Positions 1 to 64,000 of a stretch of DNA of 64,000 nucleotides are shown here, piece after piece. This DNA is from a virus. The notes below the pieces were generated by a model that was not told where the DNA came from, made no database searches, and was given only the letters and a program-made list of their open reading frames with translations. The DNA lies in the UHGV virus genome UHGV-0179428; one strand, written 5' to 3'. The number at the start of each line of letters is the position of its first letter. Positions within the stretch are counted from its first letter, which is position 1. A program made the position numbers and the translations under genes.

Positions 1-492
1 GCTCAGGATGAAGTAGACAACACCCCCATTTAATCCGATGTTACCCTGTCGAAGTTCGAGAGCAATTTCCAGGGGACGTGAAATCTCCCCCAAACCAAAG
101 AAAGATTCGTCGTGCGCCGCAACAACTTCGTACTTATTCACGCCTTGTTCTACAACAACGAACCAGTTATCCGACACTGGATACGGATTGCGCATGAAAG
201 AATGTTCGATCCCCACGCTTGGGTCAACAGTAACGGTTGTATGGCGCATTCCCATGGCGAAGTTGAACGTATCCCCATTTTGAACCGCAATTGCACAGTC
301 AATCGGAAGAATATCGGTGGTTCGATCGATAGAGAAAATCGTTTCCTGCGTAATTGAAGACTGATTGCTGCCTAGGAAATGGTTACGCAGAAAAGCAGCG
401 GTTGGACCTACGCTGGTTTGCAGCATATGGTAGCTATAACGACGACGTAGAGTGTTAGCCAGTTCGTAAATTACTTCAGATGGAAAAGTCAT
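1..492 (-). CDS. hypothetical protein, N-terminal part (gene runs off window start)
   Basis: Open frame on minus strand from ATG at 492 to position 1 with no stop; upstream CCTAAAAGAGGACTATTAAA-ATG RBS context; absent from the ORF track because it has no stop in the window. Confidence 0.6.
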   Translation of the reverse strand, partial: MTFPSEVIYELANTLRRRYSYHMLQTSVGPTAAFLRNHFLGSNQSSITQETIFSIDRTTDILPIDCAIAVQNGDTFNFAMGMRHTTVTVDPSVGIEHSFMRNPYPVSDNWFVVVEQGVNKYEVVAAHDESFFGLGEISRPLEIALELRQGNIGLNGGVVYFILS

Positions 493-545
493 TTTAATAG
501 TCCTCTTTTAGGTTTGTTCAAATCAACTAAGGGTTATGTAAAAAG

Positions 546-1025
546 TTAAAACAGTGGTAAGTTACGCCATTGACCTACCGAGTAAAAAGCTTTTGGATGT
601 TTACGGATATACGCTTTCGCTTCTTCTGGCAACCAACGATTGCCTACCAGTTTTTGTTGCGCAACAATTACCGCCAACAGCAAATACGGGTTTTTCGCGC
701 CGGGGAACTTTGCATTGGTTTCTAGCGCAATATCTAACATTGACGACCAGCCCAGTAATTTACGTTGCGCCGGTAAACGTTCTTCAATAAACATTAACCA
801 GTCCATGATTTGTCTAGGTTTATACGGACACGTATAATTCGCCCAACTTACCATCCCGAACTTAATAGCCTTCGCAATAACCCATACAGGAACTGCCACG
901 AAAAGACAGAAAATGGTCAACTGTGAGGCAGGTGCATCGATAAAAGTAACCGCTACAAGAACCATACACAGTTCAAGCACCACAAACCAAAAACGTGTTG
1001 GATAACGCCAAATGAATTTTATCAT
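546..1025 (-). CDS. small integral membrane protein (hypothetical)
   Basis: ORF track; strongly hydrophobic segments; CCCTAAAGGAACAGAGAT-ATG RBS context. Confidence 0.7.
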   Translation of the reverse strand: MIKFIWRYPTRFWFVVLELCMVLVAVTFIDAPASQLTIFCLFVAVPVWVIAKAIKFGMVSWANYTCPYKPRQIMDWLMFIEERLPAQRKLLGWSSMLDIALETNAKFPGAKNPYLLLAVIVAQQKLVGNRWLPEEAKAYIRKHPKAFYSVGQWRNLPLF

Positions 1026-1091
1026 ATCTCTGTTCCTTTAGGGAATGAAAATAAAAGTACCCCTTACTCCGTAAAGGGTAAGGGGTAGAGG

Positions 1092-1601
1092 TTAGAAGAA
1101 CGGCTGATTTGGAATGACAGCGTACTCTAAAATGAACATGTGCTCTGGGGCGTCTTCTTTACGCCAGACTTTGTGTGTTATCACAAGTTTTTCCAGAATC
1201 GTTAGAAAACTACGCTGGCAGTATGTGTTTTCGCCAAGTAGCAGTTTCTGAAGTTCTACAGTAGCGTCCATATACGCCTGTTTAAAGACTAAGCTACGGT
1301 TATACTGTCCAGTAAAATTCCAAAGCAAGACTTTCCCTTCTTCGGTTTCTTTTACCGTTGGTCGTAAACCACAAATCCACAGCAAGGCAAGGTTGACGTT
1401 CCAGTCAAACTCTAAACCTTCTTCTTCGTCATCACCGAATGCTGTAGGTAAAGCATCGTAAAATTCGTGCTTCTCTGCGAACTCTTCATCCGATTTAATC
1501 TCGTCTTCGATGCTGCTTCGGACGATACCGTAAATGTCTTTCGCGGTTAGCTGTGCGGCCTTTGTAATGCCTTTATACCAATCGGTTACAACGATGCTCA
1601 A
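1092..1601 (-). CDS. hypothetical protein
   Basis: ORF track; TTG start preceded by GAGGAG; start overlaps stop of upstream gene (translational coupling). Confidence 0.65.
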   Translation of the reverse strand: MSIVVTDWYKGITKAAQLTAKDIYGIVRSSIEDEIKSDEEFAEKHEFYDALPTAFGDDEEEGLEFDWNVNLALLWICGLRPTVKETEEGKVLLWNFTGQYNRSLVFKQAYMDATVELQKLLLGENTYCQRSFLTILEKLVITHKVWRKEDAPEHMFILEYAVIPNQPFF

Positions 1602-2296
1602 AGGGTAACTCCTCTATCGGTTGGAAAACTCATGTTTATTGTATCCCAAATTTTACTAACTTCCGCCAATTGAATCTGACGTGATGTTTTCTTCGCAAAC
1701 GCAAGCTGACGTGGGGCCGAGCCCACAACAACAGGCACATCGATTTTCGCGCTATAGAACGCGGCATCTTTCATAAAGCCTGCCATTTCTCGTTGTGCTG
1801 CTCGAGATTTGCTTTTGATTCGCGTGTGAGCGCCACTTTCACCCCAGTGGTAAGCTAACGCAACTTCAGCCATGGTGGGCTTGCGTTTGAGTCGTTTGGT
1901 TAACCCCTTCTCAAGATGTTTAACATACGCGGTAGCCAGCAAAACAGCGTTACGCGGATTATACAAATCGGTGTTCTGACTAAGACCTAATTCTTTTCCA
2001 TAAAGCTTTAGCAGATTGCGCTTGGTACTTGGAAGCATCTGTACCAGGCTGTGCGCTCGTGTGCTTTTGTTGTAAGCCTTGGGATCAAAACGTGATTCGC
2101 GATAAATCAGCGTAATCATCAGTTTAGGATCAACGCCTTGTTTTCGTGAGATTTCCACAATTAACGGACTGACTTTTTCGAACCGATGTTGGATTTGTGT
2201 AAACTCACGCTGATGCTTAGAATGTGGCGTTGACGTTGACGCCTGTGCGTTAAACGCGAAAAGTGTTACCAGTAAAAGAAAGAAGATACGAAACAT
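1598..2296 (-). CDS. putative lytic transglycosylase (SLT-domain) with N-terminal signal peptide
   Basis: ORF track 1598-2323; preferred ATG at 2296 preceded by GGAGAAAC; N-terminal hydrophobic signal-like segment; ESRFDP...LVQMLP motif resembling the SLT catalytic region. Confidence 0.55.
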   Translation of the reverse strand: MFRIFFLLLVTLFAFNAQASTSTPHSKHQREFTQIQHRFEKVSPLIVEISRKQGVDPKLMITLIYRESRFDPKAYNKSTRAHSLVQMLPSTKRNLLKLYGKELGLSQNTDLYNPRNAVLLATAYVKHLEKGLTKRLKRKPTMAEVALAYHWGESGAHTRIKSKSRAAQREMAGFMKDAAFYSAKIDVPVVVGSAPRQLAFAKKTSRQIQLAEVSKIWDTINMSFPTDRGVTL

Positions 2297-2396
2297 TTTG
2301 TTTCTCCAGTTGGATTTATACATTTCCGTATTCCGTAAGACGAAATGACGGCGCGGACAGCTAATACTCCTTTGTTGTGTGCCCTAATGATAATAT

Positions 2397-2957
2397 CTAT
2401 TTAAAAGAGTTTGGAATTAATGACTCTGCTTCTCGATACAACCTATCGGGTAAGTATAACGTGTAGTGTTGCCTCCTCGGTTCAAGTTTTTTGTAAAGCC
2501 ACAAGAAGATTTCTTGTCTTTCCCAGGAATCTAACCACCCATTTGCCATTCCCAGTGGAGGGATAGCAACGCTGGTATCCAGCTCCTCAACACAATCTGC
2601 TAATGCGGTAATGCCCGCAGTAACATAAGAAACCTGGGACTTTAAACGCCAATGTGTTTTCGTTGGGAGCAAGATGCACTTTTCATCAGGGTAAACGTAA
2701 ACGCTTCCAATCTTAATTTCGTCTTCACGACACCGCTTACGGTAATCTTGATATAGGTTGGGGTAGCGTTCACGGCACGCCAGCGCAATACCGCGGCCCA
2801 TTGCTCCTACACAGTTAATGGTAACGACTTTATAGTCTTCGGGCGCATTAAAAAGATCGCTACCAATTTCAGATTCTTTACGTACCGTTAACATAACGAA
2901 TCGGCCGCAGTTGATGTGTAGTATTAAAACGTGTACCGCCGATTGATAACTCGACAA
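2397..2957 (-). CDS. putative macro-domain-like (ADP-ribose binding/processing) protein
   Basis: ORF track; VVTINCVGAMGRG and later AIPPLGMANG segments resemble the two glycine-rich loops of macro domains; start uncertain (TTG 2957 or ATG 2894). Confidence 0.35.
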   Translation of the reverse strand: MSSYQSAVHVLILHINCGRFVMLTVRKESEIGSDLFNAPEDYKVVTINCVGAMGRGIALACRERYPNLYQDYRKRCREDEIKIGSVYVYPDEKCILLPTKTHWRLKSQVSYVTAGITALADCVEELDTSVAIPPLGMANGWLDSWERQEIFLWLYKKLEPRRQHYTLYLPDRLYREAESLIPNSFK

Positions 2958-2981
2958 GTATAGCGATATACGTTTTACCCA

Positions 2982-3350
2982 TTAGCGATTTTTTGTAATC
3001 CATTGTTTGACCGCCGTTTCTAAACCTTCGTGTTGTAAGCCCAGGCGTTGCATAGCCAGTGCCAAGTTGAGCGTGTGTACAACCTGTTCACGGAACTGAT
3101 GATCGTTCATGCGGTCCCAGACCTTCTCTACCGAAATATTGTGTTTCCAGAGCAAATAAGCTTCGCGACACGATGCGCGACGAACCAAGCTGGGTTTAAC
3201 AAAAGGCAGCTCGATTTCAGGTAAGTAACCTAAAAGCTTAACTAGCTGTGTTACCTGTGTCTTACCAAAGTCGTCACACTGATAACAAATTTGTAGAATG
3301 TCAAATTCATTCAACGGTATGCCGTAAATTGATGGGTTCTCTGTGAACAT
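2982..3350 (-). CDS. hypothetical protein
   Basis: ORF track; GAGGAG RBS 7 nt upstream of ATG. Confidence 0.65.
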   Translation of the reverse strand: MFTENPSIYGIPLNEFDILQICYQCDDFGKTQVTQLVKLLGYLPEIELPFVKPSLVRRASCREAYLLWKHNISVEKVWDRMNDHQFREQVVHTLNLALAMQRLGLQHEGLETAVKQWITKNR

Positions 3351-3552
3351 TCATATTCTCCTCAGGCTCGAAATGTGTTTCGGGTGGCAACGTTCCTAAA
3401 GCCCCTTGGATACAAGCCGTCAGTGAAGGTTTGCCGAAACATACCTTACCTATTGTCCCCATATTGGGATGCTGTAAGAACGCTTTCGCACGTTCGTATT
3501 CTTTCCAACAAATACTCGTATCCAAACCACCCACTCCGTACGATTTTAACAT
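3307..3552 (-). CDS. hypothetical protein
   Basis: ORF track; AGGAGAGCTAATT-ATG RBS; 44-nt overlap with downstream gene. Confidence 0.6.
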   Translation of the reverse strand: MLKSYGVGGLDTSICWKEYERAKAFLQHPNMGTIGKVCFGKPSLTACIQGALGTLPPETHFEPEENMNVHREPINLRHTVE

Positions 3553-3618
3553 AATTAGCTCTCCTGACGTAAATTTCTCACACTCATAGTGAAGTACGCC
3601 AAGAGAGCTTTATTGTTT

Positions 3619-4062
3619 TTAGAATGTTTTGCTAAAATCGACCCACTCACGATCGTGTGAGTAAACCGCCTGATAGCCGCGTCGGATGAAATACTCTTTT
3701 GCTTCTTTACATTTCGCATACATGCCAGTAACAATCTCGCCGAAAACTTCATCAGCTGCAATTGCTTTGAAAATCTCTTTCATTACACCCCGTTGACGAT
3801 AGTCTGGGAGCACGTATACCGAACGTATCTTAAGTGAACCGTTACGATTCCGATAACTACAGTATCCTACCGCGACATCATCCTGATACACCAGAACTAT
3901 GCAGTTACCTTCGATCAGCTGTCGCGCATTTAACTTCGGCACCGACGTTTTGATTTTCAGTAACGTGGCCTGGTGGTCTAAGTAACGGTAGTGTAGTTTG
4001 AGTAAATCGGCAGCTTGTCGCTCACCGACTTTAGAAGATGCGTTCAACAAATAAATTTCCAT
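3619..4062 (-). CDS. GNAT-family N-acetyltransferase
   Basis: ORF track 3619-4068; ATG at 4062 preceded by TAAGG; motif VYVLPDYRQRGVMKEIF matches the GNAT acetyl-CoA binding motif A. Confidence 0.6.
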   Translation of the reverse strand: MEIYLLNASSKVGERQAADLLKLHYRYLDHQATLLKIKTSVPKLNARQLIEGNCIVLVYQDDVAVGYCSYRNRNGSLKIRSVYVLPDYRQRGVMKEIFKAIAADEVFGEIVTGMYAKCKEAKEYFIRRGYQAVYSHDREWVDFSKTF

Positions 4063-4093
4063 TTGCAAACCTTAGAGACGCAAAAAAGTAAAA

Positions 4094-4222
4094 TTAAAAC
4101 CAACGCGCGATGACGAAAGCCGCAGCGGCTAATATGGCTGTGGTGATTATCAATCCACCCCATGAAAGTTCCGCGTCGTATAGTGCGGATATCGCTACAT
4201 TCGTAGCGTTTATCGTGGTCAT
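4094..4222 (-). CDS. small membrane protein (42 aa), hypothetical
   Basis: Manually translated: ATG at 4222 preceded by CAGGAGCAGAAA; peptide MTTINATNVAISALYDAELSWGGLIITTAILAAAAFVIARWF with C-terminal hydrophobic helix; below ORF-track size cutoff. Confidence 0.35.
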   Translation of the reverse strand: MTTINATNVAISALYDAELSWGGLIITTAILAAAAFVIARWF

Positions 4223-4279
4223 TTTCTGCTCCTGTCAATACCCTCACACCGGAGGGTATCTTCTGGACTATTTGGGTGG

Positions 4280-4378
4280 TTAATCTTCGAATGCCCAACG
4301 GTGACGTTTAATCAGCCAGTTTAAACCTTTACCAATTAACCACAACGAGCCAAGTGTTAACAGAACCCCTACAACCAT
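4280..4378 (-). CDS. small membrane peptide (32 aa), hypothetical
   Basis: Manually translated: ATG at 4378 preceded by AGGAGAGGGG; peptide MVVGVLLTLGSLWLIGKGLNWLIKRHRWAFED. Confidence 0.3.
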   Translation of the reverse strand: MVVGVLLTLGSLWLIGKGLNWLIKRHRWAFED

Positions 4379-4388
4379 ATCCCCTCTC

Positions 4389-4574
4389 CTAATTCCGCCA
4401 TTCGCATTCGCGTTGACGCCAAATTGAACCCCACGATAGTTTAATCAGATAAGATGAAACTACCCATAAAATCATCACCACACAAAACATGACATAAAGA
4501 ACCGCTAGAATGGACATGAAGCCAAACCCTGCCGCATCCACAATACGACGGAACCAATCAGTTTGCATAAACAA
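4389..4574 (-). CDS. small membrane protein, hypothetical
   Basis: ORF track; hydrophobic core; AGGAG RBS; overlaps the end of the upstream ATPase gene. Confidence 0.5.
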   Translation of the reverse strand: MFMQTDWFRRIVDAAGFGFMSILAVLYVMFCVVMILWVVSSYLIKLSWGSIWRQRECEWRN

Positions 4575-7062
4575 TTTTTACTCCTTCGTTATACACCGCA
4601 GGCAATGTCACCCCTTCCGGTTCGATGACACAGTACGATGCTTCATTAAGTTTAGAATGAACCTCGGCTTCGTGGGAGACTACCAACAGTTGAGAAAATT
4701 CTCCCGAGTTTGCTAACGTTTTAATAAAGCCGACCAGGTTGTTACGGTGCTCCTCATCCATACCTTCCGAAGGCTCATCCAAAAGCAATGGAAACTGATG
4801 CAACTTCAGCGCTTTGTACGCGGTCAGCCTGAACATCAGATTAAATATCGCACGCTGCGCCTTAGACCCTTTACGCACGTCAGGAACAGGCTCAGGATGC
4901 GTTTTTAGCTGGACAGGAAAAGTATAATCCAAATCACCGTCAGTGAGATCGCAAGGCATGACGCGCATGGGGTACGTCCAGACCTGTTCGATATAACGCG
5001 TCATTAACTCTGTGATTCTAACGATAGCGTTGTAAAAATACTTTCTAAGCACACCCTTTTCTGGCGAGAAGGCTTGAATCATCAGTTTGTTATTGAACTG
5101 CTGGGCTTGCAAGTCAGCAAGTTCGCGTTCCAAACTGTTGAGCTGATTCAATTCATTTTCCATCTGACGATAACGTTCGCGTGCGGTTGTAAAAGCATCC
5201 AGCTTCCCTTCTCGTGCACGTAAGAGTTCCTCGACGACTGTATTTGTCAACGTAACCTTAACATCACTCTCTAACCGTTCGAATAACGCACTGAAATCAT
5301 CTACAGCACGTTTAACATTCACCAGATAGGTAAGTGTCGTGTTAGCCAGTTCGTGCTCTCTACGACGCATTGAGAGCATCTCTGTGGCTTTACCTAATCG
5401 CGACTGTTGGAAAGCGATTTTCTGTTGTAAAGCACCATCGACGTTACCAACGGCCGCTACGGCATCCTGCCATTCTTTTTCCGCTTTCACTAACCGTTGT
5501 CGGGTTTCATGGTACTCAATAGCAGAGTACAACTCACTGTCAAACGCTGCGCATAGGCTCCCGAACTGCTCGCGTGATTCTGTGAAAACGTTACGTTCTT
5601 GCAAACGCTTAAAGAACATGCTCAATACCGGGTCCTTTGAATACGTCAGTACAATCTCACGAACCTGTCGCATATAAGTTACATCGGATTCTAACTCAAC
5701 ACGATCGCGTAATAGGGCCTCTAACTGCGTTTGTAGTTCCGTGCGCTGCTGTTGTTGTCCGCGAATCGAAGACTCAAGTTCAGGTAAAGAACGTGTAACA
5801 CCAGGCCGAAACTTAAACCGACACTGCGGACAATCCACTTCTGCTGTTTCTAAGTAGTGATTACGCTCATGATTTAAATTCTGTAAAACGTTCTCCACTC
5901 GCTGGAGTCTATCCCGCAACCCTGCGGTTTTTTGATCCATCACCAGAAGCCGTTCTTCCAAAACATTGAGTTTTTCGGTTGAATGAATTGCGTCCAGTGT
6001 TGTTCCTAACCGTTGCCCCCAGACACGCGCATCGGTAGCCGCACGAAGTTGGTCTAAATTGACGTTGTCGTTAAATAGACCCGGAAAGAGATGCTCGGTG
6101 TCCCATTTGGTAAGTAACTCACGTAAACGTGCCAGCGTATTCTTGAGACCTTCGTGATTCCGCATCAGGTAGTCTTGTCGTGTCGACTCATCCATTAATA
6201 ACGACAAGTCTTTATTCAACATCGATACCTCTGTTTCAGTAGAAACAACAGCTTCGCGGGCGGTCGCTTCGTTTTGTCGCGCGACCAGTATCTGTTCATC
6301 AGTAGGCAATCCACCACGATGTTGTAATATTGCGTCGATGGTTGGACCCAAGCTGTTTAATAACGCTTGGATTGTTTCGATGGTGACGGCACGATTTAAT
6401 CCTGGCAACTGTTCGATTTCTCGGTTCAGTTCACGTAAATCCGATTCCAAACCTTTTAATCTCGTCGCTAACTGCTGCCGTTCTTCCTCGTTCTCAATAA
6501 CGCGCGTCCGTAATTCGGCGATCTTACGGCTGGTGATTTCAATACCCCCATTTAAAGCAGTAAGGTTTTTACGCAAACGTTGATAAAACCCTAACGCGTA
6601 AGTGAGGTCAGAGGTACTTAAACGGTAAAACCACTTGCGGCGTAGTTCGGTTCCCGCGTCAGTTAACAACACCTCACCATTTAATAGTTCTTTAATCTCT
6701 TTCGTAATACCCGTGATTTCTTCAACACGGGAGTTGTAGACTTTCGCATTACCTTGCTCGACGATCTTTGTCCCCGTGGTCAAGTTCTCAATATCACAAA
6801 CCAGTGAGTTGCCTTTACGGGCAACTTTGAATCGATAGCGTTGATCGCCAACTAAACAGTAGTTTGTGTAAGAACCTCCGTCCCTGAATTCGGTTTTAGC
6901 CGGTGCTAAGGGTAAGAACACAGACAGTAGACTGGTTTTCCCGCAGCCGTTCCCACCCAGGATAATTGTTGTCGGTGACTGGATAGTGAAATCGAAGGTT
7001 TCAATTTCATGTAACCCCATCCCCGTAAAACCTTTGAGTATAATGCGTTCAACTTTTAGCAT
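4558..7062 (-). CDS. SMC/Rad50/SbcC-like ATPase with coiled coil
   Basis: ORF track 4558-7278; preferred ATG at 7062 after GGAGGTG; N-terminal Walker A GGNGCGKTS, long central coiled-coil region with CPQC, C-terminal Walker B LLLDEP and VVSHE. Confidence 0.7.
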   Translation of the reverse strand: MLKVERIILKGFTGMGLHEIETFDFTIQSPTTIILGGNGCGKTSLLSVFLPLAPAKTEFRDGGSYTNYCLVGDQRYRFKVARKGNSLVCDIENLTTGTKIVEQGNAKVYNSRVEEITGITKEIKELLNGEVLLTDAGTELRRKWFYRLSTSDLTYALGFYQRLRKNLTALNGGIEITSRKIAELRTRVIENEEERQQLATRLKGLESDLRELNREIEQLPGLNRAVTIETIQALLNSLGPTIDAILQHRGGLPTDEQILVARQNEATAREAVVSTETEVSMLNKDLSLLMDESTRQDYLMRNHEGLKNTLARLRELLTKWDTEHLFPGLFNDNVNLDQLRAATDARVWGQRLGTTLDAIHSTEKLNVLEERLLVMDQKTAGLRDRLQRVENVLQNLNHERNHYLETAEVDCPQCRFKFRPGVTRSLPELESSIRGQQQQRTELQTQLEALLRDRVELESDVTYMRQVREIVLTYSKDPVLSMFFKRLQERNVFTESREQFGSLCAAFDSELYSAIEYHETRQRLVKAEKEWQDAVAAVGNVDGALQQKIAFQQSRLGKATEMLSMRRREHELANTTLTYLVNVKRAVDDFSALFERLESDVKVTLTNTVVEELLRAREGKLDAFTTARERYRQMENELNQLNSLERELADLQAQQFNNKLMIQAFSPEKGVLRKYFYNAIVRITELMTRYIEQVWTYPMRVMPCDLTDGDLDYTFPVQLKTHPEPVPDVRKGSKAQRAIFNLMFRLTAYKALKLHQFPLLLDEPSEGMDEEHRNNLVGFIKTLANSGEFSQLLVVSHEAEVHSKLNEASYCVIEPEGVTLPAVYNEGVKIVYAN

Positions 7063-7093
7063 ACCCACCTCCATAAAGACGGAGTGTGGTGTA

Positions 7094-7137
7094 AAAAGAA
7101 AAAAAAATAAAGAAAGGGAGAACCCGAAGGTTCTCCC
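7094..7137 (-). terminator. rho-independent terminator
   Basis: GGGAGAACC-cgaa-GGTTCTCCC hairpin followed on minus strand by a long T tract. Confidence 0.7.
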
Positions 7138-7142
7138 AAACG

Positions 7143-7751
7143 TTATTTGGTGTAGAGGTGATAACCCATTGAAGTCCAATAATCGACGTTCTTCGTGTTT
7201 TCTACCCAAACCTGTCCCGCCTTTGTGGCTAAGACTTCCATTGTCAATGTACAGATCAGATTTGTTACCGGGATACAATTTCCAGGTGTAACATCATCCA
7301 GATAAACCGGGTATAAAAACGGCGATTTAATGGATTGGTACGGGTAAGAATAGTGGCTACCGACCTTCCACCCTTCTTCTACAGGACAGAGATTAAAAGT
7401 GCGTGTTTCAGGAACTGCGTTTTCAGAGATCCAGTTAACAACATCGGCTTTAATTCGATCGTGGTCGATATAGTAGAACACAACACGTTGTGGGATACTT
7501 GTGGTACCAGCCGGGTCTAAAGCCTCCAACGCCTTAAAAGGCGACGTTAACAATGTTGTACTGTTCTCAAGCGCGTAAACCAACTTTTCGTAAGCAGTCG
7601 GTGTTTTACGTTTAAAATATTCCCGTAAGCGAGGGTATGCCAGGAATCCCTCTACTTCTTCTTCCATTAAGTCAATGAATAAAGGCGTATGCGAAAAACG
7701 CTCTGCATTTTGCATCGCTTCAAGAAAACGAACTAATGTAATTTCGTTCAT
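7143..7751 (-). CDS. hypothetical protein
   Basis: ORF track; AAGGAAAG RBS; flanked by terminator hairpins. Confidence 0.7.
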   Translation of the reverse strand: MNEITLVRFLEAMQNAERFSHTPLFIDLMEEEVEGFLAYPRLREYFKRKTPTAYEKLVYALENSTTLLTSPFKALEALDPAGTTSIPQRVVFYYIDHDRIKADVVNWISENAVPETRTFNLCPVEEGWKVGSHYSYPYQSIKSPFLYPVYLDDVTPGNCIPVTNLICTLTMEVLATKAGQVWVENTKNVDYWTSMGYHLYTK

Positions 7752-7771
7752 CTGGTCTTTCCTTTTAGATC

Positions 7772-7801
7772 AAAAAAAGAAGCCCCGAGTAAACGGGGCC
7801 G
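7772..7801 (-). terminator. rho-independent terminator
   Basis: GCCCCG-agtaaa-CGGGGC hairpin with T tract on minus strand. Confidence 0.55.
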
Positions 7802-7807
7802 GGCTAA

Positions 7808-8284
7808 TTACAGCCCTAAGTGCGTGAGTGATAAAATAGGTTGTGTTTCACCTTTAATCGTCGCGAAGGAACGATACATTTCTGCGTTACTTGAAAAAAC
7901 TTCGTTAGCAACGATACATTCACCCGTCTCTAAAGAAAGGAGATAAATGTAGTCGCTCCATACGCTTTGTACCAACACCCACTCAAGTGCGGTATCATTT
8001 TCGCGTGTTGTTCGCAGGTGGTGAAAGTAAGGACGGATTGCATCAACTGCCGCATTAAAACGACGGTGATAAATTCGGGTTAAATCAAAGGTCCAGATTG
8101 TTTCCAGGTCGACTGGATGTAGTGTGCGCACCGTTTCGATAATCGTCGACTGATCGTTAAGGCGCGAGGCTTCGGCGATACGTAGCAGTTTCCAGGCCAC
8201 CGTTAAGTTGTGGCGAATTTGTTCAGGTTTAGCCGACAGGTCATGATGAAATTGCGCAGCTTGGTAAACGTTAGATAATTGCAT
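7808..8284 (-). CDS. hypothetical protein
   Basis: ORF track; ACCTAAAGGAGTATTAAA-ATG context. Confidence 0.75.
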   Translation of the reverse strand: MQLSNVYQAAQFHHDLSAKPEQIRHNLTVAWKLLRIAEASRLNDQSTIIETVRTLHPVDLETIWTFDLTRIYHRRFNAAVDAIRPYFHHLRTTRENDTALEWVLVQSVWSDYIYLLSLETGECIVANEVFSSNAEMYRSFATIKGETQPILSLTHLGL

Positions 8285-8311
8285 TTTAATACTCCTTTAG
8301 GTAAACATGTC

Positions 8312-8340
8312 GTAAAAAGGACCCCGGACGTACCGGGGTC
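8312..8340 (-). terminator. rho-independent terminator
   Basis: GACCCCGG-acgta-CCGGGGTC hairpin then T-rich run on minus strand. Confidence 0.6.
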
Positions 8341-8350
8341 AAGACTACAC

Positions 8351-8740
8351 TCAATGATCTAATTCAATAGCACCAGCCATCTTGCCCCGTTCTTCGATAA
8401 CGATCAGATAACGGTCGCGAGATTTGCTTTTAGCGAGAGTTAAGACAACGGTAGGGTCGCACGTTTTCGTGGTGATAGGAAGAACCTCTCTTGCGACGGA
8501 ATCGAGCAGAAAGTAATAACCTGCGGGACACATTGTGCCACCGTCAGCTTTTACCAGAATATAGCGCCCGTCTGCGCCGACTTCTTGGCAGATTGTTTCA
8601 CCGACTTCGCAAACTTCAAACCCCGGAGGATTGTACTGATAATCGGTATTGTTGTTTGGGGTTAGCAGTAAATCGTTAACTTGGGTAGATGCTGCTACAC
8701 TCAGGGAGAAGAAGAATGCTAAAACGCAGACGAGACGCAT
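8351..8740 (-). CDS. secreted/periplasmic protein with signal peptide, hypothetical
   Basis: ORF track; N-terminal MRLVCVLAFFFSLSVAAST; AAGGAG RBS. Confidence 0.7.
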   Translation of the reverse strand: MRLVCVLAFFFSLSVAASTQVNDLLLTPNNNTDYQYNPPGFEVCEVGETICQEVGADGRYILVKADGGTMCPAGYYFLLDSVAREVLPITTKTCDPTVVLTLAKSKSRDRYLIVIEERGKMAGAIELDH

Positions 8741-8750
8741 GAGTTACTCC

Positions 8751-9161
8751 TTAAATTTTAAGTTTATCCATAGCTACAACGATAGGTTTTTCCGAAGTGT
8801 CTAATATCCCTACCATTGGCACACCATCTACGACTTCGAAGAATGGTTTGTTATTACCAGAGCACAGACGTTTGTCGTTGTATTCGAGACGCTGGGCCTT
8901 CCACGTTTCGAGGTTGAGTACGGACATTGGGCTGTCGTAGCACCAGGCACCACCCTGCTCAACGATGAATACGTATCTGCTACCTTTGTATTTAAACAGA
9001 CTCTTTGCCTGACAGTACAAGCCGTCGATTTCCGTACAATAGAAATCATCGGTGCTATTGACGTACTTAATATTGTCTGGCAACTGTATTGTTTTTGCTG
9101 TAGTGTTGACAGAGAATAGAACAGCCATTGCAATGAGGAGAGTATTAATGATAGTTTTCAT
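8751..9161 (-). CDS. secreted protein with signal peptide, hypothetical
   Basis: ORF track; N-terminal MKTIINTLLIAMAVLFSVNTTA; TAAGGA RBS. Confidence 0.7.
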   Translation of the reverse strand: MKTIINTLLIAMAVLFSVNTTAKTIQLPDNIKYVNSTDDFYCTEIDGLYCQAKSLFKYKGSRYVFIVEQGGAWCYDSPMSVLNLETWKAQRLEYNDKRLCSGNNKPFFEVVDGVPMVGILDTSEKPIVVAMDKLKI

Positions 9162-9172
9162 GATAAAAGTCC

Positions 9173-9658
9173 TTAGTATTTAGATTGTTCTACGTACTTC
9201 TTAACCAGGTAAGCGAATTCGGCAACACCGATATCACCGAACCAAATCAGATAACCGGGGTCGATGTTGTAGTAATAGCCGACGAGTTTCTTGGTGTGTG
9301 GGTTGTATAGCGTTACGATGTATTCCCAACCACAAGCGTTAGCTTTACAACCGCCACTTTCAATCCAGATTTTGTTGTTGATGTTTACCGGATACATGTT
9401 ACCGCCAGGGCCATCCATGTAACCTTTAGAGCCGAACATACCATCCAGCCCCACAGGGTCTAATGTTTTATCAACAACGGCTTTAAACGACTTATCGGTA
9501 TCGTACAAGTCGTTGATGTTTGGGCACGCATTTGGCTGACCTTCCCAAGCGTTTCCATCACAGGTAAGCAGTTCGTCTACGGAGGCCGCATCTACACTTG
9601 GTGTGGCACCGATAAACAAGAAAACCAGAAAGAACATCAGTGTGTGTAAACGTTTCAT
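9173..9658 (-). CDS. secreted protein with signal peptide, hypothetical
   Basis: ORF track; N-terminal MKRLHTLMFFLVFLFIGATPSVDA; AAAGGAG RBS. Confidence 0.7.
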   Translation of the reverse strand: MKRLHTLMFFLVFLFIGATPSVDAASVDELLTCDGNAWEGQPNACPNINDLYDTDKSFKAVVDKTLDPVGLDGMFGSKGYMDGPGGNMYPVNINNKIWIESGGCKANACGWEYIVTLYNPHTKKLVGYYYNIDPGYLIWFGDIGVAEFAYLVKKYVEQSKY

Positions 9659-9676
9659 TGTAACTACTCCTTTAGA

Positions 9677-10063
9677 TTATTCGGCAGGACGATTTAAGGT
9701 AACGCGTCCGATTAATTCGGCGTTGTGAAAGAAGTCCACAGCGGTATAGTTACCAACTGATAGCGGATGGATACTAACTGACATTACCTTTGGTTGTTCG
9801 CAAGCGATATCCGTCAGACGTTGGTAGACTTGTGCACGGGTGTCAGCAATGAGTAATCCCGTACACGTTTCACCACGCACTAAACGATAAACTTGCAGTT
9901 TACCGAAACTGCGCATTAACGTAGGCGTCTCGTCCGGGTTGATAATCGGTGAGTCAGGAGCCGGTTCGTAATAGCGGACATCCGAATCACCGAAAGCATA
10001 AGTGCCAGTAATTCCGACTGCACAGAAAATAATGATAGTATAAAGTATAGTTCTGATATTCAT
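9677..10063 (-). CDS. secreted protein with signal peptide, hypothetical
   Basis: ORF track 9677-10069 (GTG); ATG at 10063 gives MNIRTILYTIIIFCAVGITGTYA signal-like N-terminus. Confidence 0.6.
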   Translation of the reverse strand: MNIRTILYTIIIFCAVGITGTYAFGDSDVRYYEPAPDSPIINPDETPTLMRSFGKLQVYRLVRGETCTGLLIADTRAQVYQRLTDIACEQPKVMSVSIHPLSVGNYTAVDFFHNAELIGRVTLNRPAE

Positions 10064-10091
10064 TTTCACGCACTCTAAAAAAGATTAATAG

Positions 10092-10553
10092 TTATTTGTT
10101 AGGACGGGTGTGTCCACAGTTCTGGAAGAAAGTTTCAGACAGACGTTCGCCTTCTACGGTAAAGTTAGCGGCATCGTTACCATTGATACTCACACTGAAA
10201 GTTTTGGCATTACCGATAGCATTAACGAAAGCAACCCAAGCGTGTTCTGCTTTGTCACTACCGTCCACGGTAGGGATGTTATAGGTTTTGCCGTTTACGA
10301 CAATATCCATCGTGTTATCTTCAGCGTTAGTTGCACCTACGGGTTCACCGTAATACCAGACCATGCGACCGTAAAATTTGCGATTCGCAGTTTCAGTGTC
10401 ACAGTTGATAGACAGTCCGTTTCCGGCGGTGTCTTCAATTTCGTAAACTGCCTGGCCAGGGTTTTGTATTTGTTCCCAGCTGTTGATAGCGGCGTGTGCA
10501 GTATTGAGGCCGAAAGTTAAAATGGTTATTAAGAAAGTGATAAAGGTTTTCAT
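10092..10553 (-). CDS. secreted protein with signal peptide, hypothetical
   Basis: ORF track; N-terminal MKTFITFLITILTFGLNTAHA; AAGGAG RBS. Confidence 0.7.
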   Translation of the reverse strand: MKTFITFLITILTFGLNTAHAAINSWEQIQNPGQAVYEIEDTAGNGLSINCDTETANRKFYGRMVWYYGEPVGATNAEDNTMDIVVNGKTYNIPTVDGSDKAEHAWVAFVNAIGNAKTFSVSINGNDAANFTVEGERLSETFFQNCGHTRPNK

Positions 10554-10599
10554 TGAAATGCTCCTTCGGGTTATGGGGAAATTCCCACAAATTATGAAA

Positions 10600-10971
10600 T
10601 TAAATAACTGTGTTGGGTAATGCTTTAATCTGTGTATAACTATCTCCGATACCTCTTATCATTTCCAGACGCTCTTCTGTAGAAAGGCTTTGGTTAATGT
10701 CTTTGTCAAGATTGAACAGTGTCAAGAGTTTTGCAATTGCAACCGTCAGGTTGTCGGACAGCTCGTTGTTTTTACGCCATTCTTCGTTACGGAAAATAGA
10801 GATAAGGTCTTTCGCCTGGCCTTCAGCGTGTGGTTTGGCTAACTGCGCGTCACGCTGTTCGATAAGGTATGCTTCGTTAGTAAGTAAACGTTTCAGGTTT
10901 TCTGGGTTAGTGGCAGCGCGAGTAACGATCATTAATACAACAAACGGGTCTTTAAATAATTCGTTTTTCAT
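10600..10971 (-). CDS. hypothetical protein
   Basis: ORF track; TTTTAGGAGAACTAAAG-ATG; preceded by conserved promoter-like leader module. Confidence 0.7.
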   Translation of the reverse strand: MKNELFKDPFVVLMIVTRAATNPENLKRLLTNEAYLIEQRDAQLAKPHAEGQAKDLISIFRNEEWRKNNELSDNLTVAIAKLLTLFNLDKDINQSLSTEERLEMIRGIGDSYTQIKALPNTVI

Positions 10972-10979
10972 CTTTAGTT

Positions 10980-11050
10980 CTCCTAAAATGGTTTTAGTTA
11001 AGTGAGTGCTTTTGTACTCTCACCTAAGTAATATATATCTGAAATTATTT
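10980..11050 (-). promoter_or_regulatory. conserved promoter-like motif plus 5' leader hairpin (copy 1)
   Basis: Motif TAAGTAATATATATCTGAAAT (plus strand) next to 11-bp-stem hairpin TTAAGTGAGNG-loop-CTCTCACnTAA and AGGAG RBS; about 80 nt nearly identical to 48075-48150. Confidence 0.5.
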
Positions 11051-11063
11051 TTAATATTAACGA

Positions 11064-11097
11064 ACAAAAAAATAAAAGGTGGGGGTTTACCCCCACC
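11064..11097 (-). terminator. rho-independent terminator
   Basis: GGTGGGGG-ttta-CCCCCACC hairpin then T tract on minus strand. Confidence 0.65.
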
Positions 11098-11101
11098 GAT
11101 G

Positions 11102-11680
11102 TTATACATCGAACCGGTACTGCCGGGAGTTAATGAGGAATTCGGTATTCAGCTCAATCCATTCGAGTAAATCACCCAACGGTAATCGGTTTGGGTTTTC
11201 TAACTCAATAGACGCTACCGGATAAGAGTTTACTAATTCCGTAATTGCCTCAATACCCTCTTGCGTTCCGTCGTCTTCTAAGGTGATTGTAAACGGCATA
11301 TCGGTACGTCCCGCATTAGGATTGTACAAACTGACTTTCGTTGCTTGCACAAACGCAGTCAGGTCGTCTCGCATAATGCGAATATCCGGCGCTAGAACCA
11401 CCCAGAGATGTTGCCCTGGCTGGAGTTTACGTTTTGCGTAATTTAAGAAAGGACTTGCCGTCAAGTTCTCTAAACTACAACAGATGTTACGTAAATGGAT
11501 TCCGCGTGGATCTTTGTAATCCACGTCGAAAATCCCCACAGGTTCATTCGCTGCCTGTTTTATCAGAAAGGCTAATACCGTGTCCGCTCTTTCTGGTAAG
11601 GAAAGCTCTATTCCCTCAAGCTCCCCATCGACGAGATTTTCTAACCAAACGTCTTTTCGCATTTCTATTAATCGGTACAC
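11102..11680 (-). CDS. hypothetical protein
   Basis: ORF track; GTG start after GAGGTGG. Confidence 0.65.
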   Translation of the reverse strand: MYRLIEMRKDVWLENLVDGELEGIELSLPERADTVLAFLIKQAANEPVGIFDVDYKDPRGIHLRNICCSLENLTASPFLNYAKRKLQPGQHLWVVLAPDIRIMRDDLTAFVQATKVSLYNPNAGRTDMPFTITLEDDGTQEGIEAITELVNSYPVASIELENPNRLPLGDLLEWIELNTEFLINSRQYRFDV

Positions 11681-11692
11681 GGTTCCACCTCA

Positions 11693-12466
11693 CTAATAAT
11701 TAAGTTTTACATCGGCAATAAACAGCAACTGTTTACCGTGTTGCTGCACTTCTTTCCAACCTAGCTTCATAGCAGCGTCAACAACATCTATCATGCTGTA
11801 ACGAGACATCAACGCGGTTGATTTTGTTCCTGACATTAAGTAAAGCGGCTCGTTGGGGCAACGGTCGCGTGCATCAGGAAGTTCCCGAGAGACTGCTGAG
11901 CCTTCGGGTACGGTAACAACATGAATCACGGTAAATGGTCTTTTGTGGGTTAAATAAATACGAAACCCAACGTGTTCAGACTCATGAAAGACTTTTTTCA
12001 CAACCACATCTTTTAGTGTCGTCTGAACATCAATCCCAGGTAATATCATGGATTCGCGAGAAACAAAACAACGACTATTTTCAACCGTGGAGAAATAATT
12101 ACGTATCGGCAAACTGGCGTTATGATCGTGCAGTTTTTTGCTCAGTAGATCGAAGTTCAGTTCTTTAACTTTCTCTAGCCATTCTTTGGCTTGTTGTATG
12201 TAATAACTACCAACGGTGCGATAAGTCAATACCTTACCTGTGCTTACTTTCCAAAGTTTAACGCTTAGTGAATTCGGCTTATAGCGACGATACTCACCCC
12301 GCGTATAGTTGATGCGCTCGTAACGCTCTACATCGTCAACGGGCGCAGATTCGATCGATTGTAATTGCAACGTACGATCTAATCTATCGGCGAATAGTAG
12401 TGATGTTAGCGGACCTTCGATCAAATACGGTTCGGTTTTAAAGATATCATCTAGATGGATTTTCAT
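11693..12466 (-). CDS. hypothetical protein, member of C-terminal GW..QLLF module family
   Basis: ORF track; AAGGAAATAGAA-ATG; C-terminus KLGWKEVQQHGKQLLFIADV shared with neighbours. Confidence 0.75.
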   Translation of the reverse strand: MKIHLDDIFKTEPYLIEGPLTSLLFADRLDRTLQLQSIESAPVDDVERYERINYTRGEYRRYKPNSLSVKLWKVSTGKVLTYRTVGSYYIQQAKEWLEKVKELNFDLLSKKLHDHNASLPIRNYFSTVENSRCFVSRESMILPGIDVQTTLKDVVVKKVFHESEHVGFRIYLTHKRPFTVIHVVTVPEGSAVSRELPDARDRCPNEPLYLMSGTKSTALMSRYSMIDVVDAAMKLGWKEVQQHGKQLLFIADVKLNY

Positions 12467-12533
12467 TTCTATTTCCTTCTTAACAAAAGCCGCGACTAAA
12501 GCGCGGCAGTTAGAGAAAGTGTATTTTCACTTA

Positions 12534-13685
12534 TTAGAGGTCAGCAACAAACAACAGCTGACTGCCGTATTTTTGCACGTCAGCCCAACCGTAGTCTTTC
12601 CCGATTATAGGTAGATGTAAAGCATCCAGCTTCTCGTCTTTCGCCTTCAGTTTCGCCATTAACGCATTGGACTCCTCAGCACTGAGCAGTAATGCGGGTT
12701 CTTTTTCAGTACGTCCTTCTGCGGTCGGGAAGAAATCGTAATAGCTGCGAGTAGGTAAATCGACAGAAAAACTACGATTGCCTATTGTGATGAAGAACGC
12801 AACTCCTTCACAGTTAGCGTCTACACTACACGACCACCCCGCCTCTGTTAAAAGGTCTTTTAACAGACACCACACTTTAAGTTGGTTCTTAGAAAGTGTA
12901 CGGTAAATAGCAAGATGGTCAGGAAGTAAATGCACACCCATAACCACGTTTTCAGATTTCTCGTCAAGCAACTCTGGATGTTGAATCGGGAATAATAATT
13001 CACTGATACCCACGCTATCAATTTTGTTAACAAAATCAGTTAATTCATCTTTTAAGGTACGCACGGATTTTTCTCCTTCGACTTCAATAATCTGGTGGGG
13101 TTCGCCGCTAATTAAAATGTGGTAAACGATATCGTCGGTAGAACGGTAAGTGAGTTTGATAGCTTTATCACTTAACATTTCGTAGCGGAAGAAACTTTCG
13201 TACCAAGTTGACCCGAAATCGTTTCGTGTAAGTTCCTGCTCAACTTTGATGGTTTTTGCTTCAAAGCCGATTAACCCGCTTAATAACGCGAGTTCTGGTT
13301 TAGTTAAAATGTCCGCGCCGTGAAAGGGCACTTTCTCAAGCTGAAGACATAAATTACTGACTTTACCACTTGGGAAGACCTTAAACATAATCTTCCGGCT
13401 GCTACTCTTTTCCCTAACAACGAGTTTACGGTAATTTAGTCCACAATTTGTGTAAACCGCGAACTTGTAACCTTCAATTTCTTCATCGTAAGTACAGACA
13501 TCGACAGGCGCGATAATCTCATTGTATTCAGTAAGTACACAGCAGCCCAAGTTATAACCAAACAACTCACGTTGTAATGAAGACTCGATGGTTAAGCTTG
13601 GTAGCGACCAAGTCCGATTATAGCATCTGTCCATCAGTTCTTTTAGGATTTTGACATGTCCCGGTTTAGAAATAATATTTCGCAT
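12534..13685 (-). CDS. hypothetical protein, member of C-terminal GW..QLLF module family
   Basis: ORF track; CCTAAAGGAGAGTAAAA-ATG; C-terminus DYGWADVQKYGSQLLFVADL. Confidence 0.75.
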   Translation of the reverse strand: MRNIISKPGHVKILKELMDRCYNRTWSLPSLTIESSLQRELFGYNLGCCVLTEYNEIIAPVDVCTYDEEIEGYKFAVYTNCGLNYRKLVVREKSSSRKIMFKVFPSGKVSNLCLQLEKVPFHGADILTKPELALLSGLIGFEAKTIKVEQELTRNDFGSTWYESFFRYEMLSDKAIKLTYRSTDDIVYHILISGEPHQIIEVEGEKSVRTLKDELTDFVNKIDSVGISELLFPIQHPELLDEKSENVVMGVHLLPDHLAIYRTLSKNQLKVWCLLKDLLTEAGWSCSVDANCEGVAFFITIGNRSFSVDLPTRSYYDFFPTAEGRTEKEPALLLSAEESNALMAKLKAKDEKLDALHLPIIGKDYGWADVQKYGSQLLFVADL

Positions 13686-13714
13686 TTTTACTCTCCTTTA
13701 GGTTTTTTCGTTAC

Positions 13715-14269
13715 TTAAGCAGGGTAAGCTAAGAACAACAGCTGCTGGCCGATTTTACGTACGGTATACCAACCGTGGGCTTTAGCGACCGCGATCAACG
13801 TTTCCCAGTCGTCAACATCGCACTGTTCATTCCGAAGTCTCGTAAAGAGTGCTTCGGCTTCGCTTTGGTTTAATAACTTACCTGGGTTGTCTGGGGTACA
13901 GTCAGTAGGGGTTGGAAAGAAAGCATACTGACGCGCTAAGAGAAAATCGACCAGATACTTGGTGTTCTCTTTATAAACCAGCGTGGAAGTCTTCCCTTCG
14001 TGGAAGAAGCTGCCTGTTTTCCAAACGCTATCTTTCAGTAGGCTTTGAAAGTAATCTGTAAAACCCGTTCTAAACGGGATATGGGCTTTACGTGTGATGT
14101 TGCGACGCAGTGGGGTTTCCTCCACAGCTTGTACACTTACCCCTACTATCATCGCACCTGGCTGAATAATGGTATTGGTCAGTACGGTATAAGGACGGAC
14201 AAAGAAATGTTCGCCTACGCCCTTTTCAAGGGTTTGGATAATTTCATTTTTCAGTTCAGTTTGAAACAT
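13715..14269 (-). CDS. hypothetical protein, member of C-terminal GW..QLLF module family
   Basis: ORF track; AAAAGGAGAATATACC-ATG; C-terminus AHGWYTVRKIGQQLLFLA. Confidence 0.75.
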   Translation of the reverse strand: MFQTELKNEIIQTLEKGVGEHFFVRPYTVLTNTIIQPGAMIVGVSVQAVEETPLRRNITRKAHIPFRTGFTDYFQSLLKDSVWKTGSFFHEGKTSTLVYKENTKYLVDFLLARQYAFFPTPTDCTPDNPGKLLNQSEAEALFTRLRNEQCDVDDWETLIAVAKAHGWYTVRKIGQQLLFLAYPA

Positions 14270-14298
14270 GGTATATTCTCCTTTTTCGGTTTTCTTAA

Positions 14299-15036
14299 TT
14301 ACGCGGTTTTAATTAACAGCAGATAGTCCTTCGTAATCTCAGCACAACCCCACCCTCTCATCGCGGCGATTTTACGAAGATCAATTTTCTCGTGATATTT
14401 CAATAAGGGATCATCTGAGTTAATCTCAACCAGGTGGGTGGCTTTAGAAATCGTTTCTACATCAGGGATCTGTTTTGCTAAGTCTGATGCAATTAACTCG
14501 ATGATACGGTATCCCTCTAACACAGAAACATAAATGCGTAAACCATATAGCGTGCCCTCGTCTTCTAATGGACAAAGATCGATGCCGGGTCCAAGCAGTG
14601 ATAACTCGACGTTATCGGGAAGGTTTTCCGCATTTCGGAGTAACCCTATCCCATTTCTAAACAGAGGGAAGTAAGAGAATAGTGGTGGTAAAGCCCAACC
14701 GTTCCCAATAAGCACATCGGCGATACTAGTAGGTGTGTTCGCAAGGAGACGAATGTGGTCAGCCACAACTTCAAGTTCGGCGTCACTGATCAACTTATAG
14801 ATTAACATGACACTGGTTTCGGTATTAATAACAAAGAAGACGCGGTTGGCGTAACTGCCTATCACGTATTCGTCAATCATACAGTCGATAACGTCACTGT
14901 CTGGATAATCTTCAGGTTTAATTGTTCCAGCATCGATTAACTTAGCAGGTTGCGATTGTTTTATTAGTTCGTTAACCACCGTAGAAGAAAGTTCTAAACT
15001 GGTGTTGGTAAAGATATCGTCTAGTAATTCTCTCAT
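14299..15036 (-). CDS. hypothetical protein (degenerate C-terminal GW module)
   Basis: ORF track; weak RBS; C-terminus MRGWGCAEITKDYLLLIKTA. Confidence 0.6.
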   Translation of the reverse strand: MRELLDDIFTNTSLELSSTVVNELIKQSQPAKLIDAGTIKPEDYPDSDVIDCMIDEYVIGSYANRVFFVINTETSVMLIYKLISDAELEVVADHIRLLANTPTSIADVLIGNGWALPPLFSYFPLFRNGIGLLRNAENLPDNVELSLLGPGIDLCPLEDEGTLYGLRIYVSVLEGYRIIELIASDLAKQIPDVETISKATHLVEINSDDPLLKYHEKIDLRKIAAMRGWGCAEITKDYLLLIKTA

Positions 15037-15278
15037 GATTTACTCGCTAATCCCAAAGAAGGGAAGGCTATTATTATGGATTGTAAAGGAGGTATAAGGA
15101 AGTCACTACGTTCCTCTGGGAAGAGTATGTCGGTATACTCCGTATACCTCCGCTATTTATATCCGTATACATAATGCCCCCTACCCCCTACCGGTATCCC
15201 GAGTAGCAGAATAAAGGGTCATAATGTAATTTTTTAGTAACCTTTAACGAAAGGTACTAAAAGGGTAACGTGTCCGTA

Positions 15279-15332
15279 GGGACTGAAGTACCAGTTCAGT
15301 CCCTATTCACTTAAGTAAAATATATCTGAAAT
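15279..15332 (-). promoter_or_regulatory. conserved promoter-like motif plus hairpin (copy 4) in divergent intergenic region
   Basis: GGGACTGAA-gtacca-TTCAGTCCC hairpin followed by CACTTAAGTAAAATATATCTGAAAT. Confidence 0.4.
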
Positions 15333-15357
15333 CAATTCCGATCTAAGGAACGTCCCG

Positions 15358-16323
15358 ATGGAGAAATCCAGTGTTGATTTTTTCTCAATTGGTATCGTCG
15401 CGGAAGACAAACCCCGTGGTACAGATCGGGTAAAAGTGATACCAATTGAAACCAACTTTGCTAACCCTACCGTGGTGCAATCTGTTTCTTCAGCAACTGA
15501 AAAGACGCATGAAACATCCGGTGCAACAGATAACCTAACCATTAAGACGGGAAACACGATAACAGCAAAGTGGTGGAAGTTTAACTCCAACCGAATTAAT
15601 TCCCCTGACGTTAAACGAGAAGACTACGTTATCTTGTTACGTTTGGGGAAAACCGATATTTATTTTTGGATTGATCTGAACTTCGCTAACGTTAAGCGAT
15701 TAGAAGATGCGGTTTATGCGTGGTCGGCTGACCCTGAAAACCAAATGGCGGATGACTTGTCCAATGCGTATGTGTTGAACGTTTCGACGATTGACAAACA
15801 TATCACGCTAAGAACGAGTATGGTGAATGGCGAGAAAGCGGCGTGGTTGTTTCAGTTTGATAATGCAAACGGTACGTGGCAGTGCGTTGACCATAAAGGA
15901 AACAAGTATTACATTAACTCGGTTGAAGATGATCTCGGGTTTGAGAATGCGATGCTTTCAAAAGTGAACATCAACAAAGAAGATGCGTTCATTTATTCAA
16001 AGCGTTCTATTAACCTGGAAACGAAAACGATTAATGAAAAATGCGAAGTCCGCAATACGGAAGCAGCGAGTTCCGTTACGTTTAAAACACAAACCTGGTT
16101 AACAGAAGCGGGCAGTTCGACAACGTTTAAAACGCCGAACTTTAAACAGGAAGGGAAGGAAGCGATGTTCACCGGTAATTTGGAAGTCGCTAAGAACTTC
16201 AAATACGGTGGTACGGGTGAGGGTGTGGGTGTCTTTACGGTTAAAGATGCCATTATTTCCGGTATTACCTTTAGCGTTCACATTCACCAAGGTAAACATG
16301 GCCCGACATCACCTCCGCAATAA
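15358..16323 (+). CDS. putative baseplate central spike / beta-helical fibre protein with C-terminal HxH apex
   Basis: ORF track; AAGGAACG RBS; C-terminal beta-strand-like repeats ending in SVHIHQGKHG, reminiscent of metal-binding spike tips. Confidence 0.35.
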   Translation: MEKSSVDFFSIGIVAEDKPRGTDRVKVIPIETNFANPTVVQSVSSATEKTHETSGATDNLTIKTGNTITAKWWKFNSNRINSPDVKREDYVILLRLGKTDIYFWIDLNFANVKRLEDAVYAWSADPENQMADDLSNAYVLNVSTIDKHITLRTSMVNGEKAAWLFQFDNANGTWQCVDHKGNKYYINSVEDDLGFENAMLSKVNINKEDAFIYSKRSINLETKTINEKCEVRNTEAASSVTFKTQTWLTEAGSSTTFKTPNFKQEGKEAMFTGNLEVAKNFKYGGTGEGVGVFTVKDAIISGITFSVHIHQGKHGPTSPPQ

Positions 16324-16529
16324 TTCCCCTTTTTCTTACGTTGTGTTTATATATTGTGACCTGACGTTGGTAAAGCTTTTTTATCAACACTTTTCTTAAA
16401 CCCATCGTTTAGTTAAGCAGGCCACTTTTTCGCGCACTCTACTCCTCCCTACGGGGAGGAGCTATCTTATGCTTCGGTTGTAACACACGTCGGTCTTAGA
16501 CCACCTTCCTTTTGAAATGGAGAGCTGTT

Positions 16530-16739
16530 ATGTCTATTAAAGAGTTCTCTTCTGCTGAGCATATTCCAGAAGAGTTTAAGAAAATCGGTAACGTTAGCGC
16601 CTTCGGCGACACCGTTGATCATGTAACGGGTAAGCTGGCTGCTGAAGCTGAAAAAATTGGCGGCGACGCATTCAAAGTTATCGGTATTTCCGGCAACAAC
16701 AAACTGCACGGTAACGCAATTGTCTACAAAAAAGACTAA
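16530..16739 (+). CDS. DUF1471 (YdgH/BhsA-like) domain protein lacking signal peptide
   Basis: ORF track 16512-16739; ATG at 16530 after GGAGAGCTGTT; KIGNVSAFGDTVDHVTGKLAAEAEKIGGDAFKVIGISGNNKLHGNAIVYK fits the DUF1471 pattern. Confidence 0.5.
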   Translation: MSIKEFSSAEHIPEEFKKIGNVSAFGDTVDHVTGKLAAEAEKIGGDAFKVIGISGNNKLHGNAIVYKKD

Positions 16740-16744
16740 GCGAA

Positions 16745-16800
16745 AAAAAAAACGTGCTACTCCTACCCTCTAAGAGGGTAGGAGGTTACTTTATTTTTTT
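16745..16800. terminator. bidirectional rho-independent terminator between convergent genes
   Basis: CCTACCCTC-taa-GAGGGTAGG hairpin flanked by a 10-A run upstream and a T-run downstream. Confidence 0.7.
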
Positions 16801-18053
16801 CGTGCTCTAAAGCGATGCATTTCTAAATACACTTTTTCCCAGGGACCGAATGGACCGACGATTGCTTGCGCGTCGTTAATCTTCTTCTGATTATACCACC
16901 GGGCTTCACGAAAGACGTAGTTTTGACTGTCGAATTCGGTGGTGTTAAATACCCACTCACCCTCCTCCCATGTAGGCCAATAGCCCACCGTCTTTCCGAA
17001 ACGATTATTTAAGTACCCTAATGGTTTTTCAGAATCAGGATCGCTAGGGTCCTTGAGATAACAACGTCCCCAAACTGCGTTATGCGATACACCCACAACC
17101 TCTTCTTCTAAATACGGATTATCTACCGTAAAGATAAACGAAGACTCGTGGAGTAAAAGCGCCTTTAATGTTTCGGGGTTGCGAATACGTTGGACATTAG
17201 TAGGTGTTGATAAATCCCCTACACCGATGGCGTCCCAGTCGTAATAGCGGCGGGTTTCCAGAACGGTCCGCGCAAGATCAAAATTCGGTAAAGAAATCAT
17301 GATCGCACGGTCGGAGAAATAACCGCCCGGAGGCAACCAACGTAACAGTCCACCGATGACGAAACCCACCGTTTTTCCCGTGATAGATTCTGGCAGCGAA
17401 ATCATTAGCGTGGAGTAATAGTCACGTGTAGTGTCGAGCTTGTTTAGGGTAAGGTTGGCAATGGGGTAAGTTTTAACATTCCCTAACTGACCAAAAACCA
17501 TACAGCCGATATCTGGCGTACAGGCTCTTCGTACGATTTTACCGGCTCCAGGTAATCGCACACCTACGGTATCTGTCTGATGCGGTACCCATTGACCGTT
17601 AATGTTGTACAGTACACTATTACGGTATTTGTCCTTCCACTTGTCCTCACAAACGATGACAACGTCATCAGCATCGTCTAAGCTGAAATCTTGACTGTGG
17701 TGGTACCCAGGCGGACACAGATATGTTTCAACGGGTACGTCGGCATTAATCGATTGGTAATGTGCCCAACTGAATTCGAGTTTCGGCAATCCGGCCCTTA
17801 GAGTGGGGATGACGTTTCCGGCTTTTTCATTTAACCAATCTTGTAAAGTGTCTGTTCGGTTTTGTAGTTCGGCAAGATGGTATTGGCTGACTAACGTATA
17901 GTCTTTACCAAGTGCACTTAAACCGATCTCAAAGGTGTGGTAGTCTGAACACAACGTATTTAAGGGTTGCGTGACATCGATGGCTCCCCAGGTACGGGAC
18001 TCTCGAGAGAAGCCAAAAGCGCTGTCGGGCCGCACTTGATAAGCAGTAGTCAC
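16791..18053 (-). CDS. hypothetical protein (possibly virion-associated)
   Basis: ORF track; divergent from the fibre gene block; bidirectional terminator at 3' end. Confidence 0.7.
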   Translation of the reverse strand: MTTAYQVRPDSAFGFSRESRTWGAIDVTQPLNTLCSDYHTFEIGLSALGKDYTLVSQYHLAELQNRTDTLQDWLNEKAGNVIPTLRAGLPKLEFSWAHYQSINADVPVETYLCPPGYHHSQDFSLDDADDVVIVCEDKWKDKYRNSVLYNINGQWVPHQTDTVGVRLPGAGKIVRRACTPDIGCMVFGQLGNVKTYPIANLTLNKLDTTRDYYSTLMISLPESITGKTVGFVIGGLLRWLPPGGYFSDRAIMISLPNFDLARTVLETRRYYDWDAIGVGDLSTPTNVQRIRNPETLKALLLHESSFIFTVDNPYLEEEVVGVSHNAVWGRCYLKDPSDPDSEKPLGYLNNRFGKTVGYWPTWEEGEWVFNTTEFDSQNYVFREARWYNQKKINDAQAIVGPFGPWEKVYLEMHRFRARKK

Positions 18054-18121
18054 AGCTCTTTTCCTCTATAGATTCAAGTCATAGTATGAACTTCGACGCC
18101 CACGGACTATAGGAGTAGAGA

Positions 18122-21100
18122 ATGGCTGTCGTCCTAGACCCACACTTCAAAAAACCGGGGAATAAAATAACCGGTGAAGCGGTCGCCGTCATTGGTACGA
18201 AATACCGAATGTTGGTACCTGCCCACGCCCCTTTTTTCACCACATCCCTGGTGGTCAAGAGCGGCGGCAAAACACTGACCTTAGGCGACGATTACATTAT
18301 TACACACCCGTACGAGACCGGTATGTTGCGCACAGCCTATCTCATTCACGGGATGATTTGGATTGTTAATGACAAATACAAATCGAATTTTACGGTAGAT
18401 TACCACGCCGTTGGTTGTGGTCAGGCTACCCAACAACAGATTACCGCAGAACGCGAACTCAATAAAGATAAATACCCGACTACGTGTCAGTGGGACACCG
18501 TCATCGGGGACGTTTACTTTCCGCCGGTCGATATCCAGTTCGATTGGGAGAATTGGAAAGGCGAACTGGAGTTAATGCAGGCTATTGCTGGATTAGGCGA
18601 TTCGTTAGGGGAAGTCGTGAGTCGACTTAACCCCATCGCACGCAATACCCTGGATTTAGAATACCGTGCTAACAGCAAGGTTATCACTTCCGAGCAGTAT
18701 GCCGTATACGACAATAAAGGTGGTTTCACCTACAACACTACCCGTCATCGTTATAGCTTGAGTTATAAAACTGCAACCTTTAACGACTACGTCCTGTCCG
18801 TGAAACACAGAATTCCTGCTATTCTGCCAGACATGACGAAATTGAATCCAAACGAACAGATCGATTGGATGCTCTGTTATGCTAACGGCGGTGCAAGCAT
18901 TCTACGGTTGCAGCTAAAACAGCGCAAAATCTCACTGGTCTTAACGGTCGCTATTGGCAGCGGTTCAACAAACTACGATTATACGTTAATCAACGGTTTA
19001 ACTGACGATGAGTTAAAAAACGATATCGATTTTAGTGTAACCCGTCAACCCGGAAACGGTGTTTACGTCATCGTAGTAAAAACAAATAAACAGACCATGG
19101 ATTACACATTCAACGTCGATACGCCGCCTGATGAGTTCTCGGCAGGGTATTCGAAAACGGATGTTGCTAAATGGTTGAAGTTTAAAACGAACATTAATCT
19201 AAACTGGTATGCGGCCGAAAACGATTATATTCAAATTCGTTCTTTACCCGGCGCACCAGAACCTGACGTCGATAATGATGTTTACCAGTTAATAGTCAAA
19301 TACCATCAGTTAGTTGAGCAGCTGTATCGTAACGCGCCTGCACACGAACACGTTACACGTAAGGACAACCCGCACACCGATACGTGGGGACCGATCCGTG
19401 CGTTAGAGCTGAATGGTATTGCGTCGGATGCCGCGTTAGCTTACGGGAAAACGAAACAGCAGTTAACGGATTACGTTAATGCTAAGTACCCAACACAAGC
19501 AACGTTAACCGCACAGAAAAAACTGCTTCGTGAATCGGCGAGCAAGAACGTTAACGGCACGATTACCACACTTCCGGGTTTTACTTCGTTCACGACGGAA
19601 GTTGATCCGGTTTCGATGTCGAAATACGTGAGTCCTTATTTTAGCGAAAGCTATGTTAGTAGTGGTCACAGATATCACGGCGCGCTTCGTTACACAGGAA
19701 CGAAAAGCGGTTTCAGTGCTAACTTTAATGCGGTGCCTGCCAACCTGCAAGATATTGACTTTATTGTTACTGGACGTAAAACAGCGTCTGGTAATGAAGC
19801 GGTCGGTAGGGTTGGTTTACGTTTCTACCAAAATCCTGGTAGTAACTCCGGTAAGTACGTAGAGATTACCGGTGAAATCTGGTCCGGTACTCTTACTATC
19901 GAACTGGCGTTGCACGGTTACGGTAGTCCGGTACCGGCAGTTCGGTATATTTCACAAGCTCCTAACCCGGCAATACCGGATGGGGATTTTACGCTACGTT
20001 TTCAACTGAAGCGTACAGGGAATGTGTTTGACGTCGTTATTACCGTAAACAGTAAAACGTATAGCGGTCGGATTAACTTCAATAACATGGACGCTGCGTT
20101 AGAAGCATTAGAGAATCAGCACCACTTTAAATCGCTGATTAATAATGTTGCCGACGCCGTTACCATTAGTTCGCAAAACAAAGGTAACACAGTTACCATT
20201 AAGAAAGCACCGGATGTTGTTGACGAGACACGTTTAGGCGCTCAGTTTGTCGTTGATCCGAAATCCATTAAGTTCATCGGTCAAGGTTCTACTGATGTTA
20301 ACGTGGGTAACAACCCCGTAACGTTCCAAGCAGGTACTAACCAGCTTGTGCTATACCCCGATGACCGAGGATTGTTGTGGCGTGGTAAAAAACTCTTAGA
20401 CCCCACCACCGTAGCCCCGTATCTGCCAGGCAATACCGCAGGTGGTACAGGTTTATTCTACGCAAACTCGACAACAACGGTTACGATCACCGGTAGCGGG
20501 ATAAAAGCCTCGCCGTTCGTAGCGACCTTTATTCTTCCTACCGCGACCGATACAACAGCTCTGGCGGCTTGGCAGTTGACCGATGAGTTTGGTACCGCTG
20601 AAAACCTTGCAGCAACGCCAGCACTGATTGAAAAACTCGATGCGGAGTTCACCGGTAAGTTAGTTGCAGTTAAATCGTACATTAACGACATGCAACTTAC
20701 CAGCTCGGTTACTATCGATAAGATTACCTTTGGTTTAGGTAATGTTGCGAATACGCCTGATGTTGATTTACCGATTTCTACAGCACAACGTGCGGAGTTA
20801 GATAAATACTCGCCTAAAGTTCACCAACACCCGTTTACCGCTTTTGGTACAGGGAACGCAACCACAGCGAAACGTGGTCTGATTAAATTTGGTCTGGATG
20901 TGGATGATGCGACTTTAGCACTCGATGGGAGTGTGGTAATGGCGCAGACTTCCCAGATTGAAAAATTGGAGCGCGCTGTCAGCGGTGTTGACTCGGAGGC
21001 ACGTCTTGACATTATACGTTTTGGTGAGTCTGGTAACGACTTAATAGACCTTACGGTCAAAGACAAAATTCTGGTCACGCTTCCAGCTTCAACGTATTTT

Positions 21101-22444
21101 ATCGGTGGTGAAACATACGACGTTCCGTTGATGACGATTAACGTCAGTGAACGTTTTCCGAAATTGAATACAGAAATCTACGCAGGGATTTTTGTTGATA
21201 TTGTTGACAACAAAGCGAAGTATATTGTCCATGACAGCTACAGTCAGGCTGAAACGGATACCATGACGCGTGTAGGGTTGATTGGTGTTAACGACATTTC
21301 TGAGGTGTTCGTTACGGAGATGCGTAATGTCACACGGTTGGGTGATTTCCGTGAACTGAAAGATCATAAAGCCGATGACAACGCACACATTCAGCGCTCC
21401 GCGTCACGTGCAGCGCTTGGGTTAGCTAACTTAACCGTAGGCGCGCCTTGCTGGGCTTCTGGACTCCAGGCAGTAGTACGCGGTGAAGCAGATTGGCGTT
21501 ATGTTGCCGGTGGGCAGTATAAAGCTTTAGACGGGGTGAAATACGACCAACTCGCATCAAAGTGGATTTTTGACGCGAAAGGGGTAAGCGATAACCTACA
21601 CGGGTTTATCCACAACATGTTCCCAGCTTTTAAGAACGCAGGAATGCGGGTAAGTTGGGAAACAGAAAGCAACGCAAAAACCGGCACGGTGTTAGAAACT
21701 GTTTTAGGTTGTTGGAAAAACACCGACGGCGAGTTTATGCGGTTGTCGTTACTTATCACTCGTGGTTATCGTTTAACTGACAGCAATGGTGAATATTGTT
21801 ACGCAGGGTTCGGTTTGAACTTCGGTAGCGGGAAATCGGTAGTGGTAGGTTTCACACCAACGAAGCGTGTTACGCCTGCACCGTGGAATACGTTACAACC
21901 TGACGTAACGTTTACCCACACCCGTGCTGCAAACAACGCAATAACGTTTAACGCAACACTGACCTTAGCGGGCACTACGTATACCATCGTGGTGTTTTTA
22001 TCTGCGACAGATAAATACGTAAGCTGCACGGCAGCAGGGGGAGCTACGCAGAAAATCCCTCTAACTGACCGTTTAACAGGGTTCAATATCGCACCTATCG
22101 TTAACGATCCGTATACCCCTATTTACTACGGTTTAGGGGGACTTTATGAGGATGAGGTTCGTGCCAACATCCGTTCTACGGCAGACAGCGCAACCTCGAA
22201 TAAAGTCTATGGTACGTTGTTAGACTATATTAGCAACTATTCCTCATTAAATCGTGTGCGCGTTATGGAATTGACCGGTGTCAGTTCAGACCCCGAAACG
22301 CTTAATGCGTTAGTGGCAACTGAATTTAATAACAACCTGGCGGATTACGCTGCGTTACCGATACCTCCTTATCTTAACAAGGAGCGCGTAATGTCGTTTA
22401 TCGACACCAACAATAAAGTGCAGGCGGTAATCATTCGCGATTAA
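18122..22444 (+). CDS. giant tail fibre / receptor-binding-like protein 1 (1440 aa)
   Basis: ORF track; AGGAGTAGAGA-ATG; N-terminal region shares the PFF...GDDY module with the next three genes. Confidence 0.7.
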   Translation: MAVVLDPHFKKPGNKITGEAVAVIGTKYRMLVPAHAPFFTTSLVVKSGGKTLTLGDDYIITHPYETGMLRTAYLIHGMIWIVNDKYKSNFTVDYHAVGCGQATQQQITAERELNKDKYPTTCQWDTVIGDVYFPPVDIQFDWENWKGELELMQAIAGLGDSLGEVVSRLNPIARNTLDLEYRANSKVITSEQYAVYDNKGGFTYNTTRHRYSLSYKTATFNDYVLSVKHRIPAILPDMTKLNPNEQIDWMLCYANGGASILRLQLKQRKISLVLTVAIGSGSTNYDYTLINGLTDDELKNDIDFSVTRQPGNGVYVIVVKTNKQTMDYTFNVDTPPDEFSAGYSKTDVAKWLKFKTNINLNWYAAENDYIQIRSLPGAPEPDVDNDVYQLIVKYHQLVEQLYRNAPAHEHVTRKDNPHTDTWGPIRALELNGIASDAALAYGKTKQQLTDYVNAKYPTQATLTAQKKLLRESASKNVNGTITTLPGFTSFTTEVDPVSMSKYVSPYFSESYVSSGHRYHGALRYTGTKSGFSANFNAVPANLQDIDFIVTGRKTASGNEAVGRVGLRFYQNPGSNSGKYVEITGEIWSGTLTIELALHGYGSPVPAVRYISQAPNPAIPDGDFTLRFQLKRTGNVFDVVITVNSKTYSGRINFNNMDAALEALENQHHFKSLINNVADAVTISSQNKGNTVTIKKAPDVVDETRLGAQFVVDPKSIKFIGQGSTDVNVGNNPVTFQAGTNQLVLYPDDRGLLWRGKKLLDPTTVAPYLPGNTAGGTGLFYANSTTTVTITGSGIKASPFVATFILPTATDTTALAAWQLTDEFGTAENLAATPALIEKLDAEFTGKLVAVKSYINDMQLTSSVTIDKITFGLGNVANTPDVDLPISTAQRAELDKYSPKVHQHPFTAFGTGNATTAKRGLIKFGLDVDDATLALDGSVVMAQTSQIEKLERAVSGVDSEARLDIIRFGESGNDLIDLTVKDKILVTLPASTYFIGGETYDVPLMTINVSERFPKLNTEIYAGIFVDIVDNKAKYIVHDSYSQAETDTMTRVGLIGVNDISEVFVTEMRNVTRLGDFRELKDHKADDNAHIQRSASRAALGLANLTVGAPCWASGLQAVVRGEADWRYVAGGQYKALDGVKYDQLASKWIFDAKGVSDNLHGFIHNMFPAFKNAGMRVSWETESNAKTGTVLETVLGCWKNTDGEFMRLSLLITRGYRLTDSNGEYCYAGFGLNFGSGKSVVVGFTPTKRVTPAPWNTLQPDVTFTHTRAANNAITFNATLTLAGTTYTIVVFLSATDKYVSCTAAGGATQKIPLTDRLTGFNIAPIVNDPYTPIYYGLGGLYEDEVRANIRSTADSATSNKVYGTLLDYISNYSSLNRVRVMELTGVSSDPETLNALVATEFNNNLADYAALPIPPYLNKERVMSFIDTNNKVQAVIIRD

Positions 22445-22457
22445 GGAGAATTTTTTG

Positions 22458-25400
22458 ATGAAAGCGTATCCTTACGATCCTCGGGGGACGAAAGCCGAGA
22501 ATCACTTCTTAGAGGAGCGTATCATCGGGTCAGAGAACAACAACGATCGGGTGGTGATTTTAGACCACCGCCCGTTCTTTGAAGATTTGGTCGTCAGACA
22601 ACCAGGTTCAACCACCCCACTGAGTCGTGGGGTGGACTACGAACTGCAATATCAGCTGACGGAACTGGATGACTCGGTAGCAGCCAACGTGTATTGTGGG
22701 GTACACCTTATCAACCCATCCATCAAGGGTATCGTAACCTTTGAAGGACAAATGCTCGGCGGTACGTTCTACGACCCGTTTGTTGATATTCTCGATGAAC
22801 TGGTGAAATATTTGAATAACCCAGTCAGTGCTGACTGGTTGTTATTAGACGGTAGACCATCGTTATATCCAGCGACGCCAGCAGCAACGTCCTGGGCGGA
22901 TTTGCTGAACAAAAAATATTTAGCGTCGGCAGTTCACGACATTGAATTGAAAACCGACGACGCTAACCAATTAATTAAAGACAAATTAGCTGAAGTTAAA
23001 GCGTTAGTGACTGCGTTGGGTAAAGAAATCGAAGCATTTAACTACCCAGCACATATCGCAGCGAAGAACCCGCACGAAACCACATCCGCGCAGATTAACG
23101 CGCATCCTGTTAACTTGAAAACCCCCGACACCTTTATGGCGTACGGGTTAAAGTTGAAAGCACTGACGGATGAGCTGAAAGCGTTTCGTTTACCCCAGTC
23201 AGTTATCGACACGTATATCTCTCACTGGATTTCTTCGGAAGTACGGGGCGTGTTTAACTGTACGGTGTCAGGAAACCGCGCACAGTTCCGTTCGAAAAAC
23301 GGTGAGTCAGAAATCATTTTTGCCAACGATGGCTTTACGTTAAAATCCAACGGTTCTGTGGTATTAGCGGTAGGACATCTGGAAGGCACAGGTGCAGGAC
23401 GTTACATTAATTGGCGTGCTGGTAAAAACACCTTACGTATCGAGTCAACCGGCGATGCTTTAGGGATGAACAAACTCACCCTGAATGGTAACCCGTTACT
23501 GACTACCACAGCTTTGATGGAATACCAACAAGATCCTGATGCTGGCGGGAGCGGCGGCGGTGATCCTGATGACTCGAAGGTGTACATCGAAGGCCGTAAT
23601 GGGATTAGCTTCACCGGTAAAGGCTCTCGGACCGATCCTATCGTGGGTACTATCGACCCGACGAAAGCGACAACCGCTGAAAAAGGTGTTGTTAAGCTTA
23701 AAACTGGTAAAGGTACAGAAACGGTTGGGGTTGCAGCAACGCCAGCGTCATTAACACCTTATTCGACCGACCTATCAGGGTATGTGGCTAAAACGACCAT
23801 GATTAACGGTAAGCCAATGAATGACGGCTCCAGGACAATCACGAAAGCTGACCTGGGGTTAGGGCAAGCGGATAACACCGCAGACCTTGACAAACCGTTG
23901 TCAACCGAGTTAACTAAGGCGGTTAGCGGTCTAGCAGATGTAGGCCATCATCACGATTGGTCGGAGTTAGGCATTTATAAAGCTTCTCAATCTGTTTACG
24001 GTATTGGTCGTTATGCAACTAACCAGAACGGTTTGGTTGAAAACCGTGCAGTGGTACCGAACATCTTAAAAGAGCTTTCGGCACGTTTAAGTGTGGTCGC
24101 TGCGGCAATTGCAAATGCGAAAGAAGGAACAGTCACGGATTTCGCTGCTGTAAAAGGCGCAGACTGGCGATTTAATAGCCAGGGTACGGCAATCTCCGTT
24201 CAGGATTTGAAATATTTCTATTTGCTGGACGGCACGAAAGGTGACAGTACCGTTACCGGTGCGATTGACCTGCAAACCACCCCGATGTTTAACTGGTTCT
24301 CACCGAACAACCAACTTGAGCTGACTTGGGCTACGGGTAAGGTGAGTAACGGTACGGGAATCAACTGGACGGGTATTGAAGAACCGCCATTGATGGGGTT
24401 CCAGTCTGTCCCGGTAGGTAAGACTGCTACACAGATGGGTGACCAGTCAGTTGTTACTGTATTGGCAAAAACGCGTGTAAAAGCATACCAACCGAAGCTC
24501 TGGGTTTATGCTGCTGGGGGTGGTCCGGTTACGGTTTACATTAACGGTATCCAGGCAGCCACAGGCCAGTCTCCACTCGTCGCGGTGTATGAAACGTCGT
24601 CAGACGTTGAAAATTACACAGTGGCGGTTAAAGCCGAGTGTAGCGACACGACTAAATCCGCAGCGGTACAGTTCGAAGTTTACGATGGTGACTACCCCGT
24701 TTATTTCAGTGGCCCTGAAACGCGCGTAGAGCTTCTCCAGGAGTTTGTTACAACGCACGTAGGGGTTCGTCACTATTTGTACGTTAACATGCTCACAGGC
24801 TCTCTGTATTCGCGTGCTGAACCGATTCAGAGTATTGCCGTCGACCCAGAACGCGGTTATATCGGTTATGTTGATATCGTTCCTGGTCAGTCTTACGCGA
24901 ATAAAACTGTGGGATTTGAAACCACGTTTGATTTCGGGAAAAGTGCGGAAGTTAGCGAGCACATCAGCACTCGTAAGGCACACGGTCTCAGCGCTGTTGA
25001 CTGGGCGTTAACGGATAACCCACGGTTGCCGTTATTAAACCGTGCTATTGCTGAACCAAGAGCGTGTATCTTTAGGAAACCGTTAGCAACCGCTACAGGG
25101 GATGTTTTCCATCTTGTCAGTCGTGGCCTTTATACCTACGCACACAACCAAAACGTGAAGTCGAGTCTTCAATACGTTGTGATACCTGAAGGTGCTACGC
25201 CGTATTGTTGGTTTACACCATTTAACCCGAAAGAAAACAACGCACCGACATTCGAAGGCTCGTTTGCGTTCGATGTTGACGATGTTGGTGGAACGCAAGC
25301 CCTTGCTGCTGCGCCGGATTTGGTTCTATGCACGTCAACGCAAGGTAGCAGCGTTAAACGTCGCTATCTGCGCATTGACCTAACTACCAAAACCTGTAAG

Positions 25401-26639
25401 TTGGGGATTGGTTCCCGTTCAGATTCTGCTGTTACGGATATTCCGTTAGTGATGGAGGAGTCTGGGGAAACGGCAGTGGCCGCAACGTTTAAGGATGTGT
25501 TGTTCAACGGTGAGGAAACCAACGCGGCGACGCTCGACTTGATAGGTTGGGGTGCCAGCCGAGATAAAATTCCTGCAAACCATGCACCTCGTGGCATGAT
25601 TCGCTATCGTTACAACGTAAACAGTCGGGTATTACGTTTAGCACTGACGTTCTCACAGTTCGGAACGACAACAGTTAAACATCGACAGCTGGAGATTCAA
25701 TTCCCGTTCGATTTAGTGGATTATTTCACTGGCGACGGTGTGGGATTGTCGTTTAAAGAACTGTCTGCGAAATGTCGTGTAACGATTAGTCACGCGCTGA
25801 TTGATCCGGCTACGAGTAACGTCGACATTGATAAGTACCATTACTTACGTTCGTTGTTCGAATCGTATCTGGATTCGTCCGTTGGGTATTTGGCTGATAC
25901 CAAAGACGTTGATTTTAGTCAGTCTGTGATTGACCCTGCGACTTATGAGGTTAGTCAAAAATACCGCGTTACAGAAAGCATCGCGCTGCCAACCGGCCAG
26001 GGAAGTGTTGCTGTTTCCCATGACGGTCAGTTGCCTGCGCAGTTCTTTGACCGTAAGCTGTCTCGTGGTGCCTTGATGGCCAAGAAAGGTGAACTCAACG
26101 CTTCCTGGAATAATGAGTGGAGCACGACTAAAGCTGCTGCGAGTCGTTATCGCCATAAACTCATTCTACGCTTTGCACAAGGTGCTGATAAACAGCAGTA
26201 TCGCGTTGCAAAAGTGGCCGGGACGGTGAAGTCTAACTGGCCGGGTAAAGTGATTATCGGTGATGCCGGGAAGGACCCGTATGTATCGGCTATTGATAGC
26301 GTATCTTTTGCGCTTTCGACCGCCTCTGATACAGGTAAAGCGATTACTCTTACGCCAAAGGACTTACGTGTAGGTCAAGACATTTATATTGTCTTAGAAC
26401 CGCCCGGCAATAATCCAGAAGGTTATGAACTTAACTTCACTTGTTCGTTAGATGTCACTGACGAGAAAAGTGTCCGTCAAGATCAACTCAATGCACAGAG
26501 TTTCGAACTCCGTAGCGGCGAAAGTCAGTTCTTAATGGAGAAACGCAACCCGTACCACATCACGAGTAAAGCGTGGAAGTGGATTCTGGCTGTACTGAAA
26601 CGAGAACTTAACGGGAAGCAGTTAGGGGATCGTACTTAG
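22458..26639 (+). CDS. giant tail fibre / receptor-binding-like protein 2 (1393 aa)
   Basis: ORF track 22455-26639; ATG at 22458 after AAGGAGAA; N-terminal RPFFEDL...GVDYEL module; terminator hairpin downstream. Confidence 0.7.
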   Translation: MKAYPYDPRGTKAENHFLEERIIGSENNNDRVVILDHRPFFEDLVVRQPGSTTPLSRGVDYELQYQLTELDDSVAANVYCGVHLINPSIKGIVTFEGQMLGGTFYDPFVDILDELVKYLNNPVSADWLLLDGRPSLYPATPAATSWADLLNKKYLASAVHDIELKTDDANQLIKDKLAEVKALVTALGKEIEAFNYPAHIAAKNPHETTSAQINAHPVNLKTPDTFMAYGLKLKALTDELKAFRLPQSVIDTYISHWISSEVRGVFNCTVSGNRAQFRSKNGESEIIFANDGFTLKSNGSVVLAVGHLEGTGAGRYINWRAGKNTLRIESTGDALGMNKLTLNGNPLLTTTALMEYQQDPDAGGSGGGDPDDSKVYIEGRNGISFTGKGSRTDPIVGTIDPTKATTAEKGVVKLKTGKGTETVGVAATPASLTPYSTDLSGYVAKTTMINGKPMNDGSRTITKADLGLGQADNTADLDKPLSTELTKAVSGLADVGHHHDWSELGIYKASQSVYGIGRYATNQNGLVENRAVVPNILKELSARLSVVAAAIANAKEGTVTDFAAVKGADWRFNSQGTAISVQDLKYFYLLDGTKGDSTVTGAIDLQTTPMFNWFSPNNQLELTWATGKVSNGTGINWTGIEEPPLMGFQSVPVGKTATQMGDQSVVTVLAKTRVKAYQPKLWVYAAGGGPVTVYINGIQAATGQSPLVAVYETSSDVENYTVAVKAECSDTTKSAAVQFEVYDGDYPVYFSGPETRVELLQEFVTTHVGVRHYLYVNMLTGSLYSRAEPIQSIAVDPERGYIGYVDIVPGQSYANKTVGFETTFDFGKSAEVSEHISTRKAHGLSAVDWALTDNPRLPLLNRAIAEPRACIFRKPLATATGDVFHLVSRGLYTYAHNQNVKSSLQYVVIPEGATPYCWFTPFNPKENNAPTFEGSFAFDVDDVGGTQALAAAPDLVLCTSTQGSSVKRRYLRIDLTTKTCKLGIGSRSDSAVTDIPLVMEESGETAVAATFKDVLFNGEETNAATLDLIGWGASRDKIPANHAPRGMIRYRYNVNSRVLRLALTFSQFGTTTVKHRQLEIQFPFDLVDYFTGDGVGLSFKELSAKCRVTISHALIDPATSNVDIDKYHYLRSLFESYLDSSVGYLADTKDVDFSQSVIDPATYEVSQKYRVTESIALPTGQGSVAVSHDGQLPAQFFDRKLSRGALMAKKGELNASWNNEWSTTKAAASRYRHKLILRFAQGADKQQYRVAKVAGTVKSNWPGKVIIGDAGKDPYVSAIDSVSFALSTASDTGKAITLTPKDLRVGQDIYIVLEPPGNNPEGYELNFTCSLDVTDEKSVRQDQLNAQSFELRSGESQFLMEKRNPYHITSKAWKWILAVLKRELNGKQLGDRT

Positions 26640-26675
26640 GACAGACTGCCTGCGGGCAGTTGTGTGTCCGTAGGT

Positions 26676-26714
26676 AACCCCTCCCTGTAATGGGGAGGGG
26701 TATCCATTTTATTT
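26676..26714 (+). terminator. rho-independent terminator
   Basis: ACCCCTCCC-tgtaat-GGGGAGGGGT hairpin followed by T-rich tract. Confidence 0.6.
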
Positions 26715-26733
26715 AAAAGTAGGAGTCTTTACG

Positions 26734-29700
26734 ATGCCGAGAGAAGACGCGGCGCAGTTTAACGGTACGCTAAGCACAGTGACGTACCCTAACCGATTTA
26801 ACGTGGTCATTCCGCCTGAAGGACCTTTTTATCGTATCGGATTAAAACTCACAGTAGCCGACGATACCGCGCCTAACGGACGTCGTACTCTGATTGAGGG
26901 GTTGGACTACTATTTAGGCTATTACTTTAAAGAACTCGCAGAAGCTGAACAAGATCAGATTTATGGCGGGTTTATGTTGCTTACTGCAACAGAAATCGAA
27001 TATGAGATTTTAGGGGTAGCACGGCAGTATCGTGTACCGCAATCTGAAATCGGGAAGTTCTTAGTTCGTACTGACCTGAAAGACCCACGTAACGTGGACT
27101 GGTCGGAGTTAATGGCGTACGCGCCGGTTATTCAACCAATCGACCCCCCTGCTAACTTAGAAGAAGCTATTCTGAGGGACGAGGTCGTTAAAGCGTTGAA
27201 CGATATCCGCAAGAAAATCATTCAGCGTTCAACAGAGTTAGATGCGGCCTTCACCGAAGTCACTAACCTGATTTACGAGAACGGTAAAAAGATTTTCGAT
27301 GAAGAACTATACCAACACCACCTTAATCCTAACGCTCACCAGTATACGACCAATGACGTTGGGGCCCTTCCGGTTTTAGGACGTGCTGTTGACGCTACAA
27401 AAGCGTTTGGGTTGACAATTGACCAACTGGCTACGCTGATGGGTTCGGCGGGCATTGAGCAATCAGACGTTGAACAGTTAATGGGCGAAGCCCTCGGTAC
27501 CGTTTACGGTCGTTGGGGTACCACGAACGGTAATGAACTAACGTTTAAAACACCGGGTGGACACATCATCAGCATCCGTGGTGATAAGTGGTTAATTACT
27601 TCACCACAACCGTTAGTGATTAAAGCAGACCAAGACAACAACGAATCCGGTTTGGCGGTTGAGTTTAGTGCGGGGCTGAATACGCTTTGGGTACACTCTG
27701 GGTCAGAACAGGATGTATTAGCACCGGTCTATAACTCTGTGTATTTGGTTACACCAGAAATGGTGAACATGTACCTGACGTCTGTAACGTTACTTGAAGC
27801 GAACGCCTATTTCAAATCGTCTGACACCGTAAAACCGTACGGTACAGCGAAGCAGTCTAACCCACTAACGTTGAATGCGAATATTCCCACAGCAACCGAG
27901 TCGGTTTATGGGGTGTTTTCGATTACGAATATCGCAACCTCTGTAGCGCTAGGCACTGCTATTTCCCAAAAGGCTGTGACCGAGTTAAAAAACCGGTTGG
28001 ACTTGTACGTTGATGATAGCTACACGGTTAACGGTAAAGGGTTTGTTAAGACAGGCGACAACATGGTGTTAACCTTAACGAAGGCCGATTTCGGTATCGA
28101 TAAGATGAATAACACCACACCCATCGCTAAACCGGTAACAAAAGCATTAGCGAACGTGCTGAAAAATAAAAGTTTGAAGGTACACACGCACACTACCGCT
28201 GATTTGGATAATGTCCCGATTGGTAGCGCAACAGTGGACGGTATCTTACAGCTGTGGGATGCGATTGATACCACGAATGATAAAGCCGTTACATCACGCC
28301 AAGGGTGGTTGTTCGCAAAAGAGATTAAGAAGGTCTCTGATAAACTGAATACCCTCTTGCCCGCATGGACAACGGCCGGGAGCAAATATACCAACAATTC
28401 GATATTGCCGATCTTGTCGATGGGTAATTACGAAGGTTATGGTAAAAACATGGATGCGCTCCAGATGGTTATAGGGGTACAACAAGGTAAGCTTTACGCT
28501 TTAATTAGTTCTAAATCTGCCCTTCCGGGAACTGAGGGTATTTATTACGCTGTTGCTGGGTTAAAAAACGACAAAAGTCTCGGTGAAATTTACAAAACAA
28601 CTTTCCGTTATAAGCCGAAAGGGTTAGAGACGAATTATCCGGGGGTGGAACTAAAAGAAATTACCGTTACTGGTACCGAAGCATTTATAGCGAAGGGCAG
28701 CGACGATAATTATTATTTAGTTAAACTGAACGGTTCAATGGATTACACCAAACATACCGATGTCAGGTTGGTAACTTTCTCAGAATTTGTTTCAGAAACA
28801 ACATGGGAATTTGTGCCGAATATGTTCATGGATCGTGTGGTCATAGCCGATAACGGCGTCTATGTTTTGCGTACGATGCTAATGGCCGATCTGAAAAACA
28901 ATAGTCTGGTGGACTACATTAAGGATACTCCGCAACCTATGTTCCGTGTTGGGTTATTGCGGCTTAATAAAACCGATCGGTTTGAACAGGTTGATTTAAG
29001 CTCTACACGAAAAATCGGTAAGTGTGCCGATTTGGTTGAACCTGGCGCGTTCGATGTAGATAATCCGAATACGAAGCGTCTTGCCTACTTCACTGCGGAA
29101 GGCAAAGCGTTGTGGACAGTGAATTTACAATTAACTAGAGGGGTGTCAAGATGGATAACGCCCGTTGTTAAGGACGGTCACTTGTTAACCGTCGGCGTGT
29201 CTGGCGTTTGTCTTGGTTTTTCTTCAACGAAAGGTACCACATTCGGGCCATGGAATGGTGCTTATCGTCTCGACCTATTAACCGGGGAGGTTGGGTTAGA
29301 GACAACTAACATCTTCCCAATCAAAATCGATACTACAGGTTGCTACTTAAAAGACGGAACAAAAATAGAGCTGAAATGGAAATGGGCTACTCGAAGTTCT
29401 GGCTATATGACCGACAATAGAATCTGTGTCGGTGATATGGTTTATTCTTGCTGCTGTTCGACAGAAAAACAACTTGCACCATCTCTCCATTACCAGAAAC
29501 TCCCAGAAGGAGTTAGTTATCTGGACTATGTTAAGTTGAGTGCGGGGTATGAGGGGCAATCTACGTTTGAAAATCGGATAAACCCTGTGGTGGGTTCGGT
29601 GTGGAAACCGTCTATGACCTTCCCATTGTTCTTCCCAGGAACAAACAAAGTATGGCTTAAACATCAAAAAACGGCTTATTTCATTGAAGCCGAATATGAT

Positions 29701-31920
29701 AAAGATACGACTTATGGTTATCCTGGATACGGCGGGTTTGGACCAACATCCCGCCGTGTTGAAAAAAAAGCGAACGAATACGGCGTATTGACAAATATAC
29801 CGCTGGTTGTTACGCCAGACATACCGAAAGGTCTACTAGATGGGGCTTACTTTATCGGTGCTGAAAGTAAACCATGTAAAGTTGTTTACGGTACCACTAC
29901 GGTGGCTAGTGATCGGTTGTCTATCGATGCGGCAGAATGGGCGAAGTTGACTAATATTGTTCAGTCCAGCCAGTTCTCTGGGGCTTCTAACGGCAACGCC
30001 TATGAGCGGATTAGCGTAGCTAAGACCAAAAAGAACAACTACAGTTTGTCCTTTTGGGTGCTTGGTCAAACGATGTCTGGTGGTCCGCTTTGTATCGCGA
30101 TAGTGAGTCTTATCTATAAAGACACTGACGGGGTAAATAAGTTTGCTTTTTACTTCTTTCAGGTAAAACCGACTATAACCAACGGGGTCATAAGGTTCGT
30201 TAGTTCGGAAGCGAGAATGATGACGTTCAGGGAAAAAGTGGCCAGTAACGCCATTAATCTCTCACCCACAGCTTTTAATGGTGAACTTAAACAACGCTCC
30301 GGTCAAGTTTTCCTTTATTCGCAAGACGGACAAAAGTTCAGATTCTCAATACATAACCTGGTTGGCGGGAATCTTGTAGGATCAGAGATTTCTTTTGCTT
30401 TTGGGATAAACTTGACTAAAAAAGGAGAATGGTTTACCGGCGAAATTCATCGGGCGTGGGGCTATACGTATACGCTGAATAATACATCTGAAGTCTATAT
30501 ACCCGATCTCTCGGGCATCGCGCTATTGACTTGTAACTCGGAAGATTTAAACGAGTTGTATCTCGGTGGCGAACAGTATAGAATCTCTGATTTGTTTAAC
30601 AAAAAATATACTGTTATCGATAAGATTATTATTGGCGGCGTACAAACACAGAGCGGTTGGAATTTCTATCTGACGGAGGAAACCGAGTTAAGTTTTGGAA
30701 ATAAAAGATATACCGTTCCAAGATGGTCCGTTGATTTAAGCGATGAATTCCCGACTAATCACGCTAACCAGACATTCTACGTTTATGCTGAAGTGGTCGG
30801 TTCTACTGCCCAATACCGCATCGGTTTAGAGCAGTTAGCTGATACCTCGTCGAGACTGTTTGTTGGGACAGTAACCACTGATTCGAACCGTATTACGGAT
30901 ATCAGTATCGATAAAGTAAAACGGTTAGGTCGTGTAAAAGAGCTGGAAAATCATGCCTCGGTTGTTGATCAGCACGATGTGGCGCAGGCGTTCGACAGGA
31001 AAACTGGTCCACTATTAACAGTGGTTAATAAACCCGTTAAAGCCATTACAGCATCTGCGAGCAAGGGTGCTGGGTATGTCGATGGTCAGAAATGGAATAC
31101 GTTGTCCGGGATTGCAACGCGGCCCAGGTTGCCGGTACAGGAAACCTATTCAGGTTATAAAAGTATCAGCAGGGTGGCGTATGAGAACTGCGCTGACCAG
31201 TTCTGGCAGAAAGCGGTTGCTGCGAACGTTGCAGCGGCTACTGCTTCTGAGAACAAACAAGCAGCAACCGCGAACATGAAGTGGTTGGGTGCGTATACGA
31301 AACCGACTACCGGCGAGTATGCATATCTGGCATTGAGTCTGCGTGTTAAAGTACCTGGCGATCCTGGTACTACTAATCGTCGACTGAAAATCAGGCTTGC
31401 GGCCCCGACAGGTATAACTCAAGTTCGTTACGGGCTAAATCAGTCTGGCGGTACGATGACTGAACAGACAGTAACATTAACTGCTAACAGCTATCTGGAA
31501 AAAGAACACGCCGGATTTAAGCCAGCCGAAGAAGTCCGTGTACATGCTACGTTTGTCATTCCAAAAAATGAATACGATAGCTACCGTACGAAGTTCGGTG
31601 CTGTTCAGCTGATTGACGTTGAGTCGAACACTGTCATTAAACAGACAGATATCGACACACCGTTTATCGTGTATACCGACACGGAGTTAGCAGCACAATC
31701 TGGTTTGGTGTATAAAGCGGTTAAGGGTCAGTTCCATCAACTCCCGTCTCAACCTGTCGTCATTGTAACTGATGGACAGACAGGGACTACGCCACCGGTG
31801 AAAACCTCGTTTGCTGACGGGACATTAACGGTCTACGTGGCAACCACGTACGACGCGGTGAATCCAGCACAAACGCGCGATATCGATAAGCTCCAGTTCA
31901 ATCTTATGTTTACATCTTAA
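26734..31920 (+). CDS. giant tail fibre / receptor-binding-like protein 3 (1728 aa)
   Basis: ORF track; AGGAGTCTTTACG-ATG; N-terminal GPFYRIGL...GLDYYL module. Confidence 0.7.
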   Translation: MPREDAAQFNGTLSTVTYPNRFNVVIPPEGPFYRIGLKLTVADDTAPNGRRTLIEGLDYYLGYYFKELAEAEQDQIYGGFMLLTATEIEYEILGVARQYRVPQSEIGKFLVRTDLKDPRNVDWSELMAYAPVIQPIDPPANLEEAILRDEVVKALNDIRKKIIQRSTELDAAFTEVTNLIYENGKKIFDEELYQHHLNPNAHQYTTNDVGALPVLGRAVDATKAFGLTIDQLATLMGSAGIEQSDVEQLMGEALGTVYGRWGTTNGNELTFKTPGGHIISIRGDKWLITSPQPLVIKADQDNNESGLAVEFSAGLNTLWVHSGSEQDVLAPVYNSVYLVTPEMVNMYLTSVTLLEANAYFKSSDTVKPYGTAKQSNPLTLNANIPTATESVYGVFSITNIATSVALGTAISQKAVTELKNRLDLYVDDSYTVNGKGFVKTGDNMVLTLTKADFGIDKMNNTTPIAKPVTKALANVLKNKSLKVHTHTTADLDNVPIGSATVDGILQLWDAIDTTNDKAVTSRQGWLFAKEIKKVSDKLNTLLPAWTTAGSKYTNNSILPILSMGNYEGYGKNMDALQMVIGVQQGKLYALISSKSALPGTEGIYYAVAGLKNDKSLGEIYKTTFRYKPKGLETNYPGVELKEITVTGTEAFIAKGSDDNYYLVKLNGSMDYTKHTDVRLVTFSEFVSETTWEFVPNMFMDRVVIADNGVYVLRTMLMADLKNNSLVDYIKDTPQPMFRVGLLRLNKTDRFEQVDLSSTRKIGKCADLVEPGAFDVDNPNTKRLAYFTAEGKALWTVNLQLTRGVSRWITPVVKDGHLLTVGVSGVCLGFSSTKGTTFGPWNGAYRLDLLTGEVGLETTNIFPIKIDTTGCYLKDGTKIELKWKWATRSSGYMTDNRICVGDMVYSCCCSTEKQLAPSLHYQKLPEGVSYLDYVKLSAGYEGQSTFENRINPVVGSVWKPSMTFPLFFPGTNKVWLKHQKTAYFIEAEYDKDTTYGYPGYGGFGPTSRRVEKKANEYGVLTNIPLVVTPDIPKGLLDGAYFIGAESKPCKVVYGTTTVASDRLSIDAAEWAKLTNIVQSSQFSGASNGNAYERISVAKTKKNNYSLSFWVLGQTMSGGPLCIAIVSLIYKDTDGVNKFAFYFFQVKPTITNGVIRFVSSEARMMTFREKVASNAINLSPTAFNGELKQRSGQVFLYSQDGQKFRFSIHNLVGGNLVGSEISFAFGINLTKKGEWFTGEIHRAWGYTYTLNNTSEVYIPDLSGIALLTCNSEDLNELYLGGEQYRISDLFNKKYTVIDKIIIGGVQTQSGWNFYLTEETELSFGNKRYTVPRWSVDLSDEFPTNHANQTFYVYAEVVGSTAQYRIGLEQLADTSSRLFVGTVTTDSNRITDISIDKVKRLGRVKELENHASVVDQHDVAQAFDRKTGPLLTVVNKPVKAITASASKGAGYVDGQKWNTLSGIATRPRLPVQETYSGYKSISRVAYENCADQFWQKAVAANVAAATASENKQAATANMKWLGAYTKPTTGEYAYLALSLRVKVPGDPGTTNRRLKIRLAAPTGITQVRYGLNQSGGTMTEQTVTLTANSYLEKEHAGFKPAEEVRVHATFVIPKNEYDSYRTKFGAVQLIDVESNTVIKQTDIDTPFIVYTDTELAAQSGLVYKAVKGQFHQLPSQPVVIVTDGQTGTTPPVKTSFADGTLTVYVATTYDAVNPAQTRDIDKLQFNLMFTS

Positions 31921-31960
31921 CGCCACGAGACAAGGACGTCTCGGATTAAGGAGAGTGGCC

Positions 31961-33160
31961 ATGGCCTCCATTGTATACCAATACCCTTTAGATTTAACGG
32001 GAAGCCTAACCTCTAACGCCGTGGAGCGTCAGGTTACGTTAGGTACAGGTAAAGTTAACCGTGCGTTTGCTTTTCCTGATGGACCGTTTTATGCCGATAC
32101 GTTCCGCTTGCGGGTTGCCAACCGACCCGATGCGACGTATGAGCGCGGAACGGACTATGAGTTGATTTTTGCACATCCGGCTTACGAGAAATTGACGAAG
32201 AACCGGGAAGTGGTAATGGCGGTTGTTGTAACGAACACCGCCATTCCGACCGATATCACGGTATCGGCGCAAGTAGTCGGGGGTCCGCAGTCTGCAAACG
32301 TGACTGCGATAGAACAGGCGATTGCTGAGTTGAATCTCGATAATCGAACTGTCGGCTTTAAAGACTTGCGAAATGTTCCTGATACATTTCCGTCAGCACC
32401 AACGTATAAAGACGTCGGTGATATTTACGGTTTCGAATATATCATTACAGTGCTCGCTGGCATTAAAGATGCGATAACGGCGGGCGATGCTGTACAGCTT
32501 GAGAACATCAAAGCGATTCTCGAAAGCCTGAAAAACGATTTCCTGGACGCGCTGAACGCACACATTAACGCCACGGGTAACGTCCACCATCTGGATATTC
32601 ACCAGGTTAACGGGTTAACAGAAACGGAGATCCGTGCACTTATCCGTGATGTACAGTCTGCCATCGATGCAACCATTACCGATATTAATGCGTTGAAGAA
32701 AGCAGATGAAGCGTTAGGAAAACGTATTGATGCTGTTGTCAAATCTTTGGAAGCGTGGAACGACCAACTTAACATCGTTGCACAAAACTACCAGAAAATG
32801 GCATTGGCATTGGCGAACCTAAATTCGTTAGTGTTACAGTTACAGAAAAATATCAACGATCTGAACACCAAACTCAACCAAGCGATTCAGCGCATTGCTG
32901 CGTTAGAACAGCGGGGTAATGAGTCCGATCAGAAAATTGATAATCTGCAACAAAACCTGGATGCGCTTAAACAACAGGTTGCGAATAACACGAACGCAAT
33001 CAGTCAGGCGAATCAGAACCTACAAAACCATATTGCGGCAGATAACCCACACACGGGCTATCTCCACAAGAAATACGGTGGTGTGGTTCAGGCTCCAGTG
33101 CACGTTAACGCTAACTTGACGTCCCGTGATGACGTTCAGGCAGAAGCGGGTACGAAATAA
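31961..33160 (+). CDS. fibre-like protein 4 with coiled coil (399 aa)
   Basis: ORF track 31955-33160; ATG at 31961 after AAGGAGAG; N-terminal GPFYADTF...GTDYEL module; heptad-like Q/N/L-rich region. Confidence 0.7.
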   Translation: MASIVYQYPLDLTGSLTSNAVERQVTLGTGKVNRAFAFPDGPFYADTFRLRVANRPDATYERGTDYELIFAHPAYEKLTKNREVVMAVVVTNTAIPTDITVSAQVVGGPQSANVTAIEQAIAELNLDNRTVGFKDLRNVPDTFPSAPTYKDVGDIYGFEYIITVLAGIKDAITAGDAVQLENIKAILESLKNDFLDALNAHINATGNVHHLDIHQVNGLTETEIRALIRDVQSAIDATITDINALKKADEALGKRIDAVVKSLEAWNDQLNIVAQNYQKMALALANLNSLVLQLQKNINDLNTKLNQAIQRIAALEQRGNESDQKIDNLQQNLDALKQQVANNTNAISQANQNLQNHIAADNPHTGYLHKKYGGVVQAPVHVNANLTSRDDVQAEAGTK

Positions 33161-33227
33161 CTTTATTACAGGAGGAACTATGCTTATGGGCGTAGTCCTC
33201 CATTCTTTTTTATTTTAAGGATACGTG

Positions 33228-33623
33228 ATGGCGATCAGTGTTAAAAATGTACGTGACCGAATCACCAACGTAGAGAACCAAATGGCAACTGGCCCACGTG
33301 TTGATCCGCAAGTTGCGTCGAAAGCACATAATGCCGCCGACACTTTTTCGGGTTGGACGCCAAGTCGGTTAGACTGCGGGGGGAGTTGCAGCTGGACGTG
33401 CTCAAACGGTTGTACGCATGGCTGTACGAGTTGTTCGGGCACCTGTACGTCAGTGTGTGTAGGTAGCTGCTCCTCTGCGTGCGGTAACCAGTGTACTGGA
33501 TGTAGTTCAACGTGTTCCGGTGGCTGCTCAGGTTGCAGTGGGACCTGTGGGGGTGCTTGCTCGGGCCGTTGTTCTACGGGTTGTTCTGGTGCTTGCTCTG
33601 GTGGCTGTTCTGGCCCAACCTAA
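33228..33623 (+). CDS. Cys-rich (C-x3-C)n protein 1, candidate rSAM substrate / precursor
   Basis: ORF track 33225-33623; ATG at 33228 after AAGGA; about 60-aa N-terminal region then about 70 aa of C-x3-C repeats with S/G/T spacers starting at LDCGGSCSWTCS. Confidence 0.75.
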   Translation: MAISVKNVRDRITNVENQMATGPRVDPQVASKAHNAADTFSGWTPSRLDCGGSCSWTCSNGCTHGCTSCSGTCTSVCVGSCSSACGNQCTGCSSTCSGGCSGCSGTCGGACSGRCSTGCSGACSGGCSGPT

Positions 33624-34030
33624 GAGGTGAAAAATGGCAATTGGATTACCTGCGCTACAAGCGCGGCTAAATAACATTGACAACACTGCATTGAAGAATA
33701 CGGGTGCAGTACAAAACTATATTCGTGGGAAAGCGACGAACAACGCAGACTTATTCGGTGGGCAAGCTCGCAACCACTATGACTGTGGTGGGAGCTGTAG
33801 CTGGACCTGTTCGAGCTGTTCTGGTGGTTGTACAGGGAACGCATCAGGCGGCTGTGGTTCTTCCTGTTCTGCAAACTGTGTATCAGGTTGTAGTGCAGGC
33901 TGTAGTGGATGTTCGAATACCTGTTCTGGTGGCTGTTCAGGAAGCTGTACGGGGAGTTGTTCTAACTCGTGTGTAGGAAACTGTTCTGCAGGCTGCTCAG
34001 GTAGTTGTTCTGGTGGGTGTTCTGGGAGGT
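33390..34030 (+). repeat. low-complexity TGY/AGC/GGN codon repeats encoding (C-x3-C)n
   Basis: Visible periodic Cys codons every fourth codon across two adjacent genes. Confidence 0.7.
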
Positions 34031-34032
34031 AA
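33634..34032 (+). CDS. Cys-rich (C-x3-C)n protein 2, candidate rSAM substrate / precursor
   Basis: ORF track; AAGAGGTGAAAA-ATG; same architecture, core begins YDCGGSCSWTCSS. Confidence 0.75.
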   Translation: MAIGLPALQARLNNIDNTALKNTGAVQNYIRGKATNNADLFGGQARNHYDCGGSCSWTCSSCSGGCTGNASGGCGSSCSANCVSGCSAGCSGCSNTCSGGCSGSCTGSCSNSCVGNCSAGCSGSCSGGCSGR

Positions 34033-34034
34033 TT

Positions 34035-34241
34035 GTGATTAGCCTTAAGAACCTTCGTGATCGGTTAGTAACAGCGGAAGGGTATATTACGACCGCTAAC
34101 GCAAACAACTATATTGCAAACCAGGGCACTGTGTCTTCAACCAATAACCTTGCCGGTTTACCTTTAAGCCATTATAACTGTAACGGTGGATGTAGCTGGT
34201 CGTGCAGTGGTAGCTGTAGTAAAGGTGCGGGGGGAAGGTAA
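34035..34241 (+). CDS. Cys-rich protein 3 (short paralog), candidate rSAM substrate
   Basis: ORF track 34005-34241; GTG at 34035 after GGGAGG; VISLKNLRDR N-terminus parallels protein 1; core YNCNGGCSWSCSGSCS. Confidence 0.6.
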   Translation: MISLKNLRDRLVTAEGYITTANANNYIANQGTVSSTNNLAGLPLSHYNCNGGCSWSCSGSCSKGAGGR

Positions 34242-34390
34242 CTAAGCCCTCCAGTGGTAGTATGTCTATTACGCAATAACCGAGTTAATTGTACGGGTTT
34301 ACTACTGAGTTTCAAGTCACCGGTAGGCAATGGCGCGGTGGTTTCTATACCCTGAATGTCCGTTTGACCGTGAAATAATTGGAGCAATCA

Positions 34391-35278
34391 ATGAAGAATG
34401 ATTTACATTTAGCGTACAAAACAATTTTCAATCATCCACTTCACATTTCTTCCCCTGATTCCGTACGTGCACACTTAGCAGATGAAGTTCGTCTGCTGAC
34501 TCAGTTGCCGGGCGAATGGCCTAAAGTGCGCGGACGTTTCTTTACCGATCGTAAAAACTATCGTGTAGAAAATACGTTTAAGATTCGTGATCTGACGGCA
34601 GAAAGTGTAGTGGTCTTTACCGGTGACTCCGAGTTGCGTGGTAAACTGGTTGCGGGTAAATATTTCTTTAGTGACGGGATTTTGAATAACTCCGTAGATA
34701 TGGAATTGTTCTTTACCCCATTTGAAGAAATGGGCGCAAAACCGGTTGCCCGTCGTTGGTGGTCACCGGATTACTTAGGCTCGTTCCCGTATTTCTTTAC
34801 CCTGGTAACACCAGAAACGAAGAACTATTTCGATACGGAATCGTATATCGAAATTGAAGGGTACGAAGCGTTAGGGATTAATTGCTTAGCGGATTTAATG
34901 GCGTATAGCTATAAGTTCGTGTGGGATCGTGAACGTTCCGTGTGGGTTGCCCTGACGGATGAACACGAAATCACAAAACGCATCCGTAAGCCTTGGATGC
35001 AGCATTTGATTCAAACGCGTATTGGCGAGCATCCGTCAACAGAAGCGGATCTGGCAAAACTCGTTAGTTTCTTAATGACGAAAGTCACGTTAACTGACGA
35101 AGAGAAAGCAGCAGTGTCGGCGGTGTTGGACCGTAACGTAACGTTAGCGGATTTAGAACGTTTAAATGTCCGTTATAAAGACCTTAACCGTGTTTTGGAA
35201 GCGTATAACTCTCCATTTTTGTTAACCCCTGGTGCTAACGTAGACGACGATCCTTTGTTCGCCATTGATTATATTTAA
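34391..35278 (+). CDS. hypothetical protein in rSAM cluster
   Basis: ORF track 34379-35278; ATG at 34391 after GGAG. Confidence 0.7.
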   Translation: MKNDLHLAYKTIFNHPLHISSPDSVRAHLADEVRLLTQLPGEWPKVRGRFFTDRKNYRVENTFKIRDLTAESVVVFTGDSELRGKLVAGKYFFSDGILNNSVDMELFFTPFEEMGAKPVARRWWSPDYLGSFPYFFTLVTPETKNYFDTESYIEIEGYEALGINCLADLMAYSYKFVWDRERSVWVALTDEHEITKRIRKPWMQHLIQTRIGEHPSTEADLAKLVSFLMTKVTLTDEEKAAVSAVLDRNVTLADLERLNVRYKDLNRVLEAYNSPFLLTPGANVDDDPLFAIDYI

Positions 35279-35299
35279 AAACGACCGGAGTCACCTGCA

Positions 35300-36223
35300 A
35301 TGACAACCAATGCAGAACCAAGGTTATCGAATCGTTTATACGATAAACCCACCGTATTGTCCGTAGTCGCTACGTCCAAGTGTAACCTGGATTGTAGCTT
35401 CTGCGGTGGAGCCTATTACATGAATCGTGAAGATTCTCCGCGAGAGTTTCAACGTGAGCGAATTTTGGAAGCGCTGGAAGCTAATCCAACCATTACCGAA
35501 ATTCAGTGGACGGGTGGTGAGCCATTACTGGCAACCCGTAAAATTGAGGCGTTTGTTGACGAATTAAAAGTGATTCGTCCAGAACTCAAACACCAGTTGT
35601 ATACCAATGGCTTAAAGATGCGTAAATCGCATCTCCCGTTGCTAAAACAGTTTGACAATGTCTACGTTAGCATCGATGGGTTTAAGTCGTCTGAGCGCCC
35701 GTTTATGCGCTTTATTGACGAAGGCTGTTACGAAGCACTGGAAACGATCTACGAGCTGGATAATGTCCAGACTTGGGGTGTCCTGACACGGGACCGTTTA
35801 GGGGACAAACGCTGGCACGAAGATATTATTCAGCTGCACAGCGCGATTTACCATTACGGTTTCCGTGCAATGACGTTACTCTTAGATGCGAAAATGCCAA
35901 AACCTTTATCGCCTGACCACGTCATGAACTTTATTTACGGCTACTATCAGGTTCAGGACAACATTGAACGGCTGAATGTAGTAAATAGTCGTGAATGCGG
36001 CTTTACGGTAAGTAAAGTGTTTGAAGAAGGGTGTAACGTTTGCAGCGAAAGTCTTTGGATTAATGCAGACGGTGGTGAGCACCAACTCCAGAATGCACCT
36101 AACGTTCTGGAATCGGGATGTAACCAACTGGCCTTCTCTATCGGTGTAGAGGCGTACGAATATATTCGTCGTGTGGTGATGGCAGGGCGTAATAGAGGGG
36201 CGGCAAATGAGTCAAGTAAATGA
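35300..36223 (+). CDS. radical SAM enzyme 1
   Basis: ORF track; CNLDCSFC (C-x3-C-x2-C) near N-terminus, GGEPLL SAM-binding motif, additional C-terminal Cys cluster. Confidence 0.8.
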   Translation: MTTNAEPRLSNRLYDKPTVLSVVATSKCNLDCSFCGGAYYMNREDSPREFQRERILEALEANPTITEIQWTGGEPLLATRKIEAFVDELKVIRPELKHQLYTNGLKMRKSHLPLLKQFDNVYVSIDGFKSSERPFMRFIDEGCYEALETIYELDNVQTWGVLTRDRLGDKRWHEDIIQLHSAIYHYGFRAMTLLLDAKMPKPLSPDHVMNFIYGYYQVQDNIERLNVVNSRECGFTVSKVFEEGCNVCSESLWINADGGEHQLQNAPNVLESGCNQLAFSIGVEAYEYIRRVVMAGRNRGAANESSK

Positions 36224-37529
36224 ATTCCCTAAGCAGTTAACGTATCAGATCGTAACCAACCTTTCGTGTAACCTGGACTGCGAATATTGTTACGAACGTA
36301 AGTACCCGCGTAACAACAAAGCGGCTGACATTGTTGATTTCTTACACGCCTGTTTTGAACGTGATAAAAACGAACCGAATGTTGAAGTTATTATCGACAT
36401 TATCGGTGGTGAACCGTTCATGCAGCCTAAACTGCTGTTGGCTGCGTTTGAAACCGCTGAGCAGTTGTGTAAAGAACACAACCGACCGTTTATGTTTAGT
36501 ATCTCCACGAACGGAACGCTGTTAGATCGTCCGTTGAACCGTGAGATTGTAGAACGTTGGAAAGATAAACTTTCGGTTGGGGTTTCGATTGATGGCTTAC
36601 CTGAATCCCATGACCGTTATCGTATCTTCACAACAACACGCCAGGGTTCTTACGAAGCCGCAGTACGTGGCTATAACTACTTAAAAGAGGTTGGCATTGC
36701 AGAGCTCGGCGTAAAAGCAACCTTTACGTTAGAAACGCTGCCGTTCTATGCTGCGGGGATGAAGTCATTAATTGACATTACTGGCGGTGGGACAATTTCT
36801 GGAAACGTAACTTTCGAAGACGTTATGCCACGTAGCATGGCGACGTCAATCGCTTTACAGATGATGGATGTGATAGATTACTGGGTTGAGAAAGGATTAC
36901 ACACCAACCCACGTAATATCCTATCGCATATCATTCCAGAAGGGTTGGATTTCGACACGATTTGGGAACCGAACTGGCGTGACCAGTTACTGTATAATGA
37001 CACCGTACGGTTGAACCCGGAACGCTTACGTCCGTTCTGTGGGACGTTAACGCACATGACGTGCTTAGGGTTTGACCGTAAGATCTTTGGCTGTAACCGC
37101 TTTATGTCAACGGTAACGTCGCGTTCTGCGGTGTTTGAGTTGGTAGGTCGGGAATTCGTCAGTCTGGACAACGGTAAATTGTTAGAAGAGATTCAAACGC
37201 AATATACCAACTACCCAGAGACCTGTTTAGGTTGTCCGATGAAACACGCTTGTGGTAGCTGCGCAGCGGCTTCTTACGAGAACGGGGAAGGAACGTTAGA
37301 AGACCGTAAAGCGTATCACGCTGAACGACGTCAGTGTGGCTGGACGACAGCGAAACTGATGGTGGCGGAATACTGGAAACAGAAGATGGGTACGACGTCA
37401 GCAAAAGCGTTCCACGACACGAGTATGTGTTATTGCCCACGCTGTGTTCGTGAACGTGCCCAAAAGGAAAAATTATTAAGAGAAGCCAAAGATGAAACCA
37501 ATTCTGATCAACAATATTACGAAGCGTAG
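36207..37529 (+). CDS. radical SAM enzyme 2 with SPASM-like C-terminal Cys-rich domain
   Basis: ORF track; CNLDCEYC, GGEPF, C-terminal CLGCPMKHACGSC plus further Cys including CYCPRC; 17-nt overlap with upstream rSAM gene. Confidence 0.8.
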   Translation: MSQVNEFPKQLTYQIVTNLSCNLDCEYCYERKYPRNNKAADIVDFLHACFERDKNEPNVEVIIDIIGGEPFMQPKLLLAAFETAEQLCKEHNRPFMFSISTNGTLLDRPLNREIVERWKDKLSVGVSIDGLPESHDRYRIFTTTRQGSYEAAVRGYNYLKEVGIAELGVKATFTLETLPFYAAGMKSLIDITGGGTISGNVTFEDVMPRSMATSIALQMMDVIDYWVEKGLHTNPRNILSHIIPEGLDFDTIWEPNWRDQLLYNDTVRLNPERLRPFCGTLTHMTCLGFDRKIFGCNRFMSTVTSRSAVFELVGREFVSLDNGKLLEEIQTQYTNYPETCLGCPMKHACGSCAAASYENGEGTLEDRKAYHAERRQCGWTTAKLMVAEYWKQKMGTTSAKAFHDTSMCYCPRCVRERAQKEKLLREAKDETNSDQQYYEA

Positions 37530-38064
37530 AATTCGACTTCTGGATAAGTTTCTGGAAAACAGTAAGCTATTTGGTTGTTATGTGGTGATTAACGGTGAAG
37601 ATTTTACCGATGACGTAAAACGCTTGCTGATTCGTCACGGTGTGACTGTAATCATCCCAATGTACTGCACCGAACTTACTGACCTGTCGGTCGCGGAAAT
37701 TGAAAAACGTAACCCAGGGTTTGAAGAACGGGTATTGGATTTCCCACGTCACAAAATTGCGTTTCTACGCCGCTCTTTAAGCGAACCCAGCGCAGAATCT
37801 ATCACTGTGTTGGCATTGTCCTTCCCCGGCATTACTATCTTCGCAACACGTAACCCGAACTCACCGATTGATGGGTTTTACGATGAGCGGGAGAAATTTA
37901 ATACCGTGATTTTTCCTGAGCTAACGCCAGAAGAATGCCAGGGTATCCGTATCGATTGGGAATCGGACTTCGACACAAGATTCCGTCATATCGATTTTGA
38001 ACTGTTAATCGAATTAGGGTTGATTAAAGGAGACGATGAATGTCTGCTACTGGTGAAGGCTTAA
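37492..38064 (+). CDS. hypothetical protein in rSAM cluster
   Basis: ORF track; overlaps 3' end of rSAM 2. Confidence 0.6.
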   Translation: MKPILINNITKRRIRLLDKFLENSKLFGCYVVINGEDFTDDVKRLLIRHGVTVIIPMYCTELTDLSVAEIEKRNPGFEERVLDFPRHKIAFLRRSLSEPSAESITVLALSFPGITIFATRNPNSPIDGFYDEREKFNTVIFPELTPEECQGIRIDWESDFDTRFRHIDFELLIELGLIKGDDECLLLVKA

Positions 38065-46771: not shown

Positions 46772-47519
46772 TCATGAACCCCTTTGTTTTTATCCAATAT
46801 AAGCAATTTGTACCAACCTGAACTGGTTCGATCCTATCGAGTTCTTCCATCAAAGCCAGATAAGTCTGCCAAACGATTTGACGTTCGAGGAAAAATGATG
46901 TTGTGCCATTAGACCTAACACAAGCACGTACCAGGTGCTCGGTTTGTGAAAACTGAATATTAACGTTGTTCAGGACACGTTGAATAGTATCAGAATCGTA
47001 ATGCGCGAAACGATCTTTGTATACCAGAACCATCTCTATAGGCGTGGAGCCATCATTGACTGAAAAAGGTTCGTCAATACGAATAAGGTTATTCCGGTGA
47101 GGTACCCCATCATAACCGAGCGTATAGACATCCATACCTTCCCCTGGGTTACAGTCGAAATACTCCAGAAGTTTATCAGCGTTTTTCTCCGCTGAACGTT
47201 TAAAGTAAACAATATAAACGCCATGACTAACCTTCTCAACTTCGTATACTTTTTCGGAGAGTGCCCTGAAGATTGCCATGATGTTTAATCTTCCTTTGTC
47301 TTTAGCAACATAACTCGCAACCAAACACGTCGCGTTGCCATGAAGAACATCGTCAATGAACTCTTTTGCACGTTTTAATTCTTCCTCGTTAAAACCACCG
47401 ATAGTGAGCTCATTTCCACAAAACTGATAAGCGAGGTGCGAAGTAACGTTTTTCAGGAAACTCGTAATGATGTGCGAGTATGCCCAAAGACTGCTATTTT
47501 TAAACTCAACAGTTTTCAT
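46743..47519 (-). CDS. hypothetical protein
   Basis: ORF track; AAAAGGAAGATAAA-ATG. Confidence 0.7.
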   Translation of the reverse strand: MKTVEFKNSSLWAYSHIITSFLKNVTSHLAYQFCGNELTIGGFNEEELKRAKEFIDDVLHGNATCLVASYVAKDKGRLNIMAIFRALSEKVYEVEKVSHGVYIVYFKRSAEKNADKLLEYFDCNPGEGMDVYTLGYDGVPHRNNLIRIDEPFSVNDGSTPIEMVLVYKDRFAHYDSDTIQRVLNNVNIQFSQTEHLVRACVRSNGTTSFFLERQIVWQTYLALMEELDRIEPVQVGTNCLYWIKTKGFMNENTQFRFA

Positions 47520-47574
47520 TTTTATCTTCCTTTTTAGTTTTTACATGTCGAAGTGATAATGAGTTGATTTATGC

Positions 47575-48069
47575 TTAGAGATGTTTTCCGATAACTTCCG
47601 AAACTAATTCGTAAAGGTCATCGTCACTGCACAAGTCTACACTAATCCCAATGTCGATGCTACGGCTGCGGAATCCCACTTTCACCACTTTACCGAGTTC
47701 GGTTTGTAGGGCTTTATAGAGTCTATTCTTATCTTCTTCAGTGAGAGGAACGGGTAGCCTAACGGTGAACTTGTAATGTTCTTTCGAAACAAGCTCGTTG
47801 GAATAATTAAGTCGTTTGGCTACTTGCGTTCCGACAATCTGTGTTACCAGCTTAAACATTTCTTCGTCACTATACGGTGTTGCGCCATAACCGATATCAA
47901 TAGAATTTCTACGGAAACCTGCGCAGAACAAAGCACCGAACTGCTCACGGAATTCTTTGTGTAGAATATCTTTTTCTACATCCAACAACCCGTAACCCAA
48001 GTCAACAGTGAATTTGTATTTTTCTTTGTCAACTAATTCGTTAGTGTAATCAAGTCTAGTGAAGTTCAT
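47575..48069 (-). CDS. hypothetical protein with internal tandem duplication
   Basis: ORF track; two about 80-aa repeats (NELVxKExYKFTV...GFRxxSIDIG...DxxLxxLV); preceded by conserved leader module. Confidence 0.7.
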   Translation of the reverse strand: MNFTRLDYTNELVDKEKYKFTVDLGYGLLDVEKDILHKEFREQFGALFCAGFRRNSIDIGYGATPYSDEEMFKLVTQIVGTQVAKRLNYSNELVSKEHYKFTVRLPVPLTEEDKNRLYKALQTELGKVVKVGFRSRSIDIGISVDLCSDDDLYELVSEVIGKHL

Positions 48070-48074
48070 GGTAT

Positions 48075-48150
48075 ATTCTCCTAAAATGGTTTTCGTTAAG
48101 TGAGAGCTTTTGTACTCTCACTTAAGTAATATATATCTGAAATTATTTTT
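48075..48150 (-). promoter_or_regulatory. conserved promoter-like motif plus 5' leader hairpin (copy 2)
   Basis: Near-identical copy of the 10980-11050 block upstream of an unrelated gene. Confidence 0.5.
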
Positions 48151-48151
48151 A

Positions 48152-48433
48152 TTAAAAACCCGCAATAAAACTGCCTAGCGAGACACGCTGTAGGTATTTT
48201 GGCTTGCGAGCCAGGTAACAGTTCTTAGGATCACCTATTGCCATCTGCGCAACTGCACGTTCTAAACGCGGTGCTTCTAAGATGGCGCGATAGTTCCCTT
48301 CGTAATGCATTAACCACGCACATTCTTCAACGAAACGTTTTGCTTCTCGGTATTCTAATGTACGGATTAACTTCTTACCCCGGTACTGTTTTACATCACC
48401 GTTTTGACAAAATACAATAGTTTCACGCTTCAT
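48152..48433 (-). CDS. hypothetical protein
   Basis: ORF track. Confidence 0.55.
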   Translation of the reverse strand: MKRETIVFCQNGDVKQYRGKKLIRTLEYREAKRFVEECAWLMHYEGNYRAILEAPRLERAVAQMAIGDPKNCYLARKPKYLQRVSLGSFIAGF

Positions 48434-48731
48434 TGATAATCTCCCAATTCGCTCTTATAATCTCACGTTTACAGTCTTCAATATCTTTACGGTAAAACGA
48501 CGTTTTTTCTTTTAATAGTTTTAATATCTCCTCTTTAGGCAATTTCCCCTCACAACCCAATTCAGCAATAGCACAAACGAGAACAGTCAAATATTCTACT
48601 GAACCAGTTTTCGCACGGTATTCAGAGATAAGTTCTTGTTGTGTTTCAACTGTTTCTTCTAATAGCTTGATAAATTCTTCGTGCTTTGTGCACTCTTTGC
48701 ATTTTCCGAAACCTAGCAATTTAAAAACCAC
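48423..48731 (-). CDS. hypothetical protein
   Basis: ORF track 48423-48770; GTG at 48731 after GAGGAGGT. Confidence 0.5.
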   Translation of the reverse strand: MVFKLLGFGKCKECTKHEEFIKLLEETVETQQELISEYRAKTGSVEYLTVLVCAIAELGCEGKLPKEEILKLLKEKTSFYRKDIEDCKREIIRANWEIINEA

Positions 48732-49032
48732 TGTTACCTCCTCTGGCAATCCAGGTCGCCACACGCACATGGGCGTCCTGAAAGGATGAGATCAGTAAGA
48801 TCACACCACCTAACGTACGAGGTACGCGTAAGGCTTCGAAACGTCGGCAGTAAGAGCGTACGCAATACTCGGAACCTAAGATAGCGATTTCGCAGTATTC
48901 TGAACGAATAGGCAGTAGTTGAGAAACGAGTTTATCGCACGTTTCTTTGTTGTCTTCTAGTAACCCGCCACTGAGAATATAATTGACAATGTTCTCAGGT
49001 GCCGATGTGTTCGCGATTTTATTTTCCATCAT
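48721..49032 (-). CDS. hypothetical protein
   Basis: ORF track 48721-49107; ATG at 49032 after AGGAG, TAATG overlap with upstream gene stop. Confidence 0.5.
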   Translation of the reverse strand: MMENKIANTSAPENIVNYILSGGLLEDNKETCDKLVSQLLPIRSEYCEIAILGSEYCVRSYCRRFEALRVPRTLGGVILLISSFQDAHVRVATWIARGGNSGF

Positions 49033-49430
49033 TAAACTCCTATTGTGATCTCCGTAATGTGCATTCTTCGCATCTCGCGGATCATTCTGTCCATTGCTCG
49101 TTGACACTCGAATAAATTGTCGTAGTATTTCTGGGCGGTAACATTGAATAAAACTCGACCATCTTTCAATTGTTTAGCAGCGACTCTTATAGTTTCCGAT
49201 TCAAACAACCGACCGCCACCCCTACCAACCTTAACCATAACGTCACGAATAGTAACGTTTATAAGTTCACCGTTAGGGGAAGTCACAACCTCCGTATACC
49301 AGTCGCCTTCTTTAACGACATATTGTACCCTTTTACCGCACAGCCAGTTTTTAACTTTCTCGTTAACAAACAGTTGGGCTTTTAATGACAAACGCCTTTT
49401 TAAGTAAACTAAACGTATCATGTAAATCAC
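49032..49430 (-). CDS. hypothetical protein
   Basis: ORF track. Confidence 0.6.
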   Translation of the reverse strand: MIYMIRLVYLKRRLSLKAQLFVNEKVKNWLCGKRVQYVVKEGDWYTEVVTSPNGELINVTIRDVMVKVGRGGGRLFESETIRVAAKQLKDGRVLFNVTAQKYYDNLFECQRAMDRMIREMRRMHITEITIGV

Positions 49431-49464
49431 CTTATCTCCCTCGGTATTCCCGAGGGAGAGATAA

Positions 49465-49746
49465 TCACAGTTTCTCTTCTATTGTATCTAATCGAACTAG
49501 CGCATCGTGACTGACTTTACGTGCGTGTCCAATCGTACTACCTAAAGCTTTTGTTGTTGGGTCTAAGGTATTCAGACGGTGATACTGGTAATCGATATCT
49601 CGTATACAACGCGCCTGTTGTTTTACCATCCGAATTAATTGTCGTTTGGTTTGACGATTGTTACTAAGCTCCTGCCGTAATCGTGTGTTTTCTTTATAAA
49701 GCTCCTGTTGACGTGAGTTAATTAAACCCAACAACCAATCTAACAT
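49465..49746 (-). CDS. hypothetical coiled-coil protein
   Basis: ORF track; Q/R/L-rich heptad-like N-terminal half. Confidence 0.6.
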   Translation of the reverse strand: MLDWLLGLINSRQQELYKENTRLRQELSNNRQTKRQLIRMVKQQARCIRDIDYQYHRLNTLDPTTKALGSTIGHARKVSHDALVRLDTIEEKL

Positions 49747-49748
49747 TT

Positions 49749-50264
49749 TTACCCCCGGTGCAAGAAAATACGGTTAGTGTTTTCGAATTTCGGTTCTGTC
49801 CACTCCAGTTCCCAGTAAGCCTGGTTAATATCGCGAGACGTGAGTTTCAAATTCGAAACGCCGGGGATGTCGATCTGCTGCAGTAAATTAATAATCGTCA
49901 CCAGCTCTTTACGAGGACGGTTCCAGATAACTTCAAGATATTCCTTTAGGCGTTCTGGGTAAGCGACAGGACGAATATAAACTAACCCAGAAGGATACTC
50001 AATTGCTGAGGGTGTTCTTGGCACTAACCAAACCCAGTCTTTTAATAGCGGTCCTGGGTGATAGTTAGAGAGTTGAGTAAGCGCGTTTGCGACCGAACAA
50101 CAACGGAAGTAGGTGATATCCCAATCGTGTTCATGGCAATTTCGCGCAACGATAACTTTTAAACGGTCAATAGGTTTACCGTCGATGGTCGTAACGCCAG
50201 GTTGATTCGCCAGAATCTGACGTTCACGTTTAGTATAAAGATTCATGTTAATATTTACTGACAT
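49749..50264 (-). CDS. hypothetical protein
   Basis: ORF track; ACCTAAAGGAGCATTAA-ATG. Confidence 0.75.
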   Translation of the reverse strand: MSVNINMNLYTKRERQILANQPGVTTIDGKPIDRLKVIVARNCHEHDWDITYFRCCSVANALTQLSNYHPGPLLKDWVWLVPRTPSAIEYPSGLVYIRPVAYPERLKEYLEVIWNRPRKELVTIINLLQQIDIPGVSNLKLTSRDINQAYWELEWTEPKFENTNRIFLHRG

Positions 50265-50307
50265 TTAATGCTCCTTTAGGTAAATGGTGGGGGTAGTTAA
50301 TGCTTCG

Positions 50308-51135
50308 TTATTTAATATTCTGAATTTCTCTCATCTCGTTACAAAACTTATCAAACAGCTGGCCGTATACACACTCTCCAAAAAAGTGGTGTGCAAAGCG
50401 CTGTCTGATTTCCTTTTCGTATTTCTCGAGAACGTGTTTAAAAGATTCACTGTCTCTCTTAATTTTCTTCGCATGGGTTTCCAAAGTTTTAAGAAGTCGT
50501 GGTTCGTTTTTGATCAGGAGATGCAAGTCACCTTTAAGATATCTGCTTTGATAAATCATTATTTTGGCGAGCTTGTGTTCACCTTTCACAACACTGATAA
50601 GCTCATCAGCACCGGCTTCTGTAATGTTTTCAACGGTAAATAGCAGAATATTTTCACCCTCTATATCTTTCAATAATTGATTTATACTAGCGCGATAAGC
50701 AGTATATTCATAGCTCACTTTAAGCATGTTGTCTTCAATCACATACGTGAATTTATCGCCGAAAAAATGGTATAGTATTGGTCCAATTTTATCTGCTTGT
50801 TTGGGGGTAAGTGGGAACTCCTTTGTGTAGTAAGCGACGTCTTTCGTAGTTGGCTTGTCCTTTAACCCACAAGTCGACTGTTCTGGTAATTCTGGATCTT
50901 TAGACACCTCAACAGACCGTACTAAAATATCCGTAATCGCACTAATGAGTTTGTTAGGAAAATCGACATCACCTTCTACCCAGAAAATGTTAAATGATTC
51001 CGATTTAACTTTATAGTAAAAGGTGTACGCTTTTTGTAGCTCAGCAATTTCCTTAATTTGTTCTTCAGTAGGGATAGGGGAGATCTTAAATCGGCTGATG
51101 ACTTTTTCTTCTTCGGTGAGTTCGAACTGTAACAT
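50308..51135 (-). CDS. hypothetical protein
   Basis: ORF track; AAGGAAC RBS. Confidence 0.7.
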   Translation of the reverse strand: MLQFELTEEEKVISRFKISPIPTEEQIKEIAELQKAYTFYYKVKSESFNIFWVEGDVDFPNKLISAITDILVRSVEVSKDPELPEQSTCGLKDKPTTKDVAYYTKEFPLTPKQADKIGPILYHFFGDKFTYVIEDNMLKVSYEYTAYRASINQLLKDIEGENILLFTVENITEAGADELISVVKGEHKLAKIMIYQSRYLKGDLHLLIKNEPRLLKTLETHAKKIKRDSESFKHVLEKYEKEIRQRFAHHFFGECVYGQLFDKFCNEMREIQNIK

Positions 51136-51146
51136 GTTATAGTTCC

Positions 51147-51590
51147 TTAAATCATACCTGGGAATTCGAAATCGATTTTATCTAAAAGTTTGTAGTCTTC
51201 TTTTAGCTGAAGCATTAGCGTATTCTTAAACAGTTCAAGCGAACCGATAAAGTAAGCCGTATAGCAGCTACCAAGAACAGAAGAGGAAAGACCCAAGTCT
51301 CTTAAACATTGTTTCAAGATTTCATGTTCTTCAGCGGTACCGAAAAGTTGGAAATTGATAACGGTAATCTGTTTATTAATGATTGCCGATAACCATTCTT
51401 TAATTCTTCTCGTGGTTATACGTTCTTTGAAATCACTAGCTTCTGGCAACCAGGTAATGTGAACGAACGGTGCATCGTAATCCACGAGAACTTTCTGCTG
51501 CCAACGTACTTGCATCAAACCACGAATACGGTTTGCTAACGTTTCAGAATCACAAAGCAACATAATGCCATTAGTAGTATTTGGTTTCAT
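51147..51590 (-). CDS. hypothetical protein
   Basis: ORF track; AAGGAAGGG RBS; ATGA overlap with upstream gene. Confidence 0.7.
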   Translation of the reverse strand: MKPNTTNGIMLLCDSETLANRIRGLMQVRWQQKVLVDYDAPFVHITWLPEASDFKERITTRRIKEWLSAIINKQITVINFQLFGTAEEHEILKQCLRDLGLSSSVLGSCYTAYFIGSLELFKNTLMLQLKEDYKLLDKIDFEFPGMI

Positions 51591-52438
51591 AATTGCCCTT
51601 CCTTCTTAATGTAATCTTCAACCAACTTATCAAACACGATTTTTATCTTCTCGCGTTCTTTTTCACCCAATTCACCGGAACAGGTTAGTCCATTTATCTT
51701 TCCGTACCGTAATTCCAACACATATTTCAACCGATGACGTAAGGCTTGTTCAAAATGTGTCGGGATATAGATCGGTTCGAAGTTGTGCAATAAAGTAAAA
51801 TTGTCTTCGGTGTGTTTAGGGGGTTCGAATTTTACTCTATCTAAGATAGTAAGCCAGCGTTGTCTGTCGACTAGCCGATCGTCCCAATAAACAGGTTTTG
51901 TTTTAGAGGGGGTAAGTGTATTGTAGTTACTGGAATCGGAGATACGGAAATTTGCTGTGACGTAAGTCTTCGTGAGTAACGAGAGAAGACAAATCGTTCC
52001 TTCTTCGGAGTAACTTAAACCCTCGTCGAGTACGTCTTTAGCTTTCTTGAAGTAGTCTTCAATATAGTCTTCAGCAATTGGTTGAATCTCTACTTCTATA
52101 GCGCTAATTTGGGGCCCGTCTATCCGTAAAGGAAATTTTAGTTCAGCAATATATTGCCTATCCGATGTATAAGCGCGTGTAATAATAGGGTAAGTAACAG
52201 GCTTAGCCAAATGACGATATTCACCAACCCTAATGACTGCGGAACGTCCAAAGTCACCTTTATTCGATTTTGAAAAACCGTAAAGGTCTTTTAGATACTC
52301 CAAATACTGGTCATCAGTCATTTCGTCGGTATTAAATTCACGAATGTAAAGTCGATTAAAAGATCCCTTTGTTTGTTCGTAGTAATAACCGGGGTCCCTA
52401 TTTGCTAGAATGTGCGGGAGATAATACGGGTGATACAT
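51587..52438 (-). CDS. hypothetical protein
   Basis: ORF track; CCTAAAGGAGGATTAG-ATG; preceded by promoter-like motif. Confidence 0.75.
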   Translation of the reverse strand: MYHPYYLPHILANRDPGYYYEQTKGSFNRLYIREFNTDEMTDDQYLEYLKDLYGFSKSNKGDFGRSAVIRVGEYRHLAKPVTYPIITRAYTSDRQYIAELKFPLRIDGPQISAIEVEIQPIAEDYIEDYFKKAKDVLDEGLSYSEEGTICLLSLLTKTYVTANFRISDSSNYNTLTPSKTKPVYWDDRLVDRQRWLTILDRVKFEPPKHTEDNFTLLHNFEPIYIPTHFEQALRHRLKYVLELRYGKINGLTCSGELGEKEREKIKIVFDKLVEDYIKKEGQL

Positions 52439-52461
52439 CTAATCCTCCTTTAGGCTATAAC

Positions 52462-52512
52462 TAATGGAGTGAACGTAAATTTCACTCTCCCCTAGGTAAT
52501 ATATATCTGAGA
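52462..52512 (-). promoter_or_regulatory. conserved promoter-like motif plus hairpin (copy 3)
   Basis: CCTAGGTAATATATATCTGAG with adjacent GAGTGAA...TTCACTC hairpin upstream of 51587-52438. Confidence 0.4.
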
Positions 52513-52552
52513 AAAAATAAAAAAGGTAGTAGGGGCTAAGCCCCTACTACCT
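52512..52552 (-). terminator. rho-independent terminator (strong 12-bp stem)
   Basis: GGTAGTAGGGGC-taa-GCCCCTACTACC hairpin flanked by A/T runs. Confidence 0.7.
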
Positions 52553-52557
52553 AAAAA

Positions 52558-53178
52558 TTACTTCATTCCGTTCTGAGAAAGTGTTGTCCCTGCAAGATGT
52601 TTAATAACGATCTTAACAGGTAAATTACCATTCTCGTACTGTACTTCGGTTTCAGACAAATCGTCGATATTGATAACTTTAGAGGGTACCTTCGCTAAAA
52701 CAACACGAATGGTGTGGGTTATTGTACTGGCTGTAGTTTTTGTATTACTAACGTAGAAATACGCATCAATAATACTACCATCCGCTGCCAGGTAAACCAA
52801 TTTATTTTCCAACAGGCACTGGCTATAAATTGACACTCCTGATAATTGCGAAACACCCAGCCTGTTGTTAACGTCAACCGTTGTTTTGCAGATTACCGCA
52901 CCACCCGTCAACGTTTTTTCTACTACCATATTTCCCGATAAGGTTTTTGCATCTATTTTTGGTACTACCGGATGAGCACCATTAACAAATAACCCATCGT
53001 TATTAGACTTAAGGATGTTATTCGCCGACGGACTCACTGTAACCTCAGTACCCCCTAATTTCTCAATCGGGAGTTGGTATTCAGTTTGTTCCTTAGACGC
53101 TAAGACTACTACACCCGTGACGTCTTCTGAAAGTGTCGGCAGTTCGTGAACGCGTACCTTTCCTACCAGTTCAGTCAT
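52558..53178 (-). CDS. short fibre-like protein sharing N-terminal module with the 1479-aa fibre
   Basis: ORF track; GGAGG RBS; N-terminal VRVHELPTLSEDVTGVVVLASKEQTEYQLPIEKL parallels fibre N-terminus IRLHDLRPYTGDIGEGVLLFSKDEKDYKLPVREI. Confidence 0.7.
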   Translation of the reverse strand: MTELVGKVRVHELPTLSEDVTGVVVLASKEQTEYQLPIEKLGGTEVTVSPSANNILKSNNDGLFVNGAHPVVPKIDAKTLSGNMVVEKTLTGGAVICKTTVDVNNRLGVSQLSGVSIYSQCLLENKLVYLAADGSIIDAYFYVSNTKTTASTITHTIRVVLAKVPSKVINIDDLSETEVQYENGNLPVKIVIKHLAGTTLSQNGMK

Positions 53179-53693
53179 TGGCGACCTCCGAATGTTAAGG
53201 CACGGTTATCTGCAGTGACGATTAAATCGTTGTCTTTTACTACAGCGGCTTCTTCGTCGTTACCGAAAACCAGAACGGAGAATTGACCTTTATAACCTAA
53301 CGAGTTGGGTGAAACCTGTAATGTTACAGTGTCTCTCCCTACGGTAAATGGTTCGTCGGTAAGATCTTCGGCTTGTAAATTGCAACCACAAGCCGCGTTA
53401 ATTCCGTCGATTAGATCGTGTGCGGTAAAGCCATTACCGAAAACCTTTACCAGAATAGGCTGCTGGTTTAACCACCGCTCTGCGGTTAAACGGTTGTAAT
53501 AGATCTGTAACGTTCTGTTGCCAGGACGTTTGATCTTTACAACAGCGGTAGTATCACGATCCATTTCATCGCTGATCTTTACTTCGCTGATTTCAACCTC
53601 ATTCTCTTGCAGATTGAGCTGAAGGTCGTGGTTGATCAGCGAAATAACCATGTTAGGTGAGGTTAGCGACAAATCTGGCACGAATTGTCCCAT
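53175..53693 (-). CDS. paralog-family protein (VPDLSL...LINHD N-terminus)
   Basis: ORF track 53175-53735; ATG at 53693 preferred from alignment with 59725-60291; ATGA overlap with downstream gene. Confidence 0.6.
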   Translation of the reverse strand: MGQFVPDLSLTSPNMVISLINHDLQLNLQENEVEISEVKISDEMDRDTTAVVKIKRPGNRTLQIYYNRLTAERWLNQQPILVKVFGNGFTAHDLIDGINAACGCNLQAEDLTDEPFTVGRDTVTLQVSPNSLGYKGQFSVLVFGNDEEAAVVKDNDLIVTADNRALTFGGRQ

Positions 53694-53781
53694 AAGCTTA
53701 CTCTCTACGGTTGGGGGATAAAATGATTCTAGCAATATTTTATCCCCGATTATATTTTCAAGCGCATTCAGTTGAAAATAA

Positions 53782-54285
53782 TTAGCTAATTCTCAAATCA
53801 CGCAGCGCGCCTGTTGATTTCATCACGTTTTGGAACGCAGCGCTGATGTTATTAGTCCAGTAATAATGCTGTCCGTTAATAACCTGCTGATAGGTCAGCG
53901 CGCAGGTGTTGCCACCTAAATTTACGGTAATGTTAGAGCCTCTGCCTCCTTGTAAGTAAACCGCTAAAGTAGGCTTTGCGTTGGCAACTATCGTTGTTAA
54001 CTGTAACTCAATACCTACTAAAGTTCCCACCCCGCAGTTACCCGCGTTTTGAATGGTTCCCTGATTTTTCTGGTTTAACGGCCAGCTTGGTCCTACTGCG
54101 CCCCATTTCTTACCTAAAGAATCGCTATATGCAGCGGTTGCAATTTTACAGCCCATAGATCGTCCCACCATTTGACTCATCATAAAAGGTCTACCCAATC
54201 CTAATTTACTACCAGCGGCGCTCATCCATTGTTCGCCCGTTTCGTTCTTGGCCGAAGAACCGACCCATCCAGATGCTACCCCCAT
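53782..54285 (-). CDS. Gly-rich protein (short paralog)
   Basis: ORF track; N-terminal GVASGWVGSSAKNE...EQWMS parallels 54302-55084. Confidence 0.65.
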   Translation of the reverse strand: MGVASGWVGSSAKNETGEQWMSAAGSKLGLGRPFMMSQMVGRSMGCKIATAAYSDSLGKKWGAVGPSWPLNQKNQGTIQNAGNCGVGTLVGIELQLTTIVANAKPTLAVYLQGGRGSNITVNLGGNTCALTYQQVINGQHYYWTNNISAAFQNVMKSTGALRDLRIS

Positions 54286-54301
54286 CTACCCTCTTTTTTA
54301 A

Positions 54302-55084
54302 TTAAACACGTGAACCGTATATTGCACCTACTGCGTCCCATCTTGGCGCATTACCAGTAACAGCTTTACCAGCTGCTCCGCCGTTATATTCTGTACCGTT
54401 ACCTTGAGTATTACATCTTCCTCCAGCAGCACCGACATTACCACCCGAACCGCCTGTATATGCACTAAGAGACCCCTCACCAACAGATCCTCTACCAGGA
54501 GCGGAAATAGTACCAGCAGCTGCACCGGAACTCATATGAGAGGAAGACCCACCAGCACCGAATGGGCGACCACCGCCACCACCAAATATTAGTCTACCCC
54601 TGTTACCGCCACCACCGCCGCCACCGCCTCCGGCAATAGCGCCACGGTTGGTTATACGCAGTCTGTTTCCTATTCCGTTCTGTATTGCGGTTCCACCTGC
54701 ACCGCCTGGTGAGTTAGAACCGCCGTTGCCTCCTCTGCCGTATACTGTAACCCCAGGATTGATGATGAGGGTAATATACGAATTTGGAAGATTGCTAGGG
54801 AATTCTAAACAAGGAACCGTGCTACTATGGGACACTAAATCCCCCGTAATAGTCACAACGACAGCAGTAGAGCCTAAAGAACGTAAATAGTTAATAAGCG
54901 TATCTTTATTGTAATTGTGATTAGCCCCGATCGAATACTGAACCTCTTTTGATTTTCCCGCCAATTGCGACATCCAGCCTGGAACCGGCACACCAAGTGT
55001 GCGCATCGCGCCAGACATCCATTCGTTACCAGCTTCAGCTTTTGCTGAAGAACCAATCCAACCACCTACGCCGACAACTGCCAT
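54302..55084 (-). CDS. Gly-rich protein with poly-Gly tract
   Basis: ORF track; start ATG overlaps fibre stop (TAATG); GGGGGGGGG and GGxGG runs. Confidence 0.7.
   Translation of the reverse strand: MAVVGVGGWIGSSAKAEAGNEWMSGAMRTLGVPVPGWMSQLAGKSKEVQYSIGANHNYNKDTLINYLRSLGSTAVVVTITGDLVSHSSTVPCLEFPSNLPNSYITLIINPGVTVYGRGGNGGSNSPGGAGGTAIQNGIGNRLRITNRGAIAGGGGGGGGGNRGRLIFGGGGGRPFGAGGSSSHMSSGAAAGTISAPGRGSVGEGSLSAYTGGSGGNVGAAGGRCNTQGNGTEYNGGAAGKAVTGNAPRWDAVGAIYGSRV
54571..54640 (-). repeat. GGN-codon simple repeat encoding poly-glycine
   Basis: ccgccaccaccgccgccaccgcc-type run on plus strand inside the Gly-rich gene. Confidence 0.7.

Positions 55085-64000: not shown

Follow-up and report, generated by a model that had tools for sequence, protein, structure and literature searches.

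What two radical-SAM enzymes could contribute to a phage that encodes them among its structural genes is the question raised by the locus described here. The window, i.e., the whole 64-kb stretch of DNA that was analyzed, originates from an SPN3US-like jumbo phage and contains two such genes, here called rSAM-A and rSAM-B (Table 1). Genes for Fe-S enzymes in tail-fiber modules were called "highly unusual" in one paper, which offered no explanation for them (PMC12390700). The genes found within about 15 kb on each side of the pair are virion or tail genes, lysis genes or genes of unknown function.

The first-pass annotation had described two adjacent, overlapping radical-SAM genes, and this description was borne out. 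The two reading frames share 17 nt (36207-36223), contain the cluster motifs C28-N-L-D-C32-S-F-C35 (CNLDCSFC, rSAM-A) and C21-N-L-D-C25-E-Y-C28 (CNLDCEYC, rSAM-B), and are the only long ORFs in the window with a CX3CX2C pattern. In a Pfam scan, both proteins exceeded the gathering score of PF04055 (Radical_SAM, 29.5 bits), with 53 bits (E = 6e-14) for rSAM-A and 57 bits (E = 3.4e-15) for rSAM-B, as well as the gathering score of PF13353 (Fer4_12). Family alignments of both proteins showed the Cys residues of the cluster motif to be invariant, and the same applies to the SAM-binding GGE motif (G72-G73-E74 in rSAM-A, G67-G68-E69 in rSAM-B). Radical-SAM membership of both proteins is far beyond chance.

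Table 1. Features of the co-directional gene block around the radical-SAM gene pair (positions refer to the window).
Feature	Coordinates	Strand	Description
Fiber-like virion structural protein	31955..33160	+	ortholog of SPN3US gp167; coiled coil, no Cys; phrog_2163 8e-103
Cys-rich protein 1	33228..33623	+	131 aa from ATG 33228 (ORF listing: GTG 33225); 21 Cys; phrog_6085 1.6e-40
Cys-rich protein 2	33634..34032	+	132 aa; 20 Cys; phrog_6085 4.7e-38
Cys-rich protein 3	34035..34241	+	68 aa from GTG 34035; SD GGGAGG; phrog_6085 2.5e-24
p8030 protein	34391..35278	+	295 aa from ATG 34391; phrog_8030; ortholog of SPN3US gp165
rSAM-A	35300..36223	+	ATG; 307 aa; ortholog of SPN3US gp164
rSAM-B	36207..37529	+	ATG; 440 aa; ortholog of SPN3US gp163
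p7988 protein	37492..38064	+	190 aa; ortholog of SPN3US gp162; phrog_7988 1.8e-55
DUF4376 protein	38040..38711	+	223 aa; ortholog of SPN3US gp161; PF14301 5e-11; phrog_8169 3.9e-89

The CNLDCx(F/Y)C motif alone is not diagnostic of an enzyme class. The best NCBIfam matches of rSAM-B were PapB (NF047865) with 116.8 bits and the CXXX-repeat-target maturase TIGR04115 with 114.7 bits, both below the curated cut-offs of 340 and 350 bits, respectively; the alignment to TIGR04115 covered profile positions 3-345 of 359. Further family scores were 75.3 bits for HxsB, 61 for QhpD (TIGR03906) and 59 for anSME, and in the PDB the best sequence match was CteB (5.8e-14), with anSME in second place. At 24-28% identity, sequence comparison places rSAM-B in a divergent sister clade of TIGR04115. 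An alignment of 22 diverse homologs revealed seven invariant C-terminal Cys (C286, C296, C340-x2-C343-x5-C349-x2-C352 and C377) and one near-invariant Cys (C278). This pattern corresponds to the seven-Cys SPASM motif used here (C-x9-15-G-x4-C ... C-x2-C-x5-C-x3-C ... C, two auxiliary clusters), except that the last spacing is x2 and not x3. An extra CxCxxC (C408/410/413) is restricted to the jumbo-phage clade. Since the Pfam SPASM model reported no match for rSAM-A or rSAM-B, the SPASM assignment of rSAM-B rests on this Cys pattern and on the full-length alignment to SPASM families. Both proteins lack an N-terminal RRE, for which there is no room because the radical-SAM motif already begins at residue 21 in rSAM-B and at residue 28 in rSAM-A.

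The AlphaFold2 model of rSAM-A (pLDDT 87.4) consists of a radical-SAM core followed by a short C-terminal beta-hairpin/helix domain. A Foldseek search with this model returned CteB (5wgg) as best match (E = 2.5e-11), then SuiB and anSME, with the epimerase EpeE and viperins also among the fold matches. In the C-terminal domain, invariance was seen for C248 and C274 and near-invariance for C245 (or the adjacent position); C233 and C143 are not conserved. Thus, rSAM-A has three conserved C-terminal Cys and not the seven of the SPASM motif, which would be compatible with an abridged SPASM or a twitch-like single-cluster domain. Aligned by hhalign, rSAM-A matched the small radical-SAM protein of a Campylobacter prophage over its full length with 98.6% probability, and by this comparison the two are orthologs; the match to phrog_626 was weak (E = 1.7e-4). 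The earlier assignment of both enzymes to peptide or protein maturases with SPASM or twitch domains, and not to the NrdG or QueE types, is supported by the profile and structure matches of both enzymes. As to the checks it proposed, the nearest profile families are indeed maturases, but the curated cut-off of every named family was missed, and the auxiliary-cluster Cys agree with a SPASM-type pattern in rSAM-B but not in rSAM-A.

These data also bear on the possibility that one or both enzymes are glycyl-radical activases or act on nucleosides or cofactors, as NrdG, QueE, MoaA or viperin-like proteins do. Apart from the viperins among the fold matches, rSAM-A showed weak matches to MoaA (43.8 bits, cut-off 284), viperin (39, cut-off 180), QueE (35.5, cut-off 260) and NrdG2 (34, cut-off 131), but all of them lie far under the cut-offs and span only the generic N-terminal radical-SAM core. 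In agreement with the first-pass annotation, no glycyl-radical, ribonucleotide reductase or queuosine partner gene was seen within ~15 kb on either side; the genes that are conserved together with rSAM-A encode CXXX-repeat proteins, p8030 and rSAM-B. On account of the low scores and the gene context, a role as an activase or as an enzyme of the QueE, MoaA or viperin type was rejected as extremely improbable, and it is supported that both enzymes are peptide- or protein-modifying maturases.

Candidate substrates are located close by. Three ORFs with CXXX repeats or a CSW motif are found 1-2 kb upstream on the same strand, all of which are omitted or mis-framed in public annotation; likewise, the annotation of SPN3US does not contain substrate genes. 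All 21 Cys of Cys-rich protein 1 and all 20 Cys of Cys-rich protein 2 are kept in every ortholog compared, and a codon comparison of Cys-rich protein 1 with its ortholog from locus L022 yielded 61 synonymous and 11 non-synonymous differences. Given the full conservation of Cys and the large excess of synonymous over non-synonymous changes, these ORFs are considered to be real genes. In Cys-rich protein 1, CXXX/CXX repeats come after an N-terminal part of ~50 aa that contains a fiber-type junction motif (A-x-N-A-x-x-F-x-G...CGGSCSWTC). The same architecture is found in Cys-rich protein 2, whose gene is preceded by a strong Shine-Dalgarno sequence (AAGAGGTG). Cys-rich protein 3 is a minimal version with the junction motif CNGGCSWSCSGSC only, and 68-aa orthologs of it occur in loci L002, L008 and L022. 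The profile TIGR04114 scored 20.4 bits on Cys-rich protein 2 (cut-off 20), with no single stretch passing, and gave no match to Cys-rich proteins 1 and 3 at E values up to 0.01. A direct count of Cys spacings across the clade returned 639 of period 4 and 110 of period 3. The repeat unit can be written as C-[ST]-G-x, with Ser or Thr at the first position after Cys in 75-93% and Gly at the second in 55-72% of the units; Cys is the invariant feature, and at none of the repeat positions is Asp a frequent residue in the clade. Cys-rich proteins 1-3 are probably the substrates of the radical-SAM pair, as judged from sequence and gene neighborhood. Substrates that are free-standing, 68-132 aa long and equipped with an N-terminal part of ~50 aa also fit the layout of a leader-core RiPP precursor.

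That the Cys-rich neighbors are substrates, as the first-pass annotation had suggested, is strongly supported by their co-occurrence with relatives of rSAM-B. Such relatives are found in at least 438 viral loci, and among the best 80 of these, 78 have a CXXX-repeat reading frame within 3 kb. If only ORFs with a start codon are counted, a CXXX ORF is present in 72 of the best 80 loci, in all cases within 3 kb and in 71 on the same strand. As a background, only one such ORF was present in 390 kb of flanking sequence at distances above 5 kb. The pairing of the two enzymes, raised earlier as a possibility from the gene overlap, is likewise supported: the pair co-occurs in unrelated phages in either gene order and is fused to one 686-aa protein in locus L034, in which the C-terminal Cys motif of rSAM-A is lost. 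An assignment of rSAM-A to a target through a correlation between the CSW motif and the small radical-SAM protein was dropped, as loci L005, L030 and L034 have the latter without the former.

It might also be argued that the CXXX domain is a structural module that binds metals or is held by disulfides, with no need for radical chemistry, and that the enzymes have a different target, for example another tail protein, a cofactor or a nucleoside. Cys ladders are able to bind metals, and contacts between fiber and baseplate of the cyanophage Pam3 are stabilized by disulfides (PMC9942802). However, the co-occurrence of CXXX ORFs with the rSAM-B lineage is near-universal, tightly local and extends across unrelated phages, the curated pair TIGR04114/TIGR04115 embodies the same link between target and enzyme, and the conserved partners of the pair, namely the CXXX proteins and p8030, include no other candidate for a substrate gene. 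This explanation is regarded as very unlikely.

The relatives also connect the substrates to tail fibers. Elsewhere, in phages of the P2-like, lambda-like and other types, the repeat is found at the C-terminal end of a recognizable tail-fiber protein, which is followed by a p8030-like protein and then by the enzyme pair. For instance, the PF12571 tail-fiber protein of a Campylobacter P2-like prophage ends in GCNGCSGSCSGSCSSGC and is followed by a 250-aa protein and two radical-SAM proteins, the module standing between baseplate and sheath genes. In a lambda-like prophage of Deferribacter, a fiber protein encoded downstream of GpJ has ...ATNADQLGGQAGSYYRCSDCSWTCSSSC(TGxC)n as its C-terminal end, and the same trio ensues. 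The CXXX-bearing proteins of loci L034, L027, L025 and L035 match tail-fiber PHROGs with E values down to 2e-40, while a Pfam scan of ten CXXX-bearing fiber proteins gave no matches. Bona fide TIGR04115-type viral loci that were sampled adjoin baseplate and tail-fiber genes as well; one distant viral relative (L041) scored 416 bits against TIGR04115. The small Cys-rich proteins of the window resemble the fibers, which measure 250-600 aa, by the junction motif only (A-x-N-A-x-x-L-G-G...Y-x-C-x-G-[ST]-C-S-W-[ST]-C, common to the small proteins and the full-length tail fibers). It is proposed that the small proteins are a split-off equivalent of the Cys-rich C-terminal domain of other phages' tail-fiber proteins and that, for this reason, the whole block may be viewed as a tail-fiber maturation module.

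This module would comprise, in order, fiber-like proteins, Cys-rich proteins, p8030, rSAM-A, rSAM-B, p7988 and the DUF4376 protein. The fiber-like gene upstream of the Cys-rich ORFs is the last of four co-directional paralogs (18122-33160) with a common N-terminal phrog_2163 domain. The SPN3US proteins gp167, gp168 and gp169 are abundant and fall in the class "Tail" according to mass spectrometry of virions (PMC7411985, Table S2), and gp168 has been called a tail fiber protein. For gp164, gp165 and gp162, purified virions yielded 0 PSM in the same data, as opposed to 2-7 PSM in crude tail or prohead preparations, and no entry for gp163, the rSAM-B ortholog, was found in the protein table searched (PMC7411985, Table S2). 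The p7988 ORF overlaps rSAM-B by 38 nt; p7988 was found in 18 loci, all of them SPN3US-like, and is confined to the jumbo-phage clade. The DUF4376 gene, which ends the co-directional block, has weak tail-fiber PHROG matches (phrog_1807, tail fiber, 2.4e-4). The co-directional and tightly packed or overlapping arrangement of the genes suggests co-expression with the tail genes. The conserved third component, p8030, is predicted to be a fold orphan, and no similarity to known fiber-assembly chaperones was detected for it, in fold or in sequence. Its family is linked to the Campylobacter 250-aa protein transitively, by jackhmmer via intermediates and by the conserved gene position, the direct hhalign probability being only 44%. 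The p8030 gene always lies between substrate and enzyme genes and the protein is not in virions; since rSAM-B has no RRE domain, p8030 may present or chaperone the substrate, or it might act as an assembly factor.

An alternative that has to be weighed here is that each small protein consists of leader and core and gives rise to a released RiPP (for instance a toxin, an anti-defense factor or a signaling peptide), with the tail neighborhood being incidental. The enzymes do fall in the neighborhood of RiPP maturases, the two-part layout of ~50 N-terminal and 80 Cys-rich aa is precursor-like, and locus L033 has a minimal 97-aa substrate away from any tail genes. Nevertheless, the N-terminal part carries the fiber-type motif and no recognizable leader, the Pfam scan detected no protease or exporter (transporter) among the proteins of the cluster, and the would-be core is elsewhere fused, together with the junction motif, to the end of full-length tail-fiber proteins with strong PHROG matches. 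In addition, the module resides inside the tail modules of P2-like, lambda-like and jumbo phages. A released product is considered improbable. We regard it as highly likely that the gene block is a maturation module for CXXX proteins tied to tail fibers and, with somewhat less confidence, as probable that the partnered radical-SAM maturases act on the three upstream CXXX-repeat proteins within it.

As for the reaction, thioether formation is put forward tentatively, by analogy with related enzymes. The conserved Cys would provide rSAM-B with a SAM-cleaving [4Fe-4S] cluster and two auxiliary clusters, and rSAM-A with a SAM cluster and perhaps one auxiliary cluster. In analogy with CteB, PapB, SkfB and QhpD, the 5'-deoxyadenosyl radical would take a hydrogen atom from a residue of the repeat, the best candidates being Ser/Thr at position +1 or Gly at position +2 of the C-[ST]-G-x unit, and the resulting radical would be captured by a Cys thiolate. 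At most ~20 thioethers per chain would generate a ladder of small rings and thus a rigid, reduction-resistant fiber domain, and the matured Cys-rich proteins would then join the gp167-type fiber. An Asp acceptor of the PapB type does not occur in the repeats. The same substrates could instead undergo another chemistry, namely oxidation of Cys or Ser to formylglycine as by anSME, epimerization as by EpeE or PoyD, C-C cross-linking, or one reaction per enzyme. Several observations agree with this option: the structure search with rSAM-A also retrieved anSME and EpeE, the PDB sequence search with rSAM-B ranked anSME second, the presence of two enzymes suggests two reactions, and all family scores are too low for a reaction to be transferred. 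Moreover, the eight conserved SPASM-region Cys of rSAM-B resemble the fully ligated auxiliary clusters of anSME-type enzymes, which have eight Cys in this region. On the other hand, the best-scoring relatives of both enzymes are the thioether formers PapB, CteB and SkfB, and Cys is invariant in the substrate, as would be expected if the thiol were the reacting group. A different chemistry is rated as unlikely, albeit less so than the alternatives discussed above.

Going beyond this locus, it is conceivable, if still speculative, that a Cys-x-x-x ladder forms part of the tail fiber or of the receptor-binding tip in many tailed phages, ranging from prophages of 30 kb to jumbo phages of 240 kb, and that dedicated radical-SAM enzymes staple it into a poly-thioether rod ahead of assembly. 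A search of the available literature on tail fibers or receptor-binding proteins in combination with radical-SAM enzymes or maturases, SPN3US included, found no description of such a system, nor of peptide-antibiotic-type chemistry being applied to a structural part of a virus. If this is true, RiPP-type radical chemistry would for the first time be seen to make a virion structural component, and radical-SAM cross-linking, whose known products are mainly peptide natural products along with a few enzymes, would reach virus architecture. A new covalently stapled fold at the host-recognition end of phages would bear on fiber stability, host range and phage engineering, and there would be a reason for the iron-sulfur enzymes in the tail-fiber modules of many phages, including the unexplained radical-SAM genes in structural clusters of jumbo phages. 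As SPN3US is a genetic model phage, the idea is directly testable there.

Several known systems share features with the proposed module. HxsB/HxsC (TIGR03978/TIGR03977) likewise combine a SPASM-type and a small radical-SAM protein next to a short-period repeat protein. However, the repeat is His-Xaa-Ser and not Cys-x-x-x, no tail-fiber context is known, the scores are low (75.3 bits for rSAM-B against HxsB, cut-off 370; 39-49 bits for the small radical-SAM proteins against HxsC, cut-off 268, with 38.9 bits for rSAM-A), and the ORF listing of the window contains no His-Xaa-Ser repeat ORF. The ranthipeptide maturase PapB of the freyrasin system, the best NCBIfam match of rSAM-B, aligns without an N-terminal RRE offset and is described in one report as introducing several thioethers into a single substrate, at a Cys-containing motif that recurs there (PMC10739248). 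Unlike what is proposed here, PapB works as a single enzyme on PapA, a small RiPP precursor and not a virion protein, and it joins Cys to Asp, which is essentially missing from the window-type repeats, so that a Cys-x3-Asp acceptor pattern is not found. CteB, the SCIFF maturase (TIGR03974; 5wgg), likewise belongs to the SPASM enzymes and forms thioethers in a Cys-rich peptide, but its N-terminal RRE of ~85-100 aa is missing from both phage enzymes: profile positions 105-267 align to residues 19-181 (59.5 bits, cut-off 425). The SCIFF peptide itself has 45 aa and six Cys. QhpD and anSME are precedents of SPASM radical-SAM enzymes that modify a functional protein subunit and not a released peptide. 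Both QhpD/QhpC, which serve the maturation of quinohemoprotein amine dehydrogenase, and the sulfatase maturase anSME nevertheless differ from the phage enzymes in scores far below the cut-offs, unrelated substrates and the lack of a known virus association.

Among fiber-assembly systems, chaperones of the P2 gpG type are non-virion helpers encoded right after the fiber gene, a position that is held by p8030 in the P2-like prophage; yet known chaperones only fold their clients, without radical enzymes. Small-residue-rich distal fiber domains are known from the glycine-rich-motif adhesin gp38 of T4/S16 and from Pam3 gp24 (PMC9942802 for Pam3 and S16), whose Gly-rich motifs are, however, not Cys ladders. 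A likeness also exists to TIGR04115/TIGR04114, in which a SPASM-type radical-SAM enzyme is encoded beside a protein in which every fourth residue is Cys. This family is a database prediction only, with no stated link to phage tails, and no paper on the CXXX-repeat/TIGR04115 family was found in the literature search. If the reading is true, the locus described here supplies a concrete substrate and a biological context for it and a role for a long-orphaned family of radical-SAM enzymes. From that family the phage clade differs by the addition of a second, small radical-SAM protein and of p8030, and by substrates that carry the fiber-type junction motif with its CSW element.

Two adjacent radical-SAM genes had been claimed for positions 35300-37529 by the first-pass annotation, and both reading frames were found there, overlapping by 17 nt. 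Their products, a smaller protein (rSAM-A) and a larger, SPASM-type protein (rSAM-B), both score above the Pfam gathering thresholds for Radical_SAM and Fer4_12, which confirms their identity as radical-SAM enzymes. They are the only long ORFs of the 64 kb with a CX3CX2C motif and, with 25% identity across the N-terminal 150 residues, are distant kin. The DNA of the region is ~72% identical to Salmonella phage SPN3US and its relatives (Seoulvirus, phiKZ-like jumbo phages), with SPN3US gp163 and gp164 as the orthologues of rSAM-B and rSAM-A, respectively; an identical rSAM-B protein is encoded in a 225-kb IMG/VR contig. The pair sits inside a long co-directional gene block. Four fibre-like paralogues, the counterpart of SPN3US gp170-gp167, are followed by three small Cys-rich ORFs, a phrog_8030 protein (p8030; gp165), rSAM-A, rSAM-B, the gp162 orthologue p7988 and a DUF4376 protein (gp161), the spacing from p8030 on being one 21-nt gap and then overlaps of 17, 38, and 25 nt. 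SPN3US gp167-169 are abundant 'Tail' proteins, with gp168 termed a tail fibre protein. The absence of a nearby NrdG- or queuosine-type partner, also stated earlier, held as well, in that ribonucleotide reductase, queuosine, and glycyl-radical genes were not found among the neighbours; activase or small-molecule roles of the two enzymes are regarded as extremely improbable.

Coordinates of the features discussed (positions in the window unless a locus is named)
Feature	Position	Strand	Remarks
Four consecutive paralogous fibre-like virion proteins	18122-33160	+	1440/1394/1728/401 aa; common N-terminal phrog_2163 domain
Cys-rich 1	33228..33623	+	phrog_6085; 21 Cys
Cys-rich 2	33634..34032	+	phrog_6085; 20 Cys
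Cys-rich 3	34035..34241	+	phrog_6085; junction motif only
rSAM-A	35300..36223	+	307 aa; cluster motif C28-NLD-C32-SF-C35
rSAM-B	36207..37529	+	440 aa; cluster motif C21-NLD-C25-EY-C28
rSAM-B residues 408-413	37428..37445		extra C-x-C-x-x-C
Three tandem paralogues	38791..40528	-	175-179 aa; phrog_4862
Endolysin-like genes around tail assembly chaperone gene	41267..43132	-	phrog_894 and phrog_315 either side of phrog_1158
SPN3US (L001, NC_027402) Cys-rich genes	4950..5342, 5353..5757, 5773..5979		missed or mis-framed in public record
SPN3US gp166/ACQ60_gp100 (L001)	5426..5761		out-of-frame call
L002 Cys-rich region	5050..5769		genes missed or mis-framed in public record
L034 fused rSAM gene	7131..9188		686 aa
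L033 minimal putative substrate	6883..7176		97 aa

Directly 3′ of the module lie three tandem paralogues with weaker matches to 'virion structural protein' PHROGs, each with the C-terminus ...L(D/E)GFT, and the endolysin-like pair with the tail assembly chaperone gene is found a few kb downstream of the rSAM module.

The top NCBIfam matches of rSAM-B were PapB (116.8 bits, cut-off 340) and TIGR04115 (114.7 bits, cut-off 350), both well below the cut-offs; the alignment to TIGR04115, titled 'radical SAM peptide maturase, CXXX-repeat target family', spans profile positions 3-345 of 359. A sequence search of the PDB returned the thioether-forming CteB (5wgg) first and anSME second. Across 22 diverse homologues, invariance extends to all three cluster Cys and to C286, C296, C340, C343, C349, C352, and C377 of the C-terminal part; C278 is nearly invariant. 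Such a pattern is of the SPASM type, for two auxiliary clusters, although the Pfam SPASM model itself was not reported. Since the cluster motif begins at residue 21, rSAM-B has no N-terminal RRE. In the jumbo-phage clade the protein additionally carries a C-terminal C-x-C-x-x-C and a charged tail; this extra motif is not present in prophage or TIGR04115-type relatives and may bind a further metal or serve in docking.

For rSAM-A, NCBIfam matches were confined to the N-terminal core, reached at most 48 bits and involved many families. Assignments as NrdG2 (34 bits vs 131) and QueE (35.5 bits vs 260) were excluded. Beyond the core, only C248 and C274 are invariant in the family alignment, with C245 nearly invariant. 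In the AF2 model (pLDDT 87.4), a short beta-hairpin and helices come after the core barrel, and the best fold matches of this model were CteB, SuiB, and anSME, with viperins and the epimerase EpeE ranking lower.

The Cys-rich ORFs, the putative substrates, have good ribosome-binding sites and share one architecture, in which an N-terminal part of ~50 aa leads into a junction conserved as …A-x-N-A-x-x-F-G-G…Y-D-C-G-G-S-C-S-W-T-C, after which come C-[ST]-G-x repeats. In CXXX repeats of this kind, Cys is the one invariant position, +1 being Ser/Thr in 75-93% and +2 Gly in 55-72% of units. The match of Cys-rich 2 to TIGR04114 (CXXX repeat target) was marginal (20.4, cut-off 20). Codon differences to a relative of the 93% clade comprised 61 synonymous and 11 non-synonymous ones, and every Cys was kept in all comparisons; the ORFs are thus subject to purifying selection. 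That the Cys are merely structural, as metal ligands or in disulfides, while the enzymes act elsewhere, is very unlikely. In public annotation these genes are missed or mis-framed: SPN3US gp166/ACQ60_gp100 lies on top of Cys-rich 2, and in the record of Erwinia phage pEa_SNUABM_29 opposite-strand ORFs are annotated over Cys-rich 1 and 2. Therefore, the proteins have never been among the databases searched in proteomics.

Confirmed rSAM-B relatives are present in 438 viral stretches; the association of enzyme and CXXX repeats is tight and widespread. Among the best 80 of these loci, 78 contain a CXXX-repeat reading frame and 72 a start-codon-defined CXXX ORF, all ≤3 kb from the enzyme gene and 71 on the same strand; the flanks >5 kb from the enzyme, 390 kb in total, contain a single such ORF. 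Gene maps revealed a recurrent module of a fibre-CXXX gene, a p8030-like gene, and two rSAM genes in varying order, a few loci having a single rSAM gene. At one locus (L034), on a 284-kb jumbo-phage contig, a single fused protein combines the small rSAM with the SPASM rSAM, and its small-rSAM half is without the C-terminal CxxC...GC motif. Among the more remote loci (24-28% identity) are bona fide TIGR04115 members (416 bits), which, where checked, adjoin baseplate and tail-fibre genes. In cultured phages, only SPN3US-like ones (hosts Salmonella, Escherichia, Erwinia, Cronobacter, and Proteus) belong to the close clade. The minimal putative substrate, encoded at L033, has the C-terminus ...GCESCAMGCHGPQ; a p8030-like gene and two rSAM genes lie directly downstream, and the neighbour is a large helicase-like gene, not tail genes.

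Both 'bacterial' homologues traced (n = 2) are prophage genes. The P2-like tail module of Campylobacter pinnipediorum comprises baseplate J, Tail_P2_I, a PF12571 fibre with the C-terminal end GCNGCSGSCSGSCSSGCTACSGCSGSC…, a 250-aa protein, a SPASM rSAM, a small rSAM, and the sheath; with hhalign (98.6%), the entire small rSAM, C-terminal Cys motif included, could be aligned to the rSAM-A family. In Deferribacter abyssi, a fibre protein downstream of a lambda GpJ-like protein has His-x-His-type fibre repeats and the C-terminus …ATNADQLGGQAGSYYRCSDCSWTCSSSC(TGxC)n, and is followed by a 250-aa protein, a small rSAM, and a SPASM rSAM. N-terminal regions of CXXX proteins at other loci match tail-fibre PHROGs (best E 2e-40). 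The CXXX domain is thus a C-terminal domain of tail fibres in several phage types, and a released RiPP as product seems unlikely. In some fibres (L005, L025, L027, L030, and L034), the N-A-x-x-L-G-G…C-S-W motif ahead of the repeats gives way to another type of junction, …F-[DN]-G-[ST]-G-D-x-x-[IL]-x-x-G-C-x-x-(x)-C…, which shows no clean correlation with the presence of the small rSAM.

Gene order and coupling, enzyme class, and conservation of the cluster-binding Cys are established by these data. In the proposed mechanism, the rSAM pair would modify the Cys ladder, and p8030 may present the substrate to the enzymes, since an RRE is absent. Thioether formation on the ladder is the most likely chemistry, because the nearest characterised relatives PapB, CteB, SkfB, and QhpD all form Cys thioethers (for PapB, PMC10739248) and because Cys is the sole invariant repeat residue; a different chemistry on the same substrate is conceivable, if rather less probable.

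Searches for 'CXXX repeat', TIGR04115, and radical-SAM tail-fibre maturation found no paper in the searchable literature, which covers few subscription journals. Radical-SAM genes in structural clusters of jumbo phages are mentioned merely as a curiosity, with eight unexplained genes reported within the structural/tail-fibre cluster of Aeromonas giant phage 332-Vera and six, likewise unexplained, in Pseudomonas phage pPa_SNUABM_DT01 (PMC12390700; PMC8541153). These sets may be expanded versions of a similar module. The pairing of a SPASM maturase with a Cys-repeat target is already known in the form of curated, uncharacterised NCBIfam models, to which the module described here would add a second rSAM as partner, p8030 with its orphan fold, and a putative substrate in virion tail fibres.

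Follow-up and report, generated by a model that had tools for sequence, protein, structure and literature searches.

A near-identical promoter, hairpin and RBS leader before two unrelated genes in a jumbo phage of the SPN3US/phiEaH2 clade

The window, the whole stretch of 64,000 nucleotides analysed here, carried two near-identical leaders on its minus strand, 37 kb apart, which are referred to below as copy A (11.0 kb) and copy B (48.1 kb). Positions 11049..10978 and 48147..48076 were identical at 69 of 72 bases (3 differences), a match that appeared in 0 of 100 dinucleotide-preserving shuffles; an independent repeat search returned an ungapped direct repeat of 106 nt with 86% identity (10967-11072 vs 48065-48170). 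Each copy was composed of three parts, namely a promoter block, a 9-12-bp hairpin, and an unstructured spacer with AGGAG placed 8 nt before the ATG. Both the near-identity over about 80 nt at two loci and the arrangement of hairpin, motif and RBS had been pointed out in the preliminary description, and both were borne out by the folded stem, the promoter block and the AGGAG found in each copy. On the left, the similarity ended in an A-rich stretch upstream of the promoter core, where a 3-nt indel separated the copies (TTAATA[TTA]AAAATAATTTCAG). On the right, 8-9 nt separated the end of the identity, ...TTTTAGGAGAA (also given as ...CCATTTTAGGAGAA), from the start codons; the sequence there was CTAAAGATG in copy A and TATACCATG in copy B. 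Since the identity ended before the ATG, it did not enter coding sequence.

At copy B, all features lay on the minus strand. The promoter block TAAAAATAATTTCAGATATATATTACTTAAGTGAGAG spanned 48115..48151, with its AT-rich core TATATATTAC at 48126-48135. The hairpin occupied 48096..48125 and consisted of the 5′ arm (48115-48125), the loop TACAAAAG (48107-48114) and the 3′ arm (48096-48106); the 5′ arm overlapped the conserved GTGAGAG of the promoter block. The spacer with the RBS followed at 48070..48095, with CCATTTTAGGAGAA at 48076-48089 and AGGAG at 48078-48082, and its last 6 nt (48070-48075) differed from copy A. The gene behind copy B was an ORF of 164 aa at 47575..48069.

Copy A, on the same strand, was preceded by a terminator-like hairpin, GGTGGGGGTAAACCCCCACC (11078-11097), with a T-run (together 11066..11097), located directly upstream of the promoter and kept in relatives. 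The promoter block (11017..11053, core TATATATTAC at 11028-11037) led into a hairpin of the type seen at copy B, hereafter B-type, at 10998..11027. Its 5′ arm was at 11017-11027, the loop TACAAAAG at 11009-11016 and the 3′ arm CACTCACTTAA at 10998-11008, and the stem contained one A·A mismatch. In the spacer (10972..10997), AGGAG was found at 10980-10984 and the identity to copy B ended at 10978, after which CTAAAG resembled the leader of a paralogous gene, P. The ORF behind copy A encoded 123 aa (10600..10971, minus strand; phrog_27024). It was followed by the right-hand junction segment of the inserted cassette (10567..10599, minus strand), in which homology to insert-free relatives resumed at about TAACCC..AGGAGCA.

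Two same-strand copies at such a distance could be accounted for by plain segmental duplication of a gene together with its upstream region. However, the identity was confined to the leader and did not extend into the genes, and the 123-aa and 164-aa proteins, as previously noted, were unrelated (both ORFs present; BLASTP, best E = 2.1); simple gene duplication was rejected on these two grounds. A miniature transposable element would not fit either, as neither terminal inverted repeats nor target-site duplications were found and a count of copies gave two in the closest 225-kb relative and one in most relatives. With at most two copies and no terminal repeats, a transposable element was likewise rejected. 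Duplication of the whole segment, or a miniature element, is in our judgement extremely improbable.

The promoter block, TAAAAATAATTTCAGATATATATTACTTARGTGAGAG, was present in 4 copies in the window, all upstream of minus-strand genes, and in 7-8 copies in SPN3US. The core TATATATTAC lay inside an invariant 16-mer, AGATATATWTTACYTA, which occurred four times on the minus strand (11025-11040, 15312-15327, 48123-48138 and 52493-52508), each time exactly and with no further copy at 1-2 mismatches, where 0.13 would be expected. All four sites were intergenic and directed at minus-strand genes. The third promoter (15307-15328) was followed by its own 11-bp hairpin (15277-15305), the pair spanning 15277..15328 on the minus strand. 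The fourth (52485-52509) was preceded by a strong terminator (52524-52552) and followed by its own hairpin (52467-52487), together 52467..52552 on the minus strand; terminator-like hairpins stood directly before two of the four promoters (11.0 and 52.5 kb). Within about 40 bp, the promoter comprised an A-rich upstream part, the invariant CAGATATATATTAC, and then YTARGTGAGAG. The consensus, GATTAAAAATAATTTCAGATATATATTACTTAGGTGAGAG, in which the positions from CAG to GTGA were nearly invariant, was derived from related contigs, which supplied 83 non-identical instances, some of them orthologous, and 72 of these 83 were used to build a weight matrix. The matrix scored the four window sites at 42-65 bits (copy A 64.6, copy B 62.5) and the best non-site at -9.5. 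In the whole genome of SPN3US, 8 sites exceeded the matrix cut-off, 7 of them strong (40-63 bits) and 1 weak (25 bits), and all eight were located directly upstream of genes on the coding strand. The promoter block of copy B was kept at the orthologous site in every relative examined.

When 2.5 kb around copy B were compared by megablast with 50,697 phage records, only a promoter block of 35-38 nt was matched, in the Erwinia phages phiEaH2 and Stratton and in Salmonella jumbo phages, and no close isolate genome was found among those records. The block was the only DNA-level match to SPN3US/phiEaH2-type genomes, with several copies per genome. A 1394-aa virion protein encoded in the window was 41-50% identical to jumbo-phage proteins from Erwinia, Salmonella (SPN3US, SPFM, SPAsTU) and Serratia. 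The PHROG scan identified the large plus-strand genes as paralogous virion proteins, and its other matches in the window were a baseplate protein, a tail fibre and an SbcC-like protein; a tRNA scan found none. Close relatives at 77-98% DNA identity were contigs of 220-228 kb, which came from IMG/VR, metagenomes, and Salmonella, Enterobacter and E. coli assemblies. Judged by these comparisons, the window comes from a nucleus-forming jumbo phage of the SPN3US/phiEaH2 clade.

PHROG scans found no polymerase gene in the 64-kb window. The annotation of SPN3US, which has the motif in common with the window, contains several RNA polymerase beta-subunit genes, and SPN3US has been listed among the jumbo phages with virion and non-virion multisubunit RNA polymerases (PMC7598289). 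Every polymerase-encoding jumbo phage, according to published work, has an AT-rich motif of ~10 nt before its early operons, ~10 bp ahead of the start site, and this motif was the early promoter of the virion polymerase wherever it was tested (PMC7598289, PMC8244752, PMC11512511). By analogy with phiKZ, 201phi2-1 and AR9, the promoter described here is most likely an early promoter of the phage's own virion-packaged multisubunit RNA polymerase. The competing reading takes the motif for a strong sigma-70 promoter of the host (TTAATA-16-TATATT) that is followed by a conserved leader, as in early promoters of the T4 type. Copy B does match at 9 of 12 positions and the region is AT-rich; however, it is the only one of the four sites to pass a weak consensus, sigma-70-like matches were about as frequent as chance predicts (11 observed and 11.1 expected; 19 observed and 13.3 expected), and the invariant positions CAGATATATATTAC..GTGA do not correspond to the -35 and -10 hexamers. 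Moreover, phiKZ-like phages develop independently of the host RNA polymerase (PMC7598289, PMC13282480). We consider a host promoter very unlikely. One correction thus concerns the promoter, which is most likely of the virion-RNA-polymerase type and not of the host type.

The window promoters share several properties with the early promoters of phiKZ, 201phi2-1, AR9 and phiR1-37. Both have a conserved AT-rich element of ~10 nt just upstream of the start (predicted in our case), have further conserved A/T-rich positions upstream, and can be found by bioinformatics alone (PMC7598289, PMC8244752, PMC11512511). In both, several copies per genome stand upstream of operons of small hypothetical genes. 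The differences are that the sequence CAGATATATATTACYTAGGTGAGAG is specific to the SPN3US/Erwinia-phage clade, that copies are fewer here (7-8 per 240 kb), and that conservation continues for ~12 nt past the AT-rich core, with a hairpin directly after it as the rule. Such a hairpin was not reported in the papers on phiKZ-like promoters PMC7598289, PMC8244752 and PMC11512511. A full-text literature search with the string TATATTAC was uninformative. About 28 early promoters have been reported for phiKZ; compared with this number, 7-8 sites per genome suggest that the motif may mark only a subset of the early units.

The stem of both copies read TTARGTGAGAG / CWCTCACTTAA and enclosed the loop TACAAAAG. 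In RNA structure prediction the 59-nt leader of copy A folded at -13.1 kcal/mol (z = -3.2) and that of copy B, with a 12-bp stem, at -16.6 kcal/mol (z = -5.8). A set of 72 non-redundant promoter instances was compared with dinucleotide shuffles; the first 40 nt after TTAC had a mean of -10.0 kcal/mol (z = -2.8), and the next 40 nt, with the spacer, RBS and start, had -2.6 kcal/mol (z = +0.4) and were less structured than the shuffles (first vs next 40 nt, Wilcoxon p = 2e-12). With two exceptions among 71 instances, the stem began 0-6 nt downstream of TTAC. Its shape varied over the promoter class, with stems of 6-12 bp, loops of 3-12 nt and variable distance from the core. The other two promoters of the window had different hairpins at the same position, and stems differed from promoter to promoter (AGAGTTA/TAACTCT, AGATTA/TAATCT, AGCATTGA/TCAATGCT, GGGACTGAA/TTCAGTCCC). 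Orthologues of the 15.3-kb site showed compensatory changes at three stem pairs, with 100% of cells paired; in the B-type stem, where the promoter consensus dictates the 5′ arm, the changes seen were A/G and one-sided only. Compensatory changes in a stem fit DNA-level and RNA-level roles alike. The promoter class as a whole has a hairpin at this position, and selection for it acts across the class. What is kept is the structure and not the sequence, and it would be located at the 5′ end of the transcript as predicted from the promoter position.

The leader hairpins (10998-11027 and 48096-48125) were not called as intrinsic terminators and are followed by AAC.., with no T-run; without a U-tract they are not terminators. 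Rfam 15 at gathering score gave 0 matches in the whole window, and in E-value mode gave one chance-level match in 14900-15400. At 9-12 bp, the stem is too short for a canonical RNase III site. Selection on an RNA structure, which the preliminary description had offered as one of two explanations, is partly right, as class-wide selection of the hairpin; no sign was seen of an RNase III site or, with a loop that varies freely between lineages, of a sequence-specific operator. Given the position of the hairpin, the conservation of its structure and the biology of enterobacterial mRNA decay, the 5′ hairpin most likely protects early mRNA from 5′-end-dependent decay and leaves the RBS open. Of the stem pairs, the outer 4-5 may be situated upstream of where transcription starts. 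A 5′-terminal stabiliser hairpin in the 5′ UTR of ompA, an enterobacterial mRNA, was reportedly described by Emory, Bouvet and Belasco in 1992. The likeness to ompA-type stabilisers is in the stem-loop at, or within a few nt of, the 5′ end (predicted here) and the accessible RBS that follows, whereas the function here is read from position and structure conservation.

It is also conceivable that the hairpin acts in DNA and not as an RNA element, with the virion polymerase recognising a cruciform or an extruded hairpin as part of the promoter. The virion polymerase of phage N4 uses hairpin promoters, which provides a precedent; there, as proposed here, the polymerase is packaged in the virion and the early promoters contain an inverted repeat. 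In addition, the 5′ arm overlaps the promoter-proximal GTGAGAG, and pairing often reaches the bases directly after TTAC. The N4 hairpins, however, are uniform (5-7-bp stem, 3-nt loop), lie upstream of +1 and are the recognition element, whereas the hairpins here vary in stem, in loop and in how far they stand from the core, and the conserved motif precedes them. N4 has a single-subunit enzyme. The jumbo-phage polymerase is multisubunit and unrelated to it (PMC7598289). A DNA-level role seems to us quite unlikely, and we favour the RNA-level role.

In relatives, the region upstream of the orthologue of the 164-aa gene contained the promoter, the GTGAGAG stem and CCATTTTAGGAG in all genomes examined. 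The loop at copy B varied by lineage (TACAAAAG, TACGAAAG, TTCAGTTA, TTCAGCTA, TTCAGTCA) and the stem was kept. The comparison shows the 48.1-kb copy, present in every genome examined, to be ancestral, as the leader of the 164-aa gene.

Relatives differed at site A, at 11.0 kb, where three configurations were found. The B-type hairpin, spacer and RBS with the 123-aa gene occurred in the window, in its closest relative (IMG/VR 3300029126) and in some others. In four relatives (L029, L010, L047 and L052), the 123-aa gene and the shared leader were absent, and promoter A was followed by a different hairpin, GAGAGTTAAGATTAACTCT, and then by the orthologue of gene 10092-10553. In a further lineage, a B-type leader was followed by a 46%-identical variant of the gene and then by a terminator, without the 153-aa gene. 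The promoter block of copy A is native to the locus, being present also in relatives without the duplicated leader. Recombination breakpoints at the borders of the cassette, as looked for in relatives, were found at 11016 and ~10570 in the four insert-free relatives. The alignment broke at window position 11016, directly after GGTGAGAG, which is the downstream edge of the promoter, and resumed at ~10566-10575, just before the AGGAGCA of gene 10092-10553. Elsewhere in the genome, another early promoter, likewise followed by a hairpin of its own, precedes a paralogue of the 123-aa gene with 57-60% identity. The two coding sequences were 100% identical over the first 44 nt and about 62% over the rest, and the A leader changed from B-like to paralogue-like sequence at the RBS. 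The right-hand junctions showed no long homology, so the founding event would have needed illegitimate or microhomology joining.

Changes at promoter-proximal positions were not limited to site A, as three of the four in the window were polymorphic among close relatives. At the 52.5-kb promoter, the first downstream gene (51587-52438) was missing in relative 078609, with the junction right after the hairpin. At the 15.3-kb promoter, relatives had an extra segment of ~100 nt with an ORF of ~25 codons just after the hairpin, which the window lacked.

The two leaders of one genome resembled each other more than leaders of one locus did across lineages. Copies A and B differed at 3 positions in the window, at 4 in 3300029126 and at 0 in the Salmonella assembly GCA_007525025, whereas the leaders of the two lineage groups differed at 6-11 positions whether the same or different loci were compared. 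In GCA_007525025, both copies shared a lineage-specific loop, TTCAGTCA, and spacer, AACTAAACC; the A gene was only 46% identical to that of the window, and the leaders were identical from the core through AGGAGAAT (~65 nt). Two short-read assemblies of this strain broke exactly inside the leader, as expected of a repeat. L095, a short contig, carried an A copy that matched the B copy of the closely related genome 113438 in loop and spacer and differed from it at 1 position. Most near-complete relatives had the B copy only, and the signal comes from three genomes with both copies and one near-pair, with essentially two leader alleles. Leaders that cluster by genome and not by locus point to gene conversion or repeated copying between the sites, and the pattern indicates that leaders A and B evolve in concert. 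Independent copying from B to A in each lineage would give the same pattern.

A different explanation is that the near-identity was kept purely by purifying selection on a regulatory RNA, a repressor operator or nuclease site that co-regulates both genes. In keeping with this, the stem and CCATTTTAGGAG were invariant in all 15 or more B-type leaders, the B-type leader was limited to two loci, and it was unchanged at site A where the gene had diverged to 46% identity. Between lineages, however, up to 6 of the 8 loop positions changed, as did the length and sequence of the spacer, and these lineage-specific states were shared by the two copies of one genome, whereas a fixed operator predicts one sequence everywhere. 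The genome-specific pairs argue against selection on a fixed operator, as the differing positions are free to vary. Furthermore, the 5′ arm is already set by the promoter consensus, the stem is too short for canonical RNase III, and no Rfam family was matched. We regard purifying selection as the sole cause as unlikely. The other explanation of the preliminary description, a mobile or recombinogenic cassette, proved right as to recombination, considering the insertion absent in 4 relatives, the matching within genomes and the indels at two further promoters, but not as to an autonomous mobile element, with two copies only and neither terminal repeats nor target duplications.

The explanation that we consider probable is that of an early-promoter module of the virion polymerase which was copied between two promoters of the same class and has been kept alike by recombination. 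In the course of events that we infer for the polymerase used, the start site, the early timing, the hairpin protection and the founding insertion, transcription would start ~1-7 nt after TTAC, and the 5′ arm of the hairpin would form the conserved initial transcribed sequence. The transcript would begin with a stem-loop at its extreme 5′ end, followed by an unstructured spacer of ~30 nt with a strong AGGAG. As the comparison with relatives shows, a promoter of this class that already stood at 11.0 kb gained the B-type hairpin, spacer and RBS together with the paralogous 123-aa gene, with recombination junctions at the conserved promoter edge and at RBS sequences; later gene conversion between the two leaders has probably maintained their near-identity. 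The consensus of ~40 bp, common to all such promoters, provides homology and probably makes them hot spots for the gain, loss and swapping of genes.

The closest analogue of this leader is the PeSL of T4-like phages, but the leader is not a PeSL member. PeSLs are cassettes of ~100 bp made of an AT-rich region, an early promoter, a stem-loop and a Shine-Dalgarno sequence (PMC2839356, PMC4122927), and they flank ORFans and mediate insertions, deletions and replacements (PMC2839356, PMC4122927; Arbiol et al. 2010, Comeau et al. 2014). In both systems, a repeated composite cassette stands before small genes of unknown function, and junctions of indels or replacements between close relatives fall in the cassettes, here at 11.0, 15.3 and 52.5 kb, with site A in its three configurations. 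Terminator-promoter composites are also shared, here at 11.0 and 52.5 kb. In contrast to a PeSL, the promoter here does not resemble sigma-70 promoters; the stem-loop follows it in the transcript, has no U-tract and is not a terminator; and the inserted genes are not flanked by two cassettes, their right junction being at the RBS. The phage family is also different.

In SPN3US, a spacer/RBS block of ~27 nt, AATCGACTATTAATCTAAAGGAGTATT, was common to three or four otherwise different leaders, and it recurred in the lineage of the window and in Erwinia phages. From this shared block the leaders look modular, with one promoter, variable hairpins and few spacer types. With confidence slightly short of even, we propose for the SPN3US/Erwinia-phage branch that every early unit of the virion polymerase would consist of the ~40-bp promoter, an obligatory 5′ hairpin and one of a few spacer/RBS blocks, and that these units would be PeSL-like sites of insertion, loss and swapping of early genes, with their copies homogenised by gene conversion. 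In the literature searched on early promoters, stem-loops and recombination of Chimalliviridae and SPN3US, no description of the hairpin or of cassette shuffling was found. If the proposal is true, promoter-coupled cassette shuffling evolved independently under a completely different transcription machinery, and the 5′ hairpin is a hallmark of early jumbo-phage mRNAs that has so far gone undescribed, and one that these mRNAs may need in order to survive or to be handled until the phage nucleus has formed. The regularity of the 5′ hairpin leads to a testable hypothesis, namely that it protects early transcripts made before anti-RNase or compartment defences. The principle, known from T4-like phages, would be extended to a different phage family and promoter type, and nothing would be overturned. 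In practical terms, the promoter, hairpin and RBS module may serve as a compact and portable expression unit for engineering these phages, with the ~40-bp consensus as the obvious place to land insertions.

For most early genes of nucleus-forming jumbo phages no function is known, and their turnover is rapid; exchange sites of this kind help to explain that plasticity. The 123-aa gene belongs to a small early-gene family, phrog_27024, and PHROG and Pfam scans gave no functional clue to its protein. The 164-aa protein had no PHROG or Pfam match; its orthologues, 84-90% identical, were found in phage contigs of ~220 kb, and the protein contains two internal repeats, NELVDKEKYKFTV / NELVSKEHYKFTV.

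The translation-initiation block of copy B, the 48.1-kb member of the two near-identical minus-strand leaders, recurred elsewhere in the window. The sequence GGAGAATATACCATG was found at both 48067–48094 and 14267–14294, where it served a second gene (13715–14269) that is internal to an operon and has no promoter in front of it. The phage appears to employ a few standard versions of ribosome-binding regions. Three or four early leaders of SPN3US (NC_027402.1, positions 65413, 94239, 113986 and 223277; loci L110–L113) likewise had in common a block of ~27 nt, AATCGACTATTAATCTAAAGGAGTATT, located just before the start codon, and the hairpins of these leaders differed from one another. Since AATCGACTATTAATCTAAAGGAGTATT was also found in Erwinia phages and in the lineage of the window, its recurrence suggests a second conserved leader module.

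Over its opening 44 nt (window 10928–10971), the 123-aa gene behind copy A, the leader at 11.0 kb, was 100% identical, synonymous positions included, to a paralogue located elsewhere in the genome (L088, 1501–1544), as compared with ~62% identity over the remainder of the gene. Moreover, every member of this family starts with MKNELFKDPFVVL. These features suggest that the 5′ coding region either is a conversion tract or is constrained at the nucleotide level. No family match was found for the 164-aa protein encoded behind copy B (47575–48069), which is internally duplicated, its halves resembling each other (…NELVDKEKYKFTV… and …NELVSKEHYKFTV…).

Directly behind the fourth early promoter lies a 283-aa gene (51587–52438), which is missing from the relative IMGVR_UViG_3300045988_078609 (L066). 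One junction is at ~52454, just past the promoter hairpin, and the other, at ~51637, precedes the RBS of the next gene. Downstream of the third early promoter, ~270 nt of the minus strand (15036–15300) contained no convincing ORF, and the central ~150 nt (core 15090–15240) showed 94–95% identity in relatives, whereas the flanking genes reached only 83–88%. The segment includes GGTAGGGGGTAGGGGG and the palindrome GGTATACGGAGTATACC; searches of it for Rfam and tRNA matches returned none. The segment may encode a conserved non-coding RNA or act as a regulatory element.

The plus-strand intervals 33225–34032 and 35300–37529 cover a group of genes that includes two tandem paralogues of 132 aa, with C-terminal halves composed almost entirely of Cys/Gly/Ser repeats (…CSGGCSGSCTGSCS…). 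They are followed by one gene of unknown function and two radical-SAM enzyme genes, the latter pair being present also in SPN3US (gp102 and gp103). The group may constitute a radical-SAM-modified cysteine-rich protein system within the virion-gene block.

Contigs of ~220–228 kb belonging to this phage lineage were present in many isolate assemblies (loci L092, L096 and L098, and protein matches) that bear the names Salmonella enterica, Enterobacter ludwigii and E. coli. Their recurrence might reflect a carrier state or pseudolysogeny, or else that phage and hosts are often sequenced together.

What the first reader, a model, noticed from the sequence alone, without database searches (positions are those of the whole stretch)
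53782..55084. Two paralogous Gly-rich proteins translationally coupled to the fibre gene
The first Gly-rich gene starts on the fibre gene's stop (TAATG) and contains a run of nine Gly plus many GGxGG stretches; the second shares the N-terminal W(V/I)GSSAK...(E/N)(Q/E)WMS region. Gly-rich proteins right after a fibre gene could be fibre assembly factors, flexible linkers, or secreted/colicin-like domains; the function is not inferable by eye. The GGN repeat is also a potential slippage site.
Basis: seen in the sequence. Interest (0 to 1): 0.5.

Follow-up and report, generated by a model that had tools for sequence, protein, structure and literature searches.

The report
Two tip adhesins for one fibre
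The two small genes after the tail-fibre gene are receptor-binding "cap" proteins of the well-known T2/S16 gp38 type, one classical glycine-rich and one small non-glycine version, which share only a docking domain; this probably lets a giant (about 225 kb) enterobacterial phage present two receptor specificities on one fibre.

Summary
All genes are on the minus strand. Gene A (54302..55084, 260 aa) is a canonical T2/S16-type Gp38 adhesin. It matches Pfam GP38 and Gp38_N, and PDB 6F45_D at 1.4e-49. Its receptor-specificity half is 89-90% identical to adhesins of OmpA-dependent coliphages. Gene B (53782..54285, 167 aa) is not Gly-rich (14% Gly). It shares only the ~40-aa Gp38_N docking domain with A. 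The rest is a predicted beta-sandwich with no solved homologue, and B belongs to PHROG 1121 "tail fiber adhesin". The upstream 1480/1500-aa fibre ends in a gp37-like tip plus a Peptidase_S74 self-cleaving chaperone, which is the known partner of gp38 adhesins. The genome is an SPN3US-related jumbo phage. SPN3US and SPAsTU have no such module at the syntenic locus. The fibre->A->B order recurs in about a dozen metagenome contigs, and B is under purifying selection (dN/dS 0.11-0.17). A sister lineage keeps the same fibre tip and B but has a different first adhesin. There, B starts with a poly-G tract of 8-11 G that is in frame in only 3 of 10 genomes. Best reading: two alternative monomeric adhesins compete for one fibre tip. 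This is a known system in an unusual two-slot form and an unusual phage.

The parts
55084..59586 (-). Long tail-fibre gene. The longest ORF is 1500 aa. The probable start is the ATG at 59526 (1480 aa), which has a GGGAG Shine-Dalgarno sequence upstream. The protein is a mosaic: a jumbo-phage N-terminal anchor (about 50 aa), a Phage_fiber_2 repeat, about six copies of a 40-aa shaft repeat, a Mu-S/P2-like domain, a Gp34_trimer domain, and a gp37-like tip followed by a self-cleaving chaperone.
   Evidence: Pfam: Phage_fiber_2 at aa 241-281, Gp34_trimer at aa 1276-1375, Peptidase_S74 at aa 1404-1458. PDB: 8ju3, 5yvq, 4uxe; 6F45_A (S16 gp37) matches aa 1359-1498 at 2.8e-12. Gene callers on related contigs give 1480 aa. 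The N-terminal 50 aa are 52% identical to SPN3US gp143.
55087..55377 (-). C-terminal intramolecular chaperone (Peptidase_S74) of the fibre. It is predicted to cleave itself off before Ser1404 (..NDVQIR|SDRRNKRN..), leaving the docking tip for an adhesin.
   Evidence: Pfam PF13884 at 5e-10, aa 1404-1458. The I-R-S-D-x-x-x-K motif is invariant in 9 fibres that precede Gp38_N genes. The cleavage position is inferred from what is known of the S74 family.
54302..55084 (-). Gene A: a canonical Gp38 adhesin of 260 aa. Docking domain at aa 1-42 (nt 54959-55084), with Trp9, Trp22 and Trp37. Beta-helix plus glycine-rich polyglycine-II sandwich at aa 47-260. Its start overlaps the fibre stop (TAATG).
   Evidence: Pfam GP38 5.2e-70 (profile positions 1-218 of 218) and Gp38_N 5.2e-14. 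phrog_2056 at 1.8e-93. PDB 6F45_D at 1.4e-49 and 9v85_A at 3.5e-38. It is 75-81% identical to gp38 of RB49, JSE, PaulHMueller and CMS-2020a.
54605..54631 (-). Nine-glycine run (aa 152-160) of gene A. It corresponds to the long central glycine-rich motif (helix 3, GGGGGGGG) of S16 gp38.
   Evidence: aligned to 6F45_D; PMC6851490. The length is invariant in all nine intact related copies.
54286..54301 (-). The 16-nt spacer between A and B, carrying B's ribosome-binding site (GAGGG, 5 nt before the ATG). Some relatives have a 44-nt insertion here.
53782..54285 (-). Gene B: a small Gp38_N adhesin of 167 aa. Docking domain at aa 1-40 (nt 54166-54285), with Trp7, Trp20 and Phe34/Met35. Predicted beta-sandwich at aa 45-167 (nt 53785-54153).
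   Evidence: Pfam Gp38_N only, 3.5e-20. phrog_1121 'tail fiber adhesin' at 2e-45, covering almost the full length. It is 60-64% identical to the 'tail fibre adhesin' of Stx phages and SSU5-like phage-plasmids. AlphaFold2 gives pLDDT 80-94 for aa 45-167. There is no PDB homologue by sequence or fold. dN/dS is 0.11-0.17.
59725..60324 (-). DUF7941 virion protein (paralogue a), the first gene of the module. It is probably the socket or adaptor for the fibre's N-terminal anchor.
   Evidence: PF25613 on the orthologous genes of related contigs. It is 34% identical to paralogue b, E=1e-30.
53175..53735 (-). DUF7941 virion protein (paralogue b), orthologue of SPN3US gp144.
   Evidence: Pfam DUF7941 at 5.6e-18. 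phrog_2935 and phrog_1037 'virion structural protein'. Similar to SPN3US and SPAsTU genes.
52558..53178 (-). A 206-aa short fibre-like protein that shares the fibre's N-terminal anchor of about 41 aa. A sister lineage has a 706-aa SASA/DUF6645 protein in this position.
   Evidence: BLASTP against the fibre N-terminus: 34% identity, E=1e-6. phmmer 2e-5. Similar to SPN3US gp143. Sister-lineage gene content.
60322..60353 (-). Strong intrinsic terminator (13-bp stem, T tail) immediately upstream of the module.
52524..52552 (-). Strong intrinsic terminator (13-bp stem, T tail) immediately downstream of the module. No comparable terminator lies between the six genes.

Best explanation
The region is the distal end of a receptor-recognition module of an SPN3US-related jumbo phage.

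Shown:
- The fibre gene ends in a gp37-like tip followed by a Peptidase_S74 chaperone domain.
- Gene A is a canonical T2/S16-type Gp38 adhesin.
- Gene B carries the same Gp38_N docking domain fused to an unrelated small beta-sandwich.
- Both genes are conserved, and B is under purifying selection.

Inferred:
- After the fibre trimerises, the S74 domain cuts itself off before Ser1404.
- One monomer of an adhesin then caps each trimeric tip. It docks through the three-helix Gp38_N bundle, whose apex hydrophobic residues (W9/W22/W37 in A; W7/W20/F34-M35 in B) insert into three equivalent pockets of the tip.
- Because A and B carry the same docking domain and there is only one such fibre in the window, they are alternative caps that compete for the same tips. 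A virion, or the phage population, would then carry fibres with two specificities.
- A most likely binds OmpA of E. coli-like hosts through the loops of its polyglycine sandwich. B binds a different receptor, still unknown, through its beta-sandwich.
- The locus behaves as a two-slot cassette array that is refilled by recombination with T-even phages, Stx prophages and SSU5-like phage-plasmids.
For: Identity of A:
- Pfam GP38 plus Gp38_N, phrog_2056, PDB 6F45_D at 1.4e-49.
- Residues 116-260 are 89-90% identical to gp38 of Bas45/PaulHMueller and FL18. Both phages depend on OmpA (PMC8594841; PMC12032242).

Fibre tip:
- Peptidase_S74 and homology to S16 gp37 in 6F45_A.
- The docking mode is known from the S16 structure (PMC6851490).

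Identity of B:
- Gp38_N at 3.5e-20 and phrog_1121.
- The best BFVD structural matches are other Gp38_N proteins.
- In 73 single-adhesin loci, small or Gly-rich Gp38_N genes sit directly after an S74-bearing fibre. In L009 a 96%-identical B homologue directly follows such a fibre with no A in between.

Interchangeability on one tip:
- A sister lineage has a fibre tip 97% identical over the last 205 aa, but a 181-aa small adhesin in slot 1 and a B gene 98% identical in nucleotides in slot 2.
- Isolates of the phage-plasmid CMS-2020a carry either a Gly-rich or a small adhesin; in the Gly-rich isolate (CP053388.1) the adhesin follows an S74 fibre homologous to that of L059. The neighbourhood of the small-adhesin isolate was not fetched.
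- L059 and PEi26 also carry two Gp38_N genes after one fibre.

Functionality:
- The fibre->A->B order is found in L002-L006, L008 and L010-L012.
- B has dN/dS 0.11-0.17 and A has 0.1-0.5.
- B has a good Shine-Dalgarno sequence.
- The six genes lie between two strong terminators.
- The window contains only one S74 fibre and exactly two Gp38_N ORFs.
Against: - No experiment or complex model shows that B, or even A, binds this fibre tip.
- B's docking domain was modelled at low confidence as a monomer (pLDDT 41-53 for aa 1-40). Its third apex tryptophan is replaced by Phe-Met.
- I found no published evidence that small Gp38_N proteins are in virions or bind receptors; their 'adhesin' label is annotation only.
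- The window covers only 64 kb of a genome of about 225 kb, so a second S74-bearing fibre that could be B's own partner may lie elsewhere.
- B is out of frame in 7 of 10 sister genomes, so it is dispensable at least there.
- OmpA as A's receptor is inferred from similarity. Single substitutions in the hypervariable loops can switch receptors (bioRxiv 10.64898/2026.04.02.716166).
Confidence: 0.6

Rival explanations
1. B is not a virion adhesin. It is a docking-domain-bearing assembly factor or transient cap: it binds the freshly cleaved fibre tip, protects or matures it, and is then displaced by A.
For: - GenBank records call the homologues 'distal long tail fiber assembly catalyst'.
- Transient chaperone caps on tail fibres have been described in Alteromonas phages (PMC10579305, listed; I did not read it in detail).
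Against: - The 'assembly catalyst' label comes from the unrelated T4 gp38. No chaperone family matched B.
- In Stx-type prophages, SSU5-like elements and many Straboviridae, a small Gp38_N protein is the only Gp38_N gene after an S74 fibre that lacks its own receptor-binding tip. Something there must bind the receptor.
- The C-terminal domain is the variable part among homologues while the docking domain is conserved. That is the pattern expected of a specificity domain.
Confidence: 0.15
2. B caps a different fibre, encoded outside the window or the 206-aa protein downstream. A and B would then not compete but equip two separate fibre sets.
For: - Only 64 kb of about 225 kb was inspected.
- The module contains a second fibre-like gene (52558..53178) with its own DUF7941 partner.
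Against: - The 206-aa protein has no S74 domain and no gp37-like tip.
- Across 85 loci, Gp38_N genes almost always follow an S74 fibre directly.
- In L009 a B homologue follows a fibre whose tip is 79% identical to the window's.
- B stays linked to this fibre across lineages even when the downstream fibre-like gene is swapped for a 706-aa SASA protein.
Confidence: 0.12
3. B is a functionless leftover of cassette exchange: the previous adhesin, displaced when the Gly-rich gp38 was inserted between the fibre and B.
For: - The window fibre's S74 domain is 77-88% identical to fibres paired with small adhesins, but only 55-57% identical to those paired with Gly-rich adhesins alone. This suggests fibre plus B was the older unit.
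- B is frameshifted in 7 of 10 sister genomes.
Against: - dN/dS is 0.11-0.17 against five non-identical relatives, including ones 35% diverged in protein sequence.
- The gene is intact with a strong ribosome-binding site in all window-type contigs.
- The frameshifts in the sister lineage are confined to one poly-G tract and include two different in-frame lengths (8 and 11). That looks like reversible switching rather than decay.
Confidence: 0.08
4. One reading: the Gly-rich proteins are flexible linkers, or secreted or colicin-like proteins.
For: Only the glycine content of A.
Against: A aligns end to end with a solved adhesin in which the glycine runs form a rigid polyglycine-II lattice (PMC6851490). 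No colicin, secretion or linker family matched either protein.
Confidence: 0.01

Closest known systems
T2/T6/S16-type long-tail-fibre tip: gp37 with a self-cleaving C-terminal chaperone, capped by a monomeric Gp38 adhesin (PDB 6F45; Pfam PF05268 and PF21721)
   Same: - Fibre with an S74 domain and a gp37-like tip.
- The adhesin gene lies immediately downstream.
- Gene A has the docking domain with three tryptophans, the beta-helix, the glycine-rich motifs and the hypervariable loops.
- A's specificity half is 89-90% identical to OmpA-binding adhesins of Tequatrovirus and Mosigvirus phages.
   Different: - The host genome is an SPN3US-related jumbo phage, not a member of Straboviridae.
- The fibre is a 1480-aa single-gene mosaic anchored by a jumbo-phage N-terminal module, rather than the gp34-gp37 assembly.
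- A second, non-glycine Gp38_N protein follows A.
Small Gp38_N 'tail fiber adhesins' (PHROG 1121): for example ORF66 of Stx phages P13374 and phi191, SSU5 and CMS-2020a phage-plasmids, Kanagawavirus PEi20/PEi26, Proteus phages PM2 and phiP4-3
   Same: B matches the family profile over nearly its full length. It has the same position after an S74 fibre and the same conserved docking domain with a variable C-terminal domain.
   Different: Here it is the second of two adhesin genes, and it sits in a jumbo phage. The family itself has no solved structure, and I found no published functional test.
Tandem gp38 genes of Edwardsiella phages PEi20/PEi26 and Klebsiella phage KLB31 (annotated twice as gene 38)
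   Same: Two Gp38_N genes after one gp37.
   Different: In PEi26 both copies are of the small type, and these phages belong to Straboviridae. The window pairs a Gly-rich with a small adhesin. I found no paper that discusses these pairs.
Poly-G contingency loci in phage receptor-binding genes (Fletchervirus phages of Campylobacter; phage contingency loci, PMC12633550)
   Same: In the sister lineage the B gene begins with ATG followed by a G tract of 8, 9, 10 or 11 bases, which switches the frame on or off. Two further G tracts in the same module also vary.
   Different: The window's own B gene has only G5 and is fixed in frame. The variation was seen between assemblies, not within a population, so sequencing or assembly error at homopolymers is not excluded.
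T4 gp38 / lambda Tfa-type tail-fibre assembly chaperones
   Same: They share the gene name '38' and the position after the fibre gene.
   Different: There is no sequence relationship; neither A nor B matched any chaperone family.

Membership tests
Gp38 adhesin, T2/S16 type (PF05268 + PF21721): gene A | N-terminal three-helix attachment domain with conserved apex tryptophans | tested here: met
   Gp38_N at 5.2e-14 over aa 1-42. W9, W22 and W37 are present in the sequence. The role of these residues comes from PMC6851490.
Gp38 adhesin, T2/S16 type: gene A | Beta-helix plus glycine-rich motifs that alternate with hypervariable segments (polyglycine-II sandwich) | tested here: met
   PF05268 covers profile positions 1-218 of 218 at 5.2e-70. 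Alignment to 6F45_D, including the GGGGGGGG helix, at 1.4e-49.
Gp38 adhesin, T2/S16 type: gene A | Encoded next to a gp37-like fibre whose C-terminus is a self-cleaving S74 chaperone | tested here: met
   Peptidase_S74 at aa 1404-1458. 6F45_A homology at 2.8e-12. TAATG overlap with the fibre stop.
Gp38 adhesin, T2/S16 type: gene A | One monomer caps the trimeric tip in the virion and binds an outer-membrane receptor | not testable with these tools
   This needs proteomics, a structure and adsorption assays. The only evidence here is 89-90% identity of the specificity half to OmpA-dependent adhesins.
Gp38 adhesin, T2/S16 type: gene B | Glycine-rich polyglycine sandwich domain (PF05268) | tested here: not met
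   No PF05268 hit. No PDB hit at E<=1. 14% Gly. The AlphaFold2 model is a plain beta-sandwich. B is therefore not filed as a canonical Gp38.
Small Gp38_N adhesins (PHROG 1121): gene B | Gp38_N docking domain | tested here: met
   3.5e-20 over aa 1-40. W7 and W20 are conserved. The third apex position is F34/M35 instead of G-W.
Small Gp38_N adhesins (PHROG 1121): gene B | Full-length similarity to the family, and a position downstream of an S74 fibre | tested here: met
   phrog_1121 at 2e-45, aa 1-160 against profile positions 1-173 of 181. Locus survey.
Small Gp38_N adhesins (PHROG 1121): gene B | Actual receptor binding and presence in the virion | not testable with these tools
   I found no experimental report for any member in six relevant literature searches.
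Tail-fibre assembly chaperones (T4 gp38, Tfa/Caudo_TAP) | Sequence membership in a chaperone family | tested here: not met
   No such Pfam or PHROG family matched A or B at E<=0.01.
Homopolymer contingency locus (phase-variable receptor-binding gene) | A long (>=7) homopolymer tract in or at the start of the coding sequence, with length variation that shifts the frame | tested here: not met
   The window's B gene has only G5 after AT, and A's Gly run uses mixed codons. The feature is met only in the sister lineage, with G8-G11.
Chimalliviridae-like jumbo phage (genome context) | Homology of large virion proteins to SPN3US-group phages, and a genome above 200 kb | tested here: met
   A 1394-aa virion protein is 41-50% identical to proteins of SPN3US, SPAsTU, phiEaH2 and pEa_SNUABM_29. 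Related contigs are 223-226 kb. SPN3US is classified in Chimalliviridae. Chimallin itself was not looked for.

The most novel reading that the evidence does not exclude
This clade of roughly 225-kb enterobacterial jumbo phages grafted a T-even-type fibre tip onto its own baseplate anchor. It runs the tip as a two-slot adhesin array. Several unrelated monomeric adhesins (Gly-rich gp38, a 181-aa type, the 167-aa B type) share one docking domain and compete for the same trimeric tip. In sister lineages the second adhesin is switched on and off by a poly-G contingency tract at its start codon. Each burst would then contain virions with different receptor repertoires, which amounts to bet-hedging of host range at the level of the fibre cap.
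Probability: 0.3. Interest if true: 0.65.

Novelty: new variant of a known kind. Interest (0 to 1): 0.42.

Why it matters
The gp37-gp38 'fibre plus detachable cap' system is the best-understood and most easily engineered determinant of host range in coliphages. It has so far been treated as one adhesin per fibre, and mostly within Straboviridae.

If two or three unrelated caps really share one docking domain and one tip, three things follow:
- Host range can be doubled by adding a 0.5-kb gene.
- The Gp38_N domain could serve as a general plug for engineering new specificities, including onto jumbo phages, which are attractive for therapy because their nucleus-like compartment evades many defences.
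- Receptor predictions made from genome sequence must look for more than one cap.

The small Gp38_N family has no solved structure, and I found no reported functional test of any member. It is common in Stx prophages and phage-plasmids, so a structure and a receptor for it would be useful in their own right.

Tried and rejected
- **Secreted, colicin-like or linker reading:** rejected by the Pfam and PDB matches.
- **Slippage of the GGN tract:** the run is encoded by mixed codons and its length does not vary in any related copy that retains it. Only one relative shows a 48-aa deletion between Gly motifs, and that could be an assembly artefact.
- **Near-identical cultured phage:** megablast of 24 kb found only gp38 fragments and a 5% hit to an Erwinia jumbo phage. 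The fibre's first 190 aa have no homologue in 50,697 phage records.
- **Exact 47-mer scan of IMG/VR for more B genes,** to measure poly-G lengths: 0 hits. I used 10 ENA genomes instead.
- **Literature on two gp38 genes or a second adhesin:** nothing relevant was found, and nothing on the Stx-phage 'tail fibre adhesin' function.
- **Sigma-70 promoter scan:** no enrichment over shuffles (11 found against 11.4 expected). This is uninformative, because phages of this group are, from general knowledge, transcribed by their own RNA polymerases.
- **Second S74 fibre or a third Gp38_N gene in the window:** none found.
Full report
**1. What is at the coordinates**

The ORFs are on the minus strand.
- A 1500-aa ORF (55084..59586) ends in TAA. 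This TAA overlaps the ATG of a 260-aa ORF, gene A (54302..55084), as TAATG.
- After a 16-nt spacer with a GAGGG ribosome-binding site comes a 167-aa ORF, gene B (53782..54285).
- A has 24.6% Gly, a nine-Gly run at aa 152-160 and many GG pairs.
- B has 14.4% Gly and no such motifs. The fibre itself has 10.7% Gly.
- A and B are similar only at the N-terminus: 21 of 38 residues identical, E=5e-10.

It is wrong in calling both proteins Gly-rich and both coupled to the fibre.

**2. Identity of the parts**

Gene A:
- It matches Pfam GP38 (PF05268) across the entire profile at 5e-70, plus Gp38_N.
- It matches PHROG 2056 'tail fiber protein; host specificity' at 1.8e-93.
- It matches the crystal structure of Salmonella phage S16 gp38, 6F45 chain D, at 1.4e-49.
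- In that structure the glycine runs form a rigid three-layer polyglycine-II sandwich, from which hypervariable loops contact the receptor. The N-terminal three-helix bundle docks onto the trimeric gp37 tip through three apex tryptophans (PMC6851490; PMC3157838). A has those tryptophans (W9, W22, W37).

Gene B:
- It matches only Gp38_N (3.5e-20), and PHROG 1121 'tail fiber adhesin' over nearly its full length.
- Its closest homologues, 60-64% identical, are the 'tail fibre adhesin' genes of Stx phages (P13374, phi191, 75/02) and of SSU5-like phage-plasmids.
- It has no relative in the PDB by sequence.
- An AlphaFold2 model gives a confident beta-sandwich for aa 45-167 (pLDDT 80-94) and a poorly defined docking domain.

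The fibre:
- It carries Phage_fiber_2, Gp34_trimer and, at aa 1404-1458, Peptidase_S74.
- Its last 140 residues are homologous to the S16 gp37 fragment in 6F45.
- This is the known arrangement of T2, T6, RB49 and S16. The chaperone domain cleaves itself off and a gp38 monomer then caps the tip (PMC9569957; bioRxiv 10.64898/2026.05.12.724579).

**3. Genome context**

- The window belongs to a jumbo phage. A 1394-aa virion protein is 41-50% identical to proteins of SPN3US, SPAsTU, phiEaH2 and pEa_SNUABM_29. SPN3US is classified in Chimalliviridae.
- Contigs that carry the same genes are 223-226 kb long.
- No cultured phage in the 50,697-record collection is close at the DNA level.
- Two strong intrinsic terminators (60353..60322 and 52552..52524) bracket six co-oriented genes: DUF7941a, fibre, A, B, DUF7941b and a 206-aa protein.
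- The two DUF7941 proteins are paralogues (34% identity, E=1e-30).
- The 206-aa protein shares the fibre's first ~41 residues.
- At the syntenic locus, SPN3US and SPAsTU have a single DUF7941 gene (SPN3US gp144), a 156-aa 'tail fiber protein' (gp143) and a ~1000-aa tail protein. gp143's N-terminus is 52% identical to the first 50 residues of the window's fibre. These 18.5-kb loci contain no Gp38_N gene and no S74 domain.

The window's fibre is therefore a chimera. It has a jumbo-phage anchor, a mosaic shaft with lambda Stf / P2 H / Mu S / T4 gp34-like pieces and a T-even-type tip with its adhesins. It sits in a duplicated adaptor-plus-fibre module.

**4. Is the pair real and maintained?**

- The exact B protein occurs on 11 metagenome contigs. 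All of those that extend far enough upstream show fibre -> A -> B -> DUF7941 -> 206-aa protein.
- I scanned IMG/VR with the conserved docking motif and searched the resulting loci with my own HMMs. Of 85 loci, 73 have one Gp38_N gene and 12 have two.
- The 12 comprise this phage and its close relatives (the window, L002-L006, L008, L010-L012), one 107-kb SSU5-like contig (L059, small adhesin then Gly-rich adhesin) and Edwardsiella phage PEi26 (two small adhesins).
- Almost every Gp38_N gene, of either type, directly follows a fibre gene with an S74 domain.
- B is under purifying selection: dN/dS is 0.11-0.17 against five non-identical relatives, including two with only 65% protein identity. 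A gives 0.1-0.5.

**5. Evidence that different adhesins use the same tip**

- (a) In L009 a 96%-identical B homologue directly follows a fibre whose tip is 79% identical to the window's, with no A in between.
- (b) In L011 and L012, A is 94-98% identical to the window's A, but B is a 65%-identical variant that resembles prophage versions. Slot 2 has therefore been exchanged.
- (c) A widespread sister lineage (about 225-kb genomes, L088-L101) has a fibre whose last 205 residues are 97% identical to the window's. Its slot 1 holds a 181-aa small adhesin (P0010) in place of the Gly-rich gp38. A 76-aa ORF follows, and then a B gene 98% identical in nucleotides.
- (d) Among isolates of the phage-plasmid CMS-2020a, CP053388.1 carries a Gly-rich adhesin directly after an S74 fibre homologous to that of L059, and CP054387.1 carries a small one whose neighbourhood I did not fetch.
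- (e) The window contains only one S74 fibre and exactly two Gp38_N ORFs.

**6. Likely receptors**

- A is itself mosaic. Residues 1-115 are 41-67% identical to gp38 of Bas45/PaulHMueller and FL18, whereas residues 116-260 are 89-90% identical. The matching DNA segment is 90-91.5% identical.
- Both of those phages require OmpA (PMC8594841; PMC12032242).
- OmpA of E. coli-like hosts is therefore the best guess for A. The caveat is that single loop substitutions can switch receptor.
- B's receptor is unknown.

**7. The slippage question**

- The nine-Gly run is encoded by mixed GGN codons, and its length is identical in all nine intact related copies of gene A.
- One relative (L010) has an in-frame 48-aa deletion between two Gly motifs. 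This fits the known role of these motifs as recombination sites (PMC3157838), but it could also be an assembly artefact.
- Unexpectedly, in the sister lineage the B gene begins with ATG followed by a poly-G tract. In ten independent ~225-kb assemblies the tract has 8 G (one genome), 9 G (three), 10 G (four) or 11 G (two).
- Only 8 and 11 G keep the frame, so B is intact in 3 of the 10 genomes.
- A second G tract upstream of DUF7941b also varies among these genomes. A G6/G7 tract splits the 706-aa SASA gene in one genome.
- A T10 control tract also varied by one base, and two 7-base tracts did not vary at all. Homopolymer error is therefore not excluded.
- Hypermutable poly-G tracts in receptor-binding genes are known in Campylobacter Fletchervirus phages, and phage contingency loci were described recently (PMC12633550).
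- The window's own B gene has only G5 and is fixed in frame.

**8. Verdict**

The finding resolves to a known system, a gp37-type fibre tip with a gp38 adhesin, so most of the mystery disappears. Three things remain of interest:
- the heterotypic two-adhesin arrangement;
- its presence on a chimeric fibre of an SPN3US-related jumbo phage, when SPN3US and SPAsTU lack it at the syntenic locus;
- the uncharacterised small Gp38_N adhesin family, with possible poly-G switching in sister genomes.

The mechanism of competition of two caps for one tip is inferred, not shown.

Noticed in passing
L088-L101 (sister-lineage genomes of about 225 kb), e.g. L092:2800-2815; the homologous site in the window is 54277-54285: The B-like gene starts with ATG followed by a poly-G tract of 8, 9, 10 or 11 G in ten independent assemblies. 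It is in frame in only 3 of the 10. The window has G5. This may be a phase-variable second adhesin, or it may be homopolymer sequencing or assembly error.
   Followed up: partly
L092-L101, about 3340-3352 (between the B-like gene and DUF7941b), and within the 706-aa SASA/DUF6645 gene (L099:3922-4546): Two further G tracts in the same receptor module vary in length among assemblies. In L099 a G6-to-G7 change splits the SASA gene into 193-aa and 533-aa ORFs.
   Followed up: partly
L010:5340-5978 (orthologue of window 54302-55084): This gene A orthologue has an in-frame 48-aa deletion running from one Gly motif (..SNSPG) to another (GAGGSSS..). The deletion removes the nine-Gly helix. It is either recombination between glycine-rich motifs or an assembly artefact.
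   Followed up: no
window 52558-53735 and 59725-60324; L103 (SPN3US) 9040-10043: The pair 'DUF7941 protein followed by a protein with a conserved N-terminal anchor of about 45 aa' is duplicated in the window. It corresponds to SPN3US gp144 and gp143. This looks like the socket-and-plug by which this phage group mounts interchangeable fibres.
   Followed up: partly
window 55900-57000 (fibre aa ~850-1180); L092-L101 columns 855-974 of the alignment: The fibre shaft contains about six copies of a 40-aa repeat (..GNQxTTGNAATATKLQTARxIGGVxFDGxxDIxLPGVN..). Relatives differ by exactly one 120-nt unit (fibres of 1439 versus 1479 aa).
   Followed up: no
window 59527-59586: The fibre ORF extends 20 codons upstream of its probable start (ATG at 59526, which has a good Shine-Dalgarno sequence). 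That extension contains a G7 run on the coding strand (59575-59581).
   Followed up: no
window 39970-39978: A C9 run (G9 on the minus strand) lies between two of three tandem paralogous-looking minus-strand genes of 176-180 aa (38791-40528). It is the only other G/C homopolymer of 7 or more bases in the 64-kb window.
   Followed up: no
L003-L006, between A and B (window equivalent 54286-54301): Some relatives carry a 44-nt insertion in the A-B spacer, making it 60 nt instead of 16 nt. It resembles the sequence upstream of the small-adhesin gene in the prophage-type loci L013/L014. This suggests that the B cassette arrived together with its own upstream region.
   Followed up: no
L059:5412-6516: In the SSU5-like contig, the two adhesin genes are separated by three small ORFs. 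One is an 81-aa protein whose N-terminal sequence (hydrophobic stretch ending ..LSAC) looks like a lipoprotein signal by eye; it might be a superinfection-exclusion gene. This was not tested.
   Followed up: no
window 18122-33160: Four consecutive plus-strand genes (1440, 1394, 1728 and 401 aa) are mutually related 'virion structural proteins' (PHROGs 7557, 8078, 7449 and 2163). This is a paralogous family typical of SPN3US-group jumbo phages.
   Followed up: no
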